A program made the translations under genes and the position numbers. A stretch of DNA of 64,000 nt, taken from NCBI GenBank assembly GCA_000004985.1, contig GG738915.1; one strand, 5' to 3'. The notes beneath the pieces were generated by a model. It was not told where the DNA came from. It made no database searches and saw only the letters and a list, made by a program, of their open reading frames with translations. Within the stretch, counting starts at the first letter, position 1; each line of letters starts with the position of its first letter. Positions 1 through 64,000 of this stretch are shown one piece after another. This DNA comes from Naegleria gruberi. Taxonomy: Eukaryota.

Positions 1-3000
1 ATTAAATATTTCATTTGCTACCTTGTTCGGAAGTGAAGTTGAGAGTGGAAAGACAATTGTCTTGTTGCAACAACCTTGCTTTTTTGGAGTGGTGAGATTA
101 ATTAAAAAGTATTGTTTGGGAAAGAGTTGGATTGATGTCATTACATTTGAGAATATTGATGAATTGTTGGAAAAGTTTAAAAATTTTCAAAGTGCTGCTT
201 CTGTAAATAGAATTGTAATTTATCTTTGCTCTAATTATCAACCAAATTCGGGAAATATTTTGAGTGAAGGGGAAAAATCTGACCTTTGTAATCTTGTTTC
301 GAAGAATATAATTGAAACGACCATCATTGAAGATAATCCATATGATTTTCTGTATGGCACCGAGAAGAGGCCTAGTACTCTTTTTGAAATACTTCCAGAG
401 AAAACAACTTTAATTGGCGGATTTTCCAAGATTCTTGCTCCAGGAATTCGTGTTGGTTATCTGATTACAAGAAATCAATCATTCAGTGGAAGATTGTACA
501 GAGAGAAGATTGATCAGGACTTGTTTACTTCTACACTGAGTCAGCAAGTTTGTGCCAATGCTTTGCAAGATGTATCGTACCTGTCAGAGTGGAGAGCGTT
601 CGTTCAAAAGAGGGTTCAATGTACTGTTAAATTATTAGAAGAAATATTTGGTGAGGAAAAGAGGAGTGGAAAGATTGAATGGACTAATATTGAAAGTGGA
701 ATTTTTGTCTATTTGAGGTTTTTCAATTCCAATCACGAAGGAGTTGCAAGTATCCAAAAATTACTTGAAATCTCCAAGAATGATTTTGAGCTAGAGTTAG
801 AACCAAGTGGATACTGCTACTTGGATGGATGCTCGAGATTGGAGACTCGCATTAATATTATGCTTTGCGAGAGTGAAGATATTTTAAGAGAGGGCCTGGA
901 AAGATTAAAGATTGCCTATCACAAGTGGACCATCTCTCCAAATGAAACAACCAGCATTCGTTCTATAAGCACTGAAGAAGAAAAACCTAATAAGCAAATA
1001 CTCAAGGTTGTTATCACCTCTGGAGGAACTGCTGTTCCAATCGATTCAGTCAGATATATCACTAACAGCTCTACAGGCACAACAGGAGCTTTAATTGCCG
1101 AGGAATTTGTAAAGAGGGGCCATTTAGTTTATTACATTCACAGCAAGAATGGAAAAGTTCCTTCGAAGAAATATCCAAACTTGATTTTACTTCCTTACTT
1201 TACCTTTGATGAGTATCTTGAAGTTCTAAAACAAACCACCATTGAATGTAATCCTGACGTCGTCATTTTGAGTGCAGCTGTTAGTGATTATGGTGTACAA
1301 CAAGCTCATGAGGGAAAGATTAGCTCTGATCTCGACACTCAAACCCTTACACTTGTCAAGTTGCCAAAGATTATTTCCTTGGTGAAACACTGGAATCCTA
1401 AAGTATTTCTTGTCGGATTCAAATTGCTTGCTGGAGCCACTACTGAAACACTTATTGATACAGCTTACAAATCTGGTATTAGAAATCATTGTAACCTCAC
1501 TGTTGCTAACACAACCACAAAGGATGACATGTCTAATTTCGGAAAGAGAATTATTACCATCATTACACCAGAGAAGAGCGTCATTTCCACATCAGTGAGA
1601 GATCTACCAAATGCATTGACTACTCATGTCGAAAAGAGAGTCTCCCACAAACACTACAAAACAATTGTTATTCCCTCTGATCACAAGGATTACATTAATT
1701 ATGAAAAAGTTATGGGCGAATCCATTCAGACCATGTTCTCCAACATCCAAAAAGGATATACTTTGGGATTATTTGATAGCTATTTTAAGGATGAAACAAT
1801 TTCAGATATGAATTCACATTTTGGATTTGTAGCAATGCGTGCCCCAGAACCATATAGTGGCTTCTTGATTACTTCCAGAGGAAGTGATAAAAGTCAACCA
1901 AGTATTAAGGATATTACCTACATTTCCAAAGTTGATTTCCAAGCAAGAACTTTGCATGTTCATTCAACTCATAGACAAAAGGCCTCTCTCAATGCTAATG
2001 TTGCTGGATGGTTATTTGAGAATAGACCGTTGGTTAATTTGATTTTACATGCTCACATCTTCCCAAGTTGTGATAACAAGACTGATTTTGACTATTCACC
2101 AGGTACTCAAGAGGATGTCGATGCTGTAGCTAGAAAAATGTCAAACAATGAAAAGATTGTGGAAATACCAGATCATGGTGTCATTTCAGTCTCTAACAGT
2201 TCAAGAATTGAAGAGGCTATTGATGCACTCGGAGAAGGACACGCCTATTTCAAGTTTGCTCACCTCTACGATATGATCTATGCAAGATTCCAAAAGTCTA
2301 CAGATTTAATCGATATCTTGGATAGAGAATTTGAAAATAAGGAAAAGGTCAAGGTCTTGGATTTGGCTTGTGGAACTGGTGAAGTTTCACGACTCATGTA
2401 CGAGAGAGGACTCAAGAATATTACATTCGCCGATCAGAGTGACAAAATGTTGAACTATGCCCACAAAAAATTCATTGATAATTTTGGAGAGGAGATTTCT
2501 AATGGAATTTCAAAACATGTTACTTCCATGCAAGATTTGAAAGTCAATAATGAAAAATTCGACCTGATTGTCATAAGACAGGCCATAAATTATGCAATGA
2601 ATTTGGAAGGATTGGAAATGATTGTTAAGAATTGCTATGAGCATTTAAATGATGGTGGAAAATTAATTTTCAACACTACAAACTTTAAATTGGATCAGGA
2701 AGGTAAATTTGCCAAGTTGAGGGAATTGAATTATGTTGCCACAGATGGACATGTTGGTATTGCTTCCACTTCAAGAAATGAGCAAGTTCCCTTCGATGTC
2801 TACATTAGGGAAGGTAACTTGTTGTATAGAGTGGATTCTGATAAGGGTGAGAGAAAGGAAATTCGAATGTTGGTTCACGCTCAACATTGCGTTGTCGAGA
2901 GAGTCATTGCAGAAAGTGGTGATAACTTTATATTTGATAGACATGTTCTCTTTGATCTCAACAAATTTGGCATGTTCACTCAACAGGAAATCACCACTGA

Positions 3001-3115
3001 ATTACTCAATGCTCAATTCAAACATGTGAAATGTCTTGGAAAGGGTCTAATTGAAATCAATGAGGAAAATTCTAACACCTCACCTTCCCTCTACTTTGTT
3101 GCCACTAAAAATTAA
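1..3115 (+). CDS. 5'-truncated multidomain protein: class I/II aminotransferase (ARO8/AADAT/KAT-like, C-terminal part) + phosphopantothenoylcysteine synthetase-like (CoaB/DFP) domain + class II aldolase/adducin-like domain + class I SAM-dependent methyltransferase domain
   Basis: One stop-free frame (frame 2) runs from the window start to the TAA ending at 3115; chance is negligible in AT-rich DNA. The track ORF 23..3115 begins at TTG, and the frame is open back to nt 2, so the 5' end lies outside the window. Aminotransferase domain, about nt 1-950: PLP-lysine motif GGFSKILAPGIRVGYL at nt ~416-460, with an AADAT/ARO8-like C-lobe after it. PPCS-like domain, about nt 1000-1700: KVVITSGGTAVPIDSVRYITNSSTGTTGALIAEEF and VVILSAAVSDY. 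Class II aldolase-like domain, about nt 1800-2240: GFLITSRG, NLILHAHIFP and EIPDHGVISVS, which match the Zn-His triad pattern of FucA/MtnB. Methyltransferase domain, about nt 2260-3112: motif I VLDLACGTG, acidic FADQSD, FDLIVI and LNDGGKLIF. Confidence 0.8.
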   Translation, partial: LNISFATLFGSEVESGKTIVLLQQPCFFGVVRLIKKYCLGKSWIDVITFENIDELLEKFKNFQSAASVNRIVIYLCSNYQPNSGNILSEGEKSDLCNLVSKNIIETTIIEDNPYDFLYGTEKRPSTLFEILPEKTTLIGGFSKILAPGIRVGYLITRNQSFSGRLYREKIDQDLFTSTLSQQVCANALQDVSYLSEWRAFVQKRVQCTVKLLEEIFGEEKRSGKIEWTNIESGIFVYLRFFNSNHEGVASIQKLLEISKNDFELELEPSGYCYLDGCSRLETRINIMLCESEDILREGLERLKIAYHKWTISPNETTSIRSISTEEEKPNKQILKVVITSGGTAVPIDSVRYITNSSTGTTGALIAEEFVKRGHLVYYIHSKNGKVPSKKYPNLILLPYFTFDEYLEVLKQTTIECNPDVVILSAAVSDYGVQQAHEGKISSDLDTQTLTLVKLPKIISLVKHWNPKVFLVGFKLLAGATTETLIDTAYKSGIRNHCNLTVANTTTKDDMSNFGKRIITIITPEKSVISTSVRDLPNALTTHVEKRVSHKHYKTIVIPSDHKDYINYEKVMGESIQTMFSNIQKGYTLGLFDSYFKDETISDMNSHFGFVAMRAPEPYSGFLITSRGSDKSQPSIKDITYISKVDFQARTLHVHSTHRQKASLNANVAGWLFENRPLVNLILHAHIFPSCDNKTDFDYSPGTQEDVDAVARKMSNNEKIVEIPDHGVISVSNSSRIEEAIDALGEGHAYFKFAHLYDMIYARFQKSTDLIDILDREFENKEKVKVLDLACGTGEVSRLMYERGLKNITFADQSDKMLNYAHKKFIDNFGEEISNGISKHVTSMQDLKVNNEKFDLIVIRQAINYAMNLEGLEMIVKNCYEHLNDGGKLIFNTTNFKLDQEGKFAKLRELNYVATDGHVGIASTSRNEQVPFDVYIREGNLLYRVDSDKGERKEIRMLVHAQHCVVERVIAESGDNFIFDRHVLFDLNKFGMFTQQEITTELLNAQFKHVKCLGKGLIEINEENSNTSPSLYFVATKN

Positions 3116-3268
3116 GTAAACAAACTCTTCAAATTATTATTAAGGTTAATCTTTCCCGCCATTTCCTTGTTATCGTTTCTCAAATTTCTCAAATCAAAAA
3201 AAAAGAAAATTCTTCCATCGAAGCAATAAAACGTGAATTCACAATCGGTTTGTTAAGGTCAGAGCGAT

Positions 3269-4560
3269 ATGAGTGGAAAATCAATTTATTCGGGAGAAAT
3301 TGAGGATGGCTGTTTTCATGGCAAAGGAACCATGATCTATGCCAATCAAGAGAAATATGAAGTGAGTATATTGTTGTTCTACTCATTCATCATAACTATT
3401 ATAACTATTGATTATTAATATAATTTATCTTAATGCTTGTATTGCTTAGGGAGATTGGGTGAAAGGAAAAAAGCATGGTGTAGGAGCCTTTACCTATTCC
3501 GATGGTTCTTATTATGAAGGTAAGGAAATTTCTTCACCATCATCAATGCTTATTATTACATCAAATTATTATATTAAATAGGCGAATGGATAAATGATCA
3601 AATTAATGGAAAAGGAACATTCCTCTACGCCAATGGAAATCGATATGTTGGAGAGTGGGCCGATTCAGTAATTAGTGGACGAGGCGTTCTGTACTATTCC
3701 GATGGTGATCGATATGATGGAGAATTTAAGGAAGGAAGAATGAATGGTGAGGGAATTTATTGTTATGCTGAGGGAGATCGATATGAAGGATCGTTTGTGG
3801 ATGATCAAAGACATGGAAAGGGAATAATGAGTTATGCTGGAGAGAATGGATCAATCTTTGAACGATATGAAGGTAGAGTAGATGAATTCAATTCATGAAA
3901 CTAACCATGTTGATTTTCTAATAAGGCGATTGGGCATTTGGTAAAATGGAAGGCATTGGAAAGTACCTATATAGTGATGGAAGTATTTACGAGGGAGAGT
4001 GGAAAGATGGCAAAATGAATGGACAGGGTCTATATAAATTTCAAAATGGTAATAGATATGAAGGCGAGTTTGTTAATGATCAAAAGCATGGTAAGGGTAT
4101 TCTGAGGTATGCCAATGGAGAGGTCTATGAAGGAAGCTGGAAAACTGATAAGCCACATGGAATGGGTACACTGACCTACTCTCACGGTGACAAGTATGTT
4201 GGAGAATTTGTCAATGCCAAGAAACATGGAAAGGGATCACTGGTCTATAGAAATGGTGACATTTATGATGGAGAGTGGAAGAATGATCATGCCAATGGTT
4301 ATGGGGTTTTGGAGTATGCCAATGGATCGAGCTACGAGGGAAACTTTGTGGATGATAAGAAACATGGTCAGGCAATTGTTAGAAGTTCAGATGGAAGTAT
4401 TTTTGAGGGAACGTACGAGAATGGAAGAAAGGAAGGAGAAGGTGTTTTAACATTGCAAGATGGATCTGTATATAAGGGTGTTTGGAAAGATGGTCTAATT
4501 GTTGGTATGGGTTATTTTATACCTTCAGCTCAATCAATTTGGAGTAGTCCAGATGTGTAG
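3269..4560 (+). CDS. MORN-repeat protein, 4 exons
   Basis: Exons are 3269..3361, 3450..3519, 3582..3872 and 3926..4560 (TAG). The introns are 88, 62 and 53 nt, with donors GTGAGT, GTAAGG and GTAGAG and acceptors TTAG, ATAG and TAAG. Phases are consistent across all junctions. The spliced product is a continuous run of 23-residue MORN units of the form YxGxWxxGKxHGxGxxxYxNGDxYEGE. The track ORF 3946..4560 is only the last exon. Confidence 0.85.
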
Positions 4561-4565
4561 TTTGT

Positions 4566-5081
4566 GGAATTTCCGGGGGGAGATCTAGTGCTGACAAACC
4601 ACTGGAGGTCTGCCTGGCGGGAACACCATTTTTAGTCTCTACAGTGACGCTTTTGTAATTAAAAAAAATAATTTAAAAAATTGGATTGTTGTTGACTACT
4701 CCGCTCACAAACATAATTTCATTTAATTTGTTGATAGTTTTCTTGATACATCACATGAACAATATGTTTAACCACATTTTTACTTTTAAACAATTCTTTT
4801 CAGCTTCGGAAACTTATTTTAATTTCGTTGATAAGAATGACATTATAGTAAGAGAAAGTTTGTTTATTGGTTTAGTGCAGACAATTAGTATATCAGTATT
4901 TGATTCTACCAATTCCATCACATATGTGGGTTGACCATGTAATTAGGTTGTGACATTTTTTTTTAATAAATCTAATAATAATAGGGTTCATATTTAGGTG
5001 GTTAGAAAACTGTAGAGAACTAATATGTTAATAAGGAATAGAGTGGACCATAGACTGGAGATCTCCCCCCCCGGGAATTTC
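4566..5081. mobile_element. Putative non-autonomous DNA transposon / MITE-like insertion, about 500 bp, with terminal inverted repeats and an 8-bp target-site duplication
   Basis: The left end reads GGAATTTC-C-G6-AGATCT (4566-4586). The right end reads AGATCT-C8-G-GGAATTTC (5059-5081). The inverted repeat is CG(6-8)AGATCT, 13-15 bp, differing only in homopolymer length. The identical direct repeat GGAATTTC sits immediately outside both repeats (4566-4573 and 5074-5081). The interior is AT-rich with no convincing ORF; track ORF 4686..4934 is low-complexity. Poly-G/poly-C runs are otherwise almost absent from the window. Confidence 0.5.
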
Positions 5082-5443
5082 GAATATTTTCTAACGAAAG
5101 ATAAAAGAATTGATGTTCACAATATGAGAAATGTTCTATTTTGAGAGATATAATCGCTGTTAGATCCTCAATACCACAAGAGTCAATTGTTTCTGGAGTT
5201 TTTTACTTCTTCAAGTCAGCAATCATCAAGAAAACAACAACACCTCATCGTAATATAATGCCATCTACAGCGAGAGATCCATCTCCCATTATGACACTTA
5301 ATGAACTCTCTGCCGTTGATGATAAAATGTACAACCCTCAACAAGACTACTCAATCTGTCATTTTCCCTCACTTTAAAAAAAAACTACGAAAACAACAAA
5401 ACCATTCAATAATTGGCCACTTAACCAAGAATTCTTTTTCAAA

Positions 5444-6946
5444 ATGGTCCTCAAGAATTTAATACCCTTCTTTAAGAGTGATAATAGCAACAATGATTCA
5501 CCTCCTCCCAACTCACCTACAACAACTATTCCACCAACAACTCAAATCTATCAGCCACCACCAACTCCAGAAAATAGACAACGAGATAATGATCAAATTG
5601 CAGCACTTGCATTGAGTCCAAGAAATCAACAAACTCAAAGACACTTTCGTTCTCCATCAATTTCCATTCCAACCACAAACAGCAACAATCAACAGCAACA
5701 ACCAACAAGTCCAACCAACACTTCTCCAACTACTAACAATACACGAAACAGAGCAATTAGTTCTCCTTTTTCATTCACCAGAAAGAGAGGAACCAGCAAT
5801 GTTTCGAATGGAAGTAATAACGGCAGTACAAGTCCTAGAGGCATTAATGGTGGTGCTTCATCTCCTCGTAATAGCCCTCAACAACCATCATCTCCAAGAA
5901 ACTTGGTGAGAGAACCAACAAGAGAAGAAAGAAGAAAGCAATTATTTAAAGAATTTGAAATGAAGAAAGTTGTCATTTATTCGAATTGTAAACGTTTGAG
6001 AGCTTTACTTGATGTTTTGATTGAAAGAGCTAAACCACATCAAGTTCAGAATGTTTCCTATGTTTTGGCACAAATGTCAGTTGTCGAAACGACTGGTTTA
6101 CCTCCAACCACTGAAAATGATCTTAAAGTTGTAAAGAGCGAATTGAATTCGATTAATCTGGAAATTTTCAGATTATCCTTGTTGATTTCTGAAAGCTACA
6201 AACAAGAAGTTTTACATCTGACAGGTGCCTCAACAATACATGACACGCGTTCACCAACAAGCATTGAAGATGAACAATTATTTGGAAATGTCAGCTGTGA
6301 ATCTGTCATTTTGAAAATAATTGGTAGAGAATTATCAGATCTTGAAAGAGATTTAGAAAGAATGCATCGTAGATGTAGAGGAAATAAGAAGAAACCTATT
6401 GAACAACCTATCCAACCTAAACGAAACAATTCCTTATTTGGAAGAAGAAGAGGAGCTTCTGCAATTGAAAGGCCAAGTAGTATGGTTCTTGGAAATCAAG
6501 ATTCAAAGAGAAGAAACTCTATGGAGTTTTATAGATCTTCAATAATTGATGAACTTGGTCAATCAGTGATGGAAAAAGTTATTGAGCGAGTTCAAAACAG
6601 TCAATTTAGAACTGTCACTAAAGAATTGCATATTGAACAGGGAATTTTAATGTTAATAGAGAAAAGATATGAAGAATTTGTGGATAAAATCAATAGATGT
6701 GACATTGACATTTATAATCCTGTCAGAATGTCAGATTTGAAATCTGAAACATTCTGGACAGATTTCCTCACGAAAAAGATGGCATTCACAGAGAATGAAT
6801 ATCAAAGTGCTCTTCAAAGTTTCTTAATTTCCAAGGAAACTGAAAATAAGAATCAAGAAGGTTCCTCGTCAATGGAAAATCAACTTTCGAATAGTAACTT
6901 TCAGATAGAGAATCGTTCTGAAGAAATTGACTTGTCTGTACAATAA
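5444..6946 (+). CDS. Hypothetical protein (500 aa); N-terminal S/T/P/N/Q-rich low-complexity region, C-terminal globular region of unknown function
   Basis: Long ORF with an ATG at 5444 and a TAA ending at 6946. No recognisable catalytic motifs. The composition is protein-like, with a basic/Ser-rich linker. Confidence 0.7.
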   Translation: MVLKNLIPFFKSDNSNNDSPPPNSPTTTIPPTTQIYQPPPTPENRQRDNDQIAALALSPRNQQTQRHFRSPSISIPTTNSNNQQQQPTSPTNTSPTTNNTRNRAISSPFSFTRKRGTSNVSNGSNNGSTSPRGINGGASSPRNSPQQPSSPRNLVREPTREERRKQLFKEFEMKKVVIYSNCKRLRALLDVLIERAKPHQVQNVSYVLAQMSVVETTGLPPTTENDLKVVKSELNSINLEIFRLSLLISESYKQEVLHLTGASTIHDTRSPTSIEDEQLFGNVSCESVILKIIGRELSDLERDLERMHRRCRGNKKKPIEQPIQPKRNNSLFGRRRGASAIERPSSMVLGNQDSKRRNSMEFYRSSIIDELGQSVMEKVIERVQNSQFRTVTKELHIEQGILMLIEKRYEEFVDKINRCDIDIYNPVRMSDLKSETFWTDFLTKKMAFTENEYQSALQSFLISKETENKNQEGSSSMENQLSNSNFQIENRSEEIDLSVQ

Positions 6947-7680
6947 AAAATGTAAATTTTCTCTCTGTTTGAAATCAAAACTATTCGAAAAGCTAATATT
7001 TGAATATTTCAGTGCAATCTTTCGAATAGTATTGATCTGTCAATTTCTTACTCGAATATAACTGAAGTTGATTAATAGTAATTTAGTATTGAATCTAAAC
7101 TTATTATCTCTCAAATAACGGTGACATTAAACGCACATCATTATGATTAGTGACATACACCTTTAAAATTTACAAAAAATCACTTCACCCTAATCTCTCA
7201 CAATAAAAAAAATCCAAAAGCAAAACTCTGAAACGATCCTTAAATCAATGATGACACAAGTCAGCATCAATACAAGTCACTTGTCTCTCCCAAAAATTGA
7301 AACCTCCTTAATAAAATGAAATTCAAAATCTCCCGCCCTTTTCCCAAAGTATTCAACCTCACCTAACAATTGATATCTAAGGAATCTCTCTACTGAAAAA
7401 ATTAAAAAAAAAGGTCAACCGCGAAACCTGAAACTCTAGCCGTTCGTTGACGTTAGCTGCATCAAAAAAGAAGAGGCGACACCAAGAAGATTCATAACAT
7501 CGGATGATTGAATTGATTCAAAAACAGACAACCTTCAACAATTCATCCTTATCCGCTTGATCTTCCCAATTATCATCATTTGTAAATAATTTAATAAGAA
7601 AAAAGAATAAGAACAATACATTTAACTTCATCATCCAATTGAAGAAGAACATCAACAACAAGTATTCAATAACGAGTATT

Positions 7681-8661
7681 ATGATCATAATAAGTGGAAC
7701 GCGGGCAGATGATTTCGATCTGATACCCATGAGTCTCTCAGATAGTGGAGACACAACATCAATGAGGAGTTATGTTATTCAGAATCGAGCACTTCGTTCC
7801 AATTCTTTACAACCTTCATCACCCTCATCGTTTAGTCCTCAGTTTCCAAATAATCAAAGCAACTATTCAACTAATAGTACCACTTCGACAATGAGTGGTT
7901 CCAACTCAAATACATCTAAGAGAAATTCCTCACTTTCGCATCTGTGTTATTCGCAAGAGTTTGTGGAGAATCATTTGAAGAGTACAGCAGAGATGGCAAG
8001 TCAGTTTGAAATACGAAAAGTGCTCTTGATAGGTGCTTGTAGAATGTTTAAAGATTTTCTATTGAATTATAAGAAGGGCAAGTCAGATGATGTCACTGGT
8101 TTTATTCGAGTCAAGATTGAGTTTATTAGAACTGAATGTAAAAAGCTGTCCTTATTGGCAGAGACAATATATATAACTACTCCTTCTCATCACAGAAAAA
8201 TGGAGTGCTGTTGTAATGTCATTTCACAAATGGATATTATTAATGAGATTGTTGATAATCTCACTAAGATTGAACGAGATGCAGAGTGTCTTCACTCAAC
8301 CCTGAAACAGGGTGTTTCAAAGTCATTTCGGTCTAATTCTTTGGTATCGTTTTCGTATGATTTCCAAAGAGCTTCCACAGCACTGGAAGCTGTAGATGAA
8401 TTACCCTTAGAAAAAGGAATCACCCTGCTTCTCCTTAGAAGAAATCTCGAGAGGAGAACTAATCGAATGCTCACCAATACTCTCCTAGACCCAATCTCAA
8501 CCAAAGAAGACGAGCAAGCCGACAAGTTGTACCTGCAGGAAGAAATAGGACTCCTTCCCAAAGAATTTCAAACCACTCTTAATCGTTTCTACATGGCTCA
8601 ACGAGGTGGCTCTTTCTGTTCACTCACTGACTTGATTCCAGACGATTCCTTTGAAGATTAA
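7681..8661 (+). CDS. Hypothetical protein (about 326 aa from first ATG)
   Basis: The track ORF 7639..8661 begins at TTG. The first in-frame ATG is at 7681 (MIIISGTRADDFDLIPMSLSD...). The N-terminal part is Ser/Asn-rich and the C-terminal part Cys-containing. No family recognised. Confidence 0.6.
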   Translation: MIIISGTRADDFDLIPMSLSDSGDTTSMRSYVIQNRALRSNSLQPSSPSSFSPQFPNNQSNYSTNSTTSTMSGSNSNTSKRNSSLSHLCYSQEFVENHLKSTAEMASQFEIRKVLLIGACRMFKDFLLNYKKGKSDDVTGFIRVKIEFIRTECKKLSLLAETIYITTPSHHRKMECCCNVISQMDIINEIVDNLTKIERDAECLHSTLKQGVSKSFRSNSLVSFSYDFQRASTALEAVDELPLEKGITLLLLRRNLERRTNRMLTNTLLDPISTKEDEQADKLYLQEEIGLLPKEFQTTLNRFYMAQRGGSFCSLTDLIPDDSFED

Positions 8662-9391
8662 ATAAATTGCATTGCTCTTCAACTCTAATTAGAATCAAAA
8701 TTGTTAAATATCTAATCAACCCTGCATCATTTGAGGAGCAGCCCCCAAATATTACATGACCATTAGATTATAGTCCAATGAGCTTTGAGCCTTTCGCTCC
8801 ATAATATTGTTTTTACATATTTTTCTAAGGTTCCATTTCCAATTAGAAATCATATAGATACCATTTGGTAGCTTTGTTCTCCAAGCTAGAAATATTATTC
8901 AATTCCATGTGATAAAAAACATCGACAAGCAATACTGTTGGGCAGCAAAAAGAAGAAGAAACGAAGATTTTCTGTGAGAGCAAGTGTGTGCTTTGTGTGA
9001 CCATAATCTTCTCAACAATCTGAGAGAGAATTTTGGGAGTTCTCTTTGAATCATTCCTTTCCCAATTTAAACAAAAACAAAACCAAGAGTCGTGGACAAT
9101 CTTTTCAACAACAACAATACACAACTCCATCACCACAACAACAACAACCTGAGAAAGATTATTTCGGAATTAATTCGACCACAAACAAATAACAACAATT
9201 ACTCTAAGAAGTATAGTTTTATAACACATATACATCATCATTATCAATTTTTTGTACAGAACACAAAACTACATCATCATCACCAACATCATGATATTAT
9301 AAATAATAATAATAATTAAATCATCCGCATCAACCACTACCCAATATTATATACATCATCACATCATCACCAAGTAAATAAACACAACAAC

Positions 9392-12300
9392 ATGAATCAA
9401 CATTCACGTTCAACAAGATCATCATCCACTCCAACCCATAGCAATACCACCACAAGACAACCACAACAACAACAGCAACAACAATCAATTTTGCCACAAT
9501 ATAAAGATGTAATAGACAAGGTCAATGAGCCACTCTCACTCATCTACTTTGAATCGTCATCAGACGCAAAGGCTGCTAAAAGAACATTAAATTGGGGACT
9601 TTACTTTTACGAGCATGGTGAATATATTAAATCGAGAGAGGCTCTAATTAAATGTGGAGAAGTTATTTCGAAAATCAATTCTAAACTTTCTACCATTAAT
9701 AATAATAATGGCTCGACAATTTCATTATCATCAACAACATCTCAGGGAAATACAGAATTAGTACAAGGTAAGAGGAATTTTCAATGATTGCAAGTGTCAA
9801 TCAATTATAATGACAATTTAATTTACTTTAATAGTTGGAAAGGATTTACTTTATCGAATTATTCTACTTGTGGAATGTTTGGATAAGATTATGAAAGCAA
9901 AACATCAACAATCCATTGTAAAGAACCAAGCAACCAATTCACCACCTAAAACAACATCAAAACCAAATTCAACACCAACAAACAGTTCTTCTTCTAGTAG
10001 TAGCAGCACTCAGGGAACACTTTCTAGAATATCGAGTGGCATATTTTCAACAATCACGAGTAACTTTACATCTATCAAGAGTAATCTTCAGAAGGAGGGT
10101 TCCTCTTTGAATAATACTAATGGTAATAATGGTAGTAACTCGAAACTGATTCAATTATTCAACAATGTTGGAAATGTACTGAAAAAACCAAAGGAAGAGG
10201 TTGCAATACCCAATCTAGCAGACTCTTATGTACAGGATCAATATGTGTTTGTGGAATTTATAGATGAGAAGAAACCTAATGAGCAACAACAACATGTACA
10301 CAGCAATTTAACTAATTCTCCGAACGATGGAAACATCCCTCCTCTACAACAGGTCAGCTCCTCTAGGGATTCTCTCTCTAAATTACAAAAACGTTTGCAA
10401 ACTGTAATGAAAGGCTCCTCAACAACAACGAATACATCTTTACAACATCAACAACCACAACAGCAACAACAGGTAAATTTGACAGGTAGTGGTTCCTCCT
10501 TGTCAGCTTCCTCTCTTCCAGGTCCAATCAGATTATCCCTTGATGCCTTGCAAACATCAGCGTCTGCAACATCACCAAATGGAGAAGTGAAAAGAGGTCC
10601 ACAAACATCCAGACTCAAATCTTTTATTCAATACATGGAAGAGAGGAGTGGAACATGGAGTCCTGAAACAATTTCTGAGGAAGAGGTTAGGGAGATGGTG
10701 AGAGTACTCAATGAAAATTTAAAGATTTTGAGTACCTCATCAAATTACAAAACAATGGGAATTCTGGCACAAATGTACGATCAAATACGTCCCTATAAGA
10801 AGCAAGTTCTGAAAGAGCTCTCCAGTCAATCAACCAAAGACAAGAGCAAGAAGATTTTAATGTTAAAGAAAATTATTAGTATTGCATTTTCAACCAAAAT
10901 GGTAAATCACTATATTTCAAAAGAGGAAAATTATACAACACTTCAGGAAAATTTCCTTCAATATTTCGAGTTGGATCTCTTTACATTGCATTTGCTGAAT
11001 ATTTATGCAGCAGCTGAAAACTTTGATCACACAAACTTTTGCCTTTCACATCTAGTTGCTAACATTGAGCTATTTTCACAAGCAATTAATGATGTTAATC
11101 AATACCAAGTTGAGAAGAGACAAATTTACAAACAAGTGGATGAATTAATTTTTGGCCACCTCAGAAATAGAATAATCGAGTTGAAGTGGTGTTTTGGAGT
11201 TGACACGTTTGCATACGTGACTAATGATTTCGACAGTGACGCTCTCGAGTCACTAGAATTACTACTCAAGTGTCTTGATGGTTGGCTTAAAATCAAAACA
11301 CAAATGGGTGACTATAGTGTAAATAATAGACCAACAATAGCAGCCATTTTAACAGAATGTTTGGCTCATTTTGTAAGAAAATTGTACATTCTCAACAGAG
11401 AAATGATATCAAATAATTTGAAACAATCTCCTCATTTGAGAGGTTTCTTTTTGGAAGCATCTTTTGACATGAATCTCTCAACATTTGTTGTAGATGAGAC
11501 GAAACAATTGTGTTCTAGGTTTGCTTCCTACTTTGACAAGTATTTTGAAAATACTGCTCAATTTAAAGATATTGTAGCAGTCGAGTTTTCTAAACATTTA
11601 TCAGTGGAAGTTAAGGCATTCTGTCAGGAAGCTCTCAAATATCAACAGGCATGTATGGAACAAGCAAAGAAAAATAAGTTTTTGAGAGTTTACTTTAACG
11701 ACTTGAATTTGGGTGTTCTGAATAAGTTGGTGTCCCACTTTGTGACCAAGTACAGAATTCTTCAAGAACTGTCGCCATGTGTAAAAGATTTTGAAATTGA
11801 ATCTTTCTATGAAATTGTGAGTATGTGCATTACAGTTGCTACTCCAAACAGACTGAAAGATTTTTACTCAAAGGTCATGAGTATGGACACACTAGATAAA
11901 CCAATCGACAAGACAGTCCTTTATACATTCTCCTGTATAGATATGGCTAATGCAAGTCTCAAACCAATTCACATGATTTACAATTTGGACACTCTTATTA
12001 GAAATGGAAATGACAAGTATTTGAGTTTTTTAACTCTGCATTTTGAAGCTATTAGACCAACCATTTCCGAATATTTACAATTAATGCTCAATAGATGTAA
12101 ATATGAATTATCCAAAGTGCAGGGAAATGTCCATGACAGAATACGTTTAGCATGTATTGCCTTCAACAATGTCAATGGACTTTTCATGTATGCCAAAGAT
12201 ATCCTGCAACAATTTAACAGTTCAGTATGTGATCAACTGTTGGAAGACTATGACAGAAAGGTTAATCCAGAGGAAGAATCTGATCAGTTCAACATTAATA

Positions 12301-13226
12301 TACTCCAAGAAAAGTTGATTCAAGTTTATGATTTTCCAAGCGTAAAATCCATCACAAATGAGATAAGAATGGTCACTACAGATATGGCCTTCTTTATTGC
12401 TGACTGGTTGTATAATATGAATGAACAGAGATTTGAGGCAATTTTTAACATTGCATCCAATGGTTCACCTCAAGAAAAATTGTTCATTTTCCTGTCCTCT
12501 TTGGATAGGTTTTTTATGCATTTGTCAGACAATCTCTACTTGGAATTGTTACACGAGGTTCTACGACACTTATATGTAATCTATGTACAAAAATTAGTAA
12601 GAAACAAACTCTTAGGATACAAGCAAAAGAGTCCACTGAACGCCTCTGAATTACTTTCTCCTATTACTGGTATGGATGGTGCAACACCATTCTCTCCAAA
12701 TACATCACCAGTTCCATCACATTTTCCTACCTTTGAATCATCCCAGAAAGTAACTGTTCAATTATGTTTGGATGGACTCAAGGATTTATTCAATGCTTCA
12801 GGAGAAGGTTTGGATTCAAAATTCCTCGATCAACAATCACGAGAATTGGACATTTTAATATTGATCTATAATGACGAAACAGATATTTTGATTAATTTAT
12901 ATGAGAATCTTATTGGAGAAAGAGTTGATGATAAGTATTTAACAAGTCTCTATCAACGATTGGCACCTCAATCACCAAATTTGAACATGCCATCGTCTGT
13001 CTCAATGCCATCATTGGATGATAGTGATTCTATTTCCATAGCAAGTAGCAGCAGCTCTACAGATTCATTCATCCTGCTTTCACTCCAAGAGGCCATCAGT
13101 AGTAAGAGAAAGAATTCTGATTTCCTTTCTCCAGAACTTATTCTCCTCCTACTCAATCAGAGGAAGAAAGATAGAACAGCTAGATCATATGCAAGAAGGA
13201 GACTGAAAGAATTGAAAGAAAAATAA
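9392..13226 (+). CDS. Large hypothetical protein (about 1257 aa), 2 exons; poly-Q and S/T/N-rich N-terminal region, long alpha-helical C-terminal region
   Basis: Exon 1 is 9392..9767, the intron is 9768..9834 (67 nt, donor GTAAGA, acceptor TTAATAG) and exon 2 is 9835..13226. The junction is phase 1. It joins track ORFs 9392..9787 and 9870..13226 in frame; the latter starts at GTG in the track. No enzymatic motif recognised. Confidence 0.7.
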
Positions 13227-13281
13227 ACCATTTCCAAGTCTTCCCAGAACTTTCTGATAATTCAATACTTGGAATGTTGGA

Positions 13282-15529
13282 TTATTTGGTGTTTGGAGTA
13301 TCAACAAAATCCCAACGTGAGCAGTCAACAACCAATGACTGTGCCAATAATAATCTCATTTTACAAATCCTATCGTCTGGATCAATGCTAGCAACTTGTT
13401 CTAGTAGTTGCTCTGCAGAAATAGGATCAAACCTATCTCGGCAAAATAAGTGGGAAATAGCTTTCTCAAACATTTCTTTAGTTGACCGTTTCTTACAATT
13501 TTCAAAAGGTATAATTTCCATAATTTCTACGTAATTTCTCTTACCCACTACACAGATTTTCCCAATCGATCGACAACTCCCTCCCTCTCCCAGAAAAATC
13601 GGTGAACAAGAATCAGTTACACTTTTCGATACTAGAATCTTGGCATCGTAATATTTCGTCAGAGATTCTAATCGAGCAGATAAATTGACTGCATCCCCAA
13701 CTATGGTTGGATCCATTCTCTTTGACTCTCCAATCAAGCCAACTGCACATCGTCCTCTGACAATTCCACATCCTATTGAAATAGGACCAACGATTGGTGA
13801 CACACTCTCATTAAAAACCAGAACACAATTTTGAATTTCAATCGATGCTTTCAGTGCATGGCCTGGCTCTGTAAATAGGGCAATAAATCCATCACCTTAA
13901 TAAAGTTCGTTCATAAATTTCTAAATTCTCGAATGAACATACCCATATATTTATCAATATATCCACAATTTCTCCTCACAATCGGACCAACCAAAGCCAA
14001 ATATCGATTCAATAATTTGAACATTTGATCAGTTGGTAGCCTCTCACTCATTGAAGTATAATTTCGAATATCAACAAACATAATATCCAACTCCTTCTCA
14101 AAGAAATCACCATGATGCAAATCTGTCACCTTCTGCTTATTGATAATGGACATGAATTCTCGTGGCACGAATTTGTAAACCATATCCTCTTGGAGACGCA
14201 ACATTTTCTTCCAAGGTCCTAGAATAGTTTTCGAAAATAGCAACGCCACCAATGCTGCCACAAGAACCACAATTACTATAACAATGGTAAATGCAATTAA
14301 TGAATCGGTAGCATTCAAACCAATTTGATTCGAATAGTCTAATAAGACCAATCTCATTCGATCTTCCACAATCCCTAAAAGAATTCATGCACAGAGTCAT
14401 GTTAAAAAACCATTCTTCAAGTGTATACTTTGTTAAATTTTGATAATTATCCAAGACATAATCTTCCATACTCTGACAGATATTTTGCTGAGTATCATTG
14501 AGAATATTTGTAAGGAATTCTGTGTAAATTTCATTGGATGCCTGAAGAGAGAATAAGTGTCGAACCAAGATTCCCTATAATACATTTAAAGATTTTGGTA
14601 AAAGTTGTTTTTCTTACACCACAATATTCAAAATTACTTACTTTAATGACTGCTTCTTTGAATGAATCAATCGAAGCTTGAGACAAACTTCCATTCATAA
14701 ATCCAAATGTTCCATAAATTCTTCTAATTCCTCGATATTCCCTAGCTGCGGAAAGTAAGTTGAATGAATTGTGAATTATTGCAAAAGTTGGATCCAAACT
14801 TTGACTTGTTACAACTCTAATCATATCATTGATCAAAGAATCCCAATCGTTGATGTATTGGATTGTTGGTAAAAAGGTTTCGTTCGTAACATTCTCCACT
14901 TTCATTCTCCACTCTCCAACACCTTTCGAATAACCAATGACCTTTCCCAAATAATCCTCAAACAAATACCACGTCCTTTTCCACTGTTCATTAATCAAAA
15001 TATCGTTTGGGCTTACCGAAAGTGCGAAGAACCTTTCGATAGCATTGTCAGTTCGATTTCTTGCTTCAGCTAATTCAATTGTATACTGCCTCTTATGAGA
15101 ACCTAGATAAAGAGATGTGATTCCTCTTTCATTTTGCAAACAATCACCAAGTTCTGAGAGATGCATTGTCACTCTTGATAGTTTTTTAATCTCATTCGCA
15201 TGGTTCAAGTTGACCGCAGCAGAATTAATCAGTAAGGCACCAAATACTGCCATAGGAATCAAGCAAAATGCAATAATGAGGGCCAATTTAATGATGAGAG
15301 GTATTTTCTCCAAGATTCTTATTGGAAAGAAACTATTAAACAAGGATTTGTTCATTATGGATTGAGAAGTTATTTTGGATTTGTGTCCTTTCTCAGTGAT
15401 TGGAACTGTGGTTGATGGTTCCTCGAAGGTATCTGGTACAGTACCAGATATACGTTTTGCATGCAATGTTCTTTCTGCATTGTGTTCTACTTGTTGTTGT
15501 TGGGGCGTTTCAATATTCGAAACCTCCAT
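13282..15529 (-). CDS. Receptor-type class III adenylyl/guanylyl cyclase: N-terminal cytosolic tail, TM1, about 260-aa extracellular sensor domain, TM2, cyclase catalytic domain; 4 exons
   Basis: Model in plus-strand coordinates: E1 14642..15529 (ATG at 15527-15529); intron 14575..14641; E2 14472..14574; intron 14375..14471; E3 13943..14374; intron 13896..13942; E4 13282..13895. The E1/E2 and E3/E4 junctions (GTAAGT and GTATGT donors) are solid. The E2/E3 junction (donor GTATGG, acceptor TTTTAG) is needed to get from the sensor-domain frame into the frame that encodes TM2, IAFTIVIVIVVLVAALVALLF. It is phase-consistent but tentative. Cyclase motifs: DIMFVDIRNYTSMSE, CGYIDKYMG, GDGFIALF, GPISIGCGIVRGRCAVGLIG and GDAVNLSARLES. 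Total is about 678 aa. Confidence 0.75.
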
Positions 15530-16440
15530 GTTTTTTTTTGTTGGAAGAGTAGTACAAGGTTGAACGAATCAAGAAGGTTTCCTCGTTTGTGTGAGTATTT
15601 TCCATGTTGTGCTTACAACATCCATGACTGTGAAGTTCCAAAATCGATGTCTGAATCTTGCAAAATGGGAAGAGATTACAACATTAATTTGTGTAGGTTT
15701 GATGAAAAGGAAAAAAACGCTCAATCTAAATGTTAATTTTCACACAAAAAGGGACAAGATGTTACCCAATATTTATCCCAGGGTTTCAAGTTAAATTCAA
15801 TTTATCTGAGAAATGTCAAATAATTCATATGTTTATATTCTCAACAAGGAGAAATGTAATCATCGATAATAGGTTCAATGCATCGAATAAATCACCACCA
15901 TGAATACATTTTAAAAGTTTTCATCAATCAGACACGCAAATCGAGAATAAATTTTGCAAGAGTGTTTTGTATTTTTGTAATGGCAAGCACCTTTTCAAGA
16001 ATATTACCCAATTGATGATCATAGTAATCAATGGTATCTTAATTGATGTGAGCAAACATTAGAGAATGAGTAATTTACCAACATAAAATCAATGCTATTT
16101 GTTCATTGTTTTCAACGTGTTGACTTATCTGACATGTCAAGCTGCTTAATCATCTTTGTATTGAATTTAAATTGATATGCTCATTGGATATAACCTCAAG
16201 AGGACCCGCCTTCTTCCGTTTGCTGGATTCTCCCTTCCATTCAATATTGGCTATTATTTCCATTCGGATTGTACTAAATCTGCCCTTAATATATTTACCC
16301 AAATTTCTTATTTTCAATGCTAATCCTAGCCCGAGGAAGAGGTCAATCTTTTTGTCAGCTGGAACCTCAATCAATAATAGGAGAGGTAGAATATTCATAT
16401 CCTCACAAAGAGGAGAAGGGCAATCTATAATTGTGCTCTC

Positions 16441-17790
16441 ATGAAAAAGAAAATGAATCCATTTGCCTTGCTTGATTTCCATTTGCCTCATAGATTTTCC
16501 TTACATGGTACGGAATCAAAGTATTTTGATCAGGTGCATGTTACCAAGGCCAATGATGAACATACTACTCTACAGGCAGTTGTTGGTGGTGATTCACCAA
16601 CTTGTTTAAAAGAAGAACAATCTTTATGTAATACTAATAATAATAATGGCGGAAATTGCTCCCCTTGTAATACTATGACCAATATTAGAAATAATACATT
16701 AAATAATCAAAGTGATGGATGTTGTCTCACTGAAGAAGACTCTGAAATATTGAATTGTTACTACAGTTCATCCATGTTTCTTCATGTGATCGCAAGGCAA
16801 GAGCTTGAACGTTTCTTACAAGATTCATCATCCAATTCCTCAAAGGCCAACACTCTGGAAATGATAGAAATGATGACCTTGTATTATTCCATCAAGGCAA
16901 CTTGTGAACTCCAGATGGGACGAATGGACAAATATGAAATCTCGGGAATGAAGGCAATGGAGAATCTTGTCAAACTTTCAAGTACAAACTTGGCGATTGC
17001 TGGAAGCTACCTTAATATGTGCTTGCTTGAATTGTGGAATGATAGATTTGATATTGCAAAATTGTATTTTGCAAAGGTTATGACCTTCAAACCATACTTT
17101 GAGAATGCATCGGAAGGACAGTATGAGTACAAATTATTGAAAGATGACCTCAATATCTCAGTCAAGTTATTGGAGTATACTCTATTCAATGCTGATGTTA
17201 ACAATCTTCATCATTTATTGTTTGAAAGGTTTCTTGTAAATTTACCAACTCTCTTTTCGTATTATAGAACTGGGCAAGCGCTCATTAATGAATGGAACCA
17301 CATTCTAAAGAATCCTCACCTTATCAATTCATCAAATTGTATGCAAGTTCATATGCTGATATTGACACTCTTGAGGGATTGTAAAAAGTATGAAGAAGAT
17401 ACAAAGGGACGATCAGAAAATCTCACTTTACTGTACGACTTTTTGGAAAGTGGGATAACATTGGCTCTGTTATCCAAATGCTCTGAAAAAACGCCCATGA
17501 TTGAGTATACCATTGAATCAAGTGCAAAGAGAATTGTCAAGTCAATTAAGAATCCAAATTTTGAATCTGCTCCATTTGAAGTGATCATTTATCTTTCATT
17601 TGCTGCAGAGCATCACTTGAAAAGGATTCTACAAGGTGTTTTATCAAGAGACTCGATGAATTATGTTGAAATGCTTCGAGATACACTCAATGCATACAAA
17701 TCTCTTCAATCCAGATTTAAAATAGCCAATTTTTACTATTATGGGGGAGTATTCCAACAAGTGGATTTATACTTCTGTAATAAAGCGTAA
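16441..17790 (+). CDS. Paralog A of a tandem pair: putative transcription-regulator-like protein that lacks the canonical Zn2Cys6 cluster
   Basis: 449-aa ORF with ATG at 16441; MNPF begins at 16453. It shares with the downstream gene the N-terminal MNPFxLLDFHL, the blocks LYYSIKATCExQMG, YLNMC, LPTLFSY, LKNPHLI[NS]S[ST]NC and NP[KN]FES[AM]PFE, and the C-terminal YYGG[IV]F. It is Cys-containing but has no CxxCx6Cx5-9CxxCx6-8C pattern. Confidence 0.75.
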   Translation: MKKKMNPFALLDFHLPHRFSLHGTESKYFDQVHVTKANDEHTTLQAVVGGDSPTCLKEEQSLCNTNNNNGGNCSPCNTMTNIRNNTLNNQSDGCCLTEEDSEILNCYYSSSMFLHVIARQELERFLQDSSSNSSKANTLEMIEMMTLYYSIKATCELQMGRMDKYEISGMKAMENLVKLSSTNLAIAGSYLNMCLLELWNDRFDIAKLYFAKVMTFKPYFENASEGQYEYKLLKDDLNISVKLLEYTLFNADVNNLHHLLFERFLVNLPTLFSYYRTGQALINEWNHILKNPHLINSSNCMQVHMLILTLLRDCKKYEEDTKGRSENLTLLYDFLESGITLALLSKCSEKTPMIEYTIESSAKRIVKSIKNPNFESAPFEVIIYLSFAAEHHLKRILQGVLSRDSMNYVEMLRDTLNAYKSLQSRFKIANFYYYGGVFQQVDLYFCNKA

Positions 17791-18006
17791 ATTATCCAAT
17801 TGACTACAGTTCCTTAATCTCTATAATAAAAATATAACCATACAACCAATTGAGTTAAGTGTTTTGTTTTGGGGCGAAGGACTTTCCTCCAATTAAAATT
17901 TCATCCTGAAACCTGTACAACCGATCCCTTATCACCATTGATCAATGATTATTTCCAAGATTGAAACTCTTTCATCTGCCTTAATCAAAAGTGTGGAGGC
18001 TTTTAA

Positions 18007-19719
18007 ATGGTTTGTTTACCTTCCTTATTAAATCAACCATTTGAAAAAAAATCAATGAATCCCTTCCTAGTGCTCGATTTCCACTTATCGGATGAGAATT
18101 TGTTCTTCAATCCTAACAATTTTCAGCCGGTAACCTTTGCAAATAACTGTACTTTTATTCCACAATTACAACCTCTTCAGACTCAGCCTCAATATATTAC
18201 TTCAACAACAGCATCAATAACTAATCACAATACTTCTATTAATCAACATCCTAATAATATCCAACAACAACAACTCCATCACAACAAGAATGGTTTCAAC
18301 CAACAACAAATACCTTCCTCATTCCAGAACGACTCTGTCAGTAGTTCCACTTCCTGCGATCCGGCCACTACACATGGAGGAAGCCGAAGCAACCACAACT
18401 CTGTTACAACAAATCAAACTGCTCTTGAGAATGTAGCAGAAAATGGCACATCTCAACCTTCAGAAGAGAACGCTAACTGTGATAATGCAGATGGAACCAT
18501 TGCTCCAATATCTTGTGATGCATGTCGTTCTAACCATCGTCGATGTGATCGTATCAGACCTTCATGTCAAGCTTGTAAAATAAGAGGAATCCCATGTAAC
18601 TATAGTATGAACTTTAAGAGAAGAGCCAAGTTTATTAACAATAACAGATTGAAGGATGAAGATGTTGCAATTTTGGATGTTTATTACACAGAGTCTGGAT
18701 ATCACATGGTTTCAAGGACAGAGTTGGAACAATTCTTGTTAGAATCTTATAAGTGTAACGGCTCTTACACAACACAAGATATGAAAGAGATGATAGCCCT
18801 GTATTATTCAATTAAAGCAACCTGTGAGTGTCAAATGGGTCAAATTGACAAGGCAGAGTTATCCGCAAAGCAGGCAAAGGAGTATCTTTCCAAAGTATTT
18901 GATTGCTATACCAGTATGAAGGTTGCTGGAACCTATCTCAACATGTGCTTTTATGAACTGTGGTTTGAGAGGTTACACACAGCCAAGTTTTACTTTCAAA
19001 CTCTACTCTTCTTTAAAGAAGCTCTTGAGAACTCAAAGGAAGAAACAAAGAATTCCATTAGAGAGCATCTAATAATTACAATCACCTACTTGGAGGAGAC
19101 CATATTTAACATTCAGGATAAGAAGAACCTTCATGAGAGAACCTTCGACAGGTTTTTGCTGACACTCCCAACACTCTTCTCCTATTTGAAAACTTCAGAT
19201 TGTATGTTTGGTAGTGACTGGGATTATTATTTGAAGAATCCACACCTAATTGACTCTACGAATTGTGTACAGGTTAATACACTCCTTCAAAATCTATTGA
19301 GAGAATGTAAGAGGTATGAACAGAATAATTTTGGAGGAAATCCAGTTCTGGATTTGTACTATGATGTCATGGAGAGTGGTTGTACATTGGCACTGTTGTC
19401 AAAAACTAAGGAAATGAATTCAATGATGGATTATGTCTTGGAGAGAAGTGCTACTACTATTGTAAATTCGATTAATAACCCTAAATTTGAATCAATGCCT
19501 TTTGAGATTCTTCTCCACATTTCATTTGCTGCAGAGTATCATTTGAAAAAGGTGAGAGAGGGCATATTTATGGGTAGTATGAATAATTGTGATTATATTG
19601 AAATGTTGAGAACTGAATTAAGAGCCTACCAAACCCTACAATCAAGATACAAGATTGCCAAGACTTACTTTTATGGTGGAATATTCAAGAAATTGGATGA
19701 CTATTTCAATAATCAATAA
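18007..19719 (+). CDS. Paralog B: fungal-type Zn(II)2Cys6 binuclear-cluster (GAL4-like) putative transcription factor
   Basis: 570-aa ORF. The Zn2Cys6 motif is CDACRSNHRRCDRIRPSCQACKIRGIPC (about nt 18517-18600), followed by a basic linker. The region after that is homologous to paralog A. The N-terminal part is Q/N-rich. Confidence 0.75.
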   Translation: MVCLPSLLNQPFEKKSMNPFLVLDFHLSDENLFFNPNNFQPVTFANNCTFIPQLQPLQTQPQYITSTTASITNHNTSINQHPNNIQQQQLHHNKNGFNQQQIPSSFQNDSVSSSTSCDPATTHGGSRSNHNSVTTNQTALENVAENGTSQPSEENANCDNADGTIAPISCDACRSNHRRCDRIRPSCQACKIRGIPCNYSMNFKRRAKFINNNRLKDEDVAILDVYYTESGYHMVSRTELEQFLLESYKCNGSYTTQDMKEMIALYYSIKATCECQMGQIDKAELSAKQAKEYLSKVFDCYTSMKVAGTYLNMCFYELWFERLHTAKFYFQTLLFFKEALENSKEETKNSIREHLIITITYLEETIFNIQDKKNLHERTFDRFLLTLPTLFSYLKTSDCMFGSDWDYYLKNPHLIDSTNCVQVNTLLQNLLRECKRYEQNNFGGNPVLDLYYDVMESGCTLALLSKTKEMNSMMDYVLERSATTIVNSINNPKFESMPFEILLHISFAAEYHLKKVREGIFMGSMNNCDYIEMLRTELRAYQTLQSRYKIAKTYFYGGIFKKLDDYFNNQ

Positions 19720-19913
19720 ATAATCCTTACTATTATACTATTGTATCATGAGGATAAAGCACAAGTGTTCGAATATACAATCCAATTCAAGTTAGGCCGT
19801 ACGATTTGGTTTCCCTTCCTGTTCCGCCCAAAATCAGATGTGCACAATTATAAATTCCATTCCCTTATTACTCCTTCCAGCTCATCAAAAGGAATAAAAT
19901 CATCTTAAAGAAA

Positions 19914-22122
19914 ATGCACAAGGAAGAGGCAGTGTTTGATATTTGTGAAGATAATGTGAGCACACCAACCAGTCCTAAAGCTATTCAGCTTATTGAAACG
20001 TCACCCTCATCAACAGAAGAAGTAAAACAATCCATACCAGTAAAAACAGCCGCGCAATCAAATGAACCAGAGGAAGTTTTAAAAGATCCAAATGGACCTA
20101 CTTTACACTTTTATGATCATTTTCTGATCTTTAAGTGTTTTGGATTTTGGACATGGATATTCATTATTTTGGGAATCTTGGGCTCTATGGGTAATGGTGT
20201 TGTGGCGTTAATATTTCAATTCATATTCGGTGATTTGATCAATATTTTCCAACCTGTGAATGGAGTTATGCCATCAGCTACAATAATGAGAAATGCCATC
20301 TCAGATGTTTGTCTCAAATTTACAGGAGTTGCTATTGGAAGTATGGCTTCCAGTTTCGTATCTCAATTTTTCAATGGGTGGGCCAGTGAAAGAATTGGAA
20401 TCTCTCTCAGACAGGCTTATTTCAATGAATTAACAAGACAAGAGGTTGCATTCTTTGATATTAAGAAAACAGGTGCCCTGACAATTGCACTCAGTGAAGA
20501 TGTTGGAAAGATCCAAGAAGCTTGGACCAGAAAAATTTCTGGTGTCATGCAACACACTAGTACCATTCTCATTGGGTTGATTCTGGCCTTTGTCAGTAGT
20601 TGGCAAATGACTCTCGTTACCATTTCAACCACTCCACTCATGATTTTGATTGGTGTGGTTATGGGAAAATTGACAGAAAAGATTAGTTTTAAATCAGGTG
20701 AAACTATCGCAAAGAGTGCCTCAAAGGCAACCGAAGTTGTCTCCTCATTCAAAACAGGTAAGTTGAAATTCCAATATTTGTTCTAAAAAATTCAACCTAG
20801 TTAAAAGTATGGGGTGCGAAGAAAAGGAACAAGCTCAATTCGCTAACATTTTGAAAAAGCTTCATTTGTATGGCATATTAAAAGCTGGCGCACAAGGTGC
20901 TAGTTTGGGGTCTGAAAGCTTCATCATTTGGGGTACCTGTTCATTGGCCTTTTGGTATGCGTAAGTAGCAGTGTAATTTTAAACCTCAATTTAACAATCA
21001 ACAGAGGTAACCTGGTTGTAGATGGAACTATTGTCATTGGAGATTTGGTAAAAGTTTTTGGTTTGTTAATTTTCAGGTAAGTTAAATTTCCAATATTTGT
21101 ACCTTAGACCTATTCTATAAGTACAGTGTATTTTCAATGGCATTTGTTTTTGAAATGTTACCTGACATTTTCAAGGCCTTGAGCTGTCACAGAGCTCTAC
21201 TTATGGTTATGAAAAGAAAACCAGCCATTCCATTTAAGGGTGGAAAGAGTTTGAGCGATAATGTAGGATTGGTTGAATTTAAAAATGTCAAATTTTCATA
21301 TCCATCTCGTCCAAATGTTACTATTCTTCAAGATTTTACACTTAATGTAAAGACAGGTCAATCAATTGCTATGGTTGGTCCGTCAGGATCAGGAAAATCG
21401 ACCATTGTTGGCTTGTTAGAAAGATTCTATGATCCAGAAGAAGGAGTTGTTTCAATTGACGGTGTAGATATTAAGGAAATTGATCCAAAGTGGTTGCACA
21501 AAAATGGTAAGTATCTTAAAAAATTATTCCTTATCAAGTATTTAAAACTATAGTTGGTATTGTTACACAAGAACCAGTATTGTTCGCTTGTACCATTAAG
21601 GAAAATATTGCTTATGCAGTTGGTTTGGAAAATGTAACTGATAAAGATATTGAACAAGCTGCCAAAGCTGCCAATTGTCATAATTTCATTTTGGATCTTC
21701 CTAATGGATACAATACATTACTCGGTGAAAAAGGTGTTTCTCTTTCAGGTGGCCAAAAGCAACGTGTTGCCATTGCAAGAGCTCTCTTACAAAATCCTAA
21801 AATTTTGCTTTTGGACGAAGCAACTTCAGCTCTCGACACTGAATCTGAAGCTCTTGTTCAAGCTGCTTTGGAAATGTTAATGAAAGGAAGAACCTCCATC
21901 TCCATAGCTCACAGACTTTCAACAGTTCAAAATTGTGATGTCATTTACGTTCTCGTTAAAGGAGACATCAAAGAATCAGGCACTCACAAGGAATTGATTG
22001 GCATTGAGAATGGTATTTACAGAAAATTAGCAGAAAAACAAATGGGAATTGATCAATCTTACGAATCATCCAATGAAAATGTTGGTGATACTTCTTCTCC
22101 AAGTGATTTAAATCAACAATAA
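19914..22122 (+). CDS. ABC transporter, ABCB-type half-transporter (transmembrane domain + nucleotide-binding domain), 5 exons
   Basis: Exons are 19914..20757, 20801..20960, 21005..21076, 21127..21506 and 21554..22122. Introns are 43, 44, 50 and 47 nt; all four donors are GTAAGT, and phases are consistent. Transmembrane-domain features typical of ABCB: ...AFWYA and GxLVxxGxxxxGDLVKVF. Nucleotide-binding domain: Walker [11 protein letters not shown]-loop IVTQEP, signature [15 protein letters not shown], Walker [13 protein letters not shown] and H-loop SIAHRL. About 674 aa. Confidence 0.85.
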
Positions 22123-22658
22123 ATTATTTCATCTTCTCCTATCATTAATTAATTAAATATTCAATAATGTCCTAATTATTTTCCAATATTTATGATTTTC
22201 CATCATGACTATTCGAACAAAAATCAGTTCCACACCCGAACAGCCACAATCATTACAGTACCATCTCATCATCATGGCTTGAAATCTTCATCACAATCAA
22301 TTGAGCCTGTCCAATAATTTGTAATACTACCTGTGGTGCTTGCTTTTTCTTGATCACAGTTTTAAAAGATTTTAGCGGGAAGAAATCTCAAGCCCTCAAC
22401 TCGCAAAAGGCAACTTGTTTTTTTTTTCAAGTTTAAAAAAAAAGCAGAGAAAAGGCGCAAAGTTTTTTTAGTATCGAATTTATTATTAGTCGCCCACGTA
22501 GTAATTATCATCAAATATATATTGATAGTATTAAACAACAACAACAGTAACAAGAGTAATAGTAACAAGAAAGTGTATTGTTGCGAACATTTAATTGTAT
22601 TTTAGAAAAGAGGAATTAAAAATCGGAATATTTGTAAATAAGAATTATAAAATTGAAA

Positions 22659-24215
22659 ATGGTTAATGTTCATACCTCACCCATTCCAACTGGTAATAAG
22701 AATATTCAACAACAAGAGCAAAAACTTTCTGCTTCAATGGAAAATAGGCAACAACAATATATTACGACCTTTAAACATGACAAGGAAATAATTCAAAAAC
22801 ATCAAGAAGCCTATTACGACTATGAAGACAACGGAGAGGAAGAAGAAGATGAATATTATACTGCTCCAGCTTCTGTTTCATCAAATCAAAGTCAGGCAGC
22901 AGCTAATGATACCAACAATATTTACTCACCTTCAACAGTCTTGGCCTCTATTGTACAACAAAAACCAGATGATTGTTCTCCAAACAACACCTTTTTCTAT
23001 GGACAACAACCAGTCAATCAACAACATGACGATTTAATGAATACTTCTGCTGTCAATAATAGTAGTATGAGAGATGAGGAAGAATTTTACGTTGACACTT
23101 TGGAAAATCATCCTTTGGCCAGTGACTCACCCCAAGTTGAACATTATATTGAAGGTGTTCAATTTTTATTGCCTGTGAGATACGAACCTATTGAATGTGT
23201 CGGTAAAGGTGCATATGGTATTGTTATTAGTGCTGTTGATAAGTTGATGAATAGAAAAGTGGCTATTAAGAAGATTGAAGCTGTTTTCAAGAAGGAAAAG
23301 TTCTTCCAAAAGAGAATTATGAGAGAAATTAAAATTTTAATTCACTGCAAAGGACACCCAAATATAGTAGAAATTTTAGACTTGGTTCCTCCAGAATCTT
23401 TTGATGAATTTGAAGATATTTACATTGTAACTGAATATATGGATTGTAACTTGCAAGAATTATTGAAATCTGGTCAAAAATTCAGTGAACAGAATATTCA
23501 ATACTTTTTATATCAAATGTTGAAGGCTTTAGATGTCTTGCACAATTGTGACATTGTGCATCGTGACATTAAGAGCAGTAATATTCTCGTAAATAATGAT
23601 TATGAAGTTAAATTCTGTGATTTTGGACTTTCTAGAGCCATGATGAATGAAAAAATGTCAACAGACAATGTGGCAACAAGATGGTATAGATCTCCAGAAC
23701 TCTTGTTAAAGTATCACAAGGCAGGTAAACCAATTGATGTTTGGAGTTTGGGATGTGTATTTGCTGAGCTTTTGTCCACTCCAAAACAACATGTTTTATT
23801 CCCAGGTGAAAGTCACCTCAACCAAATTGATAAGATTTTGGATATTTTGGGAACACCTCTCCCTGAAGATGTTTTTGGTTGTTTCAAGGCTCAAGTATAC
23901 ATGAGTAATCAACCATACAGAAAGAGAAAGGACTTTAAGAAGTTATTCCCTGATGCAAACCCAGAAGCTTTAGATCTTTTAGAAAAGATGCTTGAATTCT
24001 CTCCAGAAAAGAGAATTACAGTATCTGATTCTTTGAGACAGCCATATCTCGACAGTATGGCCAATCACATGGATGAAGATGAGGATGCAAACAATGGATT
24101 TGTAACTAGAGACTTTGAATACCGATTTGATGAAAGTTGGGAAGTTCCTGAAATTAAGAGAATGATGTATGAAGAAATTGTTAATTTTCACAACACCTTT
24201 TCGAAAAGATTTTGA
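22659..24215 (+). CDS. CMGC-group Ser/Thr protein kinase, MAPK-like (MAPK/CDKL-type), with long low-complexity N-terminal extension
   Basis: Single ORF. The track ORF begins at TTG 22653 and the first ATG is at 22659. Kinase motifs: GKGAYGIVISAVD, VAIKKI, HRDIKSSNILV, DFGLSRA, VATRWYRSPELLL and DVWSLGCVFAEL. The activation loop reads S-T-D-N where MAPKs carry TxY (see findings). Confidence 0.8.
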   Translation: MVNVHTSPIPTGNKNIQQQEQKLSASMENRQQQYITTFKHDKEIIQKHQEAYYDYEDNGEEEEDEYYTAPASVSSNQSQAAANDTNNIYSPSTVLASIVQQKPDDCSPNNTFFYGQQPVNQQHDDLMNTSAVNNSSMRDEEEFYVDTLENHPLASDSPQVEHYIEGVQFLLPVRYEPIECVGKGAYGIVISAVDKLMNRKVAIKKIEAVFKKEKFFQKRIMREIKILIHCKGHPNIVEILDLVPPESFDEFEDIYIVTEYMDCNLQELLKSGQKFSEQNIQYFLYQMLKALDVLHNCDIVHRDIKSSNILVNNDYEVKFCDFGLSRAMMNEKMSTDNVATRWYRSPELLLKYHKAGKPIDVWSLGCVFAELLSTPKQHVLFPGESHLNQIDKILDILGTPLPEDVFGCFKAQVYMSNQPYRKRKDFKKLFPDANPEALDLLEKMLEFSPEKRITVSDSLRQPYLDSMANHMDEDEDANNGFVTRDFEYRFDESWEVPEIKRMMYEEIVNFHNTFSKRF

Positions 24216-24257
24216 GGTTCACATGTGAATATTTATAAACAACATGGAAATGTATTT

Positions 24258-25874
24258 TTATTCCTCTGTATCGTCATTCAAATAATCGAGATATCTTCTT
24301 GCTGGTTCATGATCTGGTTTAGTTTTCAAAACTCTTTCGAATTGTTTCTTGGCATCCTCAACCTTATCCAAATCGTATAAACACATTGCAACTTCCATCA
24401 TTCCATCTACATCAGTTTCGTCCAATTCACAAACCTTCTCAGCATCAGACAATGCCTTTTCAGGTTTCTTCAAAAATCTTCTGTAAACATTAGCTCTATT
24501 AAAATAGGCATCAACAAATTTGCCATCTTTCTTAATTGCTGAAGTGAAATCATCAATAGCTTCTTGATATTTTTCATCCTTAACAAGTTGAACACCACGT
24601 TCAAAGTAAATGGCACCAATTGATTGATCATTTGGTATGTCGTCCTTATTCACCTTTCCAGCCTCAATCAGTTCAATACTCTTTGTATAGAGAGGAATCA
24701 ATCGTTGTGGATCTTTTTCATCCAACTTGATCAAAACTCTGACAAGCTCACTATATGCCTTGAAGAATTCTGGATTGACTTTGGTTGTCTGATTGAAATC
24801 AATCACTGACTTGGCCAATTCTCCAACAAACTTGTAGCACATGCCTCTATTAAAGAGGGCAGTAAAATCCTTTGGGTCATGTTCAATAACTTTTGTAAAA
24901 CTCTCAATTGCTTGTTCGTATTCTTTCAAGTGATAGAGAACTGCTGCTCTGTGTTGATGGGCATGCAAGTGATTTGGATTATATCTCAATACAAAGTCAT
25001 AGTCAGCAATGCACTTCATGGATGATTCCTTCTTCTCACTCAACAATCCACGATAGTAATAAGTATCAAGTGAACCTGAATGAGCTTTCCATTGCTTTTC
25101 CTTATCCGAAACCTTCCCAAAATGAGAAATTGCCTCTGAATAGGCCTCAAAAGCTTCATCCTCCTTGTCCAACTTCTCCAATCCAATTCCCAAATTATGG
25201 TTGGCTATAAACAATTCCATGTTATTATTTCCCTCCTCTGGACACAACTTGATGAATTTTCTGAAATTCTTTGTGGACTTTTCATAATTCTTCTGATCGT
25301 TAAATATCAAACCACGAGTCATGTAATAGTTGTGAATTGGATGTTTTTGATTTGATTCAGTAACAAGTTTGTTATATTCCTTTCCCAATTTAATTGCCTT
25401 ATCCAAAGATTTGAGTGAATTTTCATGATTTTTCAAGCTTCTCTCACTCACTCCTTTCAAGTACCACGATTTGACTTGGGTGAGGAGGACTGGAAGCTTA
25501 TCAGAGAGATCTTCTAATTGGGAAATGTATTTTTCAGTGAGTGAATCAACTTGTTCGAAATCTTGAATAGCCTCTTGATGTTTTCTTTCATTGACAATTA
25601 GTGATCACAACAACAATAACAATAGCAATACCTACGACAAGTTGGAATAGGCTAATCCACGTGAAAGGTGTGCTTTAACTCCAATAACCATTATATAGTA
25701 CCACTCTTTAATGTGAGAGAGACAAGTGGTAAATGAAGCAATAGCTTGCTCATAATTTCCAGAGGAAAAATTCTTGGCTCCTTCGTTGTAAGTATCGTAT
25801 GCTAAATCTTCTACTTGAATGAAAAGGAGTATATTAGAATCGGATTGAAATTATCAATTACCTTCATCAGACAT
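24258..25874 (-). CDS. Tetratricopeptide-repeat (TPR) protein, 3 exons; 5' exon 2 carries an apparent +1 frameshift
   Basis: E3 is 24258..25583; this is the track ORF 24258..25460 extended upstream in frame to the acceptor TGAAAG. The intron is 25584..25634 (donor GTAGGT). E2 is 25635..25813. The intron is 25814..25861 (donor GTAATT). E1 is 25862..25874 (ATG TCT GAT GAA G). Multiple 34-residue TPR units are present. E2 encodes a perfect TPR (AYDTYNEGAKNFSSGNYEQAI / ASFTTCLSHIKEWYY...) only if one T of the run in GCTATTTGC (about 25745-25750) is removed. Confidence 0.7.
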
Positions 25875-25969
25875 TTTTTATTGTTATTTGATTGTCAATC
25901 ACTTTTCAATATTGATTTATGTTTATGAAGGTGAAGTTAGTGTTGGGAACTATTGAGGAAATGAAAAGA

Positions 25970-28159
25970 TTACTCTTTCATTGAAATGAAAGATATTCCT
26001 CCACAATTTTCAATCATGTTAATAATTTCCTTTGCTCTTTTCTGTTTGTCTTCCTTTTTGAATTCCCTTTCCAATCGAGAAATATTTCCATGTCCTGTGG
26101 TGACAATGAAGAGAGAATTGTTAGAAGCACTTTGGAAGAGCTCTTTGAAATGATTGTCGAGATTGCTTAGTATCGCTCTGATATTTTCATCGTGTTTTTT
26201 TCCTTCAGGATGATCCTTATCTTGAATTGGATCAAAATCATTCTTCTCGTAATAGGTTCCCAAATCTGAAAAGTGTGTAAACACCAAATCATATTCTGAA
26301 TTGGCAACAAACTTTTTAGACTTTTGGAAAACGTCCTCATCACTGTGGCAAGGTATAGCATCTGAGAGGGATCCTGAAACAATACCATTAAGGTTGTAAG
26401 GTCTATCAACCATGACCGACCTCTTTTCTCCATTACTCAAAAATTCAAAAACATTTTCCTGTTGTCCCTTAAAATCGGTTCCTCTCCTTTCTCTCTTATG
26501 TACATATTCGATACCCTCCTTGAGAACTACTTTTACCAAATCTAGAGCTGCTGTGGCATCTTCAGAGCTATCATGTCCAATCTTATCAATGCTATTGACT
26601 TGAATTTCTCGGGAGAGATATTTTCTTGTTAAATGCTTGAGGGATTGCTTATATTTTGTTCCAAGAGTTGAAGCATTAATGAAAATGACTGCTGTATCAA
26701 TAACTCGTTTGTGAGCGATTTTCAGGCAAATTAAATCATTTTCAAGAGAGTGCCCCACAAGAATAGTATCCTCAGATATGAATTCCTGAACCTCTTTGTG
26801 AACATCTTCAAGTCTAGTTTCCACATTTTCCAGCATTTCCTTGGTAATTCCACTGAACATAGTTCTATAGTCAATAATTTGTTCGTGAGGCTTTACCAAT
26901 TTATCGTATACTACAGTTCCTTGCTCATCCACAAATGTTACACGAGTGAGTTCATCTCCCTTCTTGGTCAGACACATTTCACAATCGAGAGCTAGAAGTG
27001 TATACTTTTTAGCAGGAGTCTTCCAATTGGAGGTGCAAACATAACCTGAACTTTCAAGCTCGGTAGGATCTTTAAATATTGGATAATTATTTTCTGATAA
27101 TTCCTCCTGGGAGAGTAATAAATCATTGAGGGTGGTTTCCTTACTCGAACCATTCTTTGGTTGATCATTTTCATTCTCGTTATTATCAACTTGTTCTTCC
27201 TTATCCTCCTGTACAATGTCATCTCTCAGAGTTACCTCTAATTTTTCGGTTATTTCTATTGTTTCCTCTTCAATGCGTATCTTAGTATTCTTTTTTGAAG
27301 AATTTTCCAAAACATTCAAAGTACCTGATACGGTAGCAAAACTGAATGGCTTGTTAGATGAGGTTTGATAAGAACTTGATGTCTTTTTGGTTGTTTTTTC
27401 CTTACAGAAAGAAATTCCTCTCTTAAACAACCTATGAAGGAAGGTCTTTTTCCAATAATTGGCTGTCCTGTGTTCTGTAATCATGAGCATGTTGGCCTGA
27501 TCCTTGGTCCATGGAGGATTGACCAAAAGAAATGGTGTCCTCTTTGAAGGTATTCCATCTGCTAAAATGTATCGTTCCATTGATTTTGCAAGATTTGGCA
27601 TTGATTTTTGATACTTTTCAAAAACTTCCTTACTCATTGAATCCAAATGAACAATTACAACCTTGTCAATTAATCCCATATTCATTATATGAATCCACCT
27701 TGGTGTAAATAATACAGCTTCATAAATTTCATTATCATTATTCTTTTTCTTTGCTGTTGTGCATGAGTGACCCATCAATGACCACAACATTAAAGCTTGT
27801 AAATCATTGAGAGTGAGGAATTTCTTTTTCAAATCCTTCAAATGGAAATTTAAAATAGCCTTTGTGTCACTTCCGAAAACTTTGGTTTGTTTTTCAATTC
27901 GAGAAACTTTCTTCTGAAAAGGAGTCAGTGGTGTAGTTGATTGAACTTTTTCATTGGTTTTTCTCTTTTTGCTTTCTTGAACAATTTCCAGTTGAGTATG
28001 TTCCTCCTCTTCCTTTGAACTATTATCAGAAATATTCTTTCTCTTTTTGTTCTCTTGCTGATTCTCCTTGCTGTTGTTGTTGTTTTGAGTTTCCGATGAT
28101 GAAGTGGAACCCTTCTTGACCAACTCTAGGAAATTTGAAACTCTATCACGTAGGGGCAT
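25970..28159 (-). CDS. DEDDh-family 3'-5' RNA exonuclease (REX1/REXO1-like) with long N-terminal extension
   Basis: 729-aa single ORF. The exonuclease domain motifs are LALDCEM (motif I), GHSLENDL (motif II) and HKRVIDTAVIF (motif III). The N-terminus is acidic/Lys-rich low complexity. Confidence 0.75.
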   Translation of the reverse strand: MPLRDRVSNFLELVKKGSTSSSETQNNNNSKENQQENKKRKNISDNSSKEEEEHTQLEIVQESKKRKTNEKVQSTTPLTPFQKKVSRIEKQTKVFGSDTKAILNFHLKDLKKKFLTLNDLQALMLWSLMGHSCTTAKKKNNDNEIYEAVLFTPRWIHIMNMGLIDKVVIVHLDSMSKEVFEKYQKSMPNLAKSMERYILADGIPSKRTPFLLVNPPWTKDQANMLMITEHRTANYWKKTFLHRLFKRGISFCKEKTTKKTSSSYQTSSNKPFSFATVSGTLNVLENSSKKNTKIRIEEETIEITEKLEVTLRDDIVQEDKEEQVDNNENENDQPKNGSSKETTLNDLLLSQEELSENNYPIFKDPTELESSGYVCTSNWKTPAKKYTLLALDCEMCLTKKGDELTRVTFVDEQGTVVYDKLVKPHEQIIDYRTMFSGITKEMLENVETRLEDVHKEVQEFISEDTILVGHSLENDLICLKIAHKRVIDTAVIFINASTLGTKYKQSLKHLTRKYLSREIQVNSIDKIGHDSSEDATAALDLVKVVLKEGIEYVHKRERRGTDFKGQQENVFEFLSNGEKRSVMVDRPYNLNGIVSGSLSDAIPCHSDEDVFQKSKKFVANSEYDLVFTHFSDLGTYYEKNDFDPIQDKDHPEGKKHDENIRAILSNLDNHFKELFQSASNNSLFIVTTGHGNISRLEREFKKEDKQKRAKEIINMIENCGGISFISMKE

Positions 28160-28539
28160 TTTTTACTTTTCGCTCTTCTTGTTATTGTTTGAAGTAAGAA
28201 GCCTCTATTTTTATCAATCAGAAGAACGATTAAAAGAGTATTCCTTGGCTACATTCACTACCTCAACGTTAGCTTCATATCATCACAGATATGAAGAAGA
28301 ATTTCAAAGTTTGTATCATGCCCTAGAGACAAAACACAATAACAAAATACAATTTTAATTTTTAAAAAAATCTTATTCTGTCCACAGGTAACCTCTGCGC
28401 GAAGATTACCGCGAAGCCACTCCATCACAATCGTGATAATAATTAATTACTATTTAATAGCATCATCATATCATCAATATTATTGTGGTTGATTATCATC
28501 ATCATAATTTTACTCTTTTCCAACACATATTGATAAGAA

Positions 28540-29208
28540 ATGTTTAAAAAACTCACAGAAGGAAGTACAGATGTTAGCAAGAGTGTAGCATCCTTTGTTC
28601 AAGATAAAAGTAAGTAGATGTATGGGTTCATATCGAGTGCTGACACAAATATATTACTCATTCCTTCAACCATCACATCAATTGTTTGCAACATTTTCCA
28701 TTCTGTCTCTGTGGTATGACTATTTTGGATCGACTGAAATCCACTGAACTTGTGTCCGCTCCAATTCTTCTTCTTTCAACAACACTTGTTATTATTGCCC
28801 TTTCAAAAACAAATGTTTTCCACTGTTGCCTCTCAACAACCTCAAAAACATGCACCTGATCGACGATCGTCGTTATCTTCTGCTTCCTTACATTTTGGCC
28901 TTCGAAAATCAACAGGACAATTCTCTGAAAAGAACATTAGTGAATGGACAAAGGAAGATTTAGTTGAATGGGCTAAATCTTACAAGTATGAGGATGCTCC
29001 AGAAAAGTTTTTACAAAATGATTGGGATGGACAATGTTTAATCTATGTGACAATTCAAGATTTATTGGATATTGGTATTAAAAAAGGAGAAGCTAAATCT
29101 ATTGAAACAAGACTCAAACCACTTCTTCAAAAAGATAGAAATATCCACATCTCATCTACCGATATTTCTTTCACAAGAGACTTGTTGTTTGGACCAAACA
29201 TTCAATAA
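28540..29208 (+). CDS. Small SAM (sterile alpha motif) domain protein; 2-exon model, with a single-exon alternative at 28812..29208
   Basis: The SAM-like block is WTKEDLVEWAKSYKYEDAPEKFLQNDWDGQCLIYVTIQDLLDIGIKKGEAKSI. In the two-exon model, E1 is 28540..28609 (MFKKLTEGSTDVSKSVASFVQDK, ending A|GTAAGT), the intron is 28610..28915 and E2 is 28916..29208. Supporting this model, the 276 nt before the CAACAG acceptor contain no AG dinucleotide at all. The alternative is an intronless CDS from the ATG at 28812. Confidence 0.55.
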
Positions 29209-29712
29209 CCACCTAGGTATATTCAACCATTGTGACAAATAACTGTTTCTTGCAGCAGATGAAATTCAACTAATCTACAATATTATTGGCCCATGTGTTC
29301 TTGTGCTGCTCAACATGACATGGGTCAGAAATCAAGATAAAGAGCATCCATGTTCTTTGTTAGTAGTGAGCCCTCATAATAATCCATGGAAGTGACTTTG
29401 TAATTGAATGAGCTGTACAGTGCCTTCAACCTAACTGGAGGAAGCCTTATTCAACAAATTCTTATTCCATTCAAACTAAATAAAACTATGCGATTACAAT
29501 GCTTTATTAAATATTTAAAAAGGTTCAAAGTTGACTTAAAATCCAATAACAGCAACATAACATGACATAATGGTCTTTCATCTCTCTATCTCTTTCGTTT
29601 TTTCGTAATCAGGTGAGAATGCACTGACGCGCTAAAGGTCAACACCAATCACGGATTTCTCTCTAAACCTTAGAAACAACCGTAGTTATGTATTAAACAA
29701 AACAAGAAAAAA

Positions 29713-30961
29713 ATGGCTGATGAAAACCACTTTTTCACTGACGCAAAGACCCACGATATTAAGAAGGACCTTGAATTCGGCAAGGTTTTGGGAAGGTAGG
29801 TTAATTGCTTTTGTATAGGAAGTCTGTAATAAGAACATCTTTTTTCAATACAACAAAACCCTTATCTTCTAATTGATACTACAACAATTCAAAATACAAT
29901 GATCATCAATAATAACAAAATGTTAGTGGTACCTTCTCCATCGTCAGAGAAGCCGCCCAAAAGAATGATGGTAGAAAAGTTGCCGTCAAGATTATCGATA
30001 AAACAAACTTGGAAGTAAATAAGGATTCATTAAAAACAGAAGTTTCAATTTTAAAGAGCGTAAACGATCAAAATATTGTAGAATTAATTGATGTTTATGA
30101 AAACGGTATGAAGGTTTACCTTGTCATGGAATTGTATGTTATAGTTTTGAACCATTTACCTTATCATTTATCTTTAATTTTATACCCAAACAATAATAGG
30201 CTAACAGGAGGTGAGCTTTTCGACAGAATTGTGAATAAGTACCCAGAAGGTTACTCTGAAGATGTTGCTGCTGAATTAATTAGAAAGATAGTTTCCTCAA
30301 TCAAATACTTGCACTCTTGTGGTGTTGTCCACAGAGATTTGAAACCAGAAAATTTAATTTACTCTTCTGATGGAAATGACAGTGATATCAAAATCACTGA
30401 CTTTGGTTTGGCAAAAATTGCCGATGGTGACTTTTTGTTAAAGACTGCTTGTGGTACACCAAACTATGTTGCCCCCGAAGTCCTTCAAAATACTGGTTAT
30501 GATGCCTCTGTAGATATGTGGTCTATTGGTGTTATTTTGTATATACTGTAAGTTTAGTGGGACTTTCAATGAATTCACCCTAATAATAATTCTATCAAAA
30601 TAGTTTGTGTGGTTTCCCACCATTTTACAGTGAAAATACTCCAGAACTGTTCGAACAAATTATTAATGGAGACTATGATTTCCCATCCCCTTACTGGGAC
30701 AAGGTCAGTGACAGTGCTAAGGATTTGATCCGACACTTGTTGGTCGTAAATCCAAAGAAGAGATTTACTCCAGATCAAACATTGAGCCATCCATGGATTA
30801 AGAAATTGTCTACTAATAAGAATCACAGACCAGAAATTATTGATGAATTGAGGAAGTTTAATGCTAGACGTAAATTTAAGATTACTGTAGAAGCTGTTTT
30901 GGCTGCTCAAAAACTCTTAGGAAAGTTAAAGAACAGAAAATCATCTATCAAGAAGCATTAA
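29713..30961 (+). CDS. CaMK-group Ser/Thr protein kinase (CaMKI-like, no EF hands), 4 exons
   Basis: Exons are 29713..29795, 29927..30133, 30200..30547 and 30604..30961. Introns are 131, 66 and 56 nt, with donors GTAGGT, GTATGT and GTAAGT. Splicing restores the Gly-loop LGSGTFSIV, VAVKIIDK, LVMELLTGGELFDRI, HRDLKPENLIY, DFGLAK, GTPNYVAPE and DMWSIGVILYILLCGFPPF. About 331 aa. Confidence 0.85.
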
Positions 30962-31084
30962 TTCGTGATCCAATGTAAAATACTACCATTACCATTATTT
31001 CAATAAAAGTTCTAGGTAAAGTGTAATTATCATAGATTATTTCTTATTACAATTTGACTGTCATAATTAAGAGCAGTCAAAATT

Positions 31085-31966
31085 TCAATCATCCTGACCA
31101 AAGAATGTATCCATCAAATCATCCAATTCGTCTTTACACTCCTTAAGATCATCATCTATTGTTTCTAGAGATGATGTTAATTCTGAGAGATCATTTGTAG
31201 ATTCGTTTTCATTATCTTGATTGAGAAATTTCCTCAAATGTTTTGTAAATTCGAGGCGTACACTCCTTTTTAGAGAGTACAACTCTTCTTCATCAACAAG
31301 GTCGGCCACTTCATCTTCATCGAGCTCATATTTCTTTCTGTTGTGTTCTCTTTTTTGTTTGATTGATTCCTTTGTAGGATTTGCACCATGTGCATTAACA
31401 ATTAATCCATTCTTTATACTCAACCCACCATTGTCACCTGATTTACTGTTCACTTTTTCTGCCAATTTCTCAAAATCAGTTCTCACTCTATCGGTATCCA
31501 ATCTAATTCCATTGAATTGAGCAAGACTTTGCACACCCAACATTCTTTGAGTTTGAATGTACAGTTGAGCAAAGTTTTTACCAGGTAAAATTCCAGCTCT
31601 ACCAATTGTACTCCAACTTCCAACTCCAAATTTCATTATACCAAGACGAAGTATTCTATTTTCCTGTTCATTCCAACCAGGAGCTTGTGAAAAATTGAAT
31701 AAACTTTTACTTTGTACGACACCTTTTTTCCTTCCTTCTCCTCGGGATGATGTTGACTTCTTTTTAGATGTTGATGTCGTCGATGTTACAAGAGAATCAG
31801 ATGATGACGCTTTTGAAGTAGTGTGAATATTCTTGTCATGATCTGTTAGTGTTGATGAAGATTGTGTTTTTCGATTTGATTTTTCATCGTCTGTAGATTT
31901 TACTTGACGTTTTCTCTTCATTTTTTTAAAATTAGATTTGGCGCTCGAATTAACTACATTTTTCAT
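31085..31966 (-). CDS. Myb/SANT-like domain protein with basic Ser/Thr-rich N-terminal region and acidic C-terminal tail
   Basis: Track ORF 31085..32065. The more likely start is the ATG at 31964-31966 (MKNVVNSSAKSNFKKMKRKRQ...), because the upstream extension overlaps the dynein gene's first exon on the opposite strand. The Myb/SANT-like block is GWNEQENRILRLGIMKFGVGSWSTIGRAGILPGKNFAQLYIQTQRMLG. Confidence 0.65.
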   Translation of the reverse strand: MKNVVNSSAKSNFKKMKRKRQVKSTDDEKSNRKTQSSSTLTDHDKNIHTTSKASSSDSLVTSTTSTSKKKSTSSRGEGRKKGVVQSKSLFNFSQAPGWNEQENRILRLGIMKFGVGSWSTIGRAGILPGKNFAQLYIQTQRMLGVQSLAQFNGIRLDTDRVRTDFEKLAEKVNSKSGDNGGLSIKNGLIVNAHGANPTKESIKQKREHNRKKYELDEDEVADLVDEEELYSLKRSVRLEFTKHLRKFLNQDNENESTNDLSELTSSLETIDDDLKECKDELDDLMDTFFGQDD

Positions 31967-31985
31967 AAAAACAACAACAAGAAAA

Positions 31986-34900
31986 ATGAGAGAAACAAAG
32001 AGATCCCCATCCGCTGCTTCTGCCCTTGATGAGAGTGCAACGGTGCAGGGACTTAGTAGATTCAAACACTTTCATAGTGCAAGTGCTCCCGAATCTTTAG
32101 GAGTAGATAAACTTGAGGTAAGTGAATTCAAAACGAGGAAGTAACCAACAAGCTCTCTTATAGTACAAACCTAAGAATACATACAACGTTAGACCAAAAA
32201 CTACAATACAACCTCAAAAATTAAAGATACCTAAGGAATTACAACAATTTAATCATTTAGACCCATCTAGAAACACAAGTACAAAGAAGAGGTAAGAATA
32301 TCATAACTGAAATCAATTATTAAAAAATGATTTAATTAAACAGAGAAACTAGTACTACAACAACAAAAAGAGCATCAGCACAAGAAAAATCAAGAAAAAC
32401 ATTGGAAGAAAGACCACCAAAACAAGCCAAATATACTACCAGTGTCAGTAGATTGTCTGAATTGAACTCTTTGAATGTTAGTGCTAGAATCGGAGCCCTC
32501 AAACAAATGGATGTTGAAGAAGGAACAATTGATGTAGCTAGTTACCCAAGACTTTTAATTATTAACAAGGAATTTTCGGAAGAGGAAAAGGATATCATCA
32601 TGAGTGGGTATGTATTAATAAGAGGAATTTAATTAATAATTATGAATTGAACAGACAAGAGATTGAAAGCAAGAGCAAATTTCTACCATTAGAATTGTTT
32701 GATGACGAAGAAATATTTGAAAAATTCACTATTGAAGATCTTCTTTCGAATAGCTACATTGTACAGTCTAAGTTTTATACTGGCGCCAAATCAGCTTATG
32801 AAAAATCTTATAAGGTTTGTTTCATATTATTACTAGTGATCTAATCAAAAAACAGTGGGCTCGTTGCAGAGTTCTTGAATATAATCCTGATGAAAGAAGT
32901 TTCCTTATTGAATGGTTAGATTCTCCAAACACAACTGGATATGAAATTACAACAACTGATGAAAACAATGACTCTCCAACCACTACTAATGGCAGAAAAC
33001 AAAAATGGGTAAAAAGATTGAATTTATTAGTTCATGGAGATGAAACTTTTGAATTGAGAATAAGATTTGCACAAATGAGAAGAAAAAAGTTTGAAGAGAA
33101 AATGTTTTATTATCTTCAAATTGACAAGACTATTACTGATGACTTGATAGATATTACCCCTTTTGAAAAACAAATTTATGAAAAAATTTTGAAGCTTGTT
33201 GCAAATGAATCCCAATTCCTTTCTAGGCATGTTCCAGTCATTGAAAAATATGTTGATGAAGCAAAAGAGCATTACAAAATTTCAATGAAAGAGGCTATAT
33301 TTTTGTATTATCTGAACAGTAGAGAAGAATATGAAAAGTATGAAAAATATTTATGGTGCAAAGAAGAGCTAAGGAAAAATAATATGACAGCACCATGTTC
33401 TGGTGTTATTGAGGTACCAGCCTATAACTATCAAGCCATTCACGATATTATTGAACAAAATATCTTTTATACTCACCTTGATTTGATAACAGCAATGCAT
33501 AATATTCACTCTCAATTATTTATTTTGCTTAAAAGCTTAAAGGAAGATGGAAAGAGTATGGACTTGATTACAACACAAAAATGTGATACTCCTTGTGAGT
33601 TAGGATCATTTTTGGAGCTCCAAAGAGATACATTACAATTATCCATGAAAAGAATTAAGGAAGATTGGTGCCAAAAAGTTATTTCGATAGTGCAAAATGA
33701 TCTTGATAGATTTTTCAACTTTTTCGAAGATGATATTGAAAGATTCGAAAGCTCTAGAATGAAGAAGTTCTTGAGATTGACCAATTTCGTTCTTTCAGCT
33801 CAGTTAAGAGATTATGTTTTTGATGAACTTCACAAGTTGAGAGACTTTATAATACCTTATAGATACAGAGGATCGGATCATTTTGATGCCAATGAAGTTT
33901 CTGGATTTGAACCTTTATTTATTATCAAGATTGTGGAGAAAATTGAAAATGGAGAATCTAAGATTGCATTCGATCCTCCACTCGAATCTGTATTAGATGG
34001 CTTACGACAAATATTTTATGGAGTGCTGGAGGAAACCAATTTTATTCCAGGTATAGGAGAGACTCTCTTCCCATTATTGACTCTTAAGCCAGAACAATAT
34101 TGTATAAATAACTTAGAACTAAGATTAGAAAAAGACACAAAAGGTTTATGGAAAGATATTCAAGAAGTAATTACTTCCAACTTTAGAGAACCAGAAATGT
34201 TGCTCTCCTTATATAAGGGATATGAACATTGCTTAAAGTTGGATCCAGTCGCGTTTGCTACAGAATTTTATAATGAACATGTTGGCAAAACAGAAATGTC
34301 AAAACTTCTTTCAATCTTTAGAGAAGAATTGGCAAGACTTAAAAGTGATTCAGAAGAAGTGTATAACATTTCAACTGATAATGTCAATTTCAACTTATTG
34401 CGAGTAGATTGCAGTGGTATCAAAAACTCACTATATTTGAGAACCGATGGTACTGCAAAAGAGTTGATGAAATTAATATCAAAATGGAGTACTGAAGAGA
34501 GTAGTAAAATTACTCAATCTTTCCGAGATGTATATAGCAAAGTTCAAATCATACCTCAAACTGCTGAAGAACTGGACTCTTTAAAGAAGTACTTAACAGA
34601 TTGCACAAAGGAAATTGAAAGATTACAATCTCAATTCGCAACAGTCAAATCAAGTGTCCATTTACTCTCAGATTTTTCATTCAACCTCGACATGGATGAT
34701 TTTACAGTATTTGTAGATACTCATTCATGGCCAAAGAAGGTTTATGGACTTCTTGAGGATAGTACTATTAGACTTGAAGAAGACAAGAGAAAATTCATGG
34801 ATGAATTACAAAGAGATATCAATAATCTTCTCAGCAACTTGGATTTATATGAAAAGATTATTGAACGATTTGCTGTTTTCGATGATTTAGAAAAGACAGA

Positions 34901-37900
34901 CCAATACTATGAAAAGGTAAAGGATATGGAATCTAAATTGGAGGAAGCAAAGAAAAATTCCGAATTGTATAATAATCGTGAAAGAATGTTTAATATGAAC
35001 ACAACAGAATTTTCCAAACTGAAGGACTTGGAGAAGAACTTTAAACCTTACTTTGACTTATGGAGAATTGCTTATGAAAAGGCACAAAACTTTCCAAAAT
35101 GGAATGAAGGCACATTCATGAATTTGGATGCCAAGTTTATTGATGAATCATTAAGTATGTGGCAATCTACATTGAAAAATTTAGAAAAGAACTTGCAACC
35201 AAAGGACGAAACTGCAAGAATTATTACAAGACAAGTGAAGAAGGAGGTTGTAGCATTCTTACTTCACATGCCACTTATCAATGCCTTGAGAAAGGATGGT
35301 CTTAGACAAAGACATTGGCAGAAAATTGCAAAACTTCCACTTGAATTTGGAAAATCCACAGCCCAATTGGATATTGAAAGTATTAATATCATGAACTTGG
35401 GAGACTTTACAAAGATTGGTTTCGAAGAAAAACCAATTTTAGAAAAGATTATTGATATTTCTACATTGGCCGAGAAAGAAGCAGAAATTTCAAAGAACCT
35501 CGAAAAAATGTACTCTGCTTGGAAGAATGTCAATTTCCATCTTGAGAAATACGGTATTACATACAAACTTGTTGAATTGGATGAATTACAAGTCCTTCTC
35601 GATGAACAAATTGTTTTAACTCAAGGTATGAGAGCTTCTCCTTACGTAAAGGAACTTGAGACTGAAGTTATTGCTTGGGAAAACAAATTATTAGAAAGAC
35701 AAGATATAATGACCGAATGGATTAAGTGTCAAGTTGCTTACTTGTATTTGGAACCAATCTTCAGTTCTCAAGATATATCAGCACAGCTTCCTGATGAAGC
35801 AACCAAATTCGGTATGGTTGACAAAATGTGGAAGAATGTTATGGAAGTTACCAATAAGGTCAAAGTTGTCGCTCAAGTTGTTTCTGATGAAAATATGAGA
35901 GATAACTTTGAAACAGCCAACAAGAGATTGGAGCAAATCCATTTTGGTTTGAAACAATATTTGGAAACCAAAAGAAGAGCCTTCCCAAGATTTTACTTTT
36001 TATCAGATGATGAATTGTTGGAAATCCTTTCTGAAACTAAGGATCCACTCAGAGTTCAACCCCACTTGAAAAAGTGTTTCGAAGGTATTGAAAGGTTAGA
36101 GTTTGACAAGGAAGGAAAAATCGTTGCCATGCTCAGTAAACAAGGTGAGCGTATTCCATTCCAAAAGCATGTAATACCAGCAGAAAAGAATGGCAGAGTT
36201 GAGTTGTGGTTGTTAGAAATTGAAAATGAAATGAAGGGTAGTTTGAGACACTCTATTGAACAATCCATCAATGCATATGCTGCTATTGCTGGTAATATTG
36301 ACAAGAGAGGTCAATGGATTCTTGCATGGCCTGGTCAAGTGGTATTGACTGTAAGTCAACTTTTCTGGACAAGAGAAGTAGAAGAATCTATCAAAGCACA
36401 AGGTGTTAAAGGAGTTCAAAGATATTACTCCAAGATGACCAAACAACAAAAATCTCTTATTGAACTTGTAAGAGGAGAAAATTTAACTGCTTTGCAAAGT
36501 ATCACACTTGGTGCAATGGTCGTTATTGATGTTCACGCAAGAGATGTTGTTGCTGGTTTGGTGAAAGAGGCAGTCGGAGATATTTCAGACTTTGAATGGC
36601 AAAGTCAGCTCAGATATTATTGGGAAGATGTTAAAGATATCAAGGATGGAAAGAATCAAAACCAAATTGTTGTTAGACAAGTTACTGCTGAAATTAACTA
36701 TGGATACGAATATTTGGGTAATCAAGAAAGACTTGTCATTACACCTCTTACTGACAGATGCTACAGAACACTTACAGGTGCTCTCCAATTATTTAAGGGC
36801 GGTGCTCCTGAGGGTCCTGCTGGTACAGGTAAAACTGAAACTACAAAAGATTTGGCTAAGGCTATCGCTAAACATTGTGTAGTTTACAACTGTTCAGATG
36901 ATCTTACCTATGAGTCTATGGCTCAATTCTTTAGAGGTTTGGCATCAAGTGGTGCTTGGTCATGTTTTGACGAATTTAACAGAATTGAATTGGATGTCCT
37001 TTCTGTTGTTGCCCAACAAATTCAAACTATCCAACTTGCTGTAGCTAGTAGAGCCACCAGATTCTTCTTTGAAAATATGGAAATTAACATGAATCCAACT
37101 TGTGCTATTTTCATTACAATGAATCCTGGTTATGCTGGAAGATCTGAACTTCCTGATAACTTGAAAGCTCTCTTCCGTCCAGTCGCTATGATGGTTCCTG
37201 ATTATGCCTTGATTGCAGAAATTTCATTGTTTTCTTATGGATTTTTGGAAGGTCGTAAACTGGCTAGAAAGATTGTTTCTACTTATAGATTATGTAGTGA
37301 ACAATTGTCATCCCAAGATCACTACGATTATGGTATGAGAGCTGTTAAAGCAGTATTGGTAAGAGCAGGTTCATTAAAGAGACAATTTCCAGATCTTAAC
37401 GAAGAACAACTCATGTTAAGAGCATTGAATGACGTAAATCTTCCAAAATTCGTTTCTGCTGATATCCCATTGTTCAACGGTATCATCAAGGATTTGTTCC
37501 CAACTACAGAACATCAAAAGGTTGACTACTCTGCTCTTGAAAACGCCCTTATTCAAACATGTGCTGAAATGAATCTTCAACCTGTTCCTTACTTTATTCA
37601 AAAGATTATCCAACTTTATGAAATGATTATTGTAAGACACGGTTTGATGCTTGTAGGTTTCCCAATGTCAGGTAAAACAGCTTCCTATATTGTTTTAAAG
37701 TCTGCTTTGGAGAAATTAGGAGAAAAGATCAATCTAAGAGTCTTATCACCAAAGGCAGTTTACGGTGGAAATCTATACGGTTATAGAGATACAAAGACCA
37801 AAGACTGGAAAGATGGTGTTCTTGCTCTTCACTTCCAAAAGTTGAGTACACTTGCAGAAAAGGAAAGAAAATGGCTCATGTGTGACGGTCCTGTTGATGC

Positions 37901-40900
37901 TATTTGGATCGAATCTATGAACACAGTTTTGGATGACAACAAGAAGCTTTGTTTAACATCTGGTCAAATTATCAAAATGGGTGAAAACATGAACATGATG
38001 TTTGAAGTCCAAGATTTAGCTGCTGCTTCGCCTGCAACAGTTTCCAGATGTGGTATGGTTTATTTGGAAGCCGAAAAGCTTGGTTCTTGGGAGCCTTACC
38101 TAGCAAGTTGGCTGAGCAGTAAGGAATTCCCTCAAGCTCTTAGAGAATCAAAAGATTTTGAAGAAGTGACAGAATTATTTAAAACATTATTCTCCACTTT
38201 CATTCCTCCTGCTATCAAAATTTTCAAGTCTCACTTTATGGCCAAAGCATATGTTAGAGTTAAAAGTGATGCCATGTTGGTGAATTCATTGATTAACATT
38301 TTGCAAAGCTTGATGGATGAATTTGCAGATCCAAAAGTGATCCAAAATTACATTAAGGACAAGTCAATTATTCTTGAATGCCTTTTCCAATTTGCTTTAA
38401 TTTGGTCAGTTGGTATTGTTTCTGTTGATAGAGTTAAATTTGATCAACTTTACAGAAACATGCTGGAAGAAAGGGCAAGAAATAAGGTCTACAAATTCCA
38501 AATACCAATGCCAGAAAAGCCAAACACACTCGTTTTCGACTTTGTGTTTGACAAGAAGAGTAGAAAATGGGTTGAATGGACTGCCTCAGAATATGCTCCT
38601 AAATTTGCTGTTTCACCAACAGAAGAATTTAGAAATATTATTGTCCCAACAATGGACACTATTAGATTCCAATTCATTCTTAAAACACTTCTCGACCACG
38701 GTAAGCAACCATTATTTGTTGGCCCAACAGGTACTGGTAAAAGTGAATATGTAAAACAATTTTTACTTAAACTTGGAGCTGGTTCAAGTGAAGAAAAGGA
38801 ACAAAATAACGAACCAAAGTCAAACTTCCTTCCTGCCTTTATCAATTTTTCAGCCACCACTACACCAAGTCTTATTCAAGATATTTTGGAATCCAAGCTC
38901 ACAAGAAGAAAGCAAGGATATATTGGTCCACCAATAGGAAAGAAGACAATTATTTTTGTCGATGACCTTAACTTGCCAACATTGGATGATTATGGTGCAC
39001 AACCAACCATTGAATTATTGAGAGAATGGCAAGACAGAGGAGGCTGGCATGAAAAATTCAGCAAGCAAGCAGCCTTTACACACGTAGTTGATGTATTGTT
39101 TGTTTGTGCTATGGGTCCTCCTGGAGGTGGTAGAAACGAAGTAACTCCAAGATTTATTCGTCACTTCAATGTTATTGGTCTTACCTCATTTGACAACCAA
39201 ACATTGACCACCATTTTCTCAGATATTATGGATTGGTTCCTCTCATCCAATAGCATTAATACTATCAGTAAGATTTTGGCTAGACAAATCGTTGTTGGAT
39301 CCATCAATTTATTTAATAATGTAATTGAGCAATTCAGACCAACACCAGAAAAATCTCACTATACTTTTAACTTGAGAGATTTATCAAAGATTTTCCAAGG
39401 TGTTTGCAGTGTTGGTCCAAGACTTGATGGATCAGAATTGGAGAAGGTATCTCTAGTCAAGATTTGGGCCCATGAGGCCACAAGAGTTTTCCACGATAGA
39501 TTGATTAATGAGCAAGACAGAGAGAGTTTCTACCAATTACTTGATAAGGAACTTCAAATTGGTGAAATCAAATATATCATTGAAGAAACACCTTTTGACT
39601 ATAGAAATACTCTCTTCACTTCTTTAACTCATGATTCTTGCGAAAGATTCAAGGAAGTTGTCTTGAACAAGACCTCCAATAATCCAAAGGTTGCTGATAT
39701 TTCCAAACTACATAATATCTTGTCATCTAAATTGGAAATTTACAATGATTCACACTCAAAGATGGATCTTGTATTATTCAACTTTGCTATTGAACATATT
39801 GTTAGAATTGTAAGAATTATAACTCAACCTGGTGGTAATGCTCTCCTTATTGGTGTGGGTGGCAGTGGTAGACAAAGTTTAACCAAACTAGCTGCTTTTG
39901 CTGCTGAATACAAATTGTTTGGTATTCAATTAACAAGATCTTTCACTGTTTCTGAATGGAAAGATAAGATGAAAGAATTGTTGATTAGTGTTGGTGGTGC
40001 CAAGAAAACTCAAACTGTCTTTTTATTCAATGATAACCAAATCAAGTATCAAGAATTTTTAGAAGATATTAGCAGTATTCTTAACACTGGTGAAATTCCT
40101 AACCTTTTCGATAGAGATGAATATAAGGATATTTGTGAAAGTCTGAGAGCACATGCAAGAAATGAAAACAAAGGACAAACACCAGAAGAATTATACAACT
40201 TCTTTGTTGATAGATGTAAAGAATGTTTGCACATTGTTCTTTGCATGAGTCCAGTTGGTGAAAATTTGAGAAATTATTTGAGAATGTTCCCTTCATTGGT
40301 AAATTGTTGTAACATTGATTGGTTCAGCTCTTGGCCAGACCAAGCCCTTCATGCTGTAGCTCAAAAGTTTATCAAGAGCATTAACGAAGTAACAGATGAA
40401 GAATTGGATAATAATGTAGAAATACCAAAGGATGATGCATTCGAAAAAGATTTTGACAAGTATGTCGATATATGTGCCTACTTCCACAATAGTTCCACCG
40501 AGCTTTCTAAGCAATTCTTATTCAAGATGAAGAGACATAACTATGTTACACCAACAACTTATCTTGGTCTATTGAAGAACTTCTCCTCACTTGTAAAAGA
40601 AAAGAGAACCGAGTTGCAAACTTTGAGAGGAAAATTCGAGTTGGGTCTTCAAAGAATTGCTGAAACCGATAAGGATGTTAATGAAATGCAAAAAGAATTG
40701 GAAATTTTGCAACCAAACTTGATTGAACTTTCCAAACAAAATGAAGAATTATCCAAGAAGATTGAAATTGAATCTCAAAATGCAAACGAGAAGGCTAAAA
40801 AGATTGAAATTGAACAAGAAGAAATCAACGCACAAGTTGCTAAGAATGAACAAGACAAGGTATATTGTATGGAAGAATTAGCTCAGGCTGAACCAATTTG

Positions 40901-43900
40901 GATTGAAGCCCAACAAAAGGTCAAAGATATCAGTACTGCCCAAATTGCGGAAGTCAGAGGTATGCAAGCTCCTCCAGAAGGTGTTAAAATGGTCCTTAAA
41001 GCTATCTGTATTATGAAGGGTGAAAAAGTTAAAACCATTGATGATGGTCTTGGTAACAAGTCTAAAGATTGGTGGGGTGCATCCAAGGAAATGATGTCAA
41101 GAAAGGATTTCTTAAAATATATTAAGAATTTTGATATGGGAGCATTGAATCAAGAAATTGTTGGTACTCTTACACCTATTTTGGCAGAAATGGATGTTGA
41201 AAAAATCAAACGTTCCAGTGCTGCTGCCTTTGCCCTTAACGAATGGTTGAATGCCCTAGTTAAATACTTTAGGGTTAACAGTGTTGTAGAACCAAAGAGA
41301 CTTGCATTGCAAGAAGCTGAACAAAAGTGTGCTGAAGCCGCCAGATATCTTGCTGAAAAGAAGAGGGAATTGGCTGAAATTCAAGGAATGATTGCACTCA
41401 AAGAAACTGAAAGAAAAGAATGTGAAGCAAAGAAGAATCAACTTGAACATGAATACCAACTTGTCAGTGTAAAGTTAGAAAGAGCTACAAAACTCATTGG
41501 TTTATTGGAAGGAGAAAAATTGAGATGGCAAGAAACATTAGCTAAAATTATGGAACAACAAACATGTATTAATGGAGACGTTATTTTAGCCTCAGGTATT
41601 ATTTCCTACCTTGGAGCCTTTACTTCTGAGTACAGAAGAAAGATTCTCAAGAAGTGGTCCAACAAATTGACCCAACATGGTATCAAATTCTCAGAAAATT
41701 TCACACTTTCAACAACTTTGGCTGAATCTATGGAAGTTAGAAATTGGATTATCAAGGAAGGTTTACCATCAGATGACTTTTCAGTTGAAAATGCTACTAT
41801 TGTCAAGAGAACTACCAATATTTGGCCACTGTTCATTGATCCACAAGGTCAAGCCATGGCCTGGATTAAGGAGAAGGAAAAACAACAAAAGAAAGATGCT
41901 GATTCCTTGTTAATCATTCAAATGTCCAACCCCAGTCTTATTAAGAGTTTGGAAAAGGCCATTACTCAAGGAACTACAACTATTGTTGAAGGTGTTGGAG
42001 AAGAATTAGATCCAGCATTGGAACCACTCTTAACTCAAAGAACTTATTACATTGGAGGTGTAAAGTATATCAATCTTAGTGATACTCCAACAATTTATAA
42101 TGATAACTTTAAACTCTATTTGGTTACTAGTCTTTCAAACCCTCACTATCTCCCTGAAGTTTCAACTAAAGTTCAAATTATTAACTTTATGATTACACCA
42201 AATGGTTTGGAAGAGCAATTGCTTGCTATTGTTGTCAAGATTGAAGAAAAGAAATTGGAAAGTGAAAAGAACAATTTGGCTGTACAGAATGCTAAATATC
42301 AAGAACAATTGAAGCATTACCAAGATAAGATTTTGCAATTGCTTGTTGAAACAACAAAGGAAAAATGTTGGATGATGACACTGTCATTAATACCCTCTCA
42401 TCATCAAAGCAAACCTCAAGAAAAATTGAACAAAAACAAATTGAAACAAAGAAGACTGAAAAGGATATTGATACCAAGAGAAACCTTTACCGACCAGTTG
42501 CTGAAAATGCAAGTACCTTATTCTTTGCTATTTGTGAATTGCCAAACGTTGATCCAATGTATCAATATAGTTTGAACTGGTACCAAGATTTGTTTACCCA
42601 ATGTGTAGTTGAATTGCCTCACGAAGAAAATAGATCCACCATTCAAAAGATTGAACAACTTAGAGACTTCTTTACTCATCAAATGTATACCAGAGTATGT
42701 AGATCATTGTTCCAGAAGGACAAGCTACTCTTCTCGTTATTATTGTGTATTCAATTGATGAGAAAGAAGAGCTTGATTGATCATGAAGAGTTGAAATTCT
42801 TACTTACAGGTACTAGCTCTGTCGTCAACTCTGATGAAACCACAAGAAAATTGCCAGAATGGATCACTCAGAACATGTACAATGAGTTATGTCAAATTGA
42901 TGGAATGTCAAGTGTCTTTAAGAACTTCAAACAAGAATTTTTCAATCACCTTGAAGCTTGGAAGAAGGTTTATGATTCATCCAAGCCTAATGAAGAACCA
43001 TATCCAGATAAATGGAACAACCTCTCAATATTACAAAAGATGATGGTTCTTAGAATTATCAGACCAGACAAACTTCTTCCAGCAGTTGAAACCTTTGTGG
43101 AAAAGAATATGGATAAGAGATTTATTGAGCCAAGTCAATTCAATTTGAAGGTTTCTTACATGGAATCTACTCCTGTAAAGCCACTCATATTTATTTTGTC
43201 ACCTGGTGTGGATCCTATGGAAAATCTTCGTAAATTTGCTGACCAAGAAGGTGTAGCCTTGAAGAGTTTGTCACTTGGTCAAGGTCAAGAAGAATTTGCT
43301 ATTGAAATGATTAACCAAGGAAGCTTCCAAGGAAATTGGGTTGTTTTACAAAACTGTCACGTTTTGCTTTCTTTCTTACCAAAGTTAGAAAAGATCATTG
43401 ATGATTTCGCCAGAAATGAAAATAAGCTAGCTGCAAATTATAGATTGTGGCTCACAAGTATGCCTAGTGAAAAATTCCCAGTCAGCGTACTTCAAAGAGG
43501 TGTAAAAATTACTAATGAGCCTCCTAAAGGTTTGAGAGCAAACCTCTTACAATCTTGGAATAGCGATCCTATCAATGATGCAAAATACTTTACTGGTTGT
43601 AAGAAGAGTAGGGAATTTAAGAAGTTATTGTTCGGTTTGACATTCTTCCATTCCTTGGTTCAGGAGAGAAGAACATTTGGTCCACTTGGTTGGAATATTA
43701 GATATGAATTTAACGATTCTGATTTGAACATCTCCTTGAAGCAACTTCAAATGTTTTTGAATGGAAAGGATTCAAATGTTCCTTTCAAGGCCCTTACCTA
43801 TTTAACTGGTGAATGTAATTATGGTGGTAGAGTTACAGATGACCATGATAGAAGAACTCTTATGGCAATTTTATCTGACTTCTATAATGAGGAAATTATT

Positions 43901-45049
43901 GAGGATGGTTACCAACTTTCACCTTCCGGTATTTACACTGTTCCAAATGGAGATAAGAAACATAGTGAATATATTCAAACAATCGAAAAATTCCCATCAA
44001 GCGAAACTCCAGAAGTATTTGGTTTGCACGAAAACGCTACCATTAGTAAGGATCAAACTGAGTCTAAACTAATGTTTGATGCATTACTTACCACTCAACA
44101 AAATAGTGCTCCTGAAACCAATGATGAAGATGACATTAATGAAAATTCTCATGAAACTGAAGTACTTTACGAATTAGCAGCAGATATCTTGACTAAACTC
44201 CCTGACAACTTTATTATTGAAGGAGATGGTGGCGCAGAGGCCAAGTTCAAGGTTGACTATCACGAAAGTATGAACACTGTATTTGTACAAGAGTTAATTA
44301 GATTTAACAAACTTTTGAATGCTATTAGAAACAGTCTTCAACAATTACAACTTGCATTGAAAGGTCTCACAGTCATGAGTAGTGATTTGGAACAATTGAG
44401 CAAGTCTCTTTCAAATGGTAAGGTACCTCTTGTATGGAGCAAGGCCAGTTATCCTTCTAGAAAACCTCTCAGAACATATATCCAAGATTTGATTAAGAGA
44501 ATTGAATTCTTTAATAATTGGTTTATTCATGGTAAACCATCAGTGTATTGGTTGAGTGGTTTCTACTTTACCCAATCATTCTTGACAGGTGTAAAGCAAA
44601 ACTTTGCCAGAAAGAATAAGATTGCTATTGACCAAATTGATTTTGAATTTGAAATTTTGGACAAGTACTATGAAGAAAACATTTCCTTGCCAGAACCAGA
44701 ATGTGGTTGCTATGTTTATGGATTGTTCTTGGAAGGTGCTGCTTGGGATAGAAAGAAGAAGTGTTTGACAGATCCAAGACCAAAACAATTGTTTGATGAA
44801 ATGCCAATAATTTGGTTCAAACCTGTAGATCGTAGTGTTGAACAAACAGAACCAACAAGTTCAGAGGTTAAAACCAAATCTAATACCTATGTTTCACCAC
44901 TCTACAGAACTAGTGAAAGAAGAGGTACCCTCACCACAACTGGTCACTCGACTAACTTTGTGATGAGTATCAAGTTGCCAATGGCCTCAGATAATAATGA
45001 AAAGTATTGGATTAAGAGAGGATGTGCCTTACTTTGCCAACTTGATTAA
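31986..45049 (+). CDS. Dynein heavy chain, about 4270 aa; class undetermined, with size and tail length suggesting an axonemal or IFT-type motor; 5 exons plus one apparent -1 frameshift
   Basis: The main exon is 32856..45049; this corresponds to track ORFs 32817..42575 and 42365..45049. AAA1 P-loop is GPAGTGKTETTKDLAKA and Walker B is SCFDEFNR. AAA2 is GFPMSGKTAS, AAA3 is GPTGTGKSEY and AAA4 is GVGGSGRQSL. The coiled-coil stalk, AAA5/6 and the C-terminal domain are present. The upstream exons E3 32344..32607 (donor GTATGT) and E4 32655..32814 (donor GTTTGT, 41-nt intron to acceptor AACAG at 32855) are phase-consistent. The TACTAG pseudo-acceptor at 32836 was rejected because it creates a stop. 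E1 31986..32117 (MRETKRSPSAAS...KLE|GTAAGT) and E2 32227..32291 are tentative. Around 42357-42365 the reading frame shifts by 1 nt inside an A-run (see findings). Confidence 0.8.
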
Positions 45050-45129
45050 TTTGTATTAAAATAAAACATTAGAAAGATAAATAAATTAATGTTATTTATG
45101 TACATTAGAGTTAGAAAGTTAGAGAAAAA

Positions 45130-46503
45130 TTAGGCCCAAATAGCAATAATTGCCATAGATGCAAAACCGAGTGCCATAAGAATGAATCTAGACAACTTTA
45201 AAAACTTATTCTTAGGTTGATGGATTGCAATTTCCATCAAAGCAACATATAAGAATGCTCCAGCTGCAATAGATAAAAGTGTACCTTGAGCAACTTTCCA
45301 GCTGTTATTTTCTAGTGCTTGTTCATTTTGGACTGAATGAATAATAATCAAACCAATTGCAATACCAACAGGAACAGAAGCAGCATATAAGAATAAAAGA
45401 GCCAGAGCAACGAAAATATTCTTACAGCCCTTTTCAACAATAGCTCCCAAAGAGAATGCTTCAATAAATTGGTGCGCCACAATGGCAGCAAAGATACTCC
45501 ACATATTTCCCAAATCAGTTTCAGCACCAAAACCCAATCCAATGAAAATACTGTGAGTTGATAAAGCCAACCATAAAACTATAGCTGTAAGTACGAGAGG
45601 AACACCAGATTTGTGATTAGTTTCAAATAACATTTGAGTAGCTTCATGGTGAGCACATCCTGTATGGTCTCCATGACCGTGACCATGTTCATGATGCACA
45701 TGATGTTGATCACATACGGTTGGTTCATTGGTGGTTGTCTTTTCAATTTGTGGTGTTTCTGGGTTTTCCAAATCACCCTCCTCTTCATTTTTAACTTCAA
45801 TGTCATCACTATCAACAGGTGAGCTTGGTGTTTCTTCCTTATGAGGTTTAACCATTTCAATTTCATCCACACAACCAATTGTTGATATTGAAGGTGGTGG
45901 GGATTTAGCTCCATTGGATGTAAGTGTTTGATGCTCCTTATGGTCATGACCATGTGAATGATCACAATTACTGTGTGAATGAGAGTGTCCGTGGGAATGA
46001 CCATGAGAGTGGCCATGGTCATGTTCGCCTGCCTTAAACCATTTCGATAAGAATGCCAACAAGACAAATTCCAATCCGTACAACACCAAAAATGCAAGAC
46101 ACATTGTAAGAGGCCCTATTGGATAGGCAGAACTTCTACTATCTCCCAAACTTTCCAATCCCTCTGAGATTAACTCTCCACCTTCAGCCATCATGTGTAA
46201 AATACCAACACTCAATAAAACTCCTCCTGCAAACCCATTACATTGATCAATGGCAATGCTTATATATCCTGAATTAATTCTCTTTTTAAAATATTTCACT
46301 CTCGAAAATAGTATAGGAACCAATGAAATGAGAAAGCTGCCAATTAGCAAGCCAAATAAGGTTCCCAATTTGGCTCCCAACAATGTTGCCTCCACTGATG
46401 GATCTATTGATGTAGAATTATTCATTGTTTCGTTATCAGTACTCTCCTGAAGTACATTTAAGAGTGGAAATGTGCCACTTTCTATTGGAATCTGTTCATA
46501 CAT
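45130..46503 (-). CDS. ZIP-family (SLC39-like) zinc/iron permease with two histidine-rich loops
   Basis: 457-aa single ORF with multiple transmembrane helices. The His-rich cytosolic loop is HDHGHSHGHSHGHSHSHSNCDHSHGHDH, and a second is HHVHHEHGHGHGDHTGCAHHE. The ZIP signature helix is AIVAHQFIEAFSLGAIV. Confidence 0.8.
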   Translation of the reverse strand: MYEQIPIESGTFPLLNVLQESTDNETMNNSTSIDPSVEATLLGAKLGTLFGLLIGSFLISLVPILFSRVKYFKKRINSGYISIAIDQCNGFAGGVLLSVGILHMMAEGGELISEGLESLGDSRSSAYPIGPLTMCLAFLVLYGLEFVLLAFLSKWFKAGEHDHGHSHGHSHGHSHSHSNCDHSHGHDHKEHQTLTSNGAKSPPPSISTIGCVDEIEMVKPHKEETPSSPVDSDDIEVKNEEEGDLENPETPQIEKTTTNEPTVCDQHHVHHEHGHGHGDHTGCAHHEATQMLFETNHKSGVPLVLTAIVLWLALSTHSIFIGLGFGAETDLGNMWSIFAAIVAHQFIEAFSLGAIVEKGCKNIFVALALLFLYAASVPVGIAIGLIIIHSVQNEQALENNSWKVAQGTLLSIAAGAFLYVALMEIAIHQPKNKFLKLSRFILMALGFASMAIIAIWA

Positions 46504-47004
46504 ATCTGAAACTGTTTTGCAATTTACGGTAAAAAATTTGCGCTGTTAAATATTCGTGCCGAGAATCCTTTGAAAAAAAACGCGATAAAAAAAAGCTGAA
46601 AATCGAGGCTGTTTCTCGTTGTCTTATTTTTTTTTGAACCAATTTTTCACCACTCTTATTGGGGCGCAATATTTTACAATGAATTGTTCCGAAGTGTAGG
46701 AACATTACGTGCCACCTTCAATATTTTGATTTAATACTAGTAGTGAAGAGATCAACCGGTTCAATGAGTCACAAACGTTTTGATCCGTGTTCAGCTTATG
46801 TTCATTAATCTACAACAACTTTGTATCGACCTTATTCTTTTTTTTAATGAAGGTTTCTTAATATTGTAAGGATTATTGATGTTGGTAAATTACAGATGCT
46901 TTATGATTAAAAAAAGATCAATCCACAAAATCTTGGAAATAACATAGATAGATCTCCTTTTATGCTAATTTCCACCAATGAATGGAATAATCAAATAAAA
47001 AAAA

Positions 47005-47973
47005 ATGTGTGCCTTCCACATCAAGAATCTCTTCTCCTACTCGACATTGGATACTGACAATAATCCAATCTTGGGCAAACGATTGGATGAATCTCCCATT
47101 CACTACTCACACTTTGTTCCAGAACAACAACAATTTGGTATCTCTCTGTTGGGAGTGAGAGGTTCCGGTCGAACCACTCTCATGTTTCAATATGCTATGG
47201 GAGTGTTGAAGAATGATCCCGATACTTCTAGTACTGTGATGATTCTGTTGCATCGAAATTCATCACCACCTCTTCCGATATTTGATGAGGAGGATCCACA
47301 AGTTCTCAATATGCTGAAGCGCATCGAAGTTAAATATATTGATACGTATAATTTATTGGTAGCCTTCTTAGCCAATATTCAATTGTTGGATGACATTTCT
47401 CTGCCTCGATATTTATTTGTTGATAATTTATCAGCCTTCTTTGCTTCTCATCAGAAGGATAATCCACATCTTTCCATTATTAATGTGTTGAATGATGAAG
47501 AGGATGGAGGAGAGGAATTTAATTTTGCTCTCCTACCAGAGAATAATCAACAACAATCCACCACGAATCAACTCTTTGGTAGACAATCAACAACAACAAC
47601 AGCCCAATCATCTAATAACAATCCAGGCTTGGAGGCTCTTCATATTAGAGCTTTTGCTCTCCTTCAGAATGTCTGTGTCTTTCTTTCAAAGAAGTTTCCA
47701 TCATGTTATCCAAACTTTATGGTCACAGACTCGGACGAGACTTTTCCATTCTACTCGAGATGGTGTCCTATTGTTGTTACTATTGATCATTACAGGGAGG
47801 AAAATCAACAACAACCAATAACAAATCAACAAAAGAACAAATCTTCTTCCTTCATTGTTAAAGTTTCATCAATTAATGAAGTGAATGATCCGTATCGTAT
47901 GAAGGCTGTTTTTCAGCTTTCTGATAGTGAATGTTTGTTGAACAAGTTAGATTTTGCTCTGCCAGCACTTTAG
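47005..47973 (+). CDS. Hypothetical protein, 322 aa; possible RecA-fold (RAD51-paralog-like) ATPase-like protein with degenerate Walker A
   Basis: ATG at 47005. The P-loop-like element GVRGSGRTTLMFQYA has Lys replaced by Arg. A Walker-B-like element RYLFVDNLSAFFAS follows. The central part is Q/N-rich low complexity. The family call is speculative. Confidence 0.55.
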   Translation: MCAFHIKNLFSYSTLDTDNNPILGKRLDESPIHYSHFVPEQQQFGISLLGVRGSGRTTLMFQYAMGVLKNDPDTSSTVMILLHRNSSPPLPIFDEEDPQVLNMLKRIEVKYIDTYNLLVAFLANIQLLDDISLPRYLFVDNLSAFFASHQKDNPHLSIINVLNDEEDGGEEFNFALLPENNQQQSTTNQLFGRQSTTTTAQSSNNNPGLEALHIRAFALLQNVCVFLSKKFPSCYPNFMVTDSDETFPFYSRWCPIVVTIDHYREENQQQPITNQQKNKSSSFIVKVSSINEVNDPYRMKAVFQLSDSECLLNKLDFALPAL

Positions 47974-48537
47974 GAATTATTTTCACATGAGAATTAGTTT
48001 GATGATTGGATTCAGGACTAACAATAACATATTATAGGAGAAGATTGCTACCAAACAATCTAATTTTGATATTATGGAAGGATGACAGGTATCTGTAGTT
48101 TCGCTCAATTGTATTAAACAGTTGTTGAAATTTCAATATCGTGCTTGAATCAACTTAAAGTTTGGGATTGAAGACGAAAGAGCTCCAAGCTTCAACAGCA
48201 GCTGGTTAACATTTTCAAATTGAATTGTCTCTCATAGAAATGATAATAAACCAGCGTGACGTGCTTCTTCTTTCCAACCTCTGATTTATATTTAGAAATC
48301 CATTAAAAAAATTAATAATTTTTGTTGTGGTGTTTTTAGAGTTGGAGGAATCATCAATAACACACAACACTACAATAAGTGCAATTTTATCATCATCATA
48401 CGTGTAGTTTGTGCTAGTCAATTTGTGTCCTGATCATAATATAACAACAACAACAATATTATCATCAGCATTAACAACATAATCTAGGAAACTAATAATA
48501 GTATTTTAATAGCATCATCACCAACAATAATAACAAG

Positions 48538-51500
48538 ATGAAGAATCGTATGTCTGTTGTGGATATCCGTTGCATTGTCGCGGAGTTGAGAGAACAATTG
48601 ATTGGTATGCGTTTGGCCAATCTTTATGACATTAACAAAAAGACTTATCTACTTAAATTTGCAAAAACTGATGAAAAGATTGTTGTTCTCATCGAATCAG
48701 GTATTAGAATTCATAGTACTGCTTTCGAAAGAGATAAATCAAAGATGCCAAGTCCATTTGTTTTAAAGGTAGGTTGTGATTTTCAAAGAAAATTCTTACA
48801 CAAATTATTTTCATCATGAAATAGATGAGAAAACATATTAGAACAAGGAGATTGGAAAAGTTGGAACAATTGGGAGTTGATCGTGTTGTTGATTTCACTT
48901 TCGGAGCTGAAGAAAAGGCATACCATCTTATAGTTGAATTCTTTGCAAAGGGTAACGTCGTTCTGACAGATTACCAATATAAAATCATTAGTATTTTACG
49001 TACACATAGTAAGGAAGCTGAGGCTGGTTTGTTTGCTGTGGGAGAAACATATCCAATTACAACTCGTTTACAATCTGATGGAATTTCAAAGCCAACTCTT
49101 GCACAAACAATCAAGACAGCTATAGAAAAGGAAAGAAATGCAGCCCTTGCACCAACAGAGGAAAATCCAGAAAATCCACAACCAACTCAAAAGAAGAAAC
49201 AACAAAAGAAAGCTCCAGCAGTTCCAACATTGACAGTGAAAAATTTATTGAATAATTATTTGGATTATGGTACAGGTTTTGTTGAACATTGTCTTTTGAC
49301 TGCAGATGTACTTGCATCTAATTTGAATTTACTTGATAATGCACATCCTGATACACTCAAATTAATTTCCGAGGTTGACAATGTCATTGCTTCATCCAAC
49401 GTTGAAACTCCAATTTTGGATAAGCTTGTATCTGCATTTAAACAAGTGGACGATTTCATTATGAGGATTAAGACTGAAAAACAAAGAGGTTATATTCTAC
49501 TGAAAGAAATTGTTCAACAACAAGTTTTGGATGAAGTTACTGTGGAAAATCCATTCCTTCCACCAAAGAAAGAACCAACCGAAAACGGTGAACCATCCTC
49601 AGAGGAACCTGTTGTTGAGCCTGAGATTGTATTGAACGATTTGCAACTCAAACAGATTGAGCTCATGAAGCAAGAAAAGAGGTTGTCAATTAAGAGAGAT
49701 CAATACGATGACTTTACACCATTTCTTTTTGAACAAGTCAGAAGAAAGATTCCTGCCGATAAGAATCAAATCAAAGTCATTGAATTTGACTCATTCGACC
49801 GATCTGCCGATGAGTTTTTCTCTGCCATTGAAGCTAAAAAGATTGAATCTCAAAAGTCAAGTATTGAAAATACAGTTGAAAAGAAGATGAGCAAGGTTAA
49901 AAGAGAACAAGAACTCAAATTGCAAGAATTGCAAGCCTCTTTCGATAAGTATGAAACAATTGCCACCTTGATTGAAACCCACTATGAGATTGTTGATCAA
50001 GCTATCCAAGTTATTTGTTCTGCTCTTGCCCAATCTCAATCATGGGAAACCATCAAGCAAATTATTAAGGAACACAGAGATGTGGATCCAATTGCTGCCA
50101 TGATTCACAAACTTAAATTGGAATCCAGTCAAATTACCGTTACCCTTCCTCCTCCATCTATCGATGACGATGATGAAGACGAATTTGAATATGAAGAATC
50201 AGATGAAGAAAATGATGATGAAGACGAAGAGAGTGATGATGAAGAAAAGAAGGAAAAGAAATCAGACAAGAAAAAGAAGGAAGAACCAATGAGAATTGAT
50301 ATTGACATTTCCTTGACAGCCCACGCCAATGCTGCCAAATACTACTCTCTCAGAAAGAAATCTGGAGAAAATAAGGAAAAGGCAGCTTTTGCTTCCAAGA
50401 AGGCCATTAAAAAGACCGAACAAAAGACTCTCGAATCTGCTAAAAAGTCTCAAATCAAATCAGAAATTACAATTAGAAGAAAGAGATTCTGGTTTGAAAA
50501 GTTCTATTGGTTTATCACCTCTGAGAATTATCTTGTTCTTGGTGGTCGTGATGCTCAACAAAACGAATTGGTTGTCAAGAGATATATGAGAAAGGGTGAT
50601 ATTTACATTCACGCTGATGTACATGGTGCTTCATCTTGTATCATTAAGAATCCAACGGGTGAACCAATTCCACCGCTCTCACTTCAAGAGGCTGGTATGT
50701 TTTGTGTTTGCAGAAGTGTTGCTTGGGACAATAAGGTAATGTCAAGTGCTTATTGGGTTTATGACCATCAAGTATCCAAGACAGCTCCAACTGGTGAATA
50801 TTTGACTGTTGGTAGTTTCATGATTCGTGGTAAGAAGAATTTCTTGCCTCCATCTCCTTTGGTTATGGGCTTTGCAGTAATGTTCAAAGTTGATGAATCA
50901 TGTATTCCAAATCACATTCAAGAGAGAAAACCAAGAATGTCTATAGAGGAAGCCTCTGAATATCTGACAAAGGTATCAGACTCTTTTGCTAATGATTATT
51001 ATGATAATGAATCGACCACTACTGGTACATTGGAGGAGGAAACTTCTACTGAAAAGAAGGAAGAAACCACCGTAACTACCACTACCTCTGCCAATGAAAC
51101 CACTGAAGAAGAGACAGATCCAGAAGTTAATCACAGCTCCAAAGTAACTAATGAAGAAATTCTTGAAATTGAAGAGGAAGATAATCAAAATGAGGAAGAA
51201 GAAAAAACTGAAGGAAATGATAAGAAGAGAGCTCTCTCTGCCAAGGAAAAGAAAATTTTACAACGTTTAAAGAAGAAGGGTATGACCGAACAAGCAGCCA
51301 GAGAGCTCATCATTTCTGGTCAAGCGACTGAAGATTCCAAATCTCAAAAAGAAGATGCCAAGAAACAAGACGAAGAAACCGAGGATAGTGAAAATACTGA
51401 GAATGACAAGTCAACTCTTCCAACCCACAAACCAAAGGGTATGAAGAGAGGTAAATGGAAGAAGTTAAAGACCAAGTATGCTGACCAAGACGAAGAAGAA

Positions 51501-52034
51501 AGACAAGTAATGATTGAATTAATTGGTAACAAGCCAAAGGAAAGACCAAAAGAAGATGAAATGAAGCAAGTACAAAAGAAGAAGGAAGAAGAACAACGTA
51601 AGAAGAAACAAGAACAAGCAGAAATTAAGAAATTCCTTGCCGATGAAAATATTCCTTTCATGGATGATGAAGATAAGGAAAAGCTTACTGAAATCGACAG
51701 TTTGACAGGTCAACCAAGAGATGACGATATTTTCTTATTTGCCATTCCAGTTTGTGCTCCATATACTTGCCTCAAGAATTATACCTATAAGGTCAAACTC
51801 GTTCCAGCAGGTACAAACACAAAGAAAGGTAAGGTTGGTAAGGAAGCTATTGCAATCATGAGATCAGAATCCAAGAACTTGCCAATGGTTGAGGCTTGCA
51901 TCAAATCAATTGATGAAGCTGATATTGGTGGTTGTTTGGTTGGTAATTGTAGAATTGCCTCATCAAGGAAGAGTAACTTCAATCCTCAAAAGAAGAAGAA
52001 GAAACCAACCTCTTCCTCTTCAAAGGACGAATAG
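48538..52034 (+). CDS. NEMF: NEMF / Tae2 / RqcH-family ribosome quality-control protein (NFACT-N, NFACT-R, NFACT-C domains), 2 exons
   Basis: E1 is 48538..48768 (MKNRMSVVDIRCIVAELREQLIGMRLANLYDINKKTYLL...VLK|GTAGGT). The intron is 48769..48824 (56 nt). E2 is 48825..52034 (MRKHIRTRRLEKLEQLGVDRVVDFTFGAEEKAYHLIVEFFAKGNVVLTDY...). The N-terminus closely parallels the NEMF/Caliban N-terminus. The NFACT-R block is DIYIHADVHGASSCIIKNP...AWDNKV. About 1146 aa, with an acidic/Lys-rich insert. Confidence 0.85.
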
Positions 52035-52228
52035 CCCTGTATTGTAATAAAATAATATATTTTGTGTAAATGATTCTTCATGAGTAGTAACTACTTTCAG
52101 TTATTTCCAGCAAAGCATGCCAACTATCCCTTATTATCTATTCGAAAGAAGGAACTTTGAATACAAAATCTCTCTTATTTTTTAAGGAACTAATTTTGGC
52201 GCCATCCTTAAAAACTTTTTCAAATAAA

Positions 52229-53134
52229 ATGATGCAACGAAGAACTCCCTCATCCAATACAACAACGACTACAACTGCTTCTAAACCCCTCTCACAGAGA
52301 TCATCTTCTACAACCCGAATCACATCTGGAGGAGGCCTTTCTTCAAGACAACCCTCATCAACGCCGAGTAGTCAGAACACTCCGCTCAATACAAGAGGAA
52401 CAAGGCTAACTTCAGCCTCATCATCAACGAGTAGTGGCAGCACAACAGCAAGGAGAGCTAATTCAACCAATGCAAGAGGAACTACGACAACGAAATCATC
52501 AGGAAGCAATGCAACGAATGGTATTCCAATGGAGTCAAAACCTAAAAAACTCTCCCAAGAACGATATGATAAACATAAAACAGCAAATCCATTCACTGCC
52601 AAGAATAAATTCAAAACAACTTTCGGAGGAGTTTACGAAGCTGGTGGAATACCTTGTAGAATACATCACACTGCTGCACATATGCATTTGAGCTGGGAAA
52701 AACCACTTCCTGACATACCTTATGATCCTCTCATTCTCACTGTGTCTGATGGTTTGAGAGAAACTGATCACCCTTATATTTTCATTGTACAAAAGGCATT
52801 TGAAGAGATGTGTAAAGCTGAGGAAGCTGCAGAAAAGATTATTCCACTATTGAGACAAATAACATCCTTCATCAGAATGGCACTGCAGAGTAAGGAGAAT
52901 GTGATATTTGAAAATGCATTGTCTGCTGTTCAACATTTGACTGCCTGTGTTGGAGATGCCATCATTCCACACTTACCTCTTGTGCTTGTACAGATCAGTA
53001 AGAAGACATTTGATAAGAAATATGCAAATAAGATCATGGATATACTGCAAAATATTGAGCAATCATGCGAAAACTCTGCAGAAGTTGTCAAATTAATTAA
53101 GGCAAAAGTGCCAACCTATGTAAATATTCGCTAG
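52229..53134 (+). CDS. PACRG: PACRG (parkin co-regulated gene) homolog, axonemal microtubule inner-junction protein
   Basis: The track ORF begins at TTG 52157; the first ATG is at 52229 (MMQRRTP...). The N-terminus is Ser/Thr-rich. The conserved PACRG core is GGVYEAGGIPCRIHHTAAHMHLSWEKPLPDIPYDPLILTVSDGLRETDHPYIFIVQKAFEEM...KIIPLLRQITSFIRMALQSKENVIFENALSAVQHL. Confidence 0.75.
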   Translation: MMQRRTPSSNTTTTTTASKPLSQRSSSTTRITSGGGLSSRQPSSTPSSQNTPLNTRGTRLTSASSSTSSGSTTARRANSTNARGTTTTKSSGSNATNGIPMESKPKKLSQERYDKHKTANPFTAKNKFKTTFGGVYEAGGIPCRIHHTAAHMHLSWEKPLPDIPYDPLILTVSDGLRETDHPYIFIVQKAFEEMCKAEEAAEKIIPLLRQITSFIRMALQSKENVIFENALSAVQHLTACVGDAIIPHLPLVLVQISKKTFDKKYANKIMDILQNIEQSCENSAEVVKLIKAKVPTYVNIR

Positions 53135-53340
53135 TAGTAAATCAGTTTTTAAGAATTAGAATTGCCAAAGTTAATTTATTTAAAAACCAATTTTAGCTTT
53201 TGTAGAAACGAAATTATTATGAAGAGCTTTTACAAAAATTCAATGAGAACTGTTGTAAATGTTCAAATAAACAAAGCCTATAAAACATTACTAGTATTCT
53301 TAATAATATTAAGAATACTATTAATACTAAGTAAACTTGC

Positions 53341-54924
53341 TTAACAATCCGTTAGTTGCAATTGTGGGAAAATGTCCTTAAGTGAACTTGATGAAGAACA
53401 AGTAGAAAACCTATTGCCCATCAAAAGTAGTACTTTTAGTTTAGAAAATACTGGCTTTTTAAATAGGGGGATAGCAATCGTAGGCAGGAAATTGGAGGTT
53501 AAATTCAACACTTCTAAATTCTCAAATTTTCCTTCTGATAAGAAGTTGATACCTCTTGTCTTGATTCTATTAAACGAAAGATTCAATTCCTGTAATGATT
53601 TCAAAGTATCACAAGCTAAATTCTCACATCCAAAACATGTGATACAATTTCTATTCAGCTTGAGCTTTTTCAGATTTGAAAACATTGGTGATTGAAATAC
53701 TACACAACCTTCATCTCCAAAGAAATTACCTTCCAACGATAATTCACTAAGATTATTCATTATTCCTTCAGAGAGGTAAATCATTGCAGAACTATTGATT
53801 TTGGCATCAGCTATTTTCAGAGTTCGGATTTCTTTCAAACCTTTTGAAATAAAACTTGCTCCTTCGTATCCAAGTGGATTTCCTGTCATGTCCAAATGAG
53901 TTATACTCTCAAAATTCCCAATATTCTTGCATGCTGATCCAGGTATATTGTTTCCAACAATAATTAATTTCCTCATACTTGTATTTTTCTGACTGCACAA
54001 TGATTCAAAACCTTCTTCAATATTGTTAAATGATAGATCGAGATATTCCATATTCTGGAGACAACTAGATAAGTATTTAGCACCCTCTGAGCTGATACAA
54101 TTATGAGAAAGATCCAGTATTTTCAAGTTAGTCAGATTTGATAATTCTTTGCACGAGTCAAGTTCAATTGCACTGGCAGTTACTGAGAGAGAATAAACAT
54201 TGGAAAGGGTATTATTTCTGGCAAGATTGGAAAATCCATAATCACTGATCATGCAATGATCCAGTTTAAGTTCCTGCAAAAATGGTTTTGGAGTTCGTGA
54301 AAATTCCCTACATGCAAAATCTGTAATCCTCAATCCATGAATTTCTAATTTTCTGATATTATTTAAATTACCCATTACTGTTTCAATGTATGCATTTTCT
54401 TGTTCATTGAAAATATTAATAAATCCACAGTCATGCAAACTCAGCTCTTGAATGTTTGTGAAATGTCTACAAACACTTGCTACCAGTACACAATAGTAAT
54501 TTGTATTCTTAACCATACCAGTAATGGTATCATGGTAAAGGCTAGTTGCTGTTTGTGCTGAAGCATTAAACCACTTTTTACAAACCATTGCACACTTGGC
54601 CAATGATTCAAACTCTAAATACGAAAAAATCTCCATATAAAACAATTCATCTGGCACTTCATTCAAATGAGATAATATCAAACTTTGTTTTTTTCGTTTA
54701 GAATCTTGCACCACAACAGACCTATCTTTCAATTCTTCTTTCATTTCTCTATGCTCTCTCTTTCTTTTCAATTGCTTTGTGTTCATTTTTCTTTCGGACG
54801 AAGAAGCATTACAACGTGAGGCTTGTTTTAAATTTGGAATCTCGTCAATATTTTTTGGATCAAAGGTAAAAACGTTGTTGGCTATTTGCGGAGTTCGGTG
54901 TACTAGCTTCATTCTGATCATCAC
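53341..54924 (-). CDS. F-box / leucine-rich-repeat (RNI-like LRR) protein
   Basis: 527-aa ORF. The F-box-like segment is LSHLNEVPDELFYMEIFSYLEFESLAKCAMVCKKWFNAS. About 12 RNI-type LRRs follow, of the form LxxLxLxxNxIxxxGxxxL. Confidence 0.75.
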   Translation of the reverse strand: MMIRMKLVHRTPQIANNVFTFDPKNIDEIPNLKQASRCNASSSERKMNTKQLKRKREHREMKEELKDRSVVVQDSKRKKQSLILSHLNEVPDELFYMEIFSYLEFESLAKCAMVCKKWFNASAQTATSLYHDTITGMVKNTNYYCVLVASVCRHFTNIQELSLHDCGFINIFNEQENAYIETVMGNLNNIRKLEIHGLRITDFACREFSRTPKPFLQELKLDHCMISDYGFSNLARNNTLSNVYSLSVTASAIELDSCKELSNLTNLKILDLSHNCISSEGAKYLSSCLQNMEYLDLSFNNIEEGFESLCSQKNTSMRKLIIVGNNIPGSACKNIGNFESITHLDMTGNPLGYEGASFISKGLKEIRTLKIADAKINSSAMIYLSEGIMNNLSELSLEGNFFGDEGCVVFQSPMFSNLKKLKLNRNCITCFGCENLACDTLKSLQELNLSFNRIKTRGINFLSEGKFENLEVLNLTSNFLPTIAIPLFKKPVFSKLKVLLLMGNRFSTCSSSSSLKDIFPQLQLTDC

Positions 54925-55114
54925 GCGAAACCTTTTGTTGTTTTTTTATTTTTTAAAAATTTAAAAATTGTTTGTTCCTTTTTTTGTGCTATTTTGAGAG
55001 ATGGGAATTGCGATTCTTTTCCTTGATTGAACTCGCAGAAGTTTTATGGAACACTTTGTAAAAAAGACAAATGAATATGTTCTGAATTCTTAAATGGAGA
55101 GTTGGGAAATCAAG

Positions 55115-56605
55115 TTATTTGTTGTAGAAGAGGGAATAACCGTAGATTAGTCTAAGGATAATGTTTGAGCTAGTTTCTTCCACCAATCCAGTATCAGTGT
55201 TGTTAAGGGGTTGAGTATTGGAGAGGAAGATTTGTCTAATGACTGGCTGTAGGGAGTTAGAAATGACCTGAGAGAGAGGAATCTTACTACTGTGAATATG
55301 GAGATAGTTGTATCCATTCTTGAGGGTTGTGAATTTAATTCCCTCATTTCTGCAGCCATTTAGATTAAGTAATTGATTAATGGGAAAGTTGTGAATGAGT
55401 ACCATGATGGAGGTGATGATTTTTCTTATGGAAACAATGCTAAAGAAGAGGAAAGAGAAACTCAAGTAATAAACTGCAACAGTTGGATAGAGGAATATGC
55501 AAATGGTAAAGAGAATGATGCCTAGAATGAGTTGATCATTAGAATAGTCCTCACAATTGTCCAATCTCTTCTTGAGCGGATTAGCCTTCTTTCCTCTAAA
55601 TAATCTCCACAATGAAAATATCAAATGAATGAGTTGGTTGTAGAGTCTTGAAATTATTCTGTAAAAGAGTAAAATATTGATCGATACAACAAGTAGCAAA
55701 TCACAAACAAGTGCCAACATGGTCGATGCTCCCATCAGGCAAGAGGAGGATATAGACCATATTAAAACTCTAAACAAATCTACTGTGAAAAAATCTGAGA
55801 GATAGTAAAAACCAAAACTCAATAGAGTTTGCCACCATCTCAATCCTCCGAGTGCCATTTGTCCCAATATGATATTCAACTGTTTGTTCAATTTAATACC
55901 TCCTGGATTACTGTCCTTTATCAACCATTCAAAGTGTTGAAACATGTTAATTAAAATGTACTTGTAGAGAGAAATAAATCGTTTTTTCAAATCAATTAAT
56001 GTTGATTCATCCAATTTCCAAACATGATAGATTATCAAAAATCCTAATATCAAATCTAAAATCATATTAAAAGACATTCCAATCCTACTAATATTCTCCA
56101 AATGTTTCTTCAATATACTCGAATTGATAGGAGTGTTAAATAGTGAATATTCTATTGCTTCTCTTCTCGCTTTGGAATTTCCATTATTTAAATGTTCTAG
56201 TGATGACAAAGTTTTCTCCTCATCACGATCCAAAGAATATTTGTACTTTGTATTCCTATCATAATAAATATAATAAATATTATTAATTGAATAATCATCG
56301 GAATGATCAGTGAGAATTATTCTCGAATTTTCAAGAGTAAAATTGAATTTTGAATGATATAATTTAGGAGTGGTAGTACTGCTCTGATGTAAATATCCAA
56401 TACTAGTTGATGGATCACTATTTGCAATCAAATCTTCTTCTGATGAAGCAAGTAATGGTTTTGCATCTTGAATGATAACATCCAAAATTGATTCACTCGG
56501 TTGTCTGATAATTCCTTCCACAATGTGTAGTTTTGAATTTTGTGTTATGCATTCCTTTTCAAATCCGAACGGTATGTAAATATTCAGAGAAAGCAATCGT
56601 GCCAT
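55115..56605 (-). CDS. Multi-pass membrane protein; possible PIG-Q/Gpi1-like subunit of GPI-GlcNAc transferase
   Basis: 496-aa ORF with 5-6 predicted transmembrane helices in the C-terminal half. The block NPGGIKLNKQLNIILGQMALGGLRWW resembles the Gpi1 family motif GLKLNxELxxFLG...W. A loop LFRGKKANPLKKRLDNCEDYSNDQLILGIILFT follows. The family assignment is tentative. Confidence 0.5.
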   Translation of the reverse strand: MARLLSLNIYIPFGFEKECITQNSKLHIVEGIIRQPSESILDVIIQDAKPLLASSEEDLIANSDPSTSIGYLHQSSTTTPKLYHSKFNFTLENSRIILTDHSDDYSINNIYYIYYDRNTKYKYSLDRDEEKTLSSLEHLNNGNSKARREAIEYSLFNTPINSSILKKHLENISRIGMSFNMILDLILGFLIIYHVWKLDESTLIDLKKRFISLYKYILINMFQHFEWLIKDSNPGGIKLNKQLNIILGQMALGGLRWWQTLLSFGFYYLSDFFTVDLFRVLIWSISSSCLMGASTMLALVCDLLLVVSINILLFYRIISRLYNQLIHLIFSLWRLFRGKKANPLKKRLDNCEDYSNDQLILGIILFTICIFLYPTVAVYYLSFSFLFFSIVSIRKIITSIMVLIHNFPINQLLNLNGCRNEGIKFTTLKNGYNYLHIHSSKIPLSQVISNSLQPVIRQIFLSNTQPLNNTDTGLVEETSSNIILRLIYGYSLFYNK

Positions 56606-56629
56606 TTTTTTACAATAACATTTAATTAT

Positions 56630-58391
56630 TTAATTATTAACTATTTGATAATCGGAGGAGGAATTATTATGATCTGATAAGAGAGATTCCTTATTTGAAT
56701 TAGAAACGGAGTGTGTCTCTTTCTTTTTACAACAACAATAGAAATTAGAGAATTCTTCTGAATCAAACTCAACATAACTCAAACAGAACAAGAAAGAATG
56801 AATGAAAAACATGTGAATGACAGAGTAGAAGAATCCAATTTCACCCAGGGATACATTTAGAAGGTTGATGATCATAATTCCAACGTTATAAAGGAATAAA
56901 CAACTCATGCCAAGAATTGACAATTTCAAACTCTTCAGATTGTGTTAACATATTTAAATATTGAACACATTAACAACTTACACTAGAGTGGAAGAGGCTC
57001 ACTTCTGTCAGCCTTCTCAACATTAAGAAAATGAAAATTATAAAGACTCCAAATATTGTTGGCAGGGCTATTCCAACAGCAAATAAGAAGGCTGACAGAT
57101 TCCTGTACCTATCGAGTAGATCAGTACTTGAAGTTATAATAATTACAAAAAGTGTAACTTCCAACACGAGTGCAAGAATTAAAACACAATATGTGATGAA
57201 AGGAGAGAGTATCCTTTTGTACTTGAACGAGTAAATTGTTCTCAGCCATTGTAAAACAACTGAAAGTAAGGTTTGTGTGATAAAAATCAGAGCCATACTC
57301 GTAAAAACAAGGACATAAATTTCCTCTGAAAATATGAGAAGCATACTGGCCATTAAATATGAAAATTCTGTCAGGCATATGAAGAGTGAAGTAAGTATTT
57401 TCATGTGTTGTCTCCTTAAATCTTTGAGTTTAGGTAGGAAAATCAAAACAATTGTTATAATAAAAAATAGAGCCATGAAGAATAAGTAAGCAAACTTTAC
57501 ACCAAGTCTGAAATTAGAAGTCATATAGTTATTGTTACATTTGAAAGAGAAGTACTCATTGTTTAAATTTCCAACACAATTACAAATATAGCAATATTGG
57601 CTTGAATATTGATTTGGAAGAATAGATGTTGTGTCCACAATTATTGGTAGTCCCAGCTCTTCAAATCCACAATAACTGATACTCGATGGAAAATATCTAA
57701 TCATTTTTTGAACTATTGGATCCACAATTGAACGAGTGTCCAAATTCCTTATGGGGGTGTCACTGCAATAATTGCAGAAATTAATCCACTCATAAATAGT
57801 TGTTTGGTTTTTAGTAATTCTATTAATTCTGGAAATGATATCATTTTCTGTTGAATTGAACAGCAAATCTCCACAAGTTATATTCAGTTTCGTCTCCCAA
57901 AATTTAATCTTTTCACATAAATTATATTTTCCATAAGGCGTAAAGTAAAACTCTCCATATAGATTAGAAAGCACACCAATATGAGAGATTGGAACGTGAT
58001 AACTTCTCGATATTTTAACTTCGTTACATTTGAAATCTCCATACTCTGAATTTCTAATAACCTCATTAGCAAATTTACTTTTATCCATCAAGATTTCATC
58101 CACATTCACACAATCAACAAAGTTACTTCCAATCGATCTCAAAGAATGATTTCCTTTTTCAAAGAACTTATTCTCGCTCCACATATTAACAGTTGAATGA
58201 TCACGTCCATTCCTATTGATCGTCCTAATTTCATTCCGATACAGTTGATAAAATAACATAGAGGGTGAATAGCATTCTGCCTTAAATAACATGACGATAA
58301 TTGCCATCATCAAGACGAATATTAAAACAAAATAACTTTTCAAAGATAATTGAATGTTCTCTCCACCTCCTCGGACGAGATATCTCATCAT
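56630..58391 (-). CDS. 7TM receptor-like membrane protein with N-terminal signal anchor and about 270-aa Cys-rich, N-glycosylation-site-rich ectodomain; 2 exons
   Basis: E1 is 56982..58391, the intron is 56933..56981 (49 nt, donor GTAAGT, acceptor CTGAAG) and E2 is 56630..56932. The junction is phase 0 (...FHSS|SLKLSILGM...). The spliced product has seven hydrophobic helices after the ectodomain, five in E1 and two in E2. About 574 aa. Confidence 0.7.
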
Positions 58392-58439
58392 TTTTTTTAA
58401 AAGGAAATACGCAAGCGTGATAAAGTATTATGTGTTAGT

Positions 58440-59249
58440 TTAATAAATGTACATTCTGTTGGTGGTTATGAAAACGGCATTGTAATAGTCCAATAATTCA
58501 GATCCGAAAATTCCCTCAACACCCTTAAAACAAGTCACCATGTAGGAGAGCTCACTAGGTAAGATGCCAAATTTCATTGTAAGATTGGCTGTTCCTTGGA
58601 ATAATTCACTCGAGTTTGAATCGCTATTTACAGTTACTGGAAGAGAGTAGAAATGTCCAACAAATTTACCAATTGATGGATGGAAATCGTCTTCCTCACC
58701 CAAATATCTCACTCCATTCACAGTGGAGCCATCAGTTGGAATTGAATCAAACCACTTCTCTGATCCATATGATAATTTAGCTCCAGTATCAAAGTACATT
58801 TTCACCTTTTTGAATGGAGTTGTTACTTGCATGATTGGCAGTGTCATTATTCTCTCCAGTGGAAAGCTAACCATTTCACAATCTATCGAATTAGCAGTGT
58901 TATGATTTTCCAACAACTCTGGTTCTGTTACTTGAGAACTGTAAAATGTCATTTTGGTTTTTCTAATCTCATAGCTGAAATTGCACAGGACATCATTACC
59001 AATAAGATAATCAAGTCCATGACCAATAAGCTCTCCAATTTTATGTGTTGATGCACCAAAAACAGGACTCTGCGAACTGAGGAAGGTGCACCCACCAAGC
59101 TCTAGATTCTTATGAGACGAAGAAAGAGTAACAGGAGAACCTGTATCAATCAATGCATACAAGACTGGGTCGTCTTGATGTTGTGGTATTTCAATAATGA
59201 CATGTCCATCTACAAAGAGCACTTTATAGCTTGTAATTGATCTGATCAT
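58440..59249 (-). CDS. Pepsin-like (A1 family) aspartic peptidase, compact, 269 aa
   Basis: Two catalytic D-T-G motifs: ALIDTGSPVTL in the N-lobe and MYFDTGAKLSY in the C-lobe. Confidence 0.65.
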   Translation of the reverse strand: MIRSITSYKVLFVDGHVIIEIPQHQDDPVLYALIDTGSPVTLSSSHKNLELGGCTFLSSQSPVFGASTHKIGELIGHGLDYLIGNDVLCNFSYEIRKTKMTFYSSQVTEPELLENHNTANSIDCEMVSFPLERIMTLPIMQVTTPFKKVKMYFDTGAKLSYGSEKWFDSIPTDGSTVNGVRYLGEEDDFHPSIGKFVGHFYSLPVTVNSDSNSSELFQGTANLTMKFGILPSELSYMVTCFKGVEGIFGSELLDYYNAVFITTNRMYIY

Positions 59250-59720
59250 TTTTTTTGCTTGTTATTGTCTGTTTTCATTCCAATGAATTGTTCTATTTTT
59301 AATGGAAAACTGATAACGTGCTGGAAAATGGTTCCGAGGTGTTGGCACGTCATTTCTATTAATGTAAGGTTCACTGCTGAAGATGGAACTAGCGTTTTTA
59401 AATTTGTTAAATCTTTACAAAATATTAAATAGTGTTGACAAATGCATACCCAAAGTGAACACCAGTATTGTTACATTTCATTCAAAAGGGTCATTGTGTT
59501 AACGTTGGTGGCGCTGATTCTCCAACACAACGACAAGAGATTCATAAATAGAAGTGTGAAACTGCAATAATGTATTACTCGATAGATTTATATGTACAAT
59601 TGTTACAAAGTAAAATAGTTTCCAGTTTAATACTTCTCCACACTAATTTACTCCAATAAAGTTCCATCATATCATTACTTTTGTTTTCCTTAGTGAAGCA
59701 CAAAAAGAATGATAGTCCAG

Positions 59721-61490
59721 TTAATGGGTTTGGTTCTTCTGTTTGGCAACATCAGCCATATATCTGGCAATTTGTTCACAAATTTCTTGGTCTGGGGTAT
59801 TGAGATACTTGAACACAAATGCGTGACTTAATAAATCTCTACATGAGTATCTATCTTCAGGCGATACTTTGAGGCAATTCTTGATAAAGTCTTCAAATAC
59901 TTCTGAATATCCCTTTCCTTCGAGTGGGTTCTTCGTTTCTACATTGTTAATTTCGTCCATTACATCGAAATAGGAACCAGATTTGAATGGGAATTCGCCC
60001 AATGCTAACTCCACCAATGTCACACCCAGAGACCAAATATCACTATTGTAGGAGTGAGGTTTTTCATTAATTCTCTCAGGTGACATGTACATGATTGTTC
60101 CTTGACATGTATTCCATACGTGTTGATTTCTTAGTCCGTATTTTCCTCCTTCGGTTACTTGGTTATTCTTTTTAAAAATACCTGTCAAACCCATATCACT
60201 AATTTTCACTTCACCATTCAGCTTGATGAGGATATTTGCTGGTTTCTATTTCAATATAAATTAAATAACAATTTCAATAAAATTATTACATACCAAATCT
60301 CTATGTACAATCTTTTTTCTAAAATGTAAGAAATACAAGCCTTTCAGCACTTGGAATGTAATCATTTCCAAAATTCTTTCTGGAATTTTAATTCCAGCAA
60401 GGGACTCTAAGGAGTTTCCATCCATATACTCTAATAAAATATTAATCTTATTATCTGCAAAGTTGGCATTGTAGAGCCTCAAAATGTTCGAACATTCAAC
60501 ACAATTATATAAAGTTGTAATTTCAGATAAAATTAATTTAGGTTGAATATCCTTTGCTAATTTGACAATCTTTTTGGCATATAATTTTCCAGTGTTATCT
60601 TTGACCAATTCAACTGTGGAACTTGCACCTTCTCCGAGTTTCTTAATAGTTTCCAAATCAGAAAATGACACAGAAGTAATCTTCTTTTGGCCATGTTTCT
60701 TCCTTTCAAAATGTAACAGATTGGCACCATTGGTTTGGTTCATGAAACGACTGGATTTTGTTGGTGAGGTGATAGATTCCAAATGATGTGTAGCTTTAAA
60801 TGGTGATTGGGATTGTGTTTGGGTACAAATTGTTGATGGCATATTTGTGATACCCTCCTCTGTAATTTTAACATCATCAATCCAAAAAGCACCAGAGGCA
60901 GTTATTTCATAATCTACTTGGGAGTAAGTGCCTTCATCATTTTTAGGTGGTGGTTTCAGTGGTTCTTCTGCTTTCGTCTCAACAACTTCTGCCTTGGTAG
61001 CGTTCAATAGTAAATTTGTTGGTTTGAATTTCTTTTGTTTCTTCTTCTTTTCAATTTTACCTTTTGGTTTATCCACGTTGTTTTGAATTTCTTCTGCCTT
61101 TGCTTCAATAATTTGTTTCTTGCCCATGCTCTCTCTCATGTGAGAGGAAAAGGATGGTGTGGAATTGTTATTGGCATTACTACTATTAACATCCACCGAG
61201 TGATTGGAATTATTAGCATTCAAGTCATCACTAGCAATCATTGCTGAGAAGAAAGTACTGGATGATCCCGATGAAGTTGGGGTAGGTGTTGAAACAAGCA
61301 TCGGATCATTGAATAAATCTAATTCTCCACCATCATTAACTGTTGTTGATGTTGCAGGTGTTTTCATATCAGTGAAGGATGCAAACAAATCCTTGGCAAA
61401 TTTGTCATCAAAAAACGTGTTGGATTTGTTGAGAGGTTGTTTCTGATTCTTGTCAGGACTATTGAAAAATTGGTTTATCATTTTGATCAA
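59721..61490 (-). CDS. STE7-like dual-specificity protein kinase (MAP kinase kinase-like) with long Ser/Asn-rich N-terminal region; 2 exons
   Basis: The upstream exon is 60294..61490, the intron is 60246..60293 (48 nt, donor GTATGT, acceptor GAAATAG) and the downstream exon is 59721..60245. The junction lies between HRDL and KPANILI, phase 0. Motifs: LGEGASSTVELV, YAKKIV, HRDLKPANILI, ISDMGL, MSPERI and DIWSLGVTLVELALGEFPF. Confidence 0.8.
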
Positions 61491-61883
61491 TGTGTTATTA
61501 CAAGAAATTCTTTCAAATATTATAATTATTACTATTGCACTATGAATATGTTCTTTTGTTACAGATTTAGAAGAACATGTGTTGCCGAGCTATTTTTATA
61601 TAAATGTAAAAAATTGAAAGCCTCCTCGATTTTCAATATTTTTTTCTTTAGACATATACAAGTTCCAAACGCCACTCGAACAGGATGTTCAAAGCTTTTT
61701 CTTCAGAAACACATGATCATTGATAATAGTTAGATTTGGAATAGATATTTTGATCTAAGAAGCAGTGTACACCAATAAATATGAAAATAATGAGCTTTAT
61801 TCTACTACACATGTACGTAATAGATGAATTTCAACAATTTTGACTTTATACCCATTACACTCTGTTATTTAGTTGTGACAACT

Positions 61884-63737
61884 TTATTTTATTTTGAGTT
61901 TCTCTTCCAACTCCTTGACTCTTTTCTTTAATTCCACAATTTCGTGTTTGAGTTGTTCATTCTCTTCAATAATTTGAGGAATATCCTTTAACTCACTTAT
62001 ATCCTTGTAATTATCCATTTCCTTAAGAATTTGATGAATTGGAATACTGTCACCTTTCAAAAAACCAATTACTTTGGATAGAATAGTCATGTGTGTGAAA
62101 CAGTTCAATCTTTTGGATGCATCTTTTTGAATCATGGTAATTAAACATTTCACTAAAACAACATTCACTCCCAACTCAGGATCAACATGTTGATCAATTT
62201 CTTTTTGAATTGCATGATGCAACTTCTTTTCCCTCAATAAATCTGTCAATACCAAATAGAAATAACTTCCATTATCTTTGAAATATTGATACTCTCCACC
62301 ATATTTTTGAAAATTAGAATCTTCCAAGAATTCTCTGTCCAACCTCAAACTGCAATCTGTCAAAAGTTTCAATAACATACATCCCAGTGAGAATACATCA
62401 CATGAAGTGGTAATATTTCCAATATTGTGAGCAAGTTTTTCACCATCCAGTAACATTTCTTCGTAATTATCATGTGAAACTTCAGGTGACATGTATGCAA
62501 ATTTTCCAACTGTTAACGTGATTGAGTTACCAGTCTTGATCACTTTGGCAATATCGAAGTCAATAATTTTGTAATATTCTTTCATTTTCACAACATTTTT
62601 AGGATCCAAATCTCTGTGTGAAATGTTATGGTCATGAATTGATTTCACTGCTTGTAAAACTTTAGTAAATATAGTCAACCTTTCAATCAGAATTCCTTTT
62701 GAAATGGATGCTTGTTTTTGATGTACTGTCCTTTTTCTATCGATATAGTCTGCAAGTGTTTCTTCTCCCAACTCCATAATCGAATACATGTAATTGTCAA
62801 TTAAATTACATTCATAACACTTAATTTTTCCTTCAATGTCATTTCTTCTGATAAATTGAATTCGTTCGCGAGATGACACTTCATCATATTCCTTCTCAAA
62901 CTTGATTTTAATGGCAATCATTTCATTAATCTTCTTACTAAATGCTTTTAATGCAACTCCTTCTCCTCCATGACCTAATACTGATATCATATCATATTCC
63001 TTGTTGGAGTAGTAATCGAATTGAGTAATTACTCTAATAATTTTTGAGAAATCTCCTCCAAGTTGTTTGTACTTTGTTAATACTTGTTTGTGATCTTCAA
63101 ATGTTTTGGCATTGCTTGTCCATTCATTGAAAAAGCAAAGTATTGTTCCAATCTCTTTAGTGAAATAATTTAATGTTTCAAACTTGGATGAAATATCCTG
63201 AATTATTGTTCTAATCTTGGAATAATTGGTTTGTTTCATTAAGGTTGATTGATTTTCCTCTAAAAATCTATCCAGTTTAAAACAAAACAAATAGTAATCA
63301 ATTGTCTTGATCGCACTACTTGAATGATTAACAGTTGGCTCTATAGAACACAGATTTTTCAGAATTTGTAAAATAATCATCTTTTCCATAAATTGGATTG
63401 AGTACGATCTTTGATTTAGGTTGAATATTGAAGTAATAGATTTGGGAAATGTATCTCGTAATTGTAAACAATAGTACAAATAGGATTCATCACCAAAATT
63501 ATTAGAGTACATTCCTATTAAATCTCTTGATAATTTGGTCAAGGTTGAATCGTTCTTAGATCTTTCAAATACAGCAAACCATTTTGAATTACTATTTTTT
63601 GCCTTTTCTTCATCAACTTGTGAGAGTGAGTACTGAAATGACAAATCGGACAATAAACTATCATCTGCAAACTCAATGGTAGACCGTGGGAGGTGAGAAG
63701 GATTGACAAATATTTTTATAAAAAATTTAGAAGTCAC
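61884..63737 (-). CDS. Protein kinase with about 250-aa N-terminal domain of unknown function and C-terminal coiled coil
   Basis: 617-aa ORF. Kinase motifs: LGHGGEGVALKAF, AIKIKF, HRDLDPKNVV, IIDFDIAKV, MSPEV and DVFSLGCMLLKLL. The C-terminal EENEQLKHEIVELKKRVKELEEKLKIK is a heptad coiled coil. Confidence 0.75.
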   Translation of the reverse strand: MTSKFFIKIFVNPSHLPRSTIEFADDSLLSDLSFQYSLSQVDEEKAKNSNSKWFAVFERSKNDSTLTKLSRDLIGMYSNNFGDESYLYYCLQLRDTFPKSITSIFNLNQRSYSIQFMEKMIILQILKNLCSIEPTVNHSSSAIKTIDYYLFCFKLDRFLEENQSTLMKQTNYSKIRTIIQDISSKFETLNYFTKEIGTILCFFNEWTSNAKTFEDHKQVLTKYKQLGGDFSKIIRVITQFDYYSNKEYDMISVLGHGGEGVALKAFSKKINEMIAIKIKFEKEYDEVSSRERIQFIRRNDIEGKIKCYECNLIDNYMYSIMELGEETLADYIDRKRTVHQKQASISKGILIERLTIFTKVLQAVKSIHDHNISHRDLDPKNVVKMKEYYKIIDFDIAKVIKTGNSITLTVGKFAYMSPEVSHDNYEEMLLDGEKLAHNIGNITTSCDVFSLGCMLLKLLTDCSLRLDREFLEDSNFQKYGGEYQYFKDNGSYFYLVLTDLLREKKLHHAIQKEIDQHVDPELGVNVVLVKCLITMIQKDASKRLNCFTHMTILSKVIGFLKGDSIPIHQILKEMDNYKDISELKDIPQIIEENEQLKHEIVELKKRVKELEEKLKIK

Positions 63738-63941
63738 TCAAAAAACAAAAATTTGTTAAAGTCGAGCCGAAGGTTTATTGGACCAAGAGTGAGACAGTGT
63801 GTTCAAAGTATCAATTACCACTTGTTCTTCTAGAAACAAGTACTTCTGGGTTCTTGTACATGAACCTTCGCTTTAATGTACCAACAATTTCAAGTAAATG
63901 GGCAGGCACTTATCTAGATGATGTTTTGGTGAGGTGAATGT

Positions 63942-64000
63942 AGTAATGGCTGGTGAGGAAGGAAGCAAAGGGAGAACTCTCCTCATGGTGGCTTCTCAAG
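63942..64000 (+). CDS. Possible 5' end of a gene running off the window (MAGEEGSKGRTLLMVASQ...)
   Basis: An ATG at 63942 opens a frame that stays open to the window edge. It is preceded by a relatively GC-richer 150-bp stretch (63780-63940) that looks like a 5' UTR. Only 19 codons are visible. Confidence 0.2.

Follow-up and report, generated by a model that had tools for sequence, protein, structure and literature searches.

Enzymes of one pathway are joined in a single chain in the bifunctional CoaBC (Dfp) protein and in fused enzymes of methionine salvage. A different kind of partnership is seen in natural-product pathways: TylM1, DesVI and CalS10 are amino-sugar N,N-dimethyltransferases, and TylM1, DesVI and the daptide methyltransferase methylate an amine just installed by a partner aminotransferase. 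A protein encoded by Naegleria gruberi combines features of both kinds of system, in that it likewise joins pathway enzymes in one chain and pairs an aminotransferase with a methyltransferase. CoaBC unites only a decarboxylase and a ligase, whereas the Naegleria polypeptide contains four normally separate enzyme families, in the order LysN/KAT-II-type PLP aminotransferase, PPCS (CoaB) ligase, class II aldolase-like domain and class I SAM-dependent methyltransferase, all of which keep their catalytic motifs. The original prediction had recognized these four modules from the nucleotide sequence and could not assign the architecture to any described pathway enzyme; in agreement with this, no paper on it was found in the searchable literature, and our literature search recovered no described CoA or methionine-salvage enzyme with the aminotransferase, aldolase-like and methyltransferase set.

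The gene lies at the beginning of the window, by which we mean the entire stretch of 64,000 nucleotides that was analysed (Table 1). Frame 2 of the + strand runs from base 2 through 1037 stop-free codons to a TAA codon, a run with a chance of ~10^-34 at the local base composition, and the remaining five frames contain 39-112 stops across bases 2-3115. The translation is identical to residues 82-1118 of NAEGRDRAFT_81838 (XP_002670424.1; 1118 aa) of N. gruberi, which is annotated in the databases only as hypothetical. The match shows that bases 2-3115 contain no intron and that the window edge, already noted to truncate the aminotransferase, removes only its first 81 residues; the missing N-terminus is supplied by P0036/P0001. 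The gene's own neighbors in the window, a MORN-repeat protein among them, are uninformative on function, and CoaC was not seen adjoining the gene there.

Table 1. Features of the four-module gene in window coordinates; residues are numbered from the codon at base 2 unless given as protein residues
Feature	Position	Strand	Basis
PLP aminotransferase, class I/II, LysN/KAT-II/MocR-like subgroup (protein residues 82-390)	2..928	+	PDB and NCBIfam matches
PLP-lysine of aminotransferase, K143 (protein K224)	428..430		
Aminotransferase-CoaB linker, ~24 residues, S/T/E-rich (TISPNETTSIRSISTEEEKPNKQI)	929..1000	+	read from sequence
CoaB/PPCS-type CTP-dependent carboxylate-amine ligase, DFP fold, up to the ...QRVSxxHYKT junction	1001..1663	+	PF04127, fold, residue mapping
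Class II aldolase/adducin-fold metal domain	1664..2236	+	profile against PDB, AF2, Foldseek, invariant columns
His triad, H683 (protein H764)	2048..2050		
His triad, H685 (protein H766)	2054..2056		
His triad, H725 (protein H806)	2174..2176		
Class I SAM-dependent methyltransferase with 4-beta-strand cap	2237..3112	+	PF13649, PF08241, PF13489; profile against PDB; fold
Methyltransferase motif I, VLDLACGTGE	2354..2383		
Family-specific methyltransferase motif, RQAINY	2567..2599		
TAA stop codon	3113..3115	+	read from sequence

The aminotransferase module (window residues 1-309) recovered 1vp4, PH0207, LysN and KAT II/AADAT from the PDB with E-values of 1e-15 to 1e-5, the strongest PDB match having an E-value of 2.8e-18, and also matched the MocR-like and aminotransferase models of NCBIfam. 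Of the Pfam families that had been anticipated for the translation, PF04127, PF13649 and PF08241 were found and PF00596 stayed below threshold; PF00155 was not listed by hmmscan for the window fragment, but the complete protein already has this family in its database annotation. Like the LysN, KAT II (AADAT), ARO8 and MocR-like enzymes, the module retains the Schiff-base (PLP) lysine, the pyridine-nitrogen aspartate and the alpha-carboxylate arginine of class I/II aminotransferases (PF00155) together with an asparagine, and the SN(Y/F), EDNPYD, FSK and TRxN motifs are kept across the four-domain proteins. It differs from the LysN/KAT II/ARO8-type enzymes in its size of ~390 residues, its short N-terminus and its fusion or operon linkage to CoaB. 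NCBIfam gave similar scores for the non-transaminating GntC, VioD and CobD-type decarboxylase models, so this aminotransferase-like module may catalyze a reaction other than transamination.

The second module is a predicted PPCS-type ligase, detected by PF04127 at residues 334-510 (E 1.5e-35; 123.2 bits against a cut-off of 22). In PDB searches it matched 2gk4 with E 1.6e-31, as well as the human, yeast, Bacillus and E. coli PPCS, and Foldseek gave TMt values of 0.78-0.80 to 2gk4 and 1u7z (E. coli PPCS). Like CoaB of the C-terminal half of E. coli Dfp and the CoaB-type 2gk4 of S. pneumoniae, it keeps the Gly-rich ITSGGT...R..TN.S.G stretch, the aspartate of AAV(S/A)DY and the lysine of GK; R206, N210, S212, G214, D279 and K289 of the E. 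coli sequence used, which reproduces the published numbering, correspond to R351, N355, S357, G359, D429 and K439 of the window. Nevertheless, it scored below all the curated PPCS equivalog cut-offs (148.2 against 265, 137.7 against 217.2 and 112.2 against 219.7 bits; models TIGR02114, PRK06732 and the C-half of TIGR00521), and it is set apart from canonical CoaB by the aldolase-like domain fused to its C-terminal end and by the conserved QRVSxxHYxT sequence at which the two meet, a junction that canonical CoaB lacks. In two four-domain relatives, diplonemid P0041 and metagenomic P0004, the CoaB catalytic motifs have decayed and those of the other three modules are intact, implying that ligation is not always needed. 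A canonical PPCS is to be expected already in Naegleria, Mastigamoeba and bacteria; if these hosts do have one, this would speak for a role other than the housekeeping synthesis of CoA.

The third module was recovered only marginally from the single sequence (approximately residues 555-745; E 0.024, 15 bits against the PF00596 gathering cut-off of 22.2), and this cut-off is passed by its homologues P0033 (62.7 bits), P0053 (45 bits) and the corresponding gene of locus L015 (36.8 bits). A 26-sequence family profile detected solved class II aldolases in the PDB at E 1e-8, the AF2 model of the domain has a pLDDT of 94.3, and the best 50 PDB matches of this model in Foldseek, with E-values down to 1.4e-8, all belong to the class II aldolase superfamily. 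Profile, predicted model and fold search together confirm the putative aldolase-like identity. As had been noted from the stretch LILHAHIFP ... DHG, the HxH...H triad is preserved, and H764, H766 and H806 of the protein are invariant in 34 homologues. The module shares both fold and triad with FucA, MtnB, AraD and the decarboxylase and oxygenase members OtnC/YgbL, NovR, TqaM and POD. In contrast to FucA (residue roles as in 1FUA), the column of Glu73, its acid/base and fourth metal ligand, holds Asn (Asp in phage-like relatives) within SLNAN, which replaces the PSSE of FucA, and N29, T43 and S72 of the Ser/Thr/Asn phosphate pocket give way to invariant R, K and K. Invariant Arg and Lys residues (ITxRGSxK, K..SLN) thus take the place of the phosphate-pocket residues, and ITxRGSxK is an anion-binding motif. 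An acidic motif, PGTQED, is conserved, and an acidic residue lies ~19-20 residues past HxH, at the position of FucA Tyr113, MtnB Glu139 and AraD Asp120.

The C-terminal methyltransferase was identified at residues 785-890 by PF13649 (E 4e-14; 53.5 against 27 bits) and PF08241 (E 7e-12; 46.2 against 21.2 bits). Motifs I, II and III, earlier described as retained, are indeed present, as is the acidic post-I residue, and VLDLACGTGE (motif I), FADQS and GGKLIFN are conserved. Its profile matched 1wzn, 1y8c, ToxA, TylM1/DesVI, GSMT, CypM and NmbA in the PDB, and no curated methyltransferase model was reached at threshold; the daptide N-methyltransferase model matched 11 of 12 family members, but the score of 48 bits is far from the required 175. 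Similarity over the full length, in profile as well as in fold, places it with the natural-product methyltransferases with a 4-beta-strand cap (TylM1/DesVI/CalS10, GSMT, CypM, ToxA, NmbA, daptide, PsmD and SeMT), from which the present family is distinguished by its RQAINY motif, by invariant polar residues of the cap that are peculiar to it and form three motifs (E.N, H.Q and D.N), and by its fusion to a metal domain. According to the classification of these neighbors in PMC12719100, most of the closest relatives of solved structure methylate amines on nitrogen, with the C-methyltransferases PsmD and SeMT also among them.

The best outside match of every Naegleria module, including the aminotransferase, falls in one family of gene cassettes. 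All four domains follow one another in this order in N. fowleri, Mastigamoeba balamuthi, the diplonemid Namystynia (as the ORF of a single Trinity transcript) and a bacteria-like contig, so that four eukaryotic lineages and prokaryote-like contigs share the arrangement. The 1118-aa ORF is also found on an independent metagenome contig of 99% identity. In N. lovaniensis the parts are annotated as two adjacent models, C9374_004708 (aminotransferase and CoaB) and C9374_004707 (aldolase-like domain and methyltransferase). The expectation of relatives in other protists proved too narrow, because the cassette is mainly an operon of DPANN archaea, tiny symbiotic organisms in which these parts are encoded by neighboring genes that overlap; in many archaea the aminotransferase is a separate gene. 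In Naegleria this conserved cassette of four genes is joined into a single protein, a Rosetta-stone fusion. The family is rare, with ~68 clusters reaching E<=1e-30 in a set of 1.84 billion representatives, and its distribution is patchy: it is known from DPANN, from a few bacteria-like contigs and from three groups of protists that are unrelated to one another.

The aldolase-like module, which, unlike other members of its superfamily, is never free-standing in the cassette family, was examined in 17 non-redundant loci: 16 of them have a methyltransferase, 16 have CoaB, 12 have the aminotransferase, six have CoaC, and 15 have either the aminotransferase or CoaC. Counting prokaryotic loci of the CoaB family, CoaC is adjacent or fused in ten of 22. 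In some of the DPANN loci the cassette CoaB adjoins CoaC, an arrangement that recalls canonical CoaBC, and the flavoprotein partners of the cassette are CoaC-type; in P0079 CoaC is fused to the cassette itself. Across ~22 related loci the recurrent partners are CoaC, CoaBC, PPAT-DPCK, NUDIX and Amidohydro_2. In L015 a CoaBC that scores 288.6 bits with TIGR00521, for which 219.7 bits are required, lies directly upstream of separate aminotransferase, aldolase-like and methyltransferase genes, and in L001, the sole locus with PPAT-DPCK, a PPAT-CoaE fusion and the cassette are 1 kb apart. The Amidohydro_2-CoaC-CoaB operon of L013 contains a stand-alone CoaB that shares 53% identity with the fused module, and a CoaB of the same subfamily likewise stands alone with CoaC in L029. 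NUDIX genes with CoA pyrophosphatase as best match were found in four loci; this assignment, as that of Amidohydro_2, is weak or generic. On one large contig the cassette is situated beside P450, radical-SAM and AMP-binding/PP-binding genes.

The linkage of the DPANN operons to CoaC or CoaBC, and sometimes to PPAT-DPCK or NUDIX, points to a role in the CoA branch rather than in methionine salvage. Based on these observations we consider it moderately probable, and the likeliest reading, that the protein serves 4'-phosphopantothenoylcysteine or 4'-phosphopantetheine metabolism through a side branch or a feeder route, and the cassette suggests a pathway step that has not been described. We infer the order of steps, the substrates, the link to CoA and each chemical step as follows. 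The aminotransferase would interconvert an alpha-amino acid and its 2-oxo acid, and the aldolase-like domain would bind an anionic (phosphate or carboxylate) carbonyl substrate at its three-histidine metal site and enolize it. The tightly coupled methyltransferase would then transfer the methyl group of SAM to the amine made by the aminotransferase or to the enolate carbon, N-methylation being favored from the affinities of the sequence. Finally, the CoaB module might activate a phosphopantothenate-like carboxylate as acyl-CMP and ligate it to cysteine. CoA itself has no SAM-derived methyl group and no transaminated position, so it is not evident what the methyltransferase and aminotransferase would do in a CoA branch. 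The general idea of the original prediction, a cysteine-ligating enzyme of small-molecule biosynthesis, is plausible.

The two models of N. lovaniensis and the separate aminotransferase gene of many archaea could suggest that the long ORF arose as a chimaera of assembly or annotation, or by read-through of separately expressed genes. We regard this as extremely improbable, given the improbability of so long an uninterrupted frame, its independent recovery from a metagenome and the recurrence of the domain order, in one instance on a transcript. Furthermore, the junctions on either side of the aldolase-like domain are direct and consist of conserved sequence rather than spacers, and the AF2 model of the three-domain core is compact (pLDDT 86.8, pTM 0.85; residues 1-5, where the model begins within the aminotransferase-CoaB linker, fall below a pLDDT of 50). 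The Naegleria gene truly joins four enzymes in one protein, and the earlier judgment that the fusion is genuine stands. Improbable too, though less so, is the proposed link to methionine salvage or sulfur-amino-acid metabolism, whereby the aldolase-like module would be MtnB, a methylthioribulose-1-phosphate dehydratase, and the aminotransferase would make methionine from 4-methylthio-2-oxobutanoate. The MtnB-like aq_1979 (2irp, E 1.2e-8) is the best single PDB match of the aldolase-like profile, stand-alone sister proteins match MtnB models best, albeit below cut-off, the LysN/KAT II/ARO8-like subgroup includes broad-specificity enzymes, and the conserved acidic PGTxED motif lies at the general-base position of MtnB and AraD. 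However, MtnB and FucA models were never reached at curated cut-offs (TIGR03328 is absent for the window protein, and the sister proteins attain at most 63 bits against 137), and none of the ~22 loci contains a gene of the MtnA, K, C, D, N, P or W type, the recurrent partners being those named above instead. Moreover, the classical pathway needs O2 and the hosts include anaerobic DPANN and Mastigamoeba, and such a role would leave the CoaB ligase, CoaC and the methyltransferase without a function.

A more serious competitor, which we hold to be possible but less probable than the CoA branch, is a self-contained pathway to a specialized metabolite unrelated to CoA supply. Here an N- or C-methylated acid derived from an amino acid would be coupled to cysteine by a recruited CoaB paralogue, a likewise recruited CoaC paralogue, where present, would decarboxylate the cysteine to give a cysteamine amide, and the product would be a low-molecular-weight thiol, a metallophore or a similar compound. 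Consistent with this are the rarity of the family and its patchy distribution, as expected from horizontal transfer, the sub-equivalog scores of CoaB and its decay in two lineages, and the membership of the methyltransferase in a natural-product group to which NmbA, which N-methylates the thiol bacillithiol, also belongs. The P450, radical-SAM and AMP-binding/PP-binding genes of the large contig and a phage-like variant with a GNAT-like domain (by eye) in place of the methyltransferase are further points in its favor. Against it, the partner CoaBC of L015 passes the NCBIfam equivalog threshold, and two CoaBC sets would be unexpected in small DPANN genomes; a PPAT-DPCK fusion adjoins the cassette in L001, L013 and L029 pair CoaC with a stand-alone CoaB of this subfamily, and no known metabolite fits.

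The order of the cassette is itself permuted in places: L006 has an aldolase-methyltransferase-CoaC arrangement followed by aminotransferase-CoaB, P0074 an aldolase-methyltransferase-aminotransferase arrangement, and L037 a DFP-aldolase gene followed by an overlapping methyltransferase gene. In the phage-like variant the exchange affects the C-terminal domain.

The plus strand is open in frame 2 from base 2 of the window to a TAA at 3113-3115, a run of 1037 codons that would escape a stop by chance with a probability of about 10^-34 at the base composition of the window (~35% G+C); the remaining five frames over bases 2-3115 each contain 39-112 stops. The translation is a 100% match to residues 82-1118 of NAEGRDRAFT_81838 (XP_002670424.1, UniRef D2VZL8, 1118 aa), so that just 81 residues are lost at the window edge and the gene is intron-free within the window. 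Furthermore, a second copy, 99% identical, encodes the same 1118-aa ORF on an independent metagenome contig. The original prediction of a single ORF combining four enzymes is thus borne out, as all four modules were confirmed (see the table) in a protein that databases label 'hypothetical / methyltransferase domain-containing', and an artefact can for practical purposes be ruled out. The 3.8-kb contig of the homologue P0001, considered as a possible transcript, was rejected as such, being a metagenome contig.

Modules of the fused protein, neighbouring ORFs and features of related loci (window aa + 81 gives the residue number in the full protein; L-numbers are mapped loci or contigs; AT, aminotransferase; CoaB or DFP, PPCS-type ligase; Ald, aldolase-like domain; MT, methyltransferase)
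Feature	Position	Strand	Evidence or content
Aminotransferase	window aa 1-309	+	solved-structure matches, NCBIfam, conserved motifs
CoaB/PPCS	window aa 334-554	+	PF04127, E 1.5e-35
Aldolase-like domain	window aa ~555-745	+	family profile, AF2 model, fold matches
Methyltransferase	window aa 746-1037	+	several class I methyltransferase Pfam models above threshold
204-aa ORF	window 3946-4560		just downstream of the gene
NAEGRDRAFT_81839	window 5444-6943		neighbouring ORF
ORF	window 14531-15526	-	NIT (nitrate/nitrite-sensing) domain
ORF	window 18007-19716	+	'fungal' Zn2Cys6 binuclear-cluster domain
3252-aa ORF	window 32817-42575	+	overlaps start of 894-aa ORF
894-aa ORF	window 42365-45049		
~190-aa ORF	L007:8015-8611; L010:1010-1660; L011:6199-6771; L026:9444-9995		mostly helical
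~300-aa ORF	L003:7582-8490; L026:5421-6320	-	weak N-terminal AbrB/MazE-like match; also in L007, L011, L013, L015, L016
X-Ald-MT-CoaC (P0079), directly followed by AT-CoaB fusion gene	L006:4086-9175		permuted, two genes, same five activities
DFP-Ald with a different C-terminal domain (P0034)	L004:9887-11713		phage-like contig

The closest solved structures to the aminotransferase module are TM1131, PH0207, MsAT, LysN and human KAT II/AADAT, and it matches the MocR-like and aminotransferase models of NCBIfam, retaining the PLP-lysine (FSK) and the EDNPYD, SN(Y/F) and TRxN motifs. PF00155 is recorded for the full-length protein and is not among the Pfam hmmscan matches of the fragment at the window edge. 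The CoaB module has as its top solved relative the CoaB-type protein of S. pneumoniae (2gk4, E 1.6e-31), followed by human, yeast, Bacillus and E. coli PPCS, and superposes on 2gk4 and 1u7z with a TMt of ~0.8. Equivalents of E. coli R206, N210, S212, G214, D279 and K289 are all kept; the numbering of the E. coli Dfp sequence used for this mapping agrees with the published residue numbers. None of the curated PPCS equivalog cut-offs is reached by the N. gruberi module.

Taken alone, the third module scores below threshold in Pfam (E 0.024; 15 bits, where 22.2 are required), so that its assignment as a class II aldolase-like domain with an HxH...H triad, made originally from the single sequence, required further support. 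This came from a 26-sequence family profile, which retrieves solved class II aldolases (MtnB-like aq_1979, FucA, AraD) at E ~1e-8, and from an AF2 model (pLDDT 94.3, pTM 0.91), whose top 50 PDB fold matches are without exception members of the class II aldolase/adducin superfamily (FucA, TqaM, NovR, POD, AraD, YgbL). The triad itself (H764, H766, H806) is invariant across 34 homologues, and an acidic PGTxED motif is also kept. The Asn of SLNAN occupies the position of FucA Glu73, and where the phosphate-pocket residues would usually stand there are invariant Arg and Lys residues (ITxRGSxK and K..SLN). The core of three domains (713 residues) is modeled as one confident body (pLDDT 86.8, pTM 0.85), and no solved structure in the fold search extended beyond a single module (TMq at most 0.29).

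Relatives of the protein are few, only 35 among 5.8 billion proteins searched, and the Ald-domain profile, run exhaustively against 1.84 billion cluster representatives, yielded ~68 clusters at E<=1e-30. The commonest architecture is DFP-Ald-MT (~650 aa), which includes Woesearchaeota proteins. The four-domain AT-DFP-Ald-MT form (~1000-1300 aa) occurs in N. fowleri, Mastigamoeba balamuthi, the diplonemid Namystynia karyoxenos (as the ORF of a single Trinity transcript) and one bacteria-like contig that also carries two-component and LigD genes. Others are DFP-Ald (~420 aa) with the methyltransferase in a gene of its own that follows and overlaps it (L037), and permuted forms such as Ald-MT-AT (P0074). 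Every Naegleria module, the aminotransferase included, has its best match outside Naegleria within this family, which means that the cassette was inherited as a unit. In a neighbor-joining tree without support values, built on the Ald+MT region, the eukaryotic sequences lie close together beside a DPANN clade, and the placement elsewhere of two further four-domain proteins (P0003 and P0005) suggests repeated fusion of the aminotransferase. The protein was absent from animals in the searches made. An IMG/VR scan for relatives returned none; BFVD held no viral protein with the cassette architecture, giving methyltransferase-domain matches only; PADLOC likewise gave only generic methyltransferase-domain matches, with no defence-system link; and PHROGs gave weak matches to unknown-function families, with no link to a known phage function.

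The N. fowleri orthologue (P0002, 1296 aa, 54% identical) bears several long low-complexity insertions; among them are one of ~22 residues within the Ald domain and some large ones that interrupt the aminotransferase. The N. lovaniensis annotation divides the orthologous locus between two adjacent genes, C9374_004708 (P0015, AT+CoaB) and C9374_004707 (P0042, Ald+MT), a split that is either real or a gene-model error.

Locus scans with a narrow middle-domain alignment placed the cassette family in ~10 loci among 185,579 species-representative genomes, nearly all of them from DPANN archaea (Woesearchaeota, Nanoarchaeia/Nanoarchaeota and related MAGs), with 17 further loci in metagenomes. All were mapped by calling ORFs and comparing them with reference pieces in BLAST, and partners, defined as lying within three genes or fused, were tallied over 17 non-redundant loci with an Ald module. 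A methyltransferase and a CoaB partner were each found in 16 of the 17, an aminotransferase in 12, a CoaC-type flavoprotein in 6, and either of the latter two in 15; adjacent cassette genes typically overlap. In L026 a single strand encodes an Amidohydro_2 protein, a 210-aa ORF, CoaC, the aminotransferase, a conserved 190-aa ORF and a CoaB-Ald-MT fusion, while L015 has Amidohydro_2, a CoaC-CoaB protein scoring above the TIGR00521 CoaBC cut-off (288.6 vs 219.7 bits) and then separate aminotransferase, Ald and methyltransferase genes. L013 and L029 combine Amidohydro_2 and CoaC with a stand-alone CoaB of the cassette subfamily, without Ald or methyltransferase, and in L001 a PPAT-CoaE fusion lies 1 kb from the cassette. 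NUDIX genes precede the aminotransferase in four loci, their best match being a sub-threshold one to CoA pyrophosphatase. An identification of the cassette flavoproteins as UbiX was rejected, as they are CoaC-type. Methionine-salvage genes occur at none of the mapped loci, leaving the originally suggested link to that pathway with no contextual support.

The ~190-aa ORF, which has 53 invariant columns in its four sequences and matches nothing in Pfam or NCBIfam, is always flanked by the aminotransferase (or CoaC) gene on one side and the CoaB-Ald-MT gene on the other, and is missing from the Naegleria fusion; its constant position implies that it is probably a further uncharacterised member of the pathway. 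In at least six loci the ~300-aa ORF is divergently oriented just upstream of the Amidohydro_2-CoaC-containing operon, of which it is thus a candidate regulator. In one MAG (DATDWF01), L016 ends after Amidohydro_2-CoaC and CoaB residues 1-63 and L008 starts at residue 49; this split is probably an assembly break.

In the best-supported view, the Naegleria gene represents, in fused form, a conserved cassette with its apparent home in DPANN archaea. As the cassette is there embedded in a CoaB/CoaC operon, it is best explained as a feeder or side branch in the metabolism of phosphopantothenoylcysteine and phosphopantetheine. Its chief competitor, a separate pathway to a specialised metabolite with recruited paralogues of CoaB and CoaC, is favoured by how patchily the cassette is distributed, by PPCS scores that stay under threshold and by its occurrence in hosts expected to own a PPCS already. 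A further point in favour of this competitor is that CoaB has decayed in two lineages: in the four-domain proteins of N. karyoxenos (P0041) and of a metagenome (P0004) the CoaB motifs are degenerate or deleted, affecting the TN.S.G asparagine, the AAVxDY aspartate and the GK lysine, with aminotransferase, Ald and methyltransferase motifs unbroken. This points to the latter three as the constant functional core, with ligation dispensable in some lineages.

What this core catalyzes we can only infer. The methyltransferase profile matches, over its full length, natural-product methyltransferases with a '4-beta-strand cap', including three uncharacterised structures (1wzn, 1y8c, 3d2l). Among the matches are N-methylases (ToxA, CgnL, TylM1, DesVI, CalS10, GSMT, CypM, NmbA, PEAMT) and the indole C-methylases PsmD and SeMT (PMC12719100). 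The steadiest NCBIfam match, in 11 of 12 members and always well under the cut-off, is to daptide N-methyltransferase. TylM1, DesVI and the daptide enzyme N-methylate amines that a partner aminotransferase has put in place, and the cassette likewise pairs an aminotransferase with a methyltransferase. Beta-methyl amino acids, for which an aminotransferase works with a beta-carbon methyltransferase, set the alternative precedent, in which case the three-histidine metal domain, always beside the methyltransferase, could be the enolate source. Homology makes N-methylation more probable than C-methylation; the constant pairing of an Ald-fold metal site with a methyltransferase could constitute a new composite catalytic unit.

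A further proposal, attractive but very improbable, is that the aminotransferase, Ald domain and methyltransferase build the pantoate skeleton with SAM and independently of folate. Here the aminotransferase would convert homoserine to 4-hydroxy-2-oxobutanoate, which would be enolised at the three-histidine metal site and methylated twice at C3 by the fused methyltransferase, the resulting ketopantoate passing into the attached PPCS/CoaC steps. A reductase and a beta-alanine ligase would both be needed, and neither was seen in the operon. PoK and PPS are missing in Nanoarchaeota and some other archaea (PMC6650551), and the route, if true, would fill a recognised gap in the CoaBC supply of Nanoarchaeota-type archaea and some protists. 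Three other schemes were set aside by reasoning: beta-alanine synthesis, as the aminotransferase is of the alpha-type and not the omega-type; conversion of valine via ketoisovalerate to ketopantoate by aldol addition, which leaves the methyltransferase without a role; and a 4-phospho-2-oxobutanoate intermediate, whose enolate would eliminate phosphate.

All four domain families are known and the protein is public as hypothetical; the conserved combination of the four domains and its CoaBC linkage are new, a literature search by identifier, architecture and organism having found no description of either protein or cassette. If the feeder or side-branch reading holds, this is a conserved, wholly uncharacterised enzyme cassette of DPANN archaea, tied to the PPCS/PPCDC steps of coenzyme-A synthesis, which spread to three unrelated free-living protist groups, one of them containing the genus to which the pathogen N. 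fowleri belongs, and which offers candidate genes for CoaBC feeding in reduced archaea without PoK and PPS. The Naegleria/Mastigamoeba fusion provides a tractable single-polypeptide version for biochemistry. Being prokaryote-like and absent from the animals searched, the N. fowleri orthologue might attract interest as a drug target, should it prove essential.

The phage-like DFP-Ald group has Asp at an Ald position where the main family has Asn. In its member P0034 the C-terminal ~130 residues, in place of the methyltransferase, appear GNAT-like by eye, and the gene lies directly behind a DNA methylase gene on a contig with many small unknown ORFs, Phage_ABA_S, PhoH and Metallophos. The L006 contig also has small HTH and DUF5681 ORFs and may be a mobile element, and the Ald sister protein P0156 lies on a 1.2-kb contig with uninformative context. 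In the Naegleria window the ORF just downstream of the gene, considered as a possible CoaC, is instead a MORN-repeat protein, and the remaining neighbours are unrelated; the NIT and 'fungal' Zn2Cys6 domains encoded there are unusual families for a heterolobosean.

What the first reader, a model, noticed from the sequence alone, without database searches (positions are those of the whole stretch)
4566..5081. 500-bp MITE-like DNA-transposon footprint with 13-15 bp terminal inverted repeats and a perfect 8-bp target-site duplication
Immediately downstream of the MORN gene stop, the sequence C-G6-AGATCT (4574-4586) is mirrored by AGATCT-C8-G (5059-5073). Both are flanked on the outside by the identical direct octamer GGAATTTC (4566-4573 and 5074-5081). 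That is the classic architecture of a non-autonomous cut-and-paste element with an 8-bp target-site duplication, the size typical of the hAT, P and Merlin superfamilies. The interior has no credible ORF. G/C homopolymers of six or more occur nowhere else in the window, so chance is unlikely.
Basis: seen in the sequence. Interest (0 to 1): 0.6.

Follow-up and report, generated by a model that had tools for sequence, protein, structure and literature searches.

The report
Lone MITE-like transposon copy in Naegleria
A 500-bp non-coding stretch just after a MORN-repeat gene of the amoeba Naegleria gruberi has the inverted ends and 8-bp flanking duplication of a small cut-and-paste transposon insertion; this is an ordinary kind of feature, and I could not test whether it belongs to a multi-copy family.

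Summary
The window is a Naegleria gruberi nuclear scaffold. The described structure is present at the stated coordinates. GGAATTTC lies at 4566-4573 and 5074-5081. C-G6-AGATCT (4574-4586) faces AGATCT-C8-G (5059-5073), with a perfect 12-nt core. The 472-bp interior is AT-rich and has no credible ORF, RNA family or tRNA.

It is the strongest inverted-repeat-plus-flanking-repeat candidate in the window: 42 bits against 32 for the runner-up. None of 120 simulated windows reached it (fitted P about 0.004 per window). A second inverted motif, TTAG(T)TCTCTACAGT, sits 35-45 nt inside each end (p about 0.01).

The best reading is one insertion of a non-autonomous cut-and-paste DNA transposon, 5 nt after the MORN stop codon.

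- No second copy occurs in the window, in three other Naegleria-type loci, or in the viral, metagenome, prokaryote and plasmid collections.
- The N. gruberi genome could not be reached, so neither copy number nor an empty site could be tested.
- Two usual hAT marks (YARNG ends, nTnnnnAn target) are absent.
- A 9-bp (8 of 9) Mutator-like register is equally possible.

Verdict: real, probably transposon-derived, ordinary, superfamily unassigned.

The parts
4566..4573 (.). Left copy of the 8-bp direct repeat GGAATTTC (putative target-site duplication)
   Evidence: family D4, 100% identical to 5074-5081. It starts 5 nt after the MORN stop codon.
4574..4586 (+). Left terminal inverted repeat C-G6-AGATCT
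   Evidence: (I6: 12-nt perfect core 4575-4586 against 5059-5070). One of only two G/C runs of six or more in the window.
4632..4645 (+). Left subterminal motif TTAGTCTCTACAGT, the inverted counterpart of 5009-5023
   Evidence: best local inverted alignment, 14 matches with one 1-nt gap. Reached by 27 of 2000 shuffles and 17 of 1674 same-geometry controls from the real window. Also seen as I2.
4587..5058 (.). Non-coding interior, 472 bp, 30.5% G+C. The first 60 nt are 52% G+C and the centre is 26%.
   Evidence: composition. (longest ORF 82 aa, TTG start). (no real protein relatives). (no Rfam family, no tRNA). (no similar DNA elsewhere in the window).
5009..5023 (-). Right subterminal motif; on the minus strand it reads TTAGTTCTCTACAGT
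   Evidence: (I2).
5059..5073 (-). Right terminal inverted repeat AGATCT-C8-G
5074..5081 (.). Right copy of the 8-bp direct repeat GGAATTTC
3269..4560 (+). Upstream neighbour: MORN-repeat gene in several short exons. The last exon ORF is 3946-4560, with stop TAG at 4558-4560.
   Evidence: PF02493 MORN, E = 5.6e-53.
5444..6946 (+). Downstream neighbour: NAEGRDRAFT_81839, a hypothetical protein. Gene order shared with N. fowleri and N. lovaniensis starts here.
   Evidence: 100% identity..

Best explanation
Window positions 4574-5073 are a single, probably now immobile, copy of a non-autonomous cut-and-paste (class II, terminal-inverted-repeat) DNA transposon in the Naegleria gruberi nuclear genome.

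Inferred mechanism: a transposase encoded elsewhere bound the 13/15-nt ends, and possibly the subterminal TTAG(T)TCTCTACAGT motifs. It excised the element from a donor site and joined it to staggered cuts 8 bp apart in the spacer behind the MORN gene. Gap repair then duplicated GGAATTTC.

Shown: the ends, the duplication, the lack of coding capacity and the intergenic position. Inferred: the transposition event itself, the existence of an autonomous partner, and the family. The superfamily is left open. Candidates that make 8-bp duplications are Mutator-like, Merlin and P. hAT is disfavoured. Because the element starts 5 nt after the stop codon, it probably now supplies most of the MORN gene's 3' untranslated region. 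That last point is inference only.
For: - The structure is exact at the stated coordinates.
- It is the top inverted-repeat-plus-direct-repeat candidate in the window by 10 bits. None of 120 simulated windows reach it, and the Gumbel-fitted P is about 0.004. The simpler count gives 0.035 per window.
- An independent, collinear subterminal inverted motif is present, p about 0.01.
- The interior is non-coding and matches no RNA family.
- The interior composition (30.5% G+C) matches Naegleria spacers (31-33%), and there is no match in the plasmid collection. Both argue against foreign or artefactual DNA.
- DNA transposons exist in the genus at a density that makes one per 64 kb unsurprising: 379 copies in N. 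lovaniensis and 1.12% of the N. fowleri genome.
- N. gruberi carries Mutator-type and Kolobok elements.
Against: - Only one copy is known. There is none elsewhere in the 64-kb window, in 52 kb of other Naegleria-type DNA, or in the viral, metagenome or prokaryote collections.
- There is no transposase in the window.
- The ends are short, and half of each is the self-complementary AGATCT.
- The octamer is quasi-palindromic and a common word in this window, so a reading without any duplication is possible.
- At P about 0.004 per window, about 2 such structures would be expected by chance in a genome of about 41 Mb (size from memory).
- Published estimates put recognisable transposons at only 0.28% of the N. 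gruberi genome.
Confidence: 0.6

Rival explanations
1. Chance. An ordinary intergenic spacer happens to contain a 12-nt inverted repeat next to an 8-nt direct repeat.
For: - Inverted repeats of 12 nt or more within 3 kb are common: about 33 per simulated window.
- With slack, the combined structure occurs 0.035 times per window.
- The Gumbel tail gives 0.004 per window, which is about 2 per 41-Mb genome (size from memory).
- GGAATTTC is over-represented, 11 copies against 5 expected.
- No second copy was found.
Against: - The score is 10 bits above the next real candidate, and 0 of 120 simulations reach it.
- The ends are G/C-rich in a 35% G+C sequence and are the only two G/C runs of six or more in the window.
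- The subterminal motif adds an independent p of about 0.01.
- From the N. lovaniensis count, the prior for a real DNA-transposon copy per window is of the order of 0.1-0.5. That far exceeds the chance rate.
Confidence: 0.1
2. A non-mobile structural or regulatory palindrome. The two ends form a 21/23-nt imperfect inverted repeat, GGAATTTCC-G6-AGATCT against AGATCT-C8-GGGAATTTC. It brackets the spacer as a cruciform or protein-binding pair. The 'duplication' is only the quasi-palindromic outer part of the arms.
For: - The outer octamer is 6 of 8 self-complementary. The single-strand fold pairs 19 consecutive bases from AATTTCC... through AGATCT.
- The whole segment folds somewhat better than shuffles: z = -2.1, reached by 2 of 100 shuffles.
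- It is single-copy as far as can be seen.
Against: - The octamers are perfect as a direct repeat (8 of 8) but imperfect as an inverted repeat (6 of 8). A duplication is therefore the more economical reading.
- About 5% of random octamers are this self-complementary, and transposases that act as dimers often prefer symmetric targets (general knowledge).
- Nothing comparable occurs in front of the orthologous genes of N. fowleri or N. lovaniensis.
- No function is indicated.
Confidence: 0.12
3. An assembly or cloning artefact. G and C runs next to BglII sites (AGATCT) resemble homopolymer tailing plus linkers.
For: Only the engineered look of G6-AGATCT ... AGATCT-C8, together with CCCGGG at the right end.
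Against: - The flanks are a perfect duplication of host sequence.
- The interior has Naegleria spacer composition.
- There is no similarity to any of 72,556 plasmid records.
- Neither end reproduces a standard linker arrangement.
- To my knowledge the shotgun libraries used for this genome involved no tailing step.
Confidence: 0.03

Closest known systems
MITEs (miniature inverted-repeat transposable elements; non-autonomous class II elements)
   Same: Size (500 bp), short terminal inverted repeats, flanking target-site duplication, AT-rich non-coding interior, and insertion in a gene-proximal spacer.
   Different: MITEs are defined as families of many copies. Only one copy is known here, and no autonomous partner has been identified.
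Mutator-like elements (MULEs), including the MuDRF element reported in N. gruberi
   Same: Duplications of 8-10 bp. Termini often start with G-rich runs (own knowledge). The superfamily is documented in this species. An alternative register here gives a 9-bp duplication (T/G)GGAATTTC matching 8 of 9, with ends that are G runs followed by AGATCT.
   Different: The perfect repeat is 8 bp, not 9. MULE inverted repeats are usually much longer. No sequence comparison with MuDRF termini was possible.
hAT superfamily non-autonomous elements
   Same: 8-bp target-site duplication and short (10-25 bp) terminal inverted repeats.
   Different: The ends start CGGGG rather than the usual (T/C)A(A/G)NG. The duplicated octamer GGAATTTC does not fit the usual nTnnnnAn target. 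No hAT element is reported for Naegleria in the papers I could search.
Merlin / IS1595-type and P-type elements
   Same: 8-bp (or 8-9 bp) duplications. As I recall, Merlin and IS1016 ends begin with G runs.
   Different: No transposase is available and neither superfamily is reported in Naegleria. The resemblance rests on duplication length and recalled end sequences only.

Membership tests
MITE / non-autonomous terminal-inverted-repeat transposon | Terminal inverted repeats at both ends | tested here: met
   13/15-nt ends with a perfect 12-nt core. Statistically unusual together with the duplication.
MITE / non-autonomous terminal-inverted-repeat transposon | Target-site duplication directly abutting the ends | tested here: met
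   GGAATTTC at 4566-4573 and 5074-5081, 8 of 8 identical and directly adjacent to the ends. Caveat: the octamer is quasi-palindromic and a common word in the window.
MITE / non-autonomous terminal-inverted-repeat transposon | Small size and no coding capacity | tested here: met
   500 bp. The longest ORF is 82 aa from a TTG start. The only two database matches are summed weak hits to unrelated repetitive proteins.
MITE / non-autonomous terminal-inverted-repeat transposon | Many copies in the genome, with the same ends and different flanking duplications | not testable with these tools
   There is no second copy in the 64-kb window, in loci L001-L003 or in the public collection scans. The N. 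gruberi assembly itself could not be reached.
MITE / non-autonomous terminal-inverted-repeat transposon | Insertion polymorphism, meaning an empty site in a related genome | not testable with these tools
   The only relatives available (N. fowleri, N. lovaniensis) share about 45% protein identity with N. gruberi. Their gene order differs upstream of the downstream gene.
hAT superfamily | 8-bp target-site duplication | tested here: met
hAT superfamily | Ends beginning (T/C)A(A/G)NG (a usual, not absolute, mark; own knowledge) | tested here: not met
   Both ends read CGGGG....
hAT superfamily | Target preference nTnnnnAn (a usual, not absolute, mark; own knowledge) | tested here: not met
   GGAATTTC has G at position 2 and T at position 7. 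Its complement GAAATTCC has A and C at those positions.
Mutator-like elements | Duplication of 8-10 bp, typically 9 | tested here: inconclusive
   The repeat is perfect at 8 bp. A 9-bp register, TGGAATTTC against GGGAATTTC, matches 8 of 9. MuDRF of N. gruberi makes 9-bp duplications.
Mutator-like elements | Ends shared with an autonomous element that encodes a MuDR-type transposase | not testable with these tools
   No N. gruberi DNA outside the window was available.
Merlin and P superfamilies | Ends shared with an element encoding the matching transposase | not testable with these tools
   Only the duplication length (8 bp) agrees. Neither superfamily was found reported for Naegleria.
piggyBac / Kolobok (reported in Naegleria) | TTAA target-site duplication | tested here: not met
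   The flanks are ...AATTTC|C and G|GGAATT..., with no TTAA at either junction.
CACTA / CMC-EnSpm (reported in N. lovaniensis) | CACTA-type ends with a 2-3 bp duplication | tested here: not met
   The ends are CGGGGGG... and the duplication is 8 bp.

The most novel reading that the evidence does not exclude
This copy is the first sighting of an undescribed Naegleria transposon family whose termini are G homopolymers followed by a BglII palindrome, possibly outside the superfamilies catalogued for the genus. Its position, exactly where gene order shared with N. fowleri and N. lovaniensis ends, would then reflect a transposon-associated rearrangement.
Probability: 0.12. Interest if true: 0.4.

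Novelty: new member of a known kind. Interest (0 to 1): 0.2.

Why it matters
If confirmed, it adds one small non-autonomous DNA transposon to the sparse mobile-element catalogue of Naegleria gruberi, a transposon-poor, deep-branching eukaryote. Its ends would serve as a probe for finding the autonomous partner. It also marks a gene whose 3' untranslated region was probably replaced by transposon sequence. None of this changes current understanding; it is routine repeat annotation.

Tried and rejected
1. Second copy in the window. BLASTN with word size 7 on the element, and a search for the 12-nt end with up to 2 mismatches, found nothing beyond chance.

2. Longer inverted ends. The overall alignment of the first and last 120 nt is not significant once the 13/15 nt are removed. 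Only one subterminal motif stands out.

3. Hidden RNA gene. There was no Rfam match at E up to 1 and no tRNA. The G+C-rich left subterminal segment does not fold unusually.

4. Hidden protein. The 82-aa ORF, searched against 1.84 billion representative proteins, gave only two spurious hits to repetitive proteins.

5. Relatives in public DNA. Three patterns were tried: both ends with a 450-480 nt gap, end plus subterminal motif, and the G+C-rich segment. The viral and metagenome scans found nothing. The prokaryote scans gave one hit, a chance match inside an Accumulibacter ABC-ATPase gene.

6. Vector or artefact. There is no match in the plasmid collection.

7. Reaching the N. gruberi genome. 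Exact-protein look-ups for two window proteins and for the database copy of one of them (P0001) all failed.

8. Orthologous empty site. The N. fowleri and N. lovaniensis loci were fetched. They are too diverged and are rearranged upstream.

9. The other side of the rearrangement. A search with the N. lovaniensis SET-domain neighbour returned no N. gruberi protein. It returned only a 9-kb environmental Naegleria-like contig (L003). That contig has no copy of the element, and its one AGATCTCCCCC lies in coding sequence.

10. MORN orthologues. The search returned only distant MORN proteins and not the N. gruberi protein.

11. Literature. I found no description of Naegleria MITEs or of hAT, P or Merlin elements in the genus. 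A search for Repbase-style names gave noise. The 2010 genome paper is not held in the library.

Full report
Origin of the window. The 500-aa ORF at 5444-6946 is 100% identical to NAEGRDRAFT_81839 of Naegleria gruberi, on a 260-kb scaffold. Its only other relatives are the N. lovaniensis and N. fowleri orthologues, at 44-46% identity. The window is 35% G+C. It carries ordinary eukaryotic genes with short introns: MORN repeats, dynein heavy chain, kinases, an ABC transporter, NFACT, Gpi1, a ZIP transporter and others. No ORF of 120 aa or more that was scanned matches a transposase family.

The observation.
- GGAATTTC occurs at 4566-4573 and 5074-5081.
- Immediately inside lie C-G6-AGATCT (4574-4586) and AGATCT-C8-G (5059-5073).
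- The perfect inverted core is 12 nt. With the outer C/G pair the ends are 13 and 15 nt, differing by two bases in the homopolymer.
- The MORN ORF ends with TAG at 4558-4560, so the left octamer begins 5 nt after the stop codon.
- The interior (4587-5058) is 30.5% G+C, like other spacers in the window at 31-33%.
- Its longest ORF is 82 aa from a TTG start. Against 1.84 billion representative proteins, that ORF found only two summed weak matches to unrelated repetitive proteins.
- There is no Rfam family at E up to 1 and no tRNA.

Chance. Runs of six or more G or C occur only at the two ends. Shuffles predict about four G6 matches per window, so the absence elsewhere carries little weight. I scanned the window for every perfect inverted repeat of at least 10 nt within 50-3000 nt and looked for abutting direct repeats, allowing 0-3 nt of slack on each side. 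This element is the only one with an 8-nt direct repeat. In 200 simulated windows generated with a first-order Markov model, inverted repeat of 12 or more plus direct repeat of 8 or more occurred 0.035 times per window. When each candidate is weighted by the improbability of its bases, the element scores 42.3 bits against 32.0 for the next real candidate. Simulated maxima were 33.7 +/- 2.1, with a largest value of 39.8. None of 120 reached the observed value, and a Gumbel fit gives P of about 0.004 per window. Two corrections work against the finding. GGAATTTC is a frequent word here, 11 copies against 5.0 expected. At that P, about 2 such structures could occur by chance in a genome I recall to be about 41 Mb.

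One independent observation works for the finding. The best local inverted match between the 100 nt inside the left end and the 100 nt inside the right end is TTAG-TCTCTACAGT against TTAGTTCTCTACAGT. It lies 45 and 35 nt from the ends. That score was reached by 27 of 2000 shuffles and by 17 of 1674 equally spaced segment pairs from the real window. The overall alignment of the ends beyond the 13/15 nt is not significant.

Ambiguities of reading. AGATCT is self-complementary. GGAATTTC is 6 of 8 self-complementary. The single-strand fold therefore pairs 19 bases from AATTTCC through AGATCT, and the ends can be read as a 21/23-nt imperfect inverted repeat with no duplication. I prefer the duplication reading because the octamers match 8 of 8 as a direct repeat but only 6 of 8 as an inverted one. 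A further register gives a 9-bp duplication, TGGAATTTC against GGGAATTTC (8 of 9), with ends that are pure G runs followed by AGATCT. One copy cannot settle the boundaries.

Search for relatives. No second copy of the interior or the ends exists in the window. There is none in the N. lovaniensis and N. fowleri loci (L001, L002) or in an environmental Naegleria-like contig (L003). The AGATCTCCCCC in L003 lies inside a polo-kinase coding region. Three exact-pattern designs were scanned across viral, metagenome and prokaryote collections. The only hit was a chance match in an Accumulibacter ABC-ATPase gene. The plasmid collection gave no match, which argues against vector or construct DNA. The N. 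gruberi assembly could not be reached: exact-protein look-ups failed for two window proteins and for the database copy of one of them, P0001.

Context. In N. lovaniensis and N. fowleri the orthologue of 5444-6946 is preceded by a divergently transcribed SET-domain gene, then Ssl1/VWA and Ints3 genes. None of these has a counterpart in the window. Downstream, gene order is shared with the window from 5444 to at least about 13200. Shared gene order therefore ends in the MORN-81839 spacer that holds the element. With species this diverged, breakpoints are frequent (citing Herman et al.), so this is only suggestive.

Prior expectation. Published repeat annotations report 379 DNA-transposon copies in N. 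lovaniensis, including CMC-EnSpm and piggyBac. They report 1.12% DNA elements in N. fowleri. One survey found only 0.28% recognisable transposons in N. gruberi. A Mutator-type MuDRF element with 9-bp duplications and Kolobok are reported for N. gruberi or the genus. A real DNA-transposon copy in a 64-kb window is thus far more likely a priori than the chance structure.

Interpretation. The best-supported explanation (confidence about 0.6) is one insertion of a non-autonomous cut-and-paste element. The ends, the duplication and the non-coding interior are shown. The transposition event, the trans-acting transposase and the family are inferred. The rivals are:
- a non-mobile structural palindrome (0.12);
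- chance (0.10);
- an artefact (0.03).
The remainder allows for other mobile-element histories.

On superfamily:
- piggyBac and Kolobok (TTAA duplication) and CACTA (CACTA ends, 2-3 bp duplication) are excluded by the sequence.
- The usual hAT marks (YARNG ends, nTnnnnAn target; own knowledge) are not met.
- Mutator-like, Merlin and P remain possible and cannot be tested without an autonomous partner.

Verdict. The feature is of an ordinary kind, with low interest (0.2).

Noticed in passing
window 4561-5443, compared with L001:9211-10000 and L002:9415-10000: Gene order shared with N. fowleri and N. lovaniensis ends in the spacer that holds the element. Their orthologue of 5444-6946 is preceded by SET, Ssl1/VWA and Ints3 genes, which are absent from the window. 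Downstream, the order is shared to about 13200.
   Followed up: partly
window 4587-4646: The first 60 nt inside the left end are 52% G+C. The element's centre is 26% and the matching right-hand segment is 35%. The segment shows no unusual fold and no match elsewhere.
   Followed up: partly
window 23-3115 (+): One long ORF (1030 aa) combines a DFP/CoaB-type domain (PF04127) with a C-terminal SAM methyltransferase domain, plus long unassigned stretches. This is an unusual fusion.
   Followed up: no
window 18007-19719 (+): A fungal-type Zn(2)-Cys(6) binuclear cluster domain (PF00172, E = 2e-7) occurs in a Naegleria protein.
   Followed up: no
window 13282-15529 (-): Adjacent ORFs on the minus strand carry a NIT nitrate/nitrite-sensing domain and a guanylate/adenylate cyclase catalytic domain. 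They are probably exons of one sensor-cyclase gene.
   Followed up: no
whole window: The octamer GGAATTTC is over-represented, with 11 copies on both strands against 5.0 expected. Only 1 of 100 shuffles reached 11.
   Followed up: no
L003:3611-4413 against window 59847-60659: A 9-kb contig from ENA metagenome ERZ27315067 (38.8% G+C) carries a kinase gene 71% identical in DNA to a window kinase. It also carries a SET gene 44% identical to that of N. lovaniensis. It is apparently an uncultured Naegleria-like amoeba.
   Followed up: partly
window 32817-45049 (+): A dynein heavy chain is split into two overlapping long ORFs (32817-42575 and 42365-45049). This implies an intron or a frame change near 42400-42575.
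   Followed up: no

Follow-up and report, generated by a model that had tools for sequence, protein, structure and literature searches.

On the minus strand of a 64,000-nucleotide (nt) stretch of the Naegleria gruberi genome (contig GG738915.1; here called the window), a coding region runs from an ATG at 15529 to a stop codon at 13282, and the question it raises is what protein it encodes. The public entry, 'predicted protein [Naegleria gruberi]' (P0001), has 441 residues and no cyclase domain. An earlier, sequence-only reading had proposed a two-transmembrane (TM) receptor-type nucleotidyl cyclase assembled across three short introns. Here we report that the locus is a real gene for a membrane receptor, with a nitrate/nitrite-type (NIT) sensor predicted to lie outside and an enzyme predicted to make cAMP inside, and that it belongs, as an ordinary member, to a known family. 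In all probability, its product is a receptor adenylyl cyclase that carries a NIT sensor on a single chain of about 710 residues, the gene being interrupted by two introns (67 and 47 nt) and by a 1-nt frameshift of the assembly.

Gene structure and a single extra base

The coding region comprises the following features, with the evidence for each given in brackets.

14642..15529, minus strand: exon 1, residues 1–296, with the predicted cytosolic N-terminal tail, TM1 and the first two thirds of the NIT domain (open reading frame (ORF) and ATG)
14575..14641, minus strand: intron 1, 67 nt, phase 0, GTAAGT...TATAG (length differs in the close relative L001; P0001 uses the same intron)
14371..14574, minus strand: exon 2, first frame, residues 297–364, containing 'intron 2' of the sequence-only reading (Pfam NIT match, ORF in relatives, tblastn)
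14370..14371, minus strand: site of the extra base, one of the two T's in GATTGTG (L001 one base shorter; tblastn frame change)
13943..14369, minus strand: exon 2, second frame, residues 365–507, with the end of the NIT helix, TM2, the linker and the first half of the cyclase (ORF 13911..14369)
13896..13942, minus strand: second intron (the third of the sequence-only reading), 47 nt, phase 1, GTATGT...TTAAG (splits Gly507 of KYMG/DG)
13282..13895, minus strand: last exon, residues 507–710 and stop, with the second half of the cyclase and the helical C-terminal extension (ORF)
15227..15298, minus strand: TM1, residues 78–101, LIIKLALIIAFCLIPMAVFGALLI (hydropathy; AF2 helix)
14352..15145, minus strand: NIT domain, residues 129–370 of the corrected protein, spanning intron 1 and the frameshift (PF08376; NasR match)
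14235..14300, minus strand: TM2, residues 388–409, LIAFTIVIVIVVLVAALVALLF (hydropathy; AF2 helix)
13537..14090, minus strand: class III cyclase catalytic domain, residues 458–626, spanning the second intron (PF00211)

An in-frame stop codon lies upstream of the ATG at 15529, and conservation with L001 begins at this ATG. The first and third of the proposed introns are borne out by length differences in L001, and the second is not. The L001 counterpart of intron 1 is 80 nt long instead of 67 and is poorly alignable, and that of the 47-nt intron is 37 nt, a 10-nt difference; neither difference is a multiple of three, and removal of just these two introns from L001 leaves an uninterrupted 707-residue protein. 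Retention of intron 1 leads into a stop codon, and the Pfam NIT match is continuous across its junction. At the second intron, KYMG is the exact point after which the ORFs of two further relatives (P0018, P0019) run off, and splicing of the 47 nt restores the GDG metal-binding motif, whose D508 is formed only then.

The frame switch before TM2, previously ascribed to an intron, is caused by one extra base, as the comparison with L001 reveals. At 14370/14371 the window reads GGGATTGTGG where L001 reads GGAA-TGTGG, and L001, with one base fewer, reads through as DSFRNVEDRM. In the tblastn comparison, first-frame homology runs to 14368, with the change of frame falling between 14371 and 14369. 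A family consensus, R-D/E/N-V-E, extends across the site, and N. lovaniensis, N. fowleri, NAEGRDRAFT_75632, Willaertia magna and relatives from ENA read through the junction without a break. Owing to the extra base, the reference assembly does not contain one uninterrupted frame after splicing, and a conventionally spliced mRNA of this genome copy could therefore not be translated into the cyclase half. The same base explains why the public model ends at 441 residues without a cyclase: P0001 is the exact read-through product of the window, a NIT-only fragment with a 79-residue out-of-frame tail. The frameshift-corrected protein has 710 residues, and heterolobosean homologues have 691–753.

The extra T may stem from an error in the assembly, may belong to one allele, or may be an inactivating mutation of very recent date. 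The sequence downstream of it is under purifying selection, with a dN/dS of 0.12 against L001 over 346 codons that contain no stop codon and specify 325 identical residues. The ratio is 0.17 in the second-frame part of exon 2, where 134 of the 142 residues are identical, and 0.11 in the last exon; in the sensor half, which changes more rapidly than the remainder, it is about 0.44–0.57. Relative to the split from L001 (dS about 0.24), any inactivation must thus have happened very recently. It is quite conceivable, although we lean against it, that the base is real and marks either a very recent pseudogene or, in a laboratory strain that is polyploid and clonal, a null allele, yielding a fragment of at most 441 residues with TM1 and the NIT domain and without cyclase activity. 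Both the reference and the public model that follows it carry the frameshift, it lies outside any long homopolymer, the NIT-cyclase family is multi-copy in Heterolobosea, and a second family member in N. lovaniensis, C9374_011352, also has a frame break or mis-model inside its NIT region. However, the data fit a single-base error in a draft Sanger assembly just as well, and the long open downstream frame, its constraint, and the intact splice sites and catalytic residues all weigh against this reading. When a second, independent copy of the frameshift site was sought, exact-pattern scans of JGI metagenome contigs returned 0 matches, and no record turned up for the exact products looked up (P0001 and three window ORFs located past the shift).

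Sensor and catalytic domains

The corrected protein has two strongly hydrophobic segments only, at residues 78–101 and 388–409 (Kyte–Doolittle, 19-residue window), in which hydropathy rises to 2.77 for TM1, helical in the AF2 model, and to 3.38 for TM2. Both contain the TM peptides of the sequence-only reading, and together with the order of the Pfam domains they uphold its two-TM receptor-type architecture: the NIT domain lies between exactly two TMs and the cyclase is C-terminal to TM2, as in the homologues. The region between the TMs, roughly 286 residues with eight N-x-S/T sequons, agrees with the large extracellular domain with N-glycosylation sites that had been proposed. The sensor would face outwards, an orientation suggested by the hydropathy profile, by the glycosylation sequons and by the fact that the cyclase needs cytosolic ATP.

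This sensor, which had been thought to match no nameable family, is a NIT domain by Pfam, by its sequence match to NasR and by its fold. The corrected protein matches PF08376 with 75.5 bits (E 1.1e-20, profile positions 4–235 of 239; gathering cut-off, 24.9 bits), and the only sequence-profile match in the PDB is NasR (4AKK, E 7.8e-5). The AlphaFold (AF2) model of the sensor (mean pLDDT 91.8, pTM 0.84) is all-helical, with two four-helix bundles as in NasR, and 4AKK is its only significant Foldseek match in the PDB (E 9e-9, probability 1.00, TM 0.70; next match, E 0.04). In the model, the last NIT helix and TM2 form one unbroken helix (model 279–353). The likeness to CHASE-domain and NIT-domain cyclases drawn earlier thus survives for NIT and falls for CHASE: a Pfam search with E up to 0.1 yielded only NIT, Guanylate_cyc and an insignificant Ter match, and no CHASE, Cache, PBP or HAMP.

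In the alignment, R135 (LQNERG) and R270 (EYRGIRR) correspond to positions 77 and 203 of the NasR chain, the native R50 and R176. The surrounding motifs, Q-x-E-R and K-E-x-x-G-x-x-R, are invariant or nearly so in 40–42 NIT proteins and align with R50 and E175/R176, the proposed nitrate pocket of NasR (PMC7496416, PMC7400543). As the sensor evolves faster and shares 15–16% identity with NasR, its ligand specificity may differ.

The catalytic region matches PF00211 with 45.5 bits (profile positions 9–174 of 183), above the gathering cut-off of 21.9 bits, which confirms a class III cyclase domain. The metal-binding Asp pair, on whose presence the sequence-only reading had made its case depend, is in place: D464 (FVDIRN) and D508 (GDG) align with Asp residues of CyaB and bPAC. 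The transition-state residues are N577 and R581 in AVNLSARLES. At the substrate-specifying positions, adenylyl cyclases carry Lys together with Thr (class IIIb) or Asp (class IIIa), and guanylyl cyclases carry Glu and Cys. Here these positions are K504 (DKYMGD, compared with DKFVGD in CyaB) and T570 (RMDPTIVG, compared with RMDYTIIG in CyaB and KMDHTLLG in bPAC), and all six residues are invariant in four Naegleria sequences. Because K504 and T570 align with the class IIIb Lys and Thr, the catalytic residue pattern is that of a class IIIb adenylyl cyclase. Alignment of these purine-specifying positions settles, as far as residue identity can tell, the choice between adenylyl and guanylyl cyclase that had previously been left open, in favour of the former. 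The best PDB matches are likewise class IIIb adenylyl cyclases (CyaB 3R5G, bPAC 5MBH, OaPAC, 2W01 and CyaC 1WC0; E 2e-18 to 5e-14), whereas the rhodopsin guanylyl cyclases match far more weakly (E 2e-7).

We know of no eukaryotic NIT domain with a demonstrated ligand, a ligand having been shown only for bacterial NasR-type proteins, and this bears on an alternative that we consider unlikely, namely that the enzyme is a guanylyl cyclase or that its NIT-like domain senses something besides nitrate or nitrite. Metazoan TM-NIT-TM receptors do carry guanylyl cyclase domains (PMC7400543), and UniProt names the Naegleria homologues 'Guanylate cyclase domain-containing', but that label is simply the name of the Pfam domain. 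Lys504 and Thr570 are as in CyaB, bPAC and CyaC, and the two arginines of the proposed nitrate pocket are kept.

The 97-nt stretch before TM2

To cross the frame break, the sequence-only reading had placed an intron at 14375..14471, between its second and third exons, and had itself flagged this junction as the weakest part of its model. On that account the genome sequence is correct, the 97-nt intron (14471..14375) is real and the protein has 678 residues with a shorter sensor, which we judge very improbable. The ends are canonical (GTATGG...TTTTAG), the length is within the size range of the other two introns, and its removal brings TM2 and the cyclase back into frame. Nevertheless, 13 GT..AG pairs of at least 20 nt restore an open frame equally, the proposed intron among them, and a frame-repairing pair is weak evidence for an intron; all 13 were rejected, as each deletes conserved NIT-end, juxtamembrane or TM2 residues.

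The stretch is instead coding. When it is kept, Pfam NIT positions 189–235 are gained and the score rises to 75.5 bits from the 59.5 bits (positions 4–188) of the spliced model. It encodes the most conserved C-terminal NIT motifs, and its removal costs 32–33 conserved residues of the last NIT helices (ME.Y..NY.NLT.Y...WF.NMT); judged from the AF2 model, the deletion would cut off the beginning of the helix leading into TM2. In all relatives compared (L001, N. lovaniensis, N. fowleri, Willaertia and those from ENA) it aligns with a continuous ORF. In contrast to the two true introns, it aligns with L001 without any indel and at a dN/dS of 0.36, and L001 has GA in place of the GT of the supposed donor.

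Very improbable as well is that the extra T is genuine and the cyclase is still expressed by an unconventional rescue, either this 97-nt stretch as a cryptic intron, which would leave a receptor with a truncated NIT domain, or +1 recoding near UUU-AGG-GAU-U, and we found no positive support for it. A Ty1-like +1 site (UUU-AGG-G) is ruled out because the family consensus R-D/E-V-E needs both AGG and GAT as first-frame codons, and AGG is only moderately rare (4.7 per 1000 codons). As the R-D-V-E reading is conserved, the shift should fall after GAU, which is no slippery context known to us, and nuclear recoding of such a kind is, to our knowledge, undescribed in Heterolobosea.

Relatives and a proposed mechanism

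The N. gruberi genome paper is said to have already noted NIT-containing cyclases, and four heterolobosean proteins have the same order of parts: N. lovaniensis C9374_011351 (714 residues), N. fowleri FDP41_005831 (691 residues), the N. gruberi paralogue NAEGRDRAFT_75632 (735 residues) and Willaertia magna ABK040_006932 (694 residues). They share with our protein 44–59% identity, the catalytic residues and the junction motifs ME.Y..NY.NLT.Y...WFNNMT....R.VE; this copy differs in its 1-nt assembly frameshift, hence its annotation as a 441-residue NIT-only protein. Intron positions differ between this gene and that of N. lovaniensis, and since the flanks show no synteny with the N. lovaniensis locus beyond the cyclase itself, we do not claim strict orthology to C9374_011351. 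The neighbouring genes (9870–13226 and 16441–17790) match no Pfam family, with no functional link seen, and a tRNA scan of the window found none. The searched literature contained no experimental studies of the named heterolobosean proteins, and a search of a collection of 5.8 billion proteins found no N. gruberi protein for the cyclase half of the locus.

The same layout, with NIT between two TMs followed by PF00211 and with the Arg pair kept, is found in the metazoan NIT receptor guanylyl cyclases of placozoans and many invertebrates, for which nitrate/nitrite sensing has been proposed (Moroz et al. 2020, PMC7400543). These enzymes belong to the ANP-receptor-type guanylyl cyclase clade, whereas the Naegleria domain is of the Lys/Thr class IIIb adenylyl-cyclase type, and its nearest non-heterolobosean relatives are bacterial, for example in Microcoleus. 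A nucleotidyl cyclase III tree in the Euglena genome paper includes N. gruberi, with NIT among its domain compositions.

Bacterial NIT-HAMP-MCP chemoreceptors and NIT histidine kinases, which account for 22 and 4, respectively, of the best 40 NIT homologues, also have a periplasmic NIT domain between two TMs. Their output is chemotaxis or a phosphorelay, usually via HAMP, whereas the Naegleria protein lacks HAMP and leads straight to its cyclase. NasR of Klebsiella oxytoca, whose WF..T......VE helix aligns in addition to R50 and E175/R176, is cytosolic and joins NIT to an ANTAR RNA-binding domain, in contrast to the membrane-spanning arrangement here. On the catalytic side, Pseudomonas aeruginosa CyaB, Beggiatoa bPAC, Oscillatoria OaPAC and Spirulina CyaC have the same catalytic residues, with Thr for Asp at the second substrate position, and the homology to bPAC reaches into its pre-catalytic helix (query 415–457). 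The solved class IIIb cyclases use MASE2, BLUF or other input modules, whereas here the input would be an extracellular NIT domain. Bicarbonate stimulation is typical of class IIIb cyclases.

These comparisons suggest how the receptor may work. Its predicted order of parts is a cytosolic N-terminal tail, TM1, the extracellular NIT domain, TM2, a helical linker of about 48 residues, the class IIIb cyclase and a helical C-terminal extension that is conserved across homologues. Because all six catalytic residues sit on one chain, the receptor would act as a homodimer with two symmetric active sites at the dimer interface. A small anion, most likely nitrate or nitrite, might bind between the NIT bundles at Arg135 and Arg270 and shift the last NIT helix, which is predicted to run unbroken into TM2. 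The linker, homologous to the bPAC pre-catalytic helix, would relay this movement and re-align the two catalytic domains, and cAMP synthesis from ATP would change in one direction or the other.

Our findings correct the public gene model from a 441-residue fragment to a 710-residue NIT receptor cyclase, and the corrected product is one more member of the heterolobosean NIT receptor cyclases, a known kind of gene. If these receptors do convert extracellular nitrate or nitrite into cAMP, this would constitute a simple sensory pathway in a bacterivorous soil amoeba, a question that concerns the family and not this locus.

Gene model of the cyclase locus

The window is AT-rich (GC ~35%) and contains many long open reading frames (ORFs), including a 332-codon ORF that begins at the ATG at 15529 on the minus strand, from which ORFs in other frames carry on to a stop codon at 13282. 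Joining the four exons of the sequence-only reading gives a 678-aa protein. The top match in a large protein collection was P0001, a 441-aa 'predicted protein [Naegleria gruberi]', which is identical letter by letter to the window product with the first intron alone removed and read to the next stop codon at 14137. Thus, the window represents the N. gruberi reference here, and its public model is cut short, lacking the second transmembrane segment (TM2) and the cyclase. When only the cyclase half served as protein query, no N. gruberi protein covering that part of the locus came up. We compared the locus with L001, a metagenome contig of 3.4 kb that comes from a close relative within Naegleria and encodes a protein 87% identical to this one.

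Features of the locus (minus strand)
14641..14575: intron 1, 67 nt, GTAAGT..TATAG; 80 nt and poorly aligning in L001, with gap-free flanking exons
14375..14471: 97-nt coding stretch, previously read as a frame-switching intron 2
14371/14370: two T's, one of which is most simply the extra base
13942..13896: last intron, 47 nt, GTATGT..TTAAG; 37 nt and poorly aligning in L001, with gap-free flanking exons

The first and last introns are thereby supported. Removal of just these two from L001 yields an uninterrupted 707-aa protein, and the ORFs of two further relatives (P0018 and P0019) end exactly after KYMG, the position of the last intron. By contrast, the proposed intron 2 is refuted. L001 is colinear with the window across this stretch without indels, and the proposed GT donor reads GA there. 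Retaining the 97 nt and deleting one base near 14370-14375 raised the Pfam score of the sensor domain from 59.5 to 75.5 bits and moved the end of its match from profile position 188 to position 235 (of 239). The residues that would be spliced out, SMEDYVLDNYQNLTKYTLEEWFFNMTLCMNSF, form the best-conserved ectodomain block, which aligns to the WF..T......VE helix of NasR (Protein Data Bank (PDB) 4AKK; Klebsiella oxytoca) and is kept in N. lovaniensis, N. fowleri, an N. gruberi paralogue, Willaertia magna and uncultured relatives, in all of which it shares one ORF with TM2. At the switch point, the window reads AGGGATTGTGG and L001, exactly one base shorter, reads AGGAA-TGTGG, encoding DSFRNVEDRM; in a tblastn search with the N. 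lovaniensis ORF, the match kept to the first frame as far as 14368 and to the second from 14369 onward. These observations point to a single extra base as the cause of the frame switch, and removing the extra T brings back the family R-D-V-E motif. Since 13 different GT..AG pairs in the interval would restore an open frame, finding one such pair counts for little. The corrected product is 710 aa, as compared with 691-753 aa for named homologues.

The cyclase gene and a 1118-codon ORF at 9870-13226 (+) are convergent, with ~55 nt (13227-13281) separating their stop codons. Neither this ORF nor that at 16441-17790 matched any Pfam family; the ORF at 18007-19719 carries a Zn(2)-Cys(6) cluster domain.

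Origin of the extra base

Downstream of the shift, 325 of 346 residues are identical between the window and L001, with zero stop codons, and dN/dS is 0.12 (at dS 0.24), as compared with 0.49 upstream. This pattern argues that strong purifying selection acted on the cyclase half up to very recent times, and it agrees equally well with a base-calling or assembly error and with a young, possibly allelic, frameshift. Pattern scans of metagenome contigs and exact-product look-ups found no independent copy of the frameshift site. The reading in which the extra base is real and the gene a recent pseudogene stays alive because the sensor region of another family member, in N. lovaniensis, likewise contains a frame break or a mis-model. 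This gene, C9374_011352 (8508-10754 of the N. lovaniensis locus L002), is the tandem neighbour of C9374_011351, and its annotated 570-nt 'intron' (8937-9506) holds sensor-homologous coding sequence in two frames (aa 27-175 of P0002 in frame 3 and aa 174-274 in frame 2). This copy therefore has either a frameshift or a faulty gene model. The protein published for it (P0004, 558 aa) is missing most of the sensor domain.

A NIT sensor predicted to face outward

Hydropathy analysis gave just two strongly hydrophobic stretches (aa 78-101 and 388-409), containing both previously named transmembrane peptides, and the intervening loop has eight N-x-S/T sequons, as anticipated. Two of these, NLT (aa 342-344) and NMT (aa 354-356), lie within the most conserved ectodomain block (14466-14371) and are kept in most family members, consistent with an extracellular, glycosylated loop. 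The sensor would face outward, because the cyclase needs cytosolic ATP, the N- and C-side transmembrane flanks are Lys/Arg-rich and the loop bears sequons.

The ectodomain, previously assigned to no nameable family, is a NIT (nitrate/nitrite-sensing-type) domain (PF08376, E 1.1e-20). A profile of three Naegleria ectodomains matched only one PDB sequence, NasR (E 7.8e-5). An exhaustive single-sequence search over 1.84 billion representatives recovered 45 relatives, mostly bacterial chemoreceptors among the nearest; NIT was present in all 40 scanned, accompanied by MCP signalling (22), cyclase (5), histidine kinase (4), RGS (2) or ANTAR (1) domains. We judged the pairing of a NIT sensor with RGS (regulator of G-protein signalling), seen in two of these 40, to be unusual. 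TM1-NIT-TM2 was modelled with AlphaFold2 on an alignment of these relatives; the model is confident (mean pLDDT 91.8, pTM 0.84) and all-helical, and NasR was its sole significant Foldseek match in the PDB (E 9e-9, TM 0.70; runner-up E 0.04). NasR R50 and R176, two arginines located at the bundle interface for which nitrate binding has been proposed (PMC7496416, PMC7400543), align with R135 and R270, which belong to the Q-x-E-R (invariant) and K-E-x-x-G-x-x-R (nearly invariant) motifs of the family. Nitrate or nitrite is a plausible ligand, at a little under an even chance.

A predicted class IIIb adenylyl cyclase

The class III cyclase domain was confirmed C-terminal to TM2 (PF00211, 45.5 bits against a cut-off of 21.9). 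Among solved structures, its best matches are to adenylyl cyclases of class IIIb (CyaB 3R5G, E 1.9e-18; bPAC; OaPAC; 2W01; CyaC 1WC0), and rhodopsin guanylyl cyclases scored much lower. Similarity to bPAC begins at residue 415 and therefore covers the helix ahead of the catalytic core.

Catalytic residues by alignment, invariant in 4 of 4 Naegleria sequences
D464, D508: metal, the expected Asp pair
K504, T570: substrate
N577, R581: transition state

Lys and Thr at the substrate positions are the adenylyl cyclase, subclass IIIb pattern. K504 and T570 thus favour an adenylyl over a guanylyl cyclase, a choice previously left open, and the product is probably cAMP.

Throughout the heterolobosean family, the cyclase domain is followed by a conserved C-terminal extension of ~85 residues (aa 627-710, 13282-13536; consensus ..TKEMFEKA..HL....F....A...L.Q...IDP.D..C..R......L......W), which had no Pfam match. 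In the N. fowleri protein FDP41_005831 (P0087), agreement with the family alignment ends around ...RMDATIISD|SKSLTPPLWS, a point that coincides exactly with an intron position in N. lovaniensis (ISD|SVN), and the catalytic motif VNLSARLES is missing; the public model of this protein probably has a missed or mis-placed intron.

The protein would work as a homodimer, since one chain bears all six catalytic residues. In the model, the last NIT helix and TM2 form one continuous helix (protein residues 348-422; 279-353 in model numbering). Nitrate or nitrite binding at the Arg pair may displace this last NIT helix and TM2, which would re-orient the paired catalytic domains via the ~48-residue linker and alter cAMP output.

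The TM-NIT-TM-cyclase layout is likewise annotated in other Heterolobosea, and NIT is among the domain compositions listed in a nucleotidyl cyclase III tree including N. gruberi (PMC6366073). Placozoans and many invertebrates share the layout, but with guanylyl cyclase domains, and nitrate/nitrite sensing is only proposed there (PMC7400543). Outside Heterolobosea, the cyclase half is closest to bacterial proteins, such as Microcoleus response-regulator cyclases (33-38% identity). The locus is mis-annotated in the public model and encodes a kind of gene already known; its practical value lies in the corrected 710-aa model and in a concrete construct with which to test nitrate sensing by eukaryotic NIT receptors.

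What the first reader, a model, noticed from the sequence alone, without database searches (positions are those of the whole stretch)
16441..19719. Tandem duplicated paralogs of a Zn2Cys6-type regulator in which the upstream copy has lost the zinc cluster
Two adjacent same-strand genes, 16441..17790 and 18007..19719, share the N-terminal MNPFxLLDFHL and at least six collinear conserved blocks over about 330 residues: LYYSIKATCExQMG, YLNMC..ELW, LPTLFSY, LKNPHLI.S.NC, NP.FES.PFE..L..SFAAE.HLK and YYGG.F. Only the downstream copy has the fungal-type binuclear cluster CDACRSNHRRCDRIRPSCQACKIRGIPC. The upstream copy has unrelated Cys spacing in the equivalent region. A GAL4-like DNA-binding domain outside fungi is itself noteworthy. 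The pair may be a DNA-binding factor together with a partner or decoy that heterodimerises but cannot bind DNA.
Basis: seen in the sequence. Interest (0 to 1): 0.55.

Follow-up and report, generated by a model that had tools for sequence, protein, structure and literature searches.

The report
Naegleria zinc-cluster regulator with DNA-blind twin
Two neighbouring Naegleria gruberi genes are an old tandem duplicate of a Gal4-type regulator; the upstream copy lost its DNA-binding zinc cluster where it stood but is still kept by selection, so it is a real though fairly ordinary DNA-blind paralogue of unproven role.

Summary
The window is Naegleria gruberi. Copy A is NAEGRDRAFT_74540 (CDS 16453..17790) and copy B is NAEGRDRAFT_74541 (CDS 18055..19719). 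They are 48% identical over 383 aa (E 1e-114). Only B has a Zn2Cys6 cluster. A keeps a decayed relic at the same position (C-x7-C-x9-C-x2-C, net charge -2 against +10 in B). No hidden cluster exon exists anywhere in the 64 kb.

A is not a pseudogene. Its ORF is intact, dN/dS is at most about 0.2, and it is present in a second strain. It does evolve about 2.5 times faster than B.

The duplication is specific to the N. gruberi lineage. N. lovaniensis and Willaertia carry a single copy at the syntenic site, always followed by the same ABCB half-transporter.

A Gal4-type domain in Naegleria is not new: 71 such proteins were reported in 2014.

The partner/decoy idea is plausible by analogy but was not tested here. 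Modest interest.

The parts
16330..16338 (+). CCCGAGGAA element 123 bp upstream of the ATG of A. It is a candidate ancestral cis-element containing a CCG triplet.
   Evidence: CCCGAGGA is expected 0.32 times per 64 kb. The same element lies 83 bp upstream of the N. lovaniensis TF and upstream of the ABC gene in N. lovaniensis and Willaertia. It is absent upstream of B and of the ABC gene in N. gruberi.
16453..17790 (+). Copy A, NAEGRDRAFT_74540 (XP_002670429, 445 aa). Single exon, no DNA-binding domain.
   Evidence: Exact match to the RefSeq protein. ORF seen. No Pfam family.
16453..16485 (+). N-terminal motif MNPFALLDFHL of A.
   Evidence: Shared with B and with the N. lovaniensis orthologue MNPFMLLDFHF.
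16591..16698 (+). Relic of the zinc cluster and linker in A: DSPTCLKEEQSLCNTNNNNGGNCSPCNTMTNIRNNT.
   Evidence: It aligns in frame with the cluster of B. At most 3 of the 6 Cys can be placed, and there is a gap of about 14 aa. The spacing is C-x7-C-x9-C-x2-C. The wider cluster-plus-linker stretch (GDSPTC...SDGCC, nt 16588..16725) has net charge -2 with 2 K/R, against +10 with 12 K/R in B. KRRAK has become IRNNT.
16726..17787 (+). All-alpha C-terminal domain of A, with a middle-homology-domain-like fold.
   Evidence: 49% identical to the B domain. It keeps 80 of the 116 positions invariant in the four cluster-bearing relatives. The positions it lost carry mostly conservative changes.
17791..18054 (.). 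A-B intergenic region, which holds the promoter of B.
   Evidence: 10 differences in 264 bp between two strains, against 5 in 553 bp of A coding sequence. No CCCGAGGAG-like element at up to 1 mismatch.
18055..19719 (+). Copy B, NAEGRDRAFT_74541 (XP_002670430, 554 aa). A Zn2Cys6 plus helical-domain transcription factor.
   Evidence: Exact match to the RefSeq protein. Pfam Zn_clus hit.
18103..18501 (+). Low-complexity N/Q/S/T-rich region of B, predicted disordered.
   Evidence: pLDDT 25-33. Between strains, all 9 non-synonymous differences and the codon indel of B fall in aa 85-143.
18514..18597 (+). Zn2Cys6 binuclear cluster of B: CDACRSNHRRCDRIRPSCQACKIRGIPC.
   Evidence: Regex, Pfam, family HMM.
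18598..18648 (+). Basic linker of B (NYSMNFKRRAKFINNNR). No coiled coil follows it.
   Evidence: KRRAK is conserved in the family. The AF2 model shows no helix between aa 198 and 216.
18649..19716 (+). All-alpha C-terminal domain of B, 15 helices.
19914..22122 (+). ABCB-type half-transporter gene with several exons. It is the conserved downstream neighbour of the TF.
   Evidence: ABC_membrane and ABC_tran. Orthologues at 66-87% aa identity lie directly downstream of the TF in N. lovaniensis and Willaertia. Only the TF and this gene match between those loci and the window.

Best explanation
What it is (shown). B is a Gal4-type regulator of Naegleria gruberi. It has an N-terminal MNPFxLLDFHL motif, a disordered low-complexity stretch, a Zn2Cys6 cluster with a basic linker, and a 356-aa all-alpha domain with the fold of the fungal middle homology domain. 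A is a tandem duplicate of B that arose in the N. gruberi lineage. Substitutions and a deletion of about 14 aa destroyed the cluster and basic linker of A in place. A kept the N-terminal motif and the helical domain, and selection has preserved it for a long time.

How it most likely works (inferred). B binds CGG/CCG-type sites as a dimer held together by the helical domain, as Cep3 does, because no coiled coil follows the cluster. One of its targets is probably the ABCB half-transporter gene that has stayed next to it in three species. A cannot bind DNA and has lost the only basic, NLS-like patch. It therefore acts through protein contacts of its helical domain, most likely by pairing with B. 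Such a pair carries one DNA-binding domain instead of two, which would weaken or retune binding to dyad sites or alter nuclear entry. Because A sits behind the candidate ancestral promoter element, it may form a feedback loop on B.
For: Paralogy: 48% identity, E 1e-114.

Loss of the cluster in place, with no hidden exon. The charge of the cluster region drops from +10 to -2.

Lineage-specific duplication: single copy at the syntenic locus in N. lovaniensis and Willaertia. An NJ tree groups A with B in 83% of bootstraps and A, B and N. lovaniensis in 100%. Shared derived residues number 8 for A+B, 1 for B+N. lovaniensis and 3 for A+N. lovaniensis.

A is constrained. Its 445 codons are open although dS between A and B is saturated (pS 0.71). 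dN is 0.41, so dN/dS is at most about 0.19. The dN branch lengths are 0.30 for A and 0.10 for B. The relative-rate test gives 78 A-unique against 31 B-unique sites, p 7e-6. A keeps 69% of the family-invariant positions. Between strains, divergence is 0.9% in A coding sequence against 3.8% in the adjacent intergenic DNA, and the A-B-ABC order is kept.

Precedents for dimerisation through this domain: Cep3 and PnPf2. Precedent for one paralogous Zn-cluster factor depending on another for nuclear accumulation: Yna1/Yna2.

Link to the transporter: conserved two-gene block and a shared CCCGAGGAG-like element.
Against: No direct evidence shows that A and B interact, or that either is expressed. The dimer interface could not be mapped or modelled. 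Sequence methods do not connect the helical domain to fungal MHDs: 0 of 73 family members hit Pfam Fungal_trans, and PDB profile searches found nothing. The Cep3 analogy therefore rests on a predicted fold. A evolves 2.5-3 times faster than B, which also fits a shift to a different partner or function. The promoter element was found by eye, is short, and in N. gruberi lies only upstream of A, so the feedback idea is weak. The link between the TF and the transporter rests on synteny alone.
Confidence: 0.5

Rival explanations
1. A works independently of B. It would be a helical-domain-only protein that has taken up a different partner, ligand or non-transcriptional role. For example, it could titrate a small molecule or co-regulator that the helical domain recognises, or act in the cytoplasm.
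Against: Most changes at invariant positions are conservative and scattered rather than concentrated in one surface. The N-terminal motif shared with B is retained. Tandem linkage to B is kept in both strains.
Confidence: 0.3
2. A is a decaying duplicate, an unprocessed pseudogene that has not yet acquired a stop codon.
For: It has lost its DNA-binding domain and evolves faster than B. Between the two strains, the covered part of A shows 3 synonymous and 2 non-synonymous differences, too few to prove constraint alone.
Against: The 445 codons are open in a 35% G+C genome, although synonymous sites between A and B are saturated. dN/dS is at most about 0.19 overall, with an upper bound near 0.3 on the A branch. 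All indels relative to B are in frame. 69% of invariant positions are kept. Coding divergence between strains is four times lower than in the flanking intergenic DNA.
Confidence: 0.05
3. A still binds DNA, either through a zinc-cluster exon that the gene model misses or through its degenerate four-cysteine relic.
For: In fungi most apparent MHD-only proteins are gene-model errors (CeGAL, PMC10141177). In this family other members that look DBD-less are indeed truncated models: P0012 and P0017. A keeps four Cys in the relic.
Against: A is collinear with B in one ORF from the conserved N-terminal motif to the stop, so there is no room for an extra exon. Only one cluster is found in six frames of 64 kb, by regex and by family HMM without filters. 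The relic has the wrong spacing, lacks the basic residues and scores nothing in Pfam at E<=1.
Confidence: 0.03

Closest known systems
CeGAL family: fungal Zn2C6 plus middle homology domain transcription factors (Gal4, Cep3, Pdr1 and others)
   Different: It is not fungal. All named members come from Heterolobosea: Naegleria, Willaertia and Acrasis. The helical domain is not detected by Pfam Fungal_trans or by PDB sequence profiles. There is no coiled coil after the cluster and no C-terminal acidic tail. The conserved short motif sits at the N-terminus.
Genuine MHD-only proteins of fungi
   Same: A is the helical domain without a DNA-binding domain, the class that the CeGAL study found to be exceptional once gene-model errors are removed.
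   Different: Here the loss can be seen directly, as an in-frame relic beside an intact tandem sister copy. The gene-model explanation was tested and excluded.
Paralogues of dimeric transcription factors that lack a DNA-binding domain (Id/Emc among HLH proteins; plant microProteins such as LITTLE ZIPPER). This comparison rests on my own knowledge.
   Same: A paralogue keeps the interaction domain and loses the DNA-contacting part. The expected effect is the formation of pairs that bind DNA poorly.
   Different: The protein family is unrelated. A is full-sized rather than small. Its interaction with B is not shown.
Paralogous Zn2Cys6 pairs that work together (Yna1/Yna2 in Hansenula; Oaf1/Pip2 and Pdr1/Pdr3 in yeast, the latter two from my own knowledge)
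   Same: These are duplicated zinc-cluster factors that heterodimerise, with one partner governing nuclear accumulation or activity of the other (Yna1/Yna2, PMC4559421). Pdr1/Pdr3 control ABC transporters, which echoes the conserved ABCB neighbour here.
   Different: In those pairs both partners keep their zinc cluster. Their ABC targets are full-size PDR transporters and are not adjacent to the regulator genes.

Membership tests
Zn2Cys6 binuclear cluster DNA-binding domain (PF00172) | Six cysteines spaced CX2CX6CX5-12CX2CX6-8C | tested here: met
   B has CDACRSNHRRCDRIRPSCQACKIRGIPC at 18514..18597. This row refers to B only.
Zn2Cys6 binuclear cluster DNA-binding domain (PF00172) | Pfam score above the gathering threshold | tested here: met
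   B scores 31.4 bits against a threshold of 21.
Zn2Cys6 binuclear cluster DNA-binding domain (PF00172), copy A | Six-cysteine pattern or a Pfam or family-HMM match | tested here: not met
   A has C-x7-C-x9-C-x2-C only. No Pfam hit at E<=1. No family-HMM hit at E<=10. Net charge -2.
CeGAL (Zn2C6 plus middle homology domain) | Sequence match to the MHD (Pfam Fungal_trans PF04082 or PF11951) | tested here: not met
   No hit in A or B at E<=1, nor in any of 73 family members at E<=0.01.
CeGAL (Zn2C6 plus middle homology domain) | All-alpha MHD fold as in Cep3 | tested here: met
CeGAL (Zn2C6 plus middle homology domain) | Zinc cluster N-terminal to the helical domain in one polypeptide | tested here: met
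   In B the cluster is at aa 154-181 and the helical domain at aa 199-554 (RefSeq numbering, counted from the ATG at 18055). 46 of 73 family members carry Zn_clus.
CeGAL (Zn2C6 plus middle homology domain) | Common descent with the fungal family, as opposed to convergence | tested here: inconclusive
   Fold and architecture agree. No sequence-level link was found. Profile-profile comparison against fungal MHD alignments could not be run.
DBD-less dominant-negative paralogue (Id-like logic) | Lacks the DNA-binding part but keeps the interaction domain | tested here: met
   The cluster is lost and the helical domain kept at 49% identity to B.
DBD-less dominant-negative paralogue (Id-like logic) | Physically pairs with the DNA-binding paralogue and lowers its activity | not testable with these tools
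   No complex prediction or experiment was available. There are only precedents for MHD-mediated dimers.
Pseudogene | Disrupted reading frame or neutral evolution (dN/dS near 1) | tested here: not met
   The ORF is intact. dN/dS is at most about 0.19. Coding divergence is lower than intergenic divergence between strains.

The most novel reading that the evidence does not exclude
The Zn2C6 plus middle-homology-domain pairing, regarded as the signature of the largest fungus-specific transcription factor family, also exists in Heterolobosea. There it forms a family of about 80 sequence clusters that sequence models do not recognise. Within that family, the A/B pair would be a naturally evolved regulatory module. 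A DNA-blind paralogue, driven by the ancestral autoregulatory element, feeds back on the DNA-binding copy, which controls the ABCB transporter that has remained its neighbour across genera.
Probability: 0.15. Interest if true: 0.6.

Novelty: new member of a known kind. Interest (0 to 1): 0.36.

Why it matters
There are three modest points.

First, this is a clean, verified case of a Gal4-type factor losing its DNA-binding domain while the rest stays under selection. In fungi most such cases turn out to be gene-model errors.

Second, the helical domain that accompanies many Naegleria zinc clusters has the Cep3/MHD fold. The whole two-domain architecture, not only the zinc cluster, is therefore shared between fungi and Heterolobosea. 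That bears on the open question of whether this family is ancient or was transferred horizontally.

Third, the regulator has stayed next to one ABCB half-transporter in three species. This gives a concrete, testable target for a class of Naegleria regulators whose roles are unknown, as Scazzocchio noted in 2014.

None of this is surprising enough to change current views.

Tried and rejected
- **Hidden or split zinc-cluster exon for A.** A regex over six frames of the window and a family HMM without filters found only B. Rejected.
- **A-like gene next to the orthologues in N. lovaniensis and Willaertia.** tblastn and ORF listing over +-10 kb found none. The N. lovaniensis upstream neighbour is an unrelated 374-aa gene beside a DDE_3 transposase.
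- **Sequence link of the helical domain to known families.** Pfam and PDB profile searches with 5 and 15 sequences gave nothing meaningful.
- **First AF2 model of full-length B from a 5-sequence alignment.** It was too poor (pLDDT 58.7) and Foldseek returned only weak TPR-like hits. It was superseded by the domain model. The afdb50 library was not available.
- **Other DBD-less family members.** P0012 and P0017 proved to be truncated or mis-spliced gene models. They are not evidence for a recurrent DBD-less class.
- **Closer relatives of A for an unsaturated dN/dS.** Two metagenome scans found nothing. Exact-protein look-ups for A and B found no contigs. The third word-index protein search added little.
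- **dS between A and B.** It is saturated, so dN/dS values are upper bounds only.
- **Literature search for the gene identifiers.** No paper mentions them.
- **Rfam and tRNA scans of the window.** Empty.
- **CGG/CCG dyads in the promoters.** No convincing dyad was found, only the single CCCGAGGAG-like element.
Full report
**Source and identity.** The window has about 35% G+C and split, eukaryote-style genes. The protein of ORF A, read from its MNPF methionine, is identical to XP_002670429 (NAEGRDRAFT_74540, 445 aa). That of ORF B, read from MNPF, is identical to XP_002670430 (NAEGRDRAFT_74541, 554 aa). Both are 'predicted proteins' on one 260-kb scaffold of Naegleria gruberi. No paper in the library names either gene.

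**The observation.**
- Both ORFs are uninterrupted and lie on the + strand.
- They share 48% identity over 383 residues (E 1e-114), plus the N-terminal MNPFxLLDFHL.
- Pfam finds the Zn2Cys6 cluster only in B: 31.4 bits against a threshold of 21. It finds nothing in A even at E<=1.
The true starts are 16453 and 18055. These match the RefSeq models. In a second strain, a 1-bp indel at 18044 also puts the upstream ATG of B out of frame.

**Is the cluster really gone from A?** Yes, on three grounds.
- First, A is collinear with B in one frame, from the conserved N-terminal motif through to the stop. A missing exon has no place to sit.
- Second, the six-cysteine pattern occurs once in all six frames of the 64 kb, in B. 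An HMM built from 47 family clusters and run without filters on every ORF piece of at least 12 aa hits only B (E 1.5e-16). Nothing near A reaches E 10.
- Third, A holds a relic at the right place: ...SPTCLKEEQSLCNTNNNNGGNCSPCNTMTNIRNNT.... Its end (PCNT) aligns with the last cysteine of B (PCNY).
  - The protein and DNA alignments disagree on which other cysteines are homologous. Either way, at most three of the six ligands remain and about 14 residues are deleted.
  - The relic has spacing C-x7-C-x9-C-x2-C.
  - The cluster-plus-linker stretch (GDSPTC...SDGCC) has two basic residues and net charge -2. The equivalent stretch of B has twelve and +10.
  - The family-conserved KRRAK after the cluster has become IRNNT.

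**Is A alive?**
- Synonymous sites between A and B are saturated (pS 0.71) while dN is 0.41, so dN/dS is at most about 0.19. Three-point dN branch lengths are 0.30 for A, 0.10 for B and 0.16 for the N. lovaniensis orthologue.
- A evolves faster than B: 78 A-unique sites against 31 B-unique sites, p 7e-6.
- A still keeps 80 of the 116 helical-domain positions that are invariant in the four cluster-bearing relatives. The losses are mostly conservative and scattered.
- An ENA contig that is 99.1% identical over 4.4 kb shows the same A-B-ABC arrangement in a second strain. Divergence is 5 in 553 bp in A coding sequence, 10 in 264 bp in the A-B spacer, and zero non-synonymous changes in B from the cluster onward.
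- A long-dead gene would not keep 445 open codons at this divergence in an AT-rich genome. The pseudogene reading is therefore unlikely.

**Origin.**
- The close relatives are one protein each in N. lovaniensis (55% to B) and Willaertia magna, and a second N. gruberi locus, all with clusters.
- At the N. lovaniensis and Willaertia loci there is one copy only.
- NJ trees of the helical domain group A with B in 83% of bootstraps, and A, B and N. lovaniensis in 100%.
- Shared derived residues favour A+B by 8, against 1 and 3 for the alternatives.
- A is thus a tandem duplicate made in the N. gruberi lineage. Saturated dS shows that this happened long ago.

**What is the shared C-terminal domain?**
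- An exhaustive HMM search of 1.84 billion representatives with this domain alone gave 81 clusters at E<=0.001. Every member with a source name comes from Heterolobosea: N. gruberi, N. fowleri, N. lovaniensis, Willaertia and Acrasis.
- Of 73 longer members, 46 carry Pfam Zn_clus and none matches Fungal_trans.
- Members that seemed to lack a cluster were fragments or faulty models. P0012 starts at the methionine just after the cluster of its N. fowleri counterpart. P0017 lacks four cluster residues that its near-identical twin P0088 has. A is the only verified DBD-less member.
- With a 15-sequence alignment, AF2 gives a confident 15-helix model (pLDDT 87.9, pTM 0.85).
- Foldseek also ranks a CBF3-complex chain first, with TM 0.62 against 0.36 or less for the rest.
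- Cep3 is the only solved middle homology domain, and it dimerises through the first half of that region rather than through a coiled coil. B likewise shows no helix between the cluster and the domain.
- B therefore has the 'CeGAL' architecture in fold and domain order, though not detectably in sequence.

**Context.**
- B is followed 195 bp downstream by an ABCB-type half-transporter (ABC_membrane plus ABC_tran).
- The same transporter, at 66-87% identity, follows the orthologous regulator in N. lovaniensis and Willaertia.
- Within +-10 kb of those loci, nothing else matches anywhere in the 64-kb window. This is a conserved two-gene block in otherwise rearranged surroundings, which suggests a functional tie. 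That is an inference.
- A CCCGAGGAG-like element contains a CCG triplet, and its 8-mer core is expected 0.32 times per 64 kb. It lies upstream of both the regulator and the transporter in N. lovaniensis and in Willaertia. In N. gruberi it lies only 123 bp upstream of A. This is suggestive, but it was found by eye and is short.

**Mechanism.**
- Shown: B has all the parts of a Gal4-type DNA-binding regulator. A has lost the DNA-binding and basic parts but keeps the motif and the helical domain under selection.
- Inferred: B acts as a dimer formed by the helical domain, and A acts through that same domain. The most likely mode is pairing with B to give complexes with one DNA-binding domain, or altering B's localisation.
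- Precedents are MHD-mediated dimers in Cep3 and PnPf2 and partner-dependent nuclear accumulation in Yna1/Yna2.
- I give this about 0.5. An independent new role for A gets about 0.3, a pseudogene 0.05, and residual DNA binding 0.03.

**Comparison with what is known, and novelty.**
- Zinc clusters outside fungi are long known. [quoted passage not shown]
- DBD-less relatives of dimeric factors are a familiar theme.
- What may be new here is small in scale:
  - a verified in-place loss of the cluster;
  - the fold-level identification of the Heterolobosean partner domain as MHD-like;
  - the conserved regulator-transporter pair.
- I rate it a new member of a known kind, interest about 0.36.

**Limits.**
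- There are no expression or interaction data.
- The structure is predicted from a shallow alignment.
- dS is saturated.
- N. gruberi loci of other family members could not be fetched.
- Metagenome scans found no closer relatives.

Noticed in passing
window 18055..22122; L001 10001..13949; L002 10001..14044: The zinc-cluster regulator and the ABCB half-transporter downstream of it form a conserved same-strand gene pair in N. gruberi, N. lovaniensis and Willaertia magna. Nothing else within +-10 kb of the other two loci matches the 64-kb window.
   Followed up: partly
window 16330..16338; L001 9918..9926 and 11636..11644; L002 9673..9681 and 11822..11830: A CCCGAGGAG-like element (at most 1 mismatch) lies upstream of both the regulator and the ABC gene in N. 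lovaniensis and Willaertia. In N. gruberi it lies only upstream of the DBD-less copy A. It is a possible binding site or ancestral promoter element.
   Followed up: partly
window 18259..18435 (B aa 85-143): The low-complexity N-terminal region of B is hypervariable between two N. gruberi strains, with 9 non-synonymous changes and one codon indel. The cluster and helical domain (aa 169-570) have no non-synonymous change.
   Followed up: yes
proteins P0012 (NAEGRDRAFT_73153) and P0017 (N. fowleri FDP41_010721): These are apparent DBD-less or cluster-defective family members in public annotations. They look like gene-model errors. P0012 starts at the Met just after the cluster position. P0017 lacks 4 cluster residues that are present in its twin P0088.
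   Followed up: partly
L004 10001..15218 (N. fowleri VFQX01000007.1): This is a second same-strand tandem of two members of the family, from different subfamilies. The downstream gene carries a canonical cluster. The upstream gene model, P0017, shows only a 4-residue-shorter, sub-threshold cluster here, and its near-identical twin P0088 on another contig has an intact one. Tandem duplication therefore recurs in this family.
   Followed up: partly
window 13911..15529 (-): An ORF with a NIT (nitrate/nitrite-sensing) domain sits beside an ORF with a class III cyclase-like motif (FVDIRNYTSMSE). Together they may form a NIT-domain cyclase gene split by an intron, directly upstream of A on the opposite strand.
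   Followed up: no
L001 6431..7501 (-): A DDE_3 transposase gene and an unrelated 374-aa gene occupy the position upstream of the N. lovaniensis orthologue, where N. gruberi has copy A.
   Followed up: no
L002 8071..8538 and 19267..19725: Two Barstar-domain (PF01337) genes flank the Willaertia locus. This is an unusual domain for a eukaryote.
   Followed up: no
window 32817..42575 (+): A single very long open reading frame of 3252 aa. It was not examined.
   Followed up: no

Follow-up and report, generated by a model that had tools for sequence, protein, structure and literature searches.

A single missing A, most likely an assembly error, breaks the frame of an inner-arm axonemal dynein heavy-chain gene of Naegleria gruberi

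The stretch of Naegleria gruberi DNA analysed here (64,000 nucleotides of contig GG738915.1, assembly GCA_000004985.1; referred to as the window) carries a gene that, judged from its sequence, is predicted to encode an axonemal dynein heavy chain of the single-headed inner-arm type, about 4290 aa long and belonging to the DNAH7/Chlamydomonas inner-arm class. In the deposited sequence the reading frame of this gene is broken at one point, where a run of five A residues stands in place of six. The missing A most likely reflects a miscalled base in the draft Sanger consensus of strain NEG-M (estimated probability about 0.65), and under this explanation the gene is probably an ordinary, intact, single-copy inner-arm dynein heavy-chain gene. 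If it is not such an error, the break is most likely a mutation of very recent date; a new biological mechanism is improbable under either view.

Pfam profiles recover a complete dynein motor architecture over the two frames, i.e. the linker, AAA1-AAA6, the stalk with the microtubule-binding domain, and the C-terminal domain (Table 1). The upstream frame contains DHC_N2, AAA_6, Dynein_AAA_lid, AAA_7, AAA_lid_1, AAA_8, MT and AAA_9, and the last of these, the AAA5 module, is cut at profile position 200 of 222, where the upstream frame ends; the downstream frame supplies Dynein_heavy (the D6 P-loop), AAA_lid_11 and Dynein_C. The best matches in the PDB are Chlamydomonas inner-arm chains and human DNAH7, DNAH3, DNAH12 and DNAH1 (2100-2300 bits), compared to 1230-1400 bits for outer-arm chains, and by these match scores the closest relatives appear to be inner-arm and not outer-arm or cytoplasmic heavy chains. 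The Chlamydomonas chains 8glv_JG, 8glv_Kg and DHC2 (8glv_Lc) and the four human chains have the same full domain order as the Naegleria dynein, and the inner-arm chains of the two species are its best solved-structure matches over 2800-3100 residues, also across the junction. With one A restored, nothing in the Naegleria protein sets it apart from these chains; the assignment is to the class as a whole rather than to one of the inner-arm species (a, c, d, e and others). The deposited DNA, in contrast, differs from inner-arm dynein genes in that its frame is broken inside the AAA5 coiled-coil hairpin.

In the gene model, the start codon and the first ~82 codons are uncertain; beginning with exon 2, the alignment with protein P0238 of N. 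lovaniensis is colinear across the splice junctions. The peptide MLDDDTVINTLSSSK is an example from the C-terminal 894 residues. Elsewhere in the window, four ORFs are letter-for-letter identical to the annotated N. gruberi proteins EFC37692.1, EFC37682.1, EFC37729.1 and EFC37730.1, and the NFACT exon is likewise identical to EFC37693.1. The N. gruberi genome (40.9 Mb, 35% GC) is listed as Sanger-sequenced (PMC9928731 Table 1), and the window has a GC content of ~35%.

Table 1. Features of the dynein locus, in window coordinates
Feature	Position	Strand	Description
Inner-arm axonemal dynein heavy-chain gene (predicted)	31986..45049	+	Ab initio model, Pfam domains and PDB matches; 4292 codons with one A restored
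Predicted intron 1	32118..32163	+	46 nt, GTAAGT...TATAG; ab initio prediction
Intron 2	32292..32343	+	52 nt, GTAAGA...ACAG; junction KKR|ETSTTT contiguous in N. lovaniensis P0238
Intron 3	32608..32654	+	47 nt, GTATGT...ACAG; junction IIMSG|QEIESK contiguous in N. lovaniensis P0238
Intron 4	32815..32855	+	41 nt, GTTTGT...ACAG; junction SYK|WARCR matches AYRWAPCR in N. lovaniensis P0238
Last exon, frame-0 part	32856..42365	+	Linker, AAA1-AAA4, stalk and microtubule-binding domain, most of AAA5 to the coiled-coil hairpin; ends ...VETTKEK
Lesion	42361..42365	+	A5 where A6 is needed (GAA AAA [A]TG); exactly one A missing, by orthologue comparison
Coding remainder in the -1 frame	42365..45049	+	894 codons from MLDDD...; end of AAA5, AAA6, its lid, C-terminal domain
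Out-of-frame tail of the frame-0 ORF	42366..42575	+	69 codons (CWMMTLSLIPS...), no dynein similarity, then TGA
Weak RNA hairpin	42366..42411	+	8-bp stem, 42371-42378 with 42398-42405 (DDD and SSS codons); judged incidental
ZIP zinc-transporter gene, convergent	45130..46503	-	Synteny anchor for fetching orthologous dynein loci

The last exon is read in frame 0 (codon starts at positions divisible by 3) from 32856 to a TGA stop codon at 42573-42575. This frame reads ...DKILQLLVETTKEK, followed by 69 unrelated residues, to which the peptide CWMMTLSLIPSHHQSK... belongs, and the TGA. The -1 frame opens at 42350, directly after a TGA at 42347-42349, remains open for 899 codons to 45049, and reads NNKGKMLDDDTVINTLSSSKQTS...LYRPVAENASTLFF...; the dynein homology changes to this frame at 42365 and runs on to the stop codon at 45047-45049. 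The first-pass annotation had described a broken frame of 3252 codons and a continuation of the dynein in the -1 frame from 42350; recomputation yielded the same frames, and the ORF lengths of 3252 aa upstream and 894 aa downstream were reproduced. The two ORFs overlap by 211 nt, without an intergenic region. When repaired, a 170-aa segment spanning the junction aligns end to end with the inner-arm dynein heavy chains of solved axoneme structures (E about 1e-38). An open frame of 894 codons in DNA of 35% G+C, together with E-values of such size, is not a product of chance. The deposited sequence is not one uninterrupted reading frame, because of the -1 change at 42365, and the addition of one A makes it so.

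Orthologous loci were reached via the conserved neighbouring ZIP gene in N. fowleri (the NCBI assembly, VFQX01000023.1, with an annotated protein of 4287 aa, and the independent Logan assembly SRR29240419), N. lovaniensis (PYSW02000021.1, 4158 aa) and Willaertia magna (JBEGDK010000039.1, 4387 aa). As in the window, a convergent ZIP transporter gene lies beside the dynein gene in all three species; an ORF of the 320-aa class and the NFACT gene adjoin the locus in N. fowleri and N. lovaniensis, but not in Willaertia. All four orthologous sequences are in a single frame at the site and read ...VETTKEKMLDDD... (VETT/SKEKMLDDD), with the codons GAA ACA ACA AAA/AAG GAG AAA ATG for ETTKEKM. Where the orthologues have GAG AAA ATG, the window has GAA AAA TG and is one base short; the synonymous GAA of N. 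gruberi, in place of the GAG of the others, lengthens the intact run to A6. Two positions had been proposed for the extra A, acaacaaAgg and ggaaaaAtg. The comparison places it in the latter (42361-42365, reading TTKEKMLDDD), and the former, which would yield TTKGKMLDDD, is ruled out, since all orthologues have E and not G at this position.

Protein identity to the orthologues is 73-83%, and in the junction region it rises to 88-89% without a gap. With one A restored, a single HSP of 3295 aa is obtained against N. fowleri (83% identity) and a single HSP of 2940 aa against Willaertia, which indicates that there is exactly one lesion over the comparable 9.9 kb of the gene. The earlier reading of the site as a 1-nt deficit in an A run of an otherwise intact gene of ~4270 aa is in accordance with this, the repaired gene having 4292 codons and the annotated N. 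fowleri orthologue 4287 aa. As a side observation, G is a commoner residue than E at the TTK(E/G)KMLDDD site in distant dyneins.

By sequence comparison, the 894 codons downstream of the break are as constrained as the upstream part of the gene. They are all open and 81% identical to N. fowleri, and dN/dS relative to this species is 0.042 upstream and 0.068 downstream of the break. Changes unique to the window and changes unique to N. fowleri number 105 and 83 upstream (ratio 1.27) and 61 and 51 downstream (1.20), and the similarity of the two ratios shows that evolution has not accelerated after the break. A pseudogene, one of the options that the first-pass annotation had left, is contradicted in its old form by the single lesion, the low downstream dN/dS and the lack of acceleration in the lineage. 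A decayed (unitary) pseudogene would be recognized by several lesions together with relaxed constraint; one lesion was found, and the value of 0.068 is set against 0.042 in the upstream part.

An intron at the junction would have to begin with GT and end with AG, have a length of 3n+2, be similar in size to the introns of the region, and remove no conserved residues. The junction offers a single GT...AG pair, at 42345-42359; its 15 nt are a multiple of three and so leave the frame shifted, and they fall well below the size of the introns elsewhere in the window (41-67 nt, GTAAGT/GTATGT...YAG). The first-pass annotation had likewise seen no GT...AG at the break that could be an intron. The protein alignment is contiguous on both sides of the junction and leaves no spare sequence, so that an intron across it was rejected. 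The dynein gene does have short introns at its 5'-end, and the window is not intron-free.

The missing base is most likely an error of the consensus rather than a feature of the DNA. The NEG-M consensus would have miscounted one homopolymer, with AAAAA at 42361-42365 where the genome has AAAAAA, and the apparent -1 jump would result. The mRNA of the cell would read ...GAA ACA ACA AAG GAA AAA ATG TTG GAT... (ETTKEKMLDDD) and would be translated into one motor of ~4290 aa, and neither frameshifting nor splicing nor gene splitting would be needed. The lesion has the character of an artefact, being a single-base change in homopolymer length within an otherwise intact and constrained gene, and the shortening of a homopolymer by 1 nt is the usual form of an indel miscall. 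No alternative repair was found: no intron fits, and a recoding signal has no support. The same gene in the PacBio assembly of N. lovaniensis has three 1-nt deletions elsewhere, relative to N. fowleri, which may be regarded as a precedent.

Several points count against a consensus error. A Sanger consensus is not systematically error-prone at homopolymers of 5-6 nt. Among the ORF splits examined in the window, no other unexplained frame break was found: the splits in the ABC transporter, the kinase and the NIT-cyclase and those at 9320/9822 and 59721/60261 are canonical short introns. The ZIP gene, the 322-aa ORF and NFACT are colinear with N. fowleri, and the window contains no N bases; a poor assembly with further frameshifts was therefore rejected for the splits examined. 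N. gruberi is also reported to be heterozygous (PMC9928731), so that the consensus could have taken up a variant allele that is real.

Searches for independent copies of the site gave the following results. Exact look-ups of the 894-aa ORF, the ZIP protein and the 322-aa ORF had no match in a contig index without the N. gruberi NCBI genome, a pattern scan of metagenome DNA at the site that allowed A4-A7 gave 0 matches, and a protein-guided metagenome scan found only relatives of at most 45% identity. A 700-aa junction query against 5.8 billion proteins yielded none above 45% identity, the matches listed being all at most 1225 aa long, so that long dyneins may be unindexed there, and in a search of representative sequences the N. 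lovaniensis protein was the only one from the genus. An ENA metagenome contig (L086) matches positions 48506-54364 at 99% identity and ends 6 kb short of the site. In the literature searched, no paper linked N. gruberi, a dynein heavy chain and a frameshift.

The break bears mainly on annotation. For one inner-arm dynein heavy chain, the N. gruberi reference is likely to have a model that is broken, truncated or artificially spliced, and such a model distorts inventories of dyneins and comparative work on the flagellar apparatus. The annotation could be corrected by one A at 42361-42365, giving ...TTKEKMLDDD.

A real and very recent mutation in NEG-M is the main alternative and is less probable. 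Replication slippage would have cut the A6 run by one base; the shortened run would be confined to one allele, in a heterozygous or polyploid genome, or would have become fixed in the axenic clone. According to the gene model, the mutant allele would encode 3467 aa, of which 3398 are native and 69 are junk residues; without the end of AAA5, AAA6 and the C-terminal domain, this product would be a dead motor. Flagellar beating would be impaired but would persist if one single-headed inner-arm dynein were lost, and Chlamydomonas mutants that lack single inner-arm dyneins still assemble flagella. NEG-M has been kept as axenic amoebae, in which flagellar genes are not under selection. A 1-nt deletion is also the commonest natural indel in an A6 run, the remaining window is free of signs of poor assembly, and heterozygosity has been reported for N. 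gruberi (PMC9928731). However, the lesion is the only one in 12.9 kb, and the open, constrained downstream codons without rate acceleration imply that a real mutation would have to be of extremely recent origin. A new allele in a polyploid would probably account for a minority of the reads and be an unlikely winner of the consensus, and by a rough estimate consensus errors in a draft of about 8x should outnumber fixed new frameshifts in conserved genes several-fold. If the base were truly absent in NEG-M, it would be a small, concrete case of an amoeboflagellate strain losing a flagellar gene under axenic culture.

Programmed -1 ribosomal frameshifting or transcriptional slippage at G_GAA_AAA (42359-42365) is very improbable. 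The A5 run would be real, and tRNA-Lys would slip from AAA to AAA and decoding would go on with ATG TTG GAT, so that the ancestral ...EKMLDDD... would be made from a genuinely frameshifted gene. It is true that the native protein sequence would be recovered if the A-site tRNA-Lys slipped by -1 on A_AAA, and that a hairpin with an 8-bp stem begins 6 nt 3' of the A run; the site shares with programmed -1 sites a downstream ORF shifted by -1, A-rich sequence where the frames meet, and a hairpin at this distance. It differs from them in the heptamer, in the significance of the hairpin and in conservation. G_GAA_AAA does not conform to X_XXY_YYZ, and re-pairing of the P-site GAA to GGA would leave a mismatch at the centre; at other places, the same frame contains 11 canonical heptamers by chance. 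The hairpin is weak (MFE -10.4 kcal/mol, z = -1.57), with equally stable folds in 15 of 200 shuffled sequences, and no such fold exists in the orthologues, in which the Ser codons are TCT/TCG/TCC. The arrangement is absent from all four orthologous sequences, which are in frame at the site, so that nothing is conserved. In addition, efficient polymerase slippage requires a longer run than A5, the dynein gene contains 30 other A5 runs, and a structural motor that is needed stoichiometrically is a poor candidate for low-efficiency recoding. The programmed frameshifting that had been considered from the sequence at first thus found no support, and it is most doubtful that a low-level slip of tRNA-Lys, perhaps aided by the DDD/SSS hairpin (42371-42405), regenerates ...TTKEKMLDDD.... 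Only this improbable reading would be of wider interest. Recoding would in that case have arisen newly in a single species, in a nuclear gene for a eukaryotic motor protein.

Least probable of all is a motor that is genuinely split into two polypeptides, like Ustilago maydis Dyn1/Dyn2, with an N-terminal chain ending in the AAA5 coiled-coil hairpin and an 894-aa C-terminal chain starting at the ATG at 42365: an ATG does start the -1 frame exactly at the junction, but it encodes the conserved internal Met of ...EKMLDDD in all orthologues and is therefore not a new start codon, translation of a eukaryotic mRNA would not start at an internal AUG ~10 kb from its beginning, the overlap of 211 nt leaves no room between the ORFs, and the upstream product would carry the 69 junk codons. 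A scan of 42000-42800 for promoters and terminators found none above shuffled expectation, although the scan is of the bacterial type and has little bearing on a eukaryote. In U. maydis, a dynein motor is indeed formed from two gene products, and two ORFs are involved as in the window. However, Dyn1 and Dyn2 are separate genes, each on its own chromosome, and the motor is divided ahead of the stalk, whereas in the window the frames overlap within one exon, the break lies after the stalk inside AAA5, and junk codons follow.

The reading frame of the inner-arm dynein heavy-chain gene changes at a short run of A's (see table), as the first-pass annotation had proposed: ORFs of 3252 and 894 aa were both recovered by an ORF listing of the window, and re-translation of both frames confirmed the position of the break. 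Around 42340-42380, the plus-strand sequence is ttg ctt gtt gaa aca aca aag gaa aaa tgt tgg atg atg aca, which is translated in frame 0 as L L V E T T K E K C W M M T, and past the break frame 0 encodes 69 residues without dynein similarity before it ends at a TGA. In the -1 frame, the codons after a TGA specify N N K G K M L D D D T V I N T L S S S K Q T S, and the frame is open as far as 45049.

Features in and around the dynein gene and elsewhere in the window
Feature	Coordinates	Strand	Remarks
Open frame of 1037 codons	2-3115	+	DFP domain (phosphopantothenate-cysteine ligase/decarboxylase type) and class-I methyltransferase domain; runs off the window start
Match to ENA fragment	5444-6943		
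NIT-cyclase gene	13282-15568	-	NIT (nitrate/nitrite-sensing) and adenylate/guanylate cyclase catalytic domains; three short introns
Binuclear cluster ORF	18007-19719	+	570 aa; fungal-type Zn(2)-Cys(6) domain, outside fungi; E = 2e-7
ORF at the dynein 5' end	31085-32071	-	
Overlap of the predicted first dynein exon with this ORF	31986-32071	+	ATG of the dynein model at 31986
Dynein gene	31986-45049	+	
Stop codon preceding the open -1 frame	42347-42349	+	TGA
A run with frame break	42361-42365	+	
Conserved internal Met codon	42365	+	ATG
Hairpin stem arms	42371-42378 / 42398-42405	+	8 bp
Stop codon of frame 0	42573-42575	+	TGA
ZIP zinc-transporter ORF	45130-46503	-	457 aa
Match to ENA contig L086	48506-54364		99.0% identity
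Insertions in L086	about 52175 and 52523		13 nt and 18 nt
Match to ENA fragment	58443-59249		

The upstream frame contains the Pfam domains DHC_N2, AAA_6, Dynein_AAA_lid, AAA_7, AAA_lid_1, AAA_8, MT and AAA_9, the last of which breaks off at position 200 of its 222-position profile, and the downstream frame contains Dynein_heavy (D6), AAA_lid_11 and Dynein_C. Among solved structures, the top matches came from axoneme reconstructions and were heavy chains of single-headed inner-arm dyneins, namely the Chlamydomonas 8glv chains JG, Kg and DHC2 and the human chains DNAH7, DNAH3, DNAH12 and DNAH1; outer-arm chains scored far lower. The encoded protein is an ordinary member of the inner-arm family; only the uninterrupted frame is lacking, and one base restores it. 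The frame is broken within the AAA5 coiled-coil hairpin, which we take to be the buttress or strut of the motor.

Comparison with orthologues locates the lesion. In N. fowleri, N. lovaniensis and Willaertia magna the dynein gene lies, with synteny kept, tail to tail with the gene for the conserved ZIP transporter (58%, 60% and 43% identity, respectively), and N. fowleri was examined in two assemblies, one from NCBI and the other built independently by Logan from a sequencing run. A segment of 170 aa around the junction gives a gap-free, single-frame alignment with each orthologue, at 88-89% identity. The orthologues read GAA ACA ACA AAA GAG AAA ATG CTT GAT (E T T K E K M L D), the window GAA ACA ACA AAG GAA AAA -TG TTG GAT; therefore one A is absent from the run, and the native reading is TTKEKMLDDD. 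Of the two repairs that had been suggested, this was the second; TTKGKMLDDD, listed first, is ruled out by the codon-by-codon alignment. A synonymous change from GAG to GAA is specific to N. gruberi, so that the intact run would comprise six A's instead of the four in its relatives.

After repair, the protein matches N. fowleri in a single HSP of 3295 residues with 83% identity and Willaertia in a single HSP of 2940 residues. A three-way alignment yielded 105 window-unique and 83 N. fowleri-unique changes upstream of the break and 61 and 51, respectively, downstream of it, and dN/dS versus N. fowleri (Nei-Gojobori, with saturated dS) was 0.042 upstream and 0.068 downstream. These similar values indicate that purifying selection is the same after the break as before it. 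The event is thus either evolutionarily instantaneous or absent from the DNA; a single shortfall in an otherwise intact gene, as initially suggested, agrees with the data, and an old, decayed pseudogene is excluded.

The missing A is probably an error in the consensus (probability about 0.65). It would be a lone one-base homopolymer undercount in an otherwise perfect, conserved gene of 12.9 kb, and the source is a draft Sanger consensus, a type of sequence in which residual indels gather in thinly covered stretches. Single-base indels appear to be common artefacts in this gene, as three are found in the PacBio assembly of N. lovaniensis (PYSW02000021.1), where the frame changes at about 20193-20250, 16669-16678 and 14945-14951. 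With N. fowleri as the reference, each of the three is a 1-nt deletion, of which two fall in short A runs and one at an alignment edge, and there is also one in-frame 3-nt insertion; they are likely long-read errors, which the annotated 4158-aa product presumably skirts.

A real, young mutant allele in NEG-M is less probable, and the choice between error and mutation rests on indirect arguments. In favor of a mutation, runs of 5-6 nt pose no particular difficulty for Sanger data, the remainder of the window is clean, and NEG-M is an axenic laboratory clone whose growth does not depend on flagellar genes. Furthermore, the species has been reported to be heterozygous (PMC9928731). ENA metagenome contig L086 (ERZ929261, run ERR1078381) ends 6 kb from the lesion; its NFACT ORF is identical to that of the window at the protein level, it carries two insertions in or near a PACRG-like gene, and it shows that public data include another N. 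gruberi-like strain or haplotype. Two metagenome scans for close sequences across the junction retrieved nothing close, and none of the hits from the protein searches was an N. gruberi fragment that crosses it.

Functional explanations, taken together, are very improbable. If tRNA-Lys slipped on A_AAA, the native protein would result. Against the programmed frameshifting that the first-pass annotation had considered, G_GAA_AAA does not fit the X_XXY_YYZ heptamer pattern, eleven heptamers that do fit it are present by chance at other in-frame positions of the gene, and the orthologues are in frame at the junction. Two features that define -1 frameshift sites are lacking at the junction. A weak hairpin with a perfectly complementary stem directly follows the break (-10.4 kcal/mol, z = -1.57; 15 of 200 shuffles equally stable, so that it does not differ significantly from them), its arms being GAT GAT GA of the Asp-Asp-Asp codons and TC ATC ATC of the Ser-Ser-Ser codons, and it has no equivalent in the orthologues, which use other serine codons. 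The gene contains 30 other A5 and five A6 runs. A split motor of the Ustilago type is not credible, as the ATG at the junction encodes a Met that is conserved within the protein, the overlap between the two ORFs amounts to 211 nt and no space is left for a second transcription unit. An intron is excluded: the only GT...AG pair spans 15 nt, and the coding sequence has nothing to spare. Nothing at the junction is new biology, and the useful outcome is a precise annotation correction of one base.

With the A restored, the predicted CDS has 4292 codons, compared with 4287 aa annotated for the N. fowleri orthologue, and its 5' end contains four short introns, three of which are confirmed by the N. 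lovaniensis protein, with which the model is colinear. The first exon overlaps the 5' end of a minus-strand ORF and the first 82 or so residues are unmatched by that protein; therefore, one of these two genes probably begins at a different position.

The N. gruberi genome (strain NEG-M, 40.9 Mb, 35% GC) was Sanger-sequenced (PMC9928731). Four ORFs of the window are identical to N. gruberi EFC37692.1, EFC37682.1, EFC37729.1 and EFC37730.1, all on one contig of 260,018 bp, and EFC37693.1 is matched exactly by the NFACT exon; the window thus belongs to the N. gruberi reference. The window has many introns of 41-67 nt (GTAAGT or GTATGT ... YAG), and short introns explain all other split ORFs examined, including an ABC transporter, two kinases and the NIT-cyclase gene. 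The ZIP ORF has no N. gruberi match in the protein collection and seems to have been left out of the NEG-M annotation. The open frame at the window start could encode a fusion protein or represent two adjacent genes without an intervening stop.
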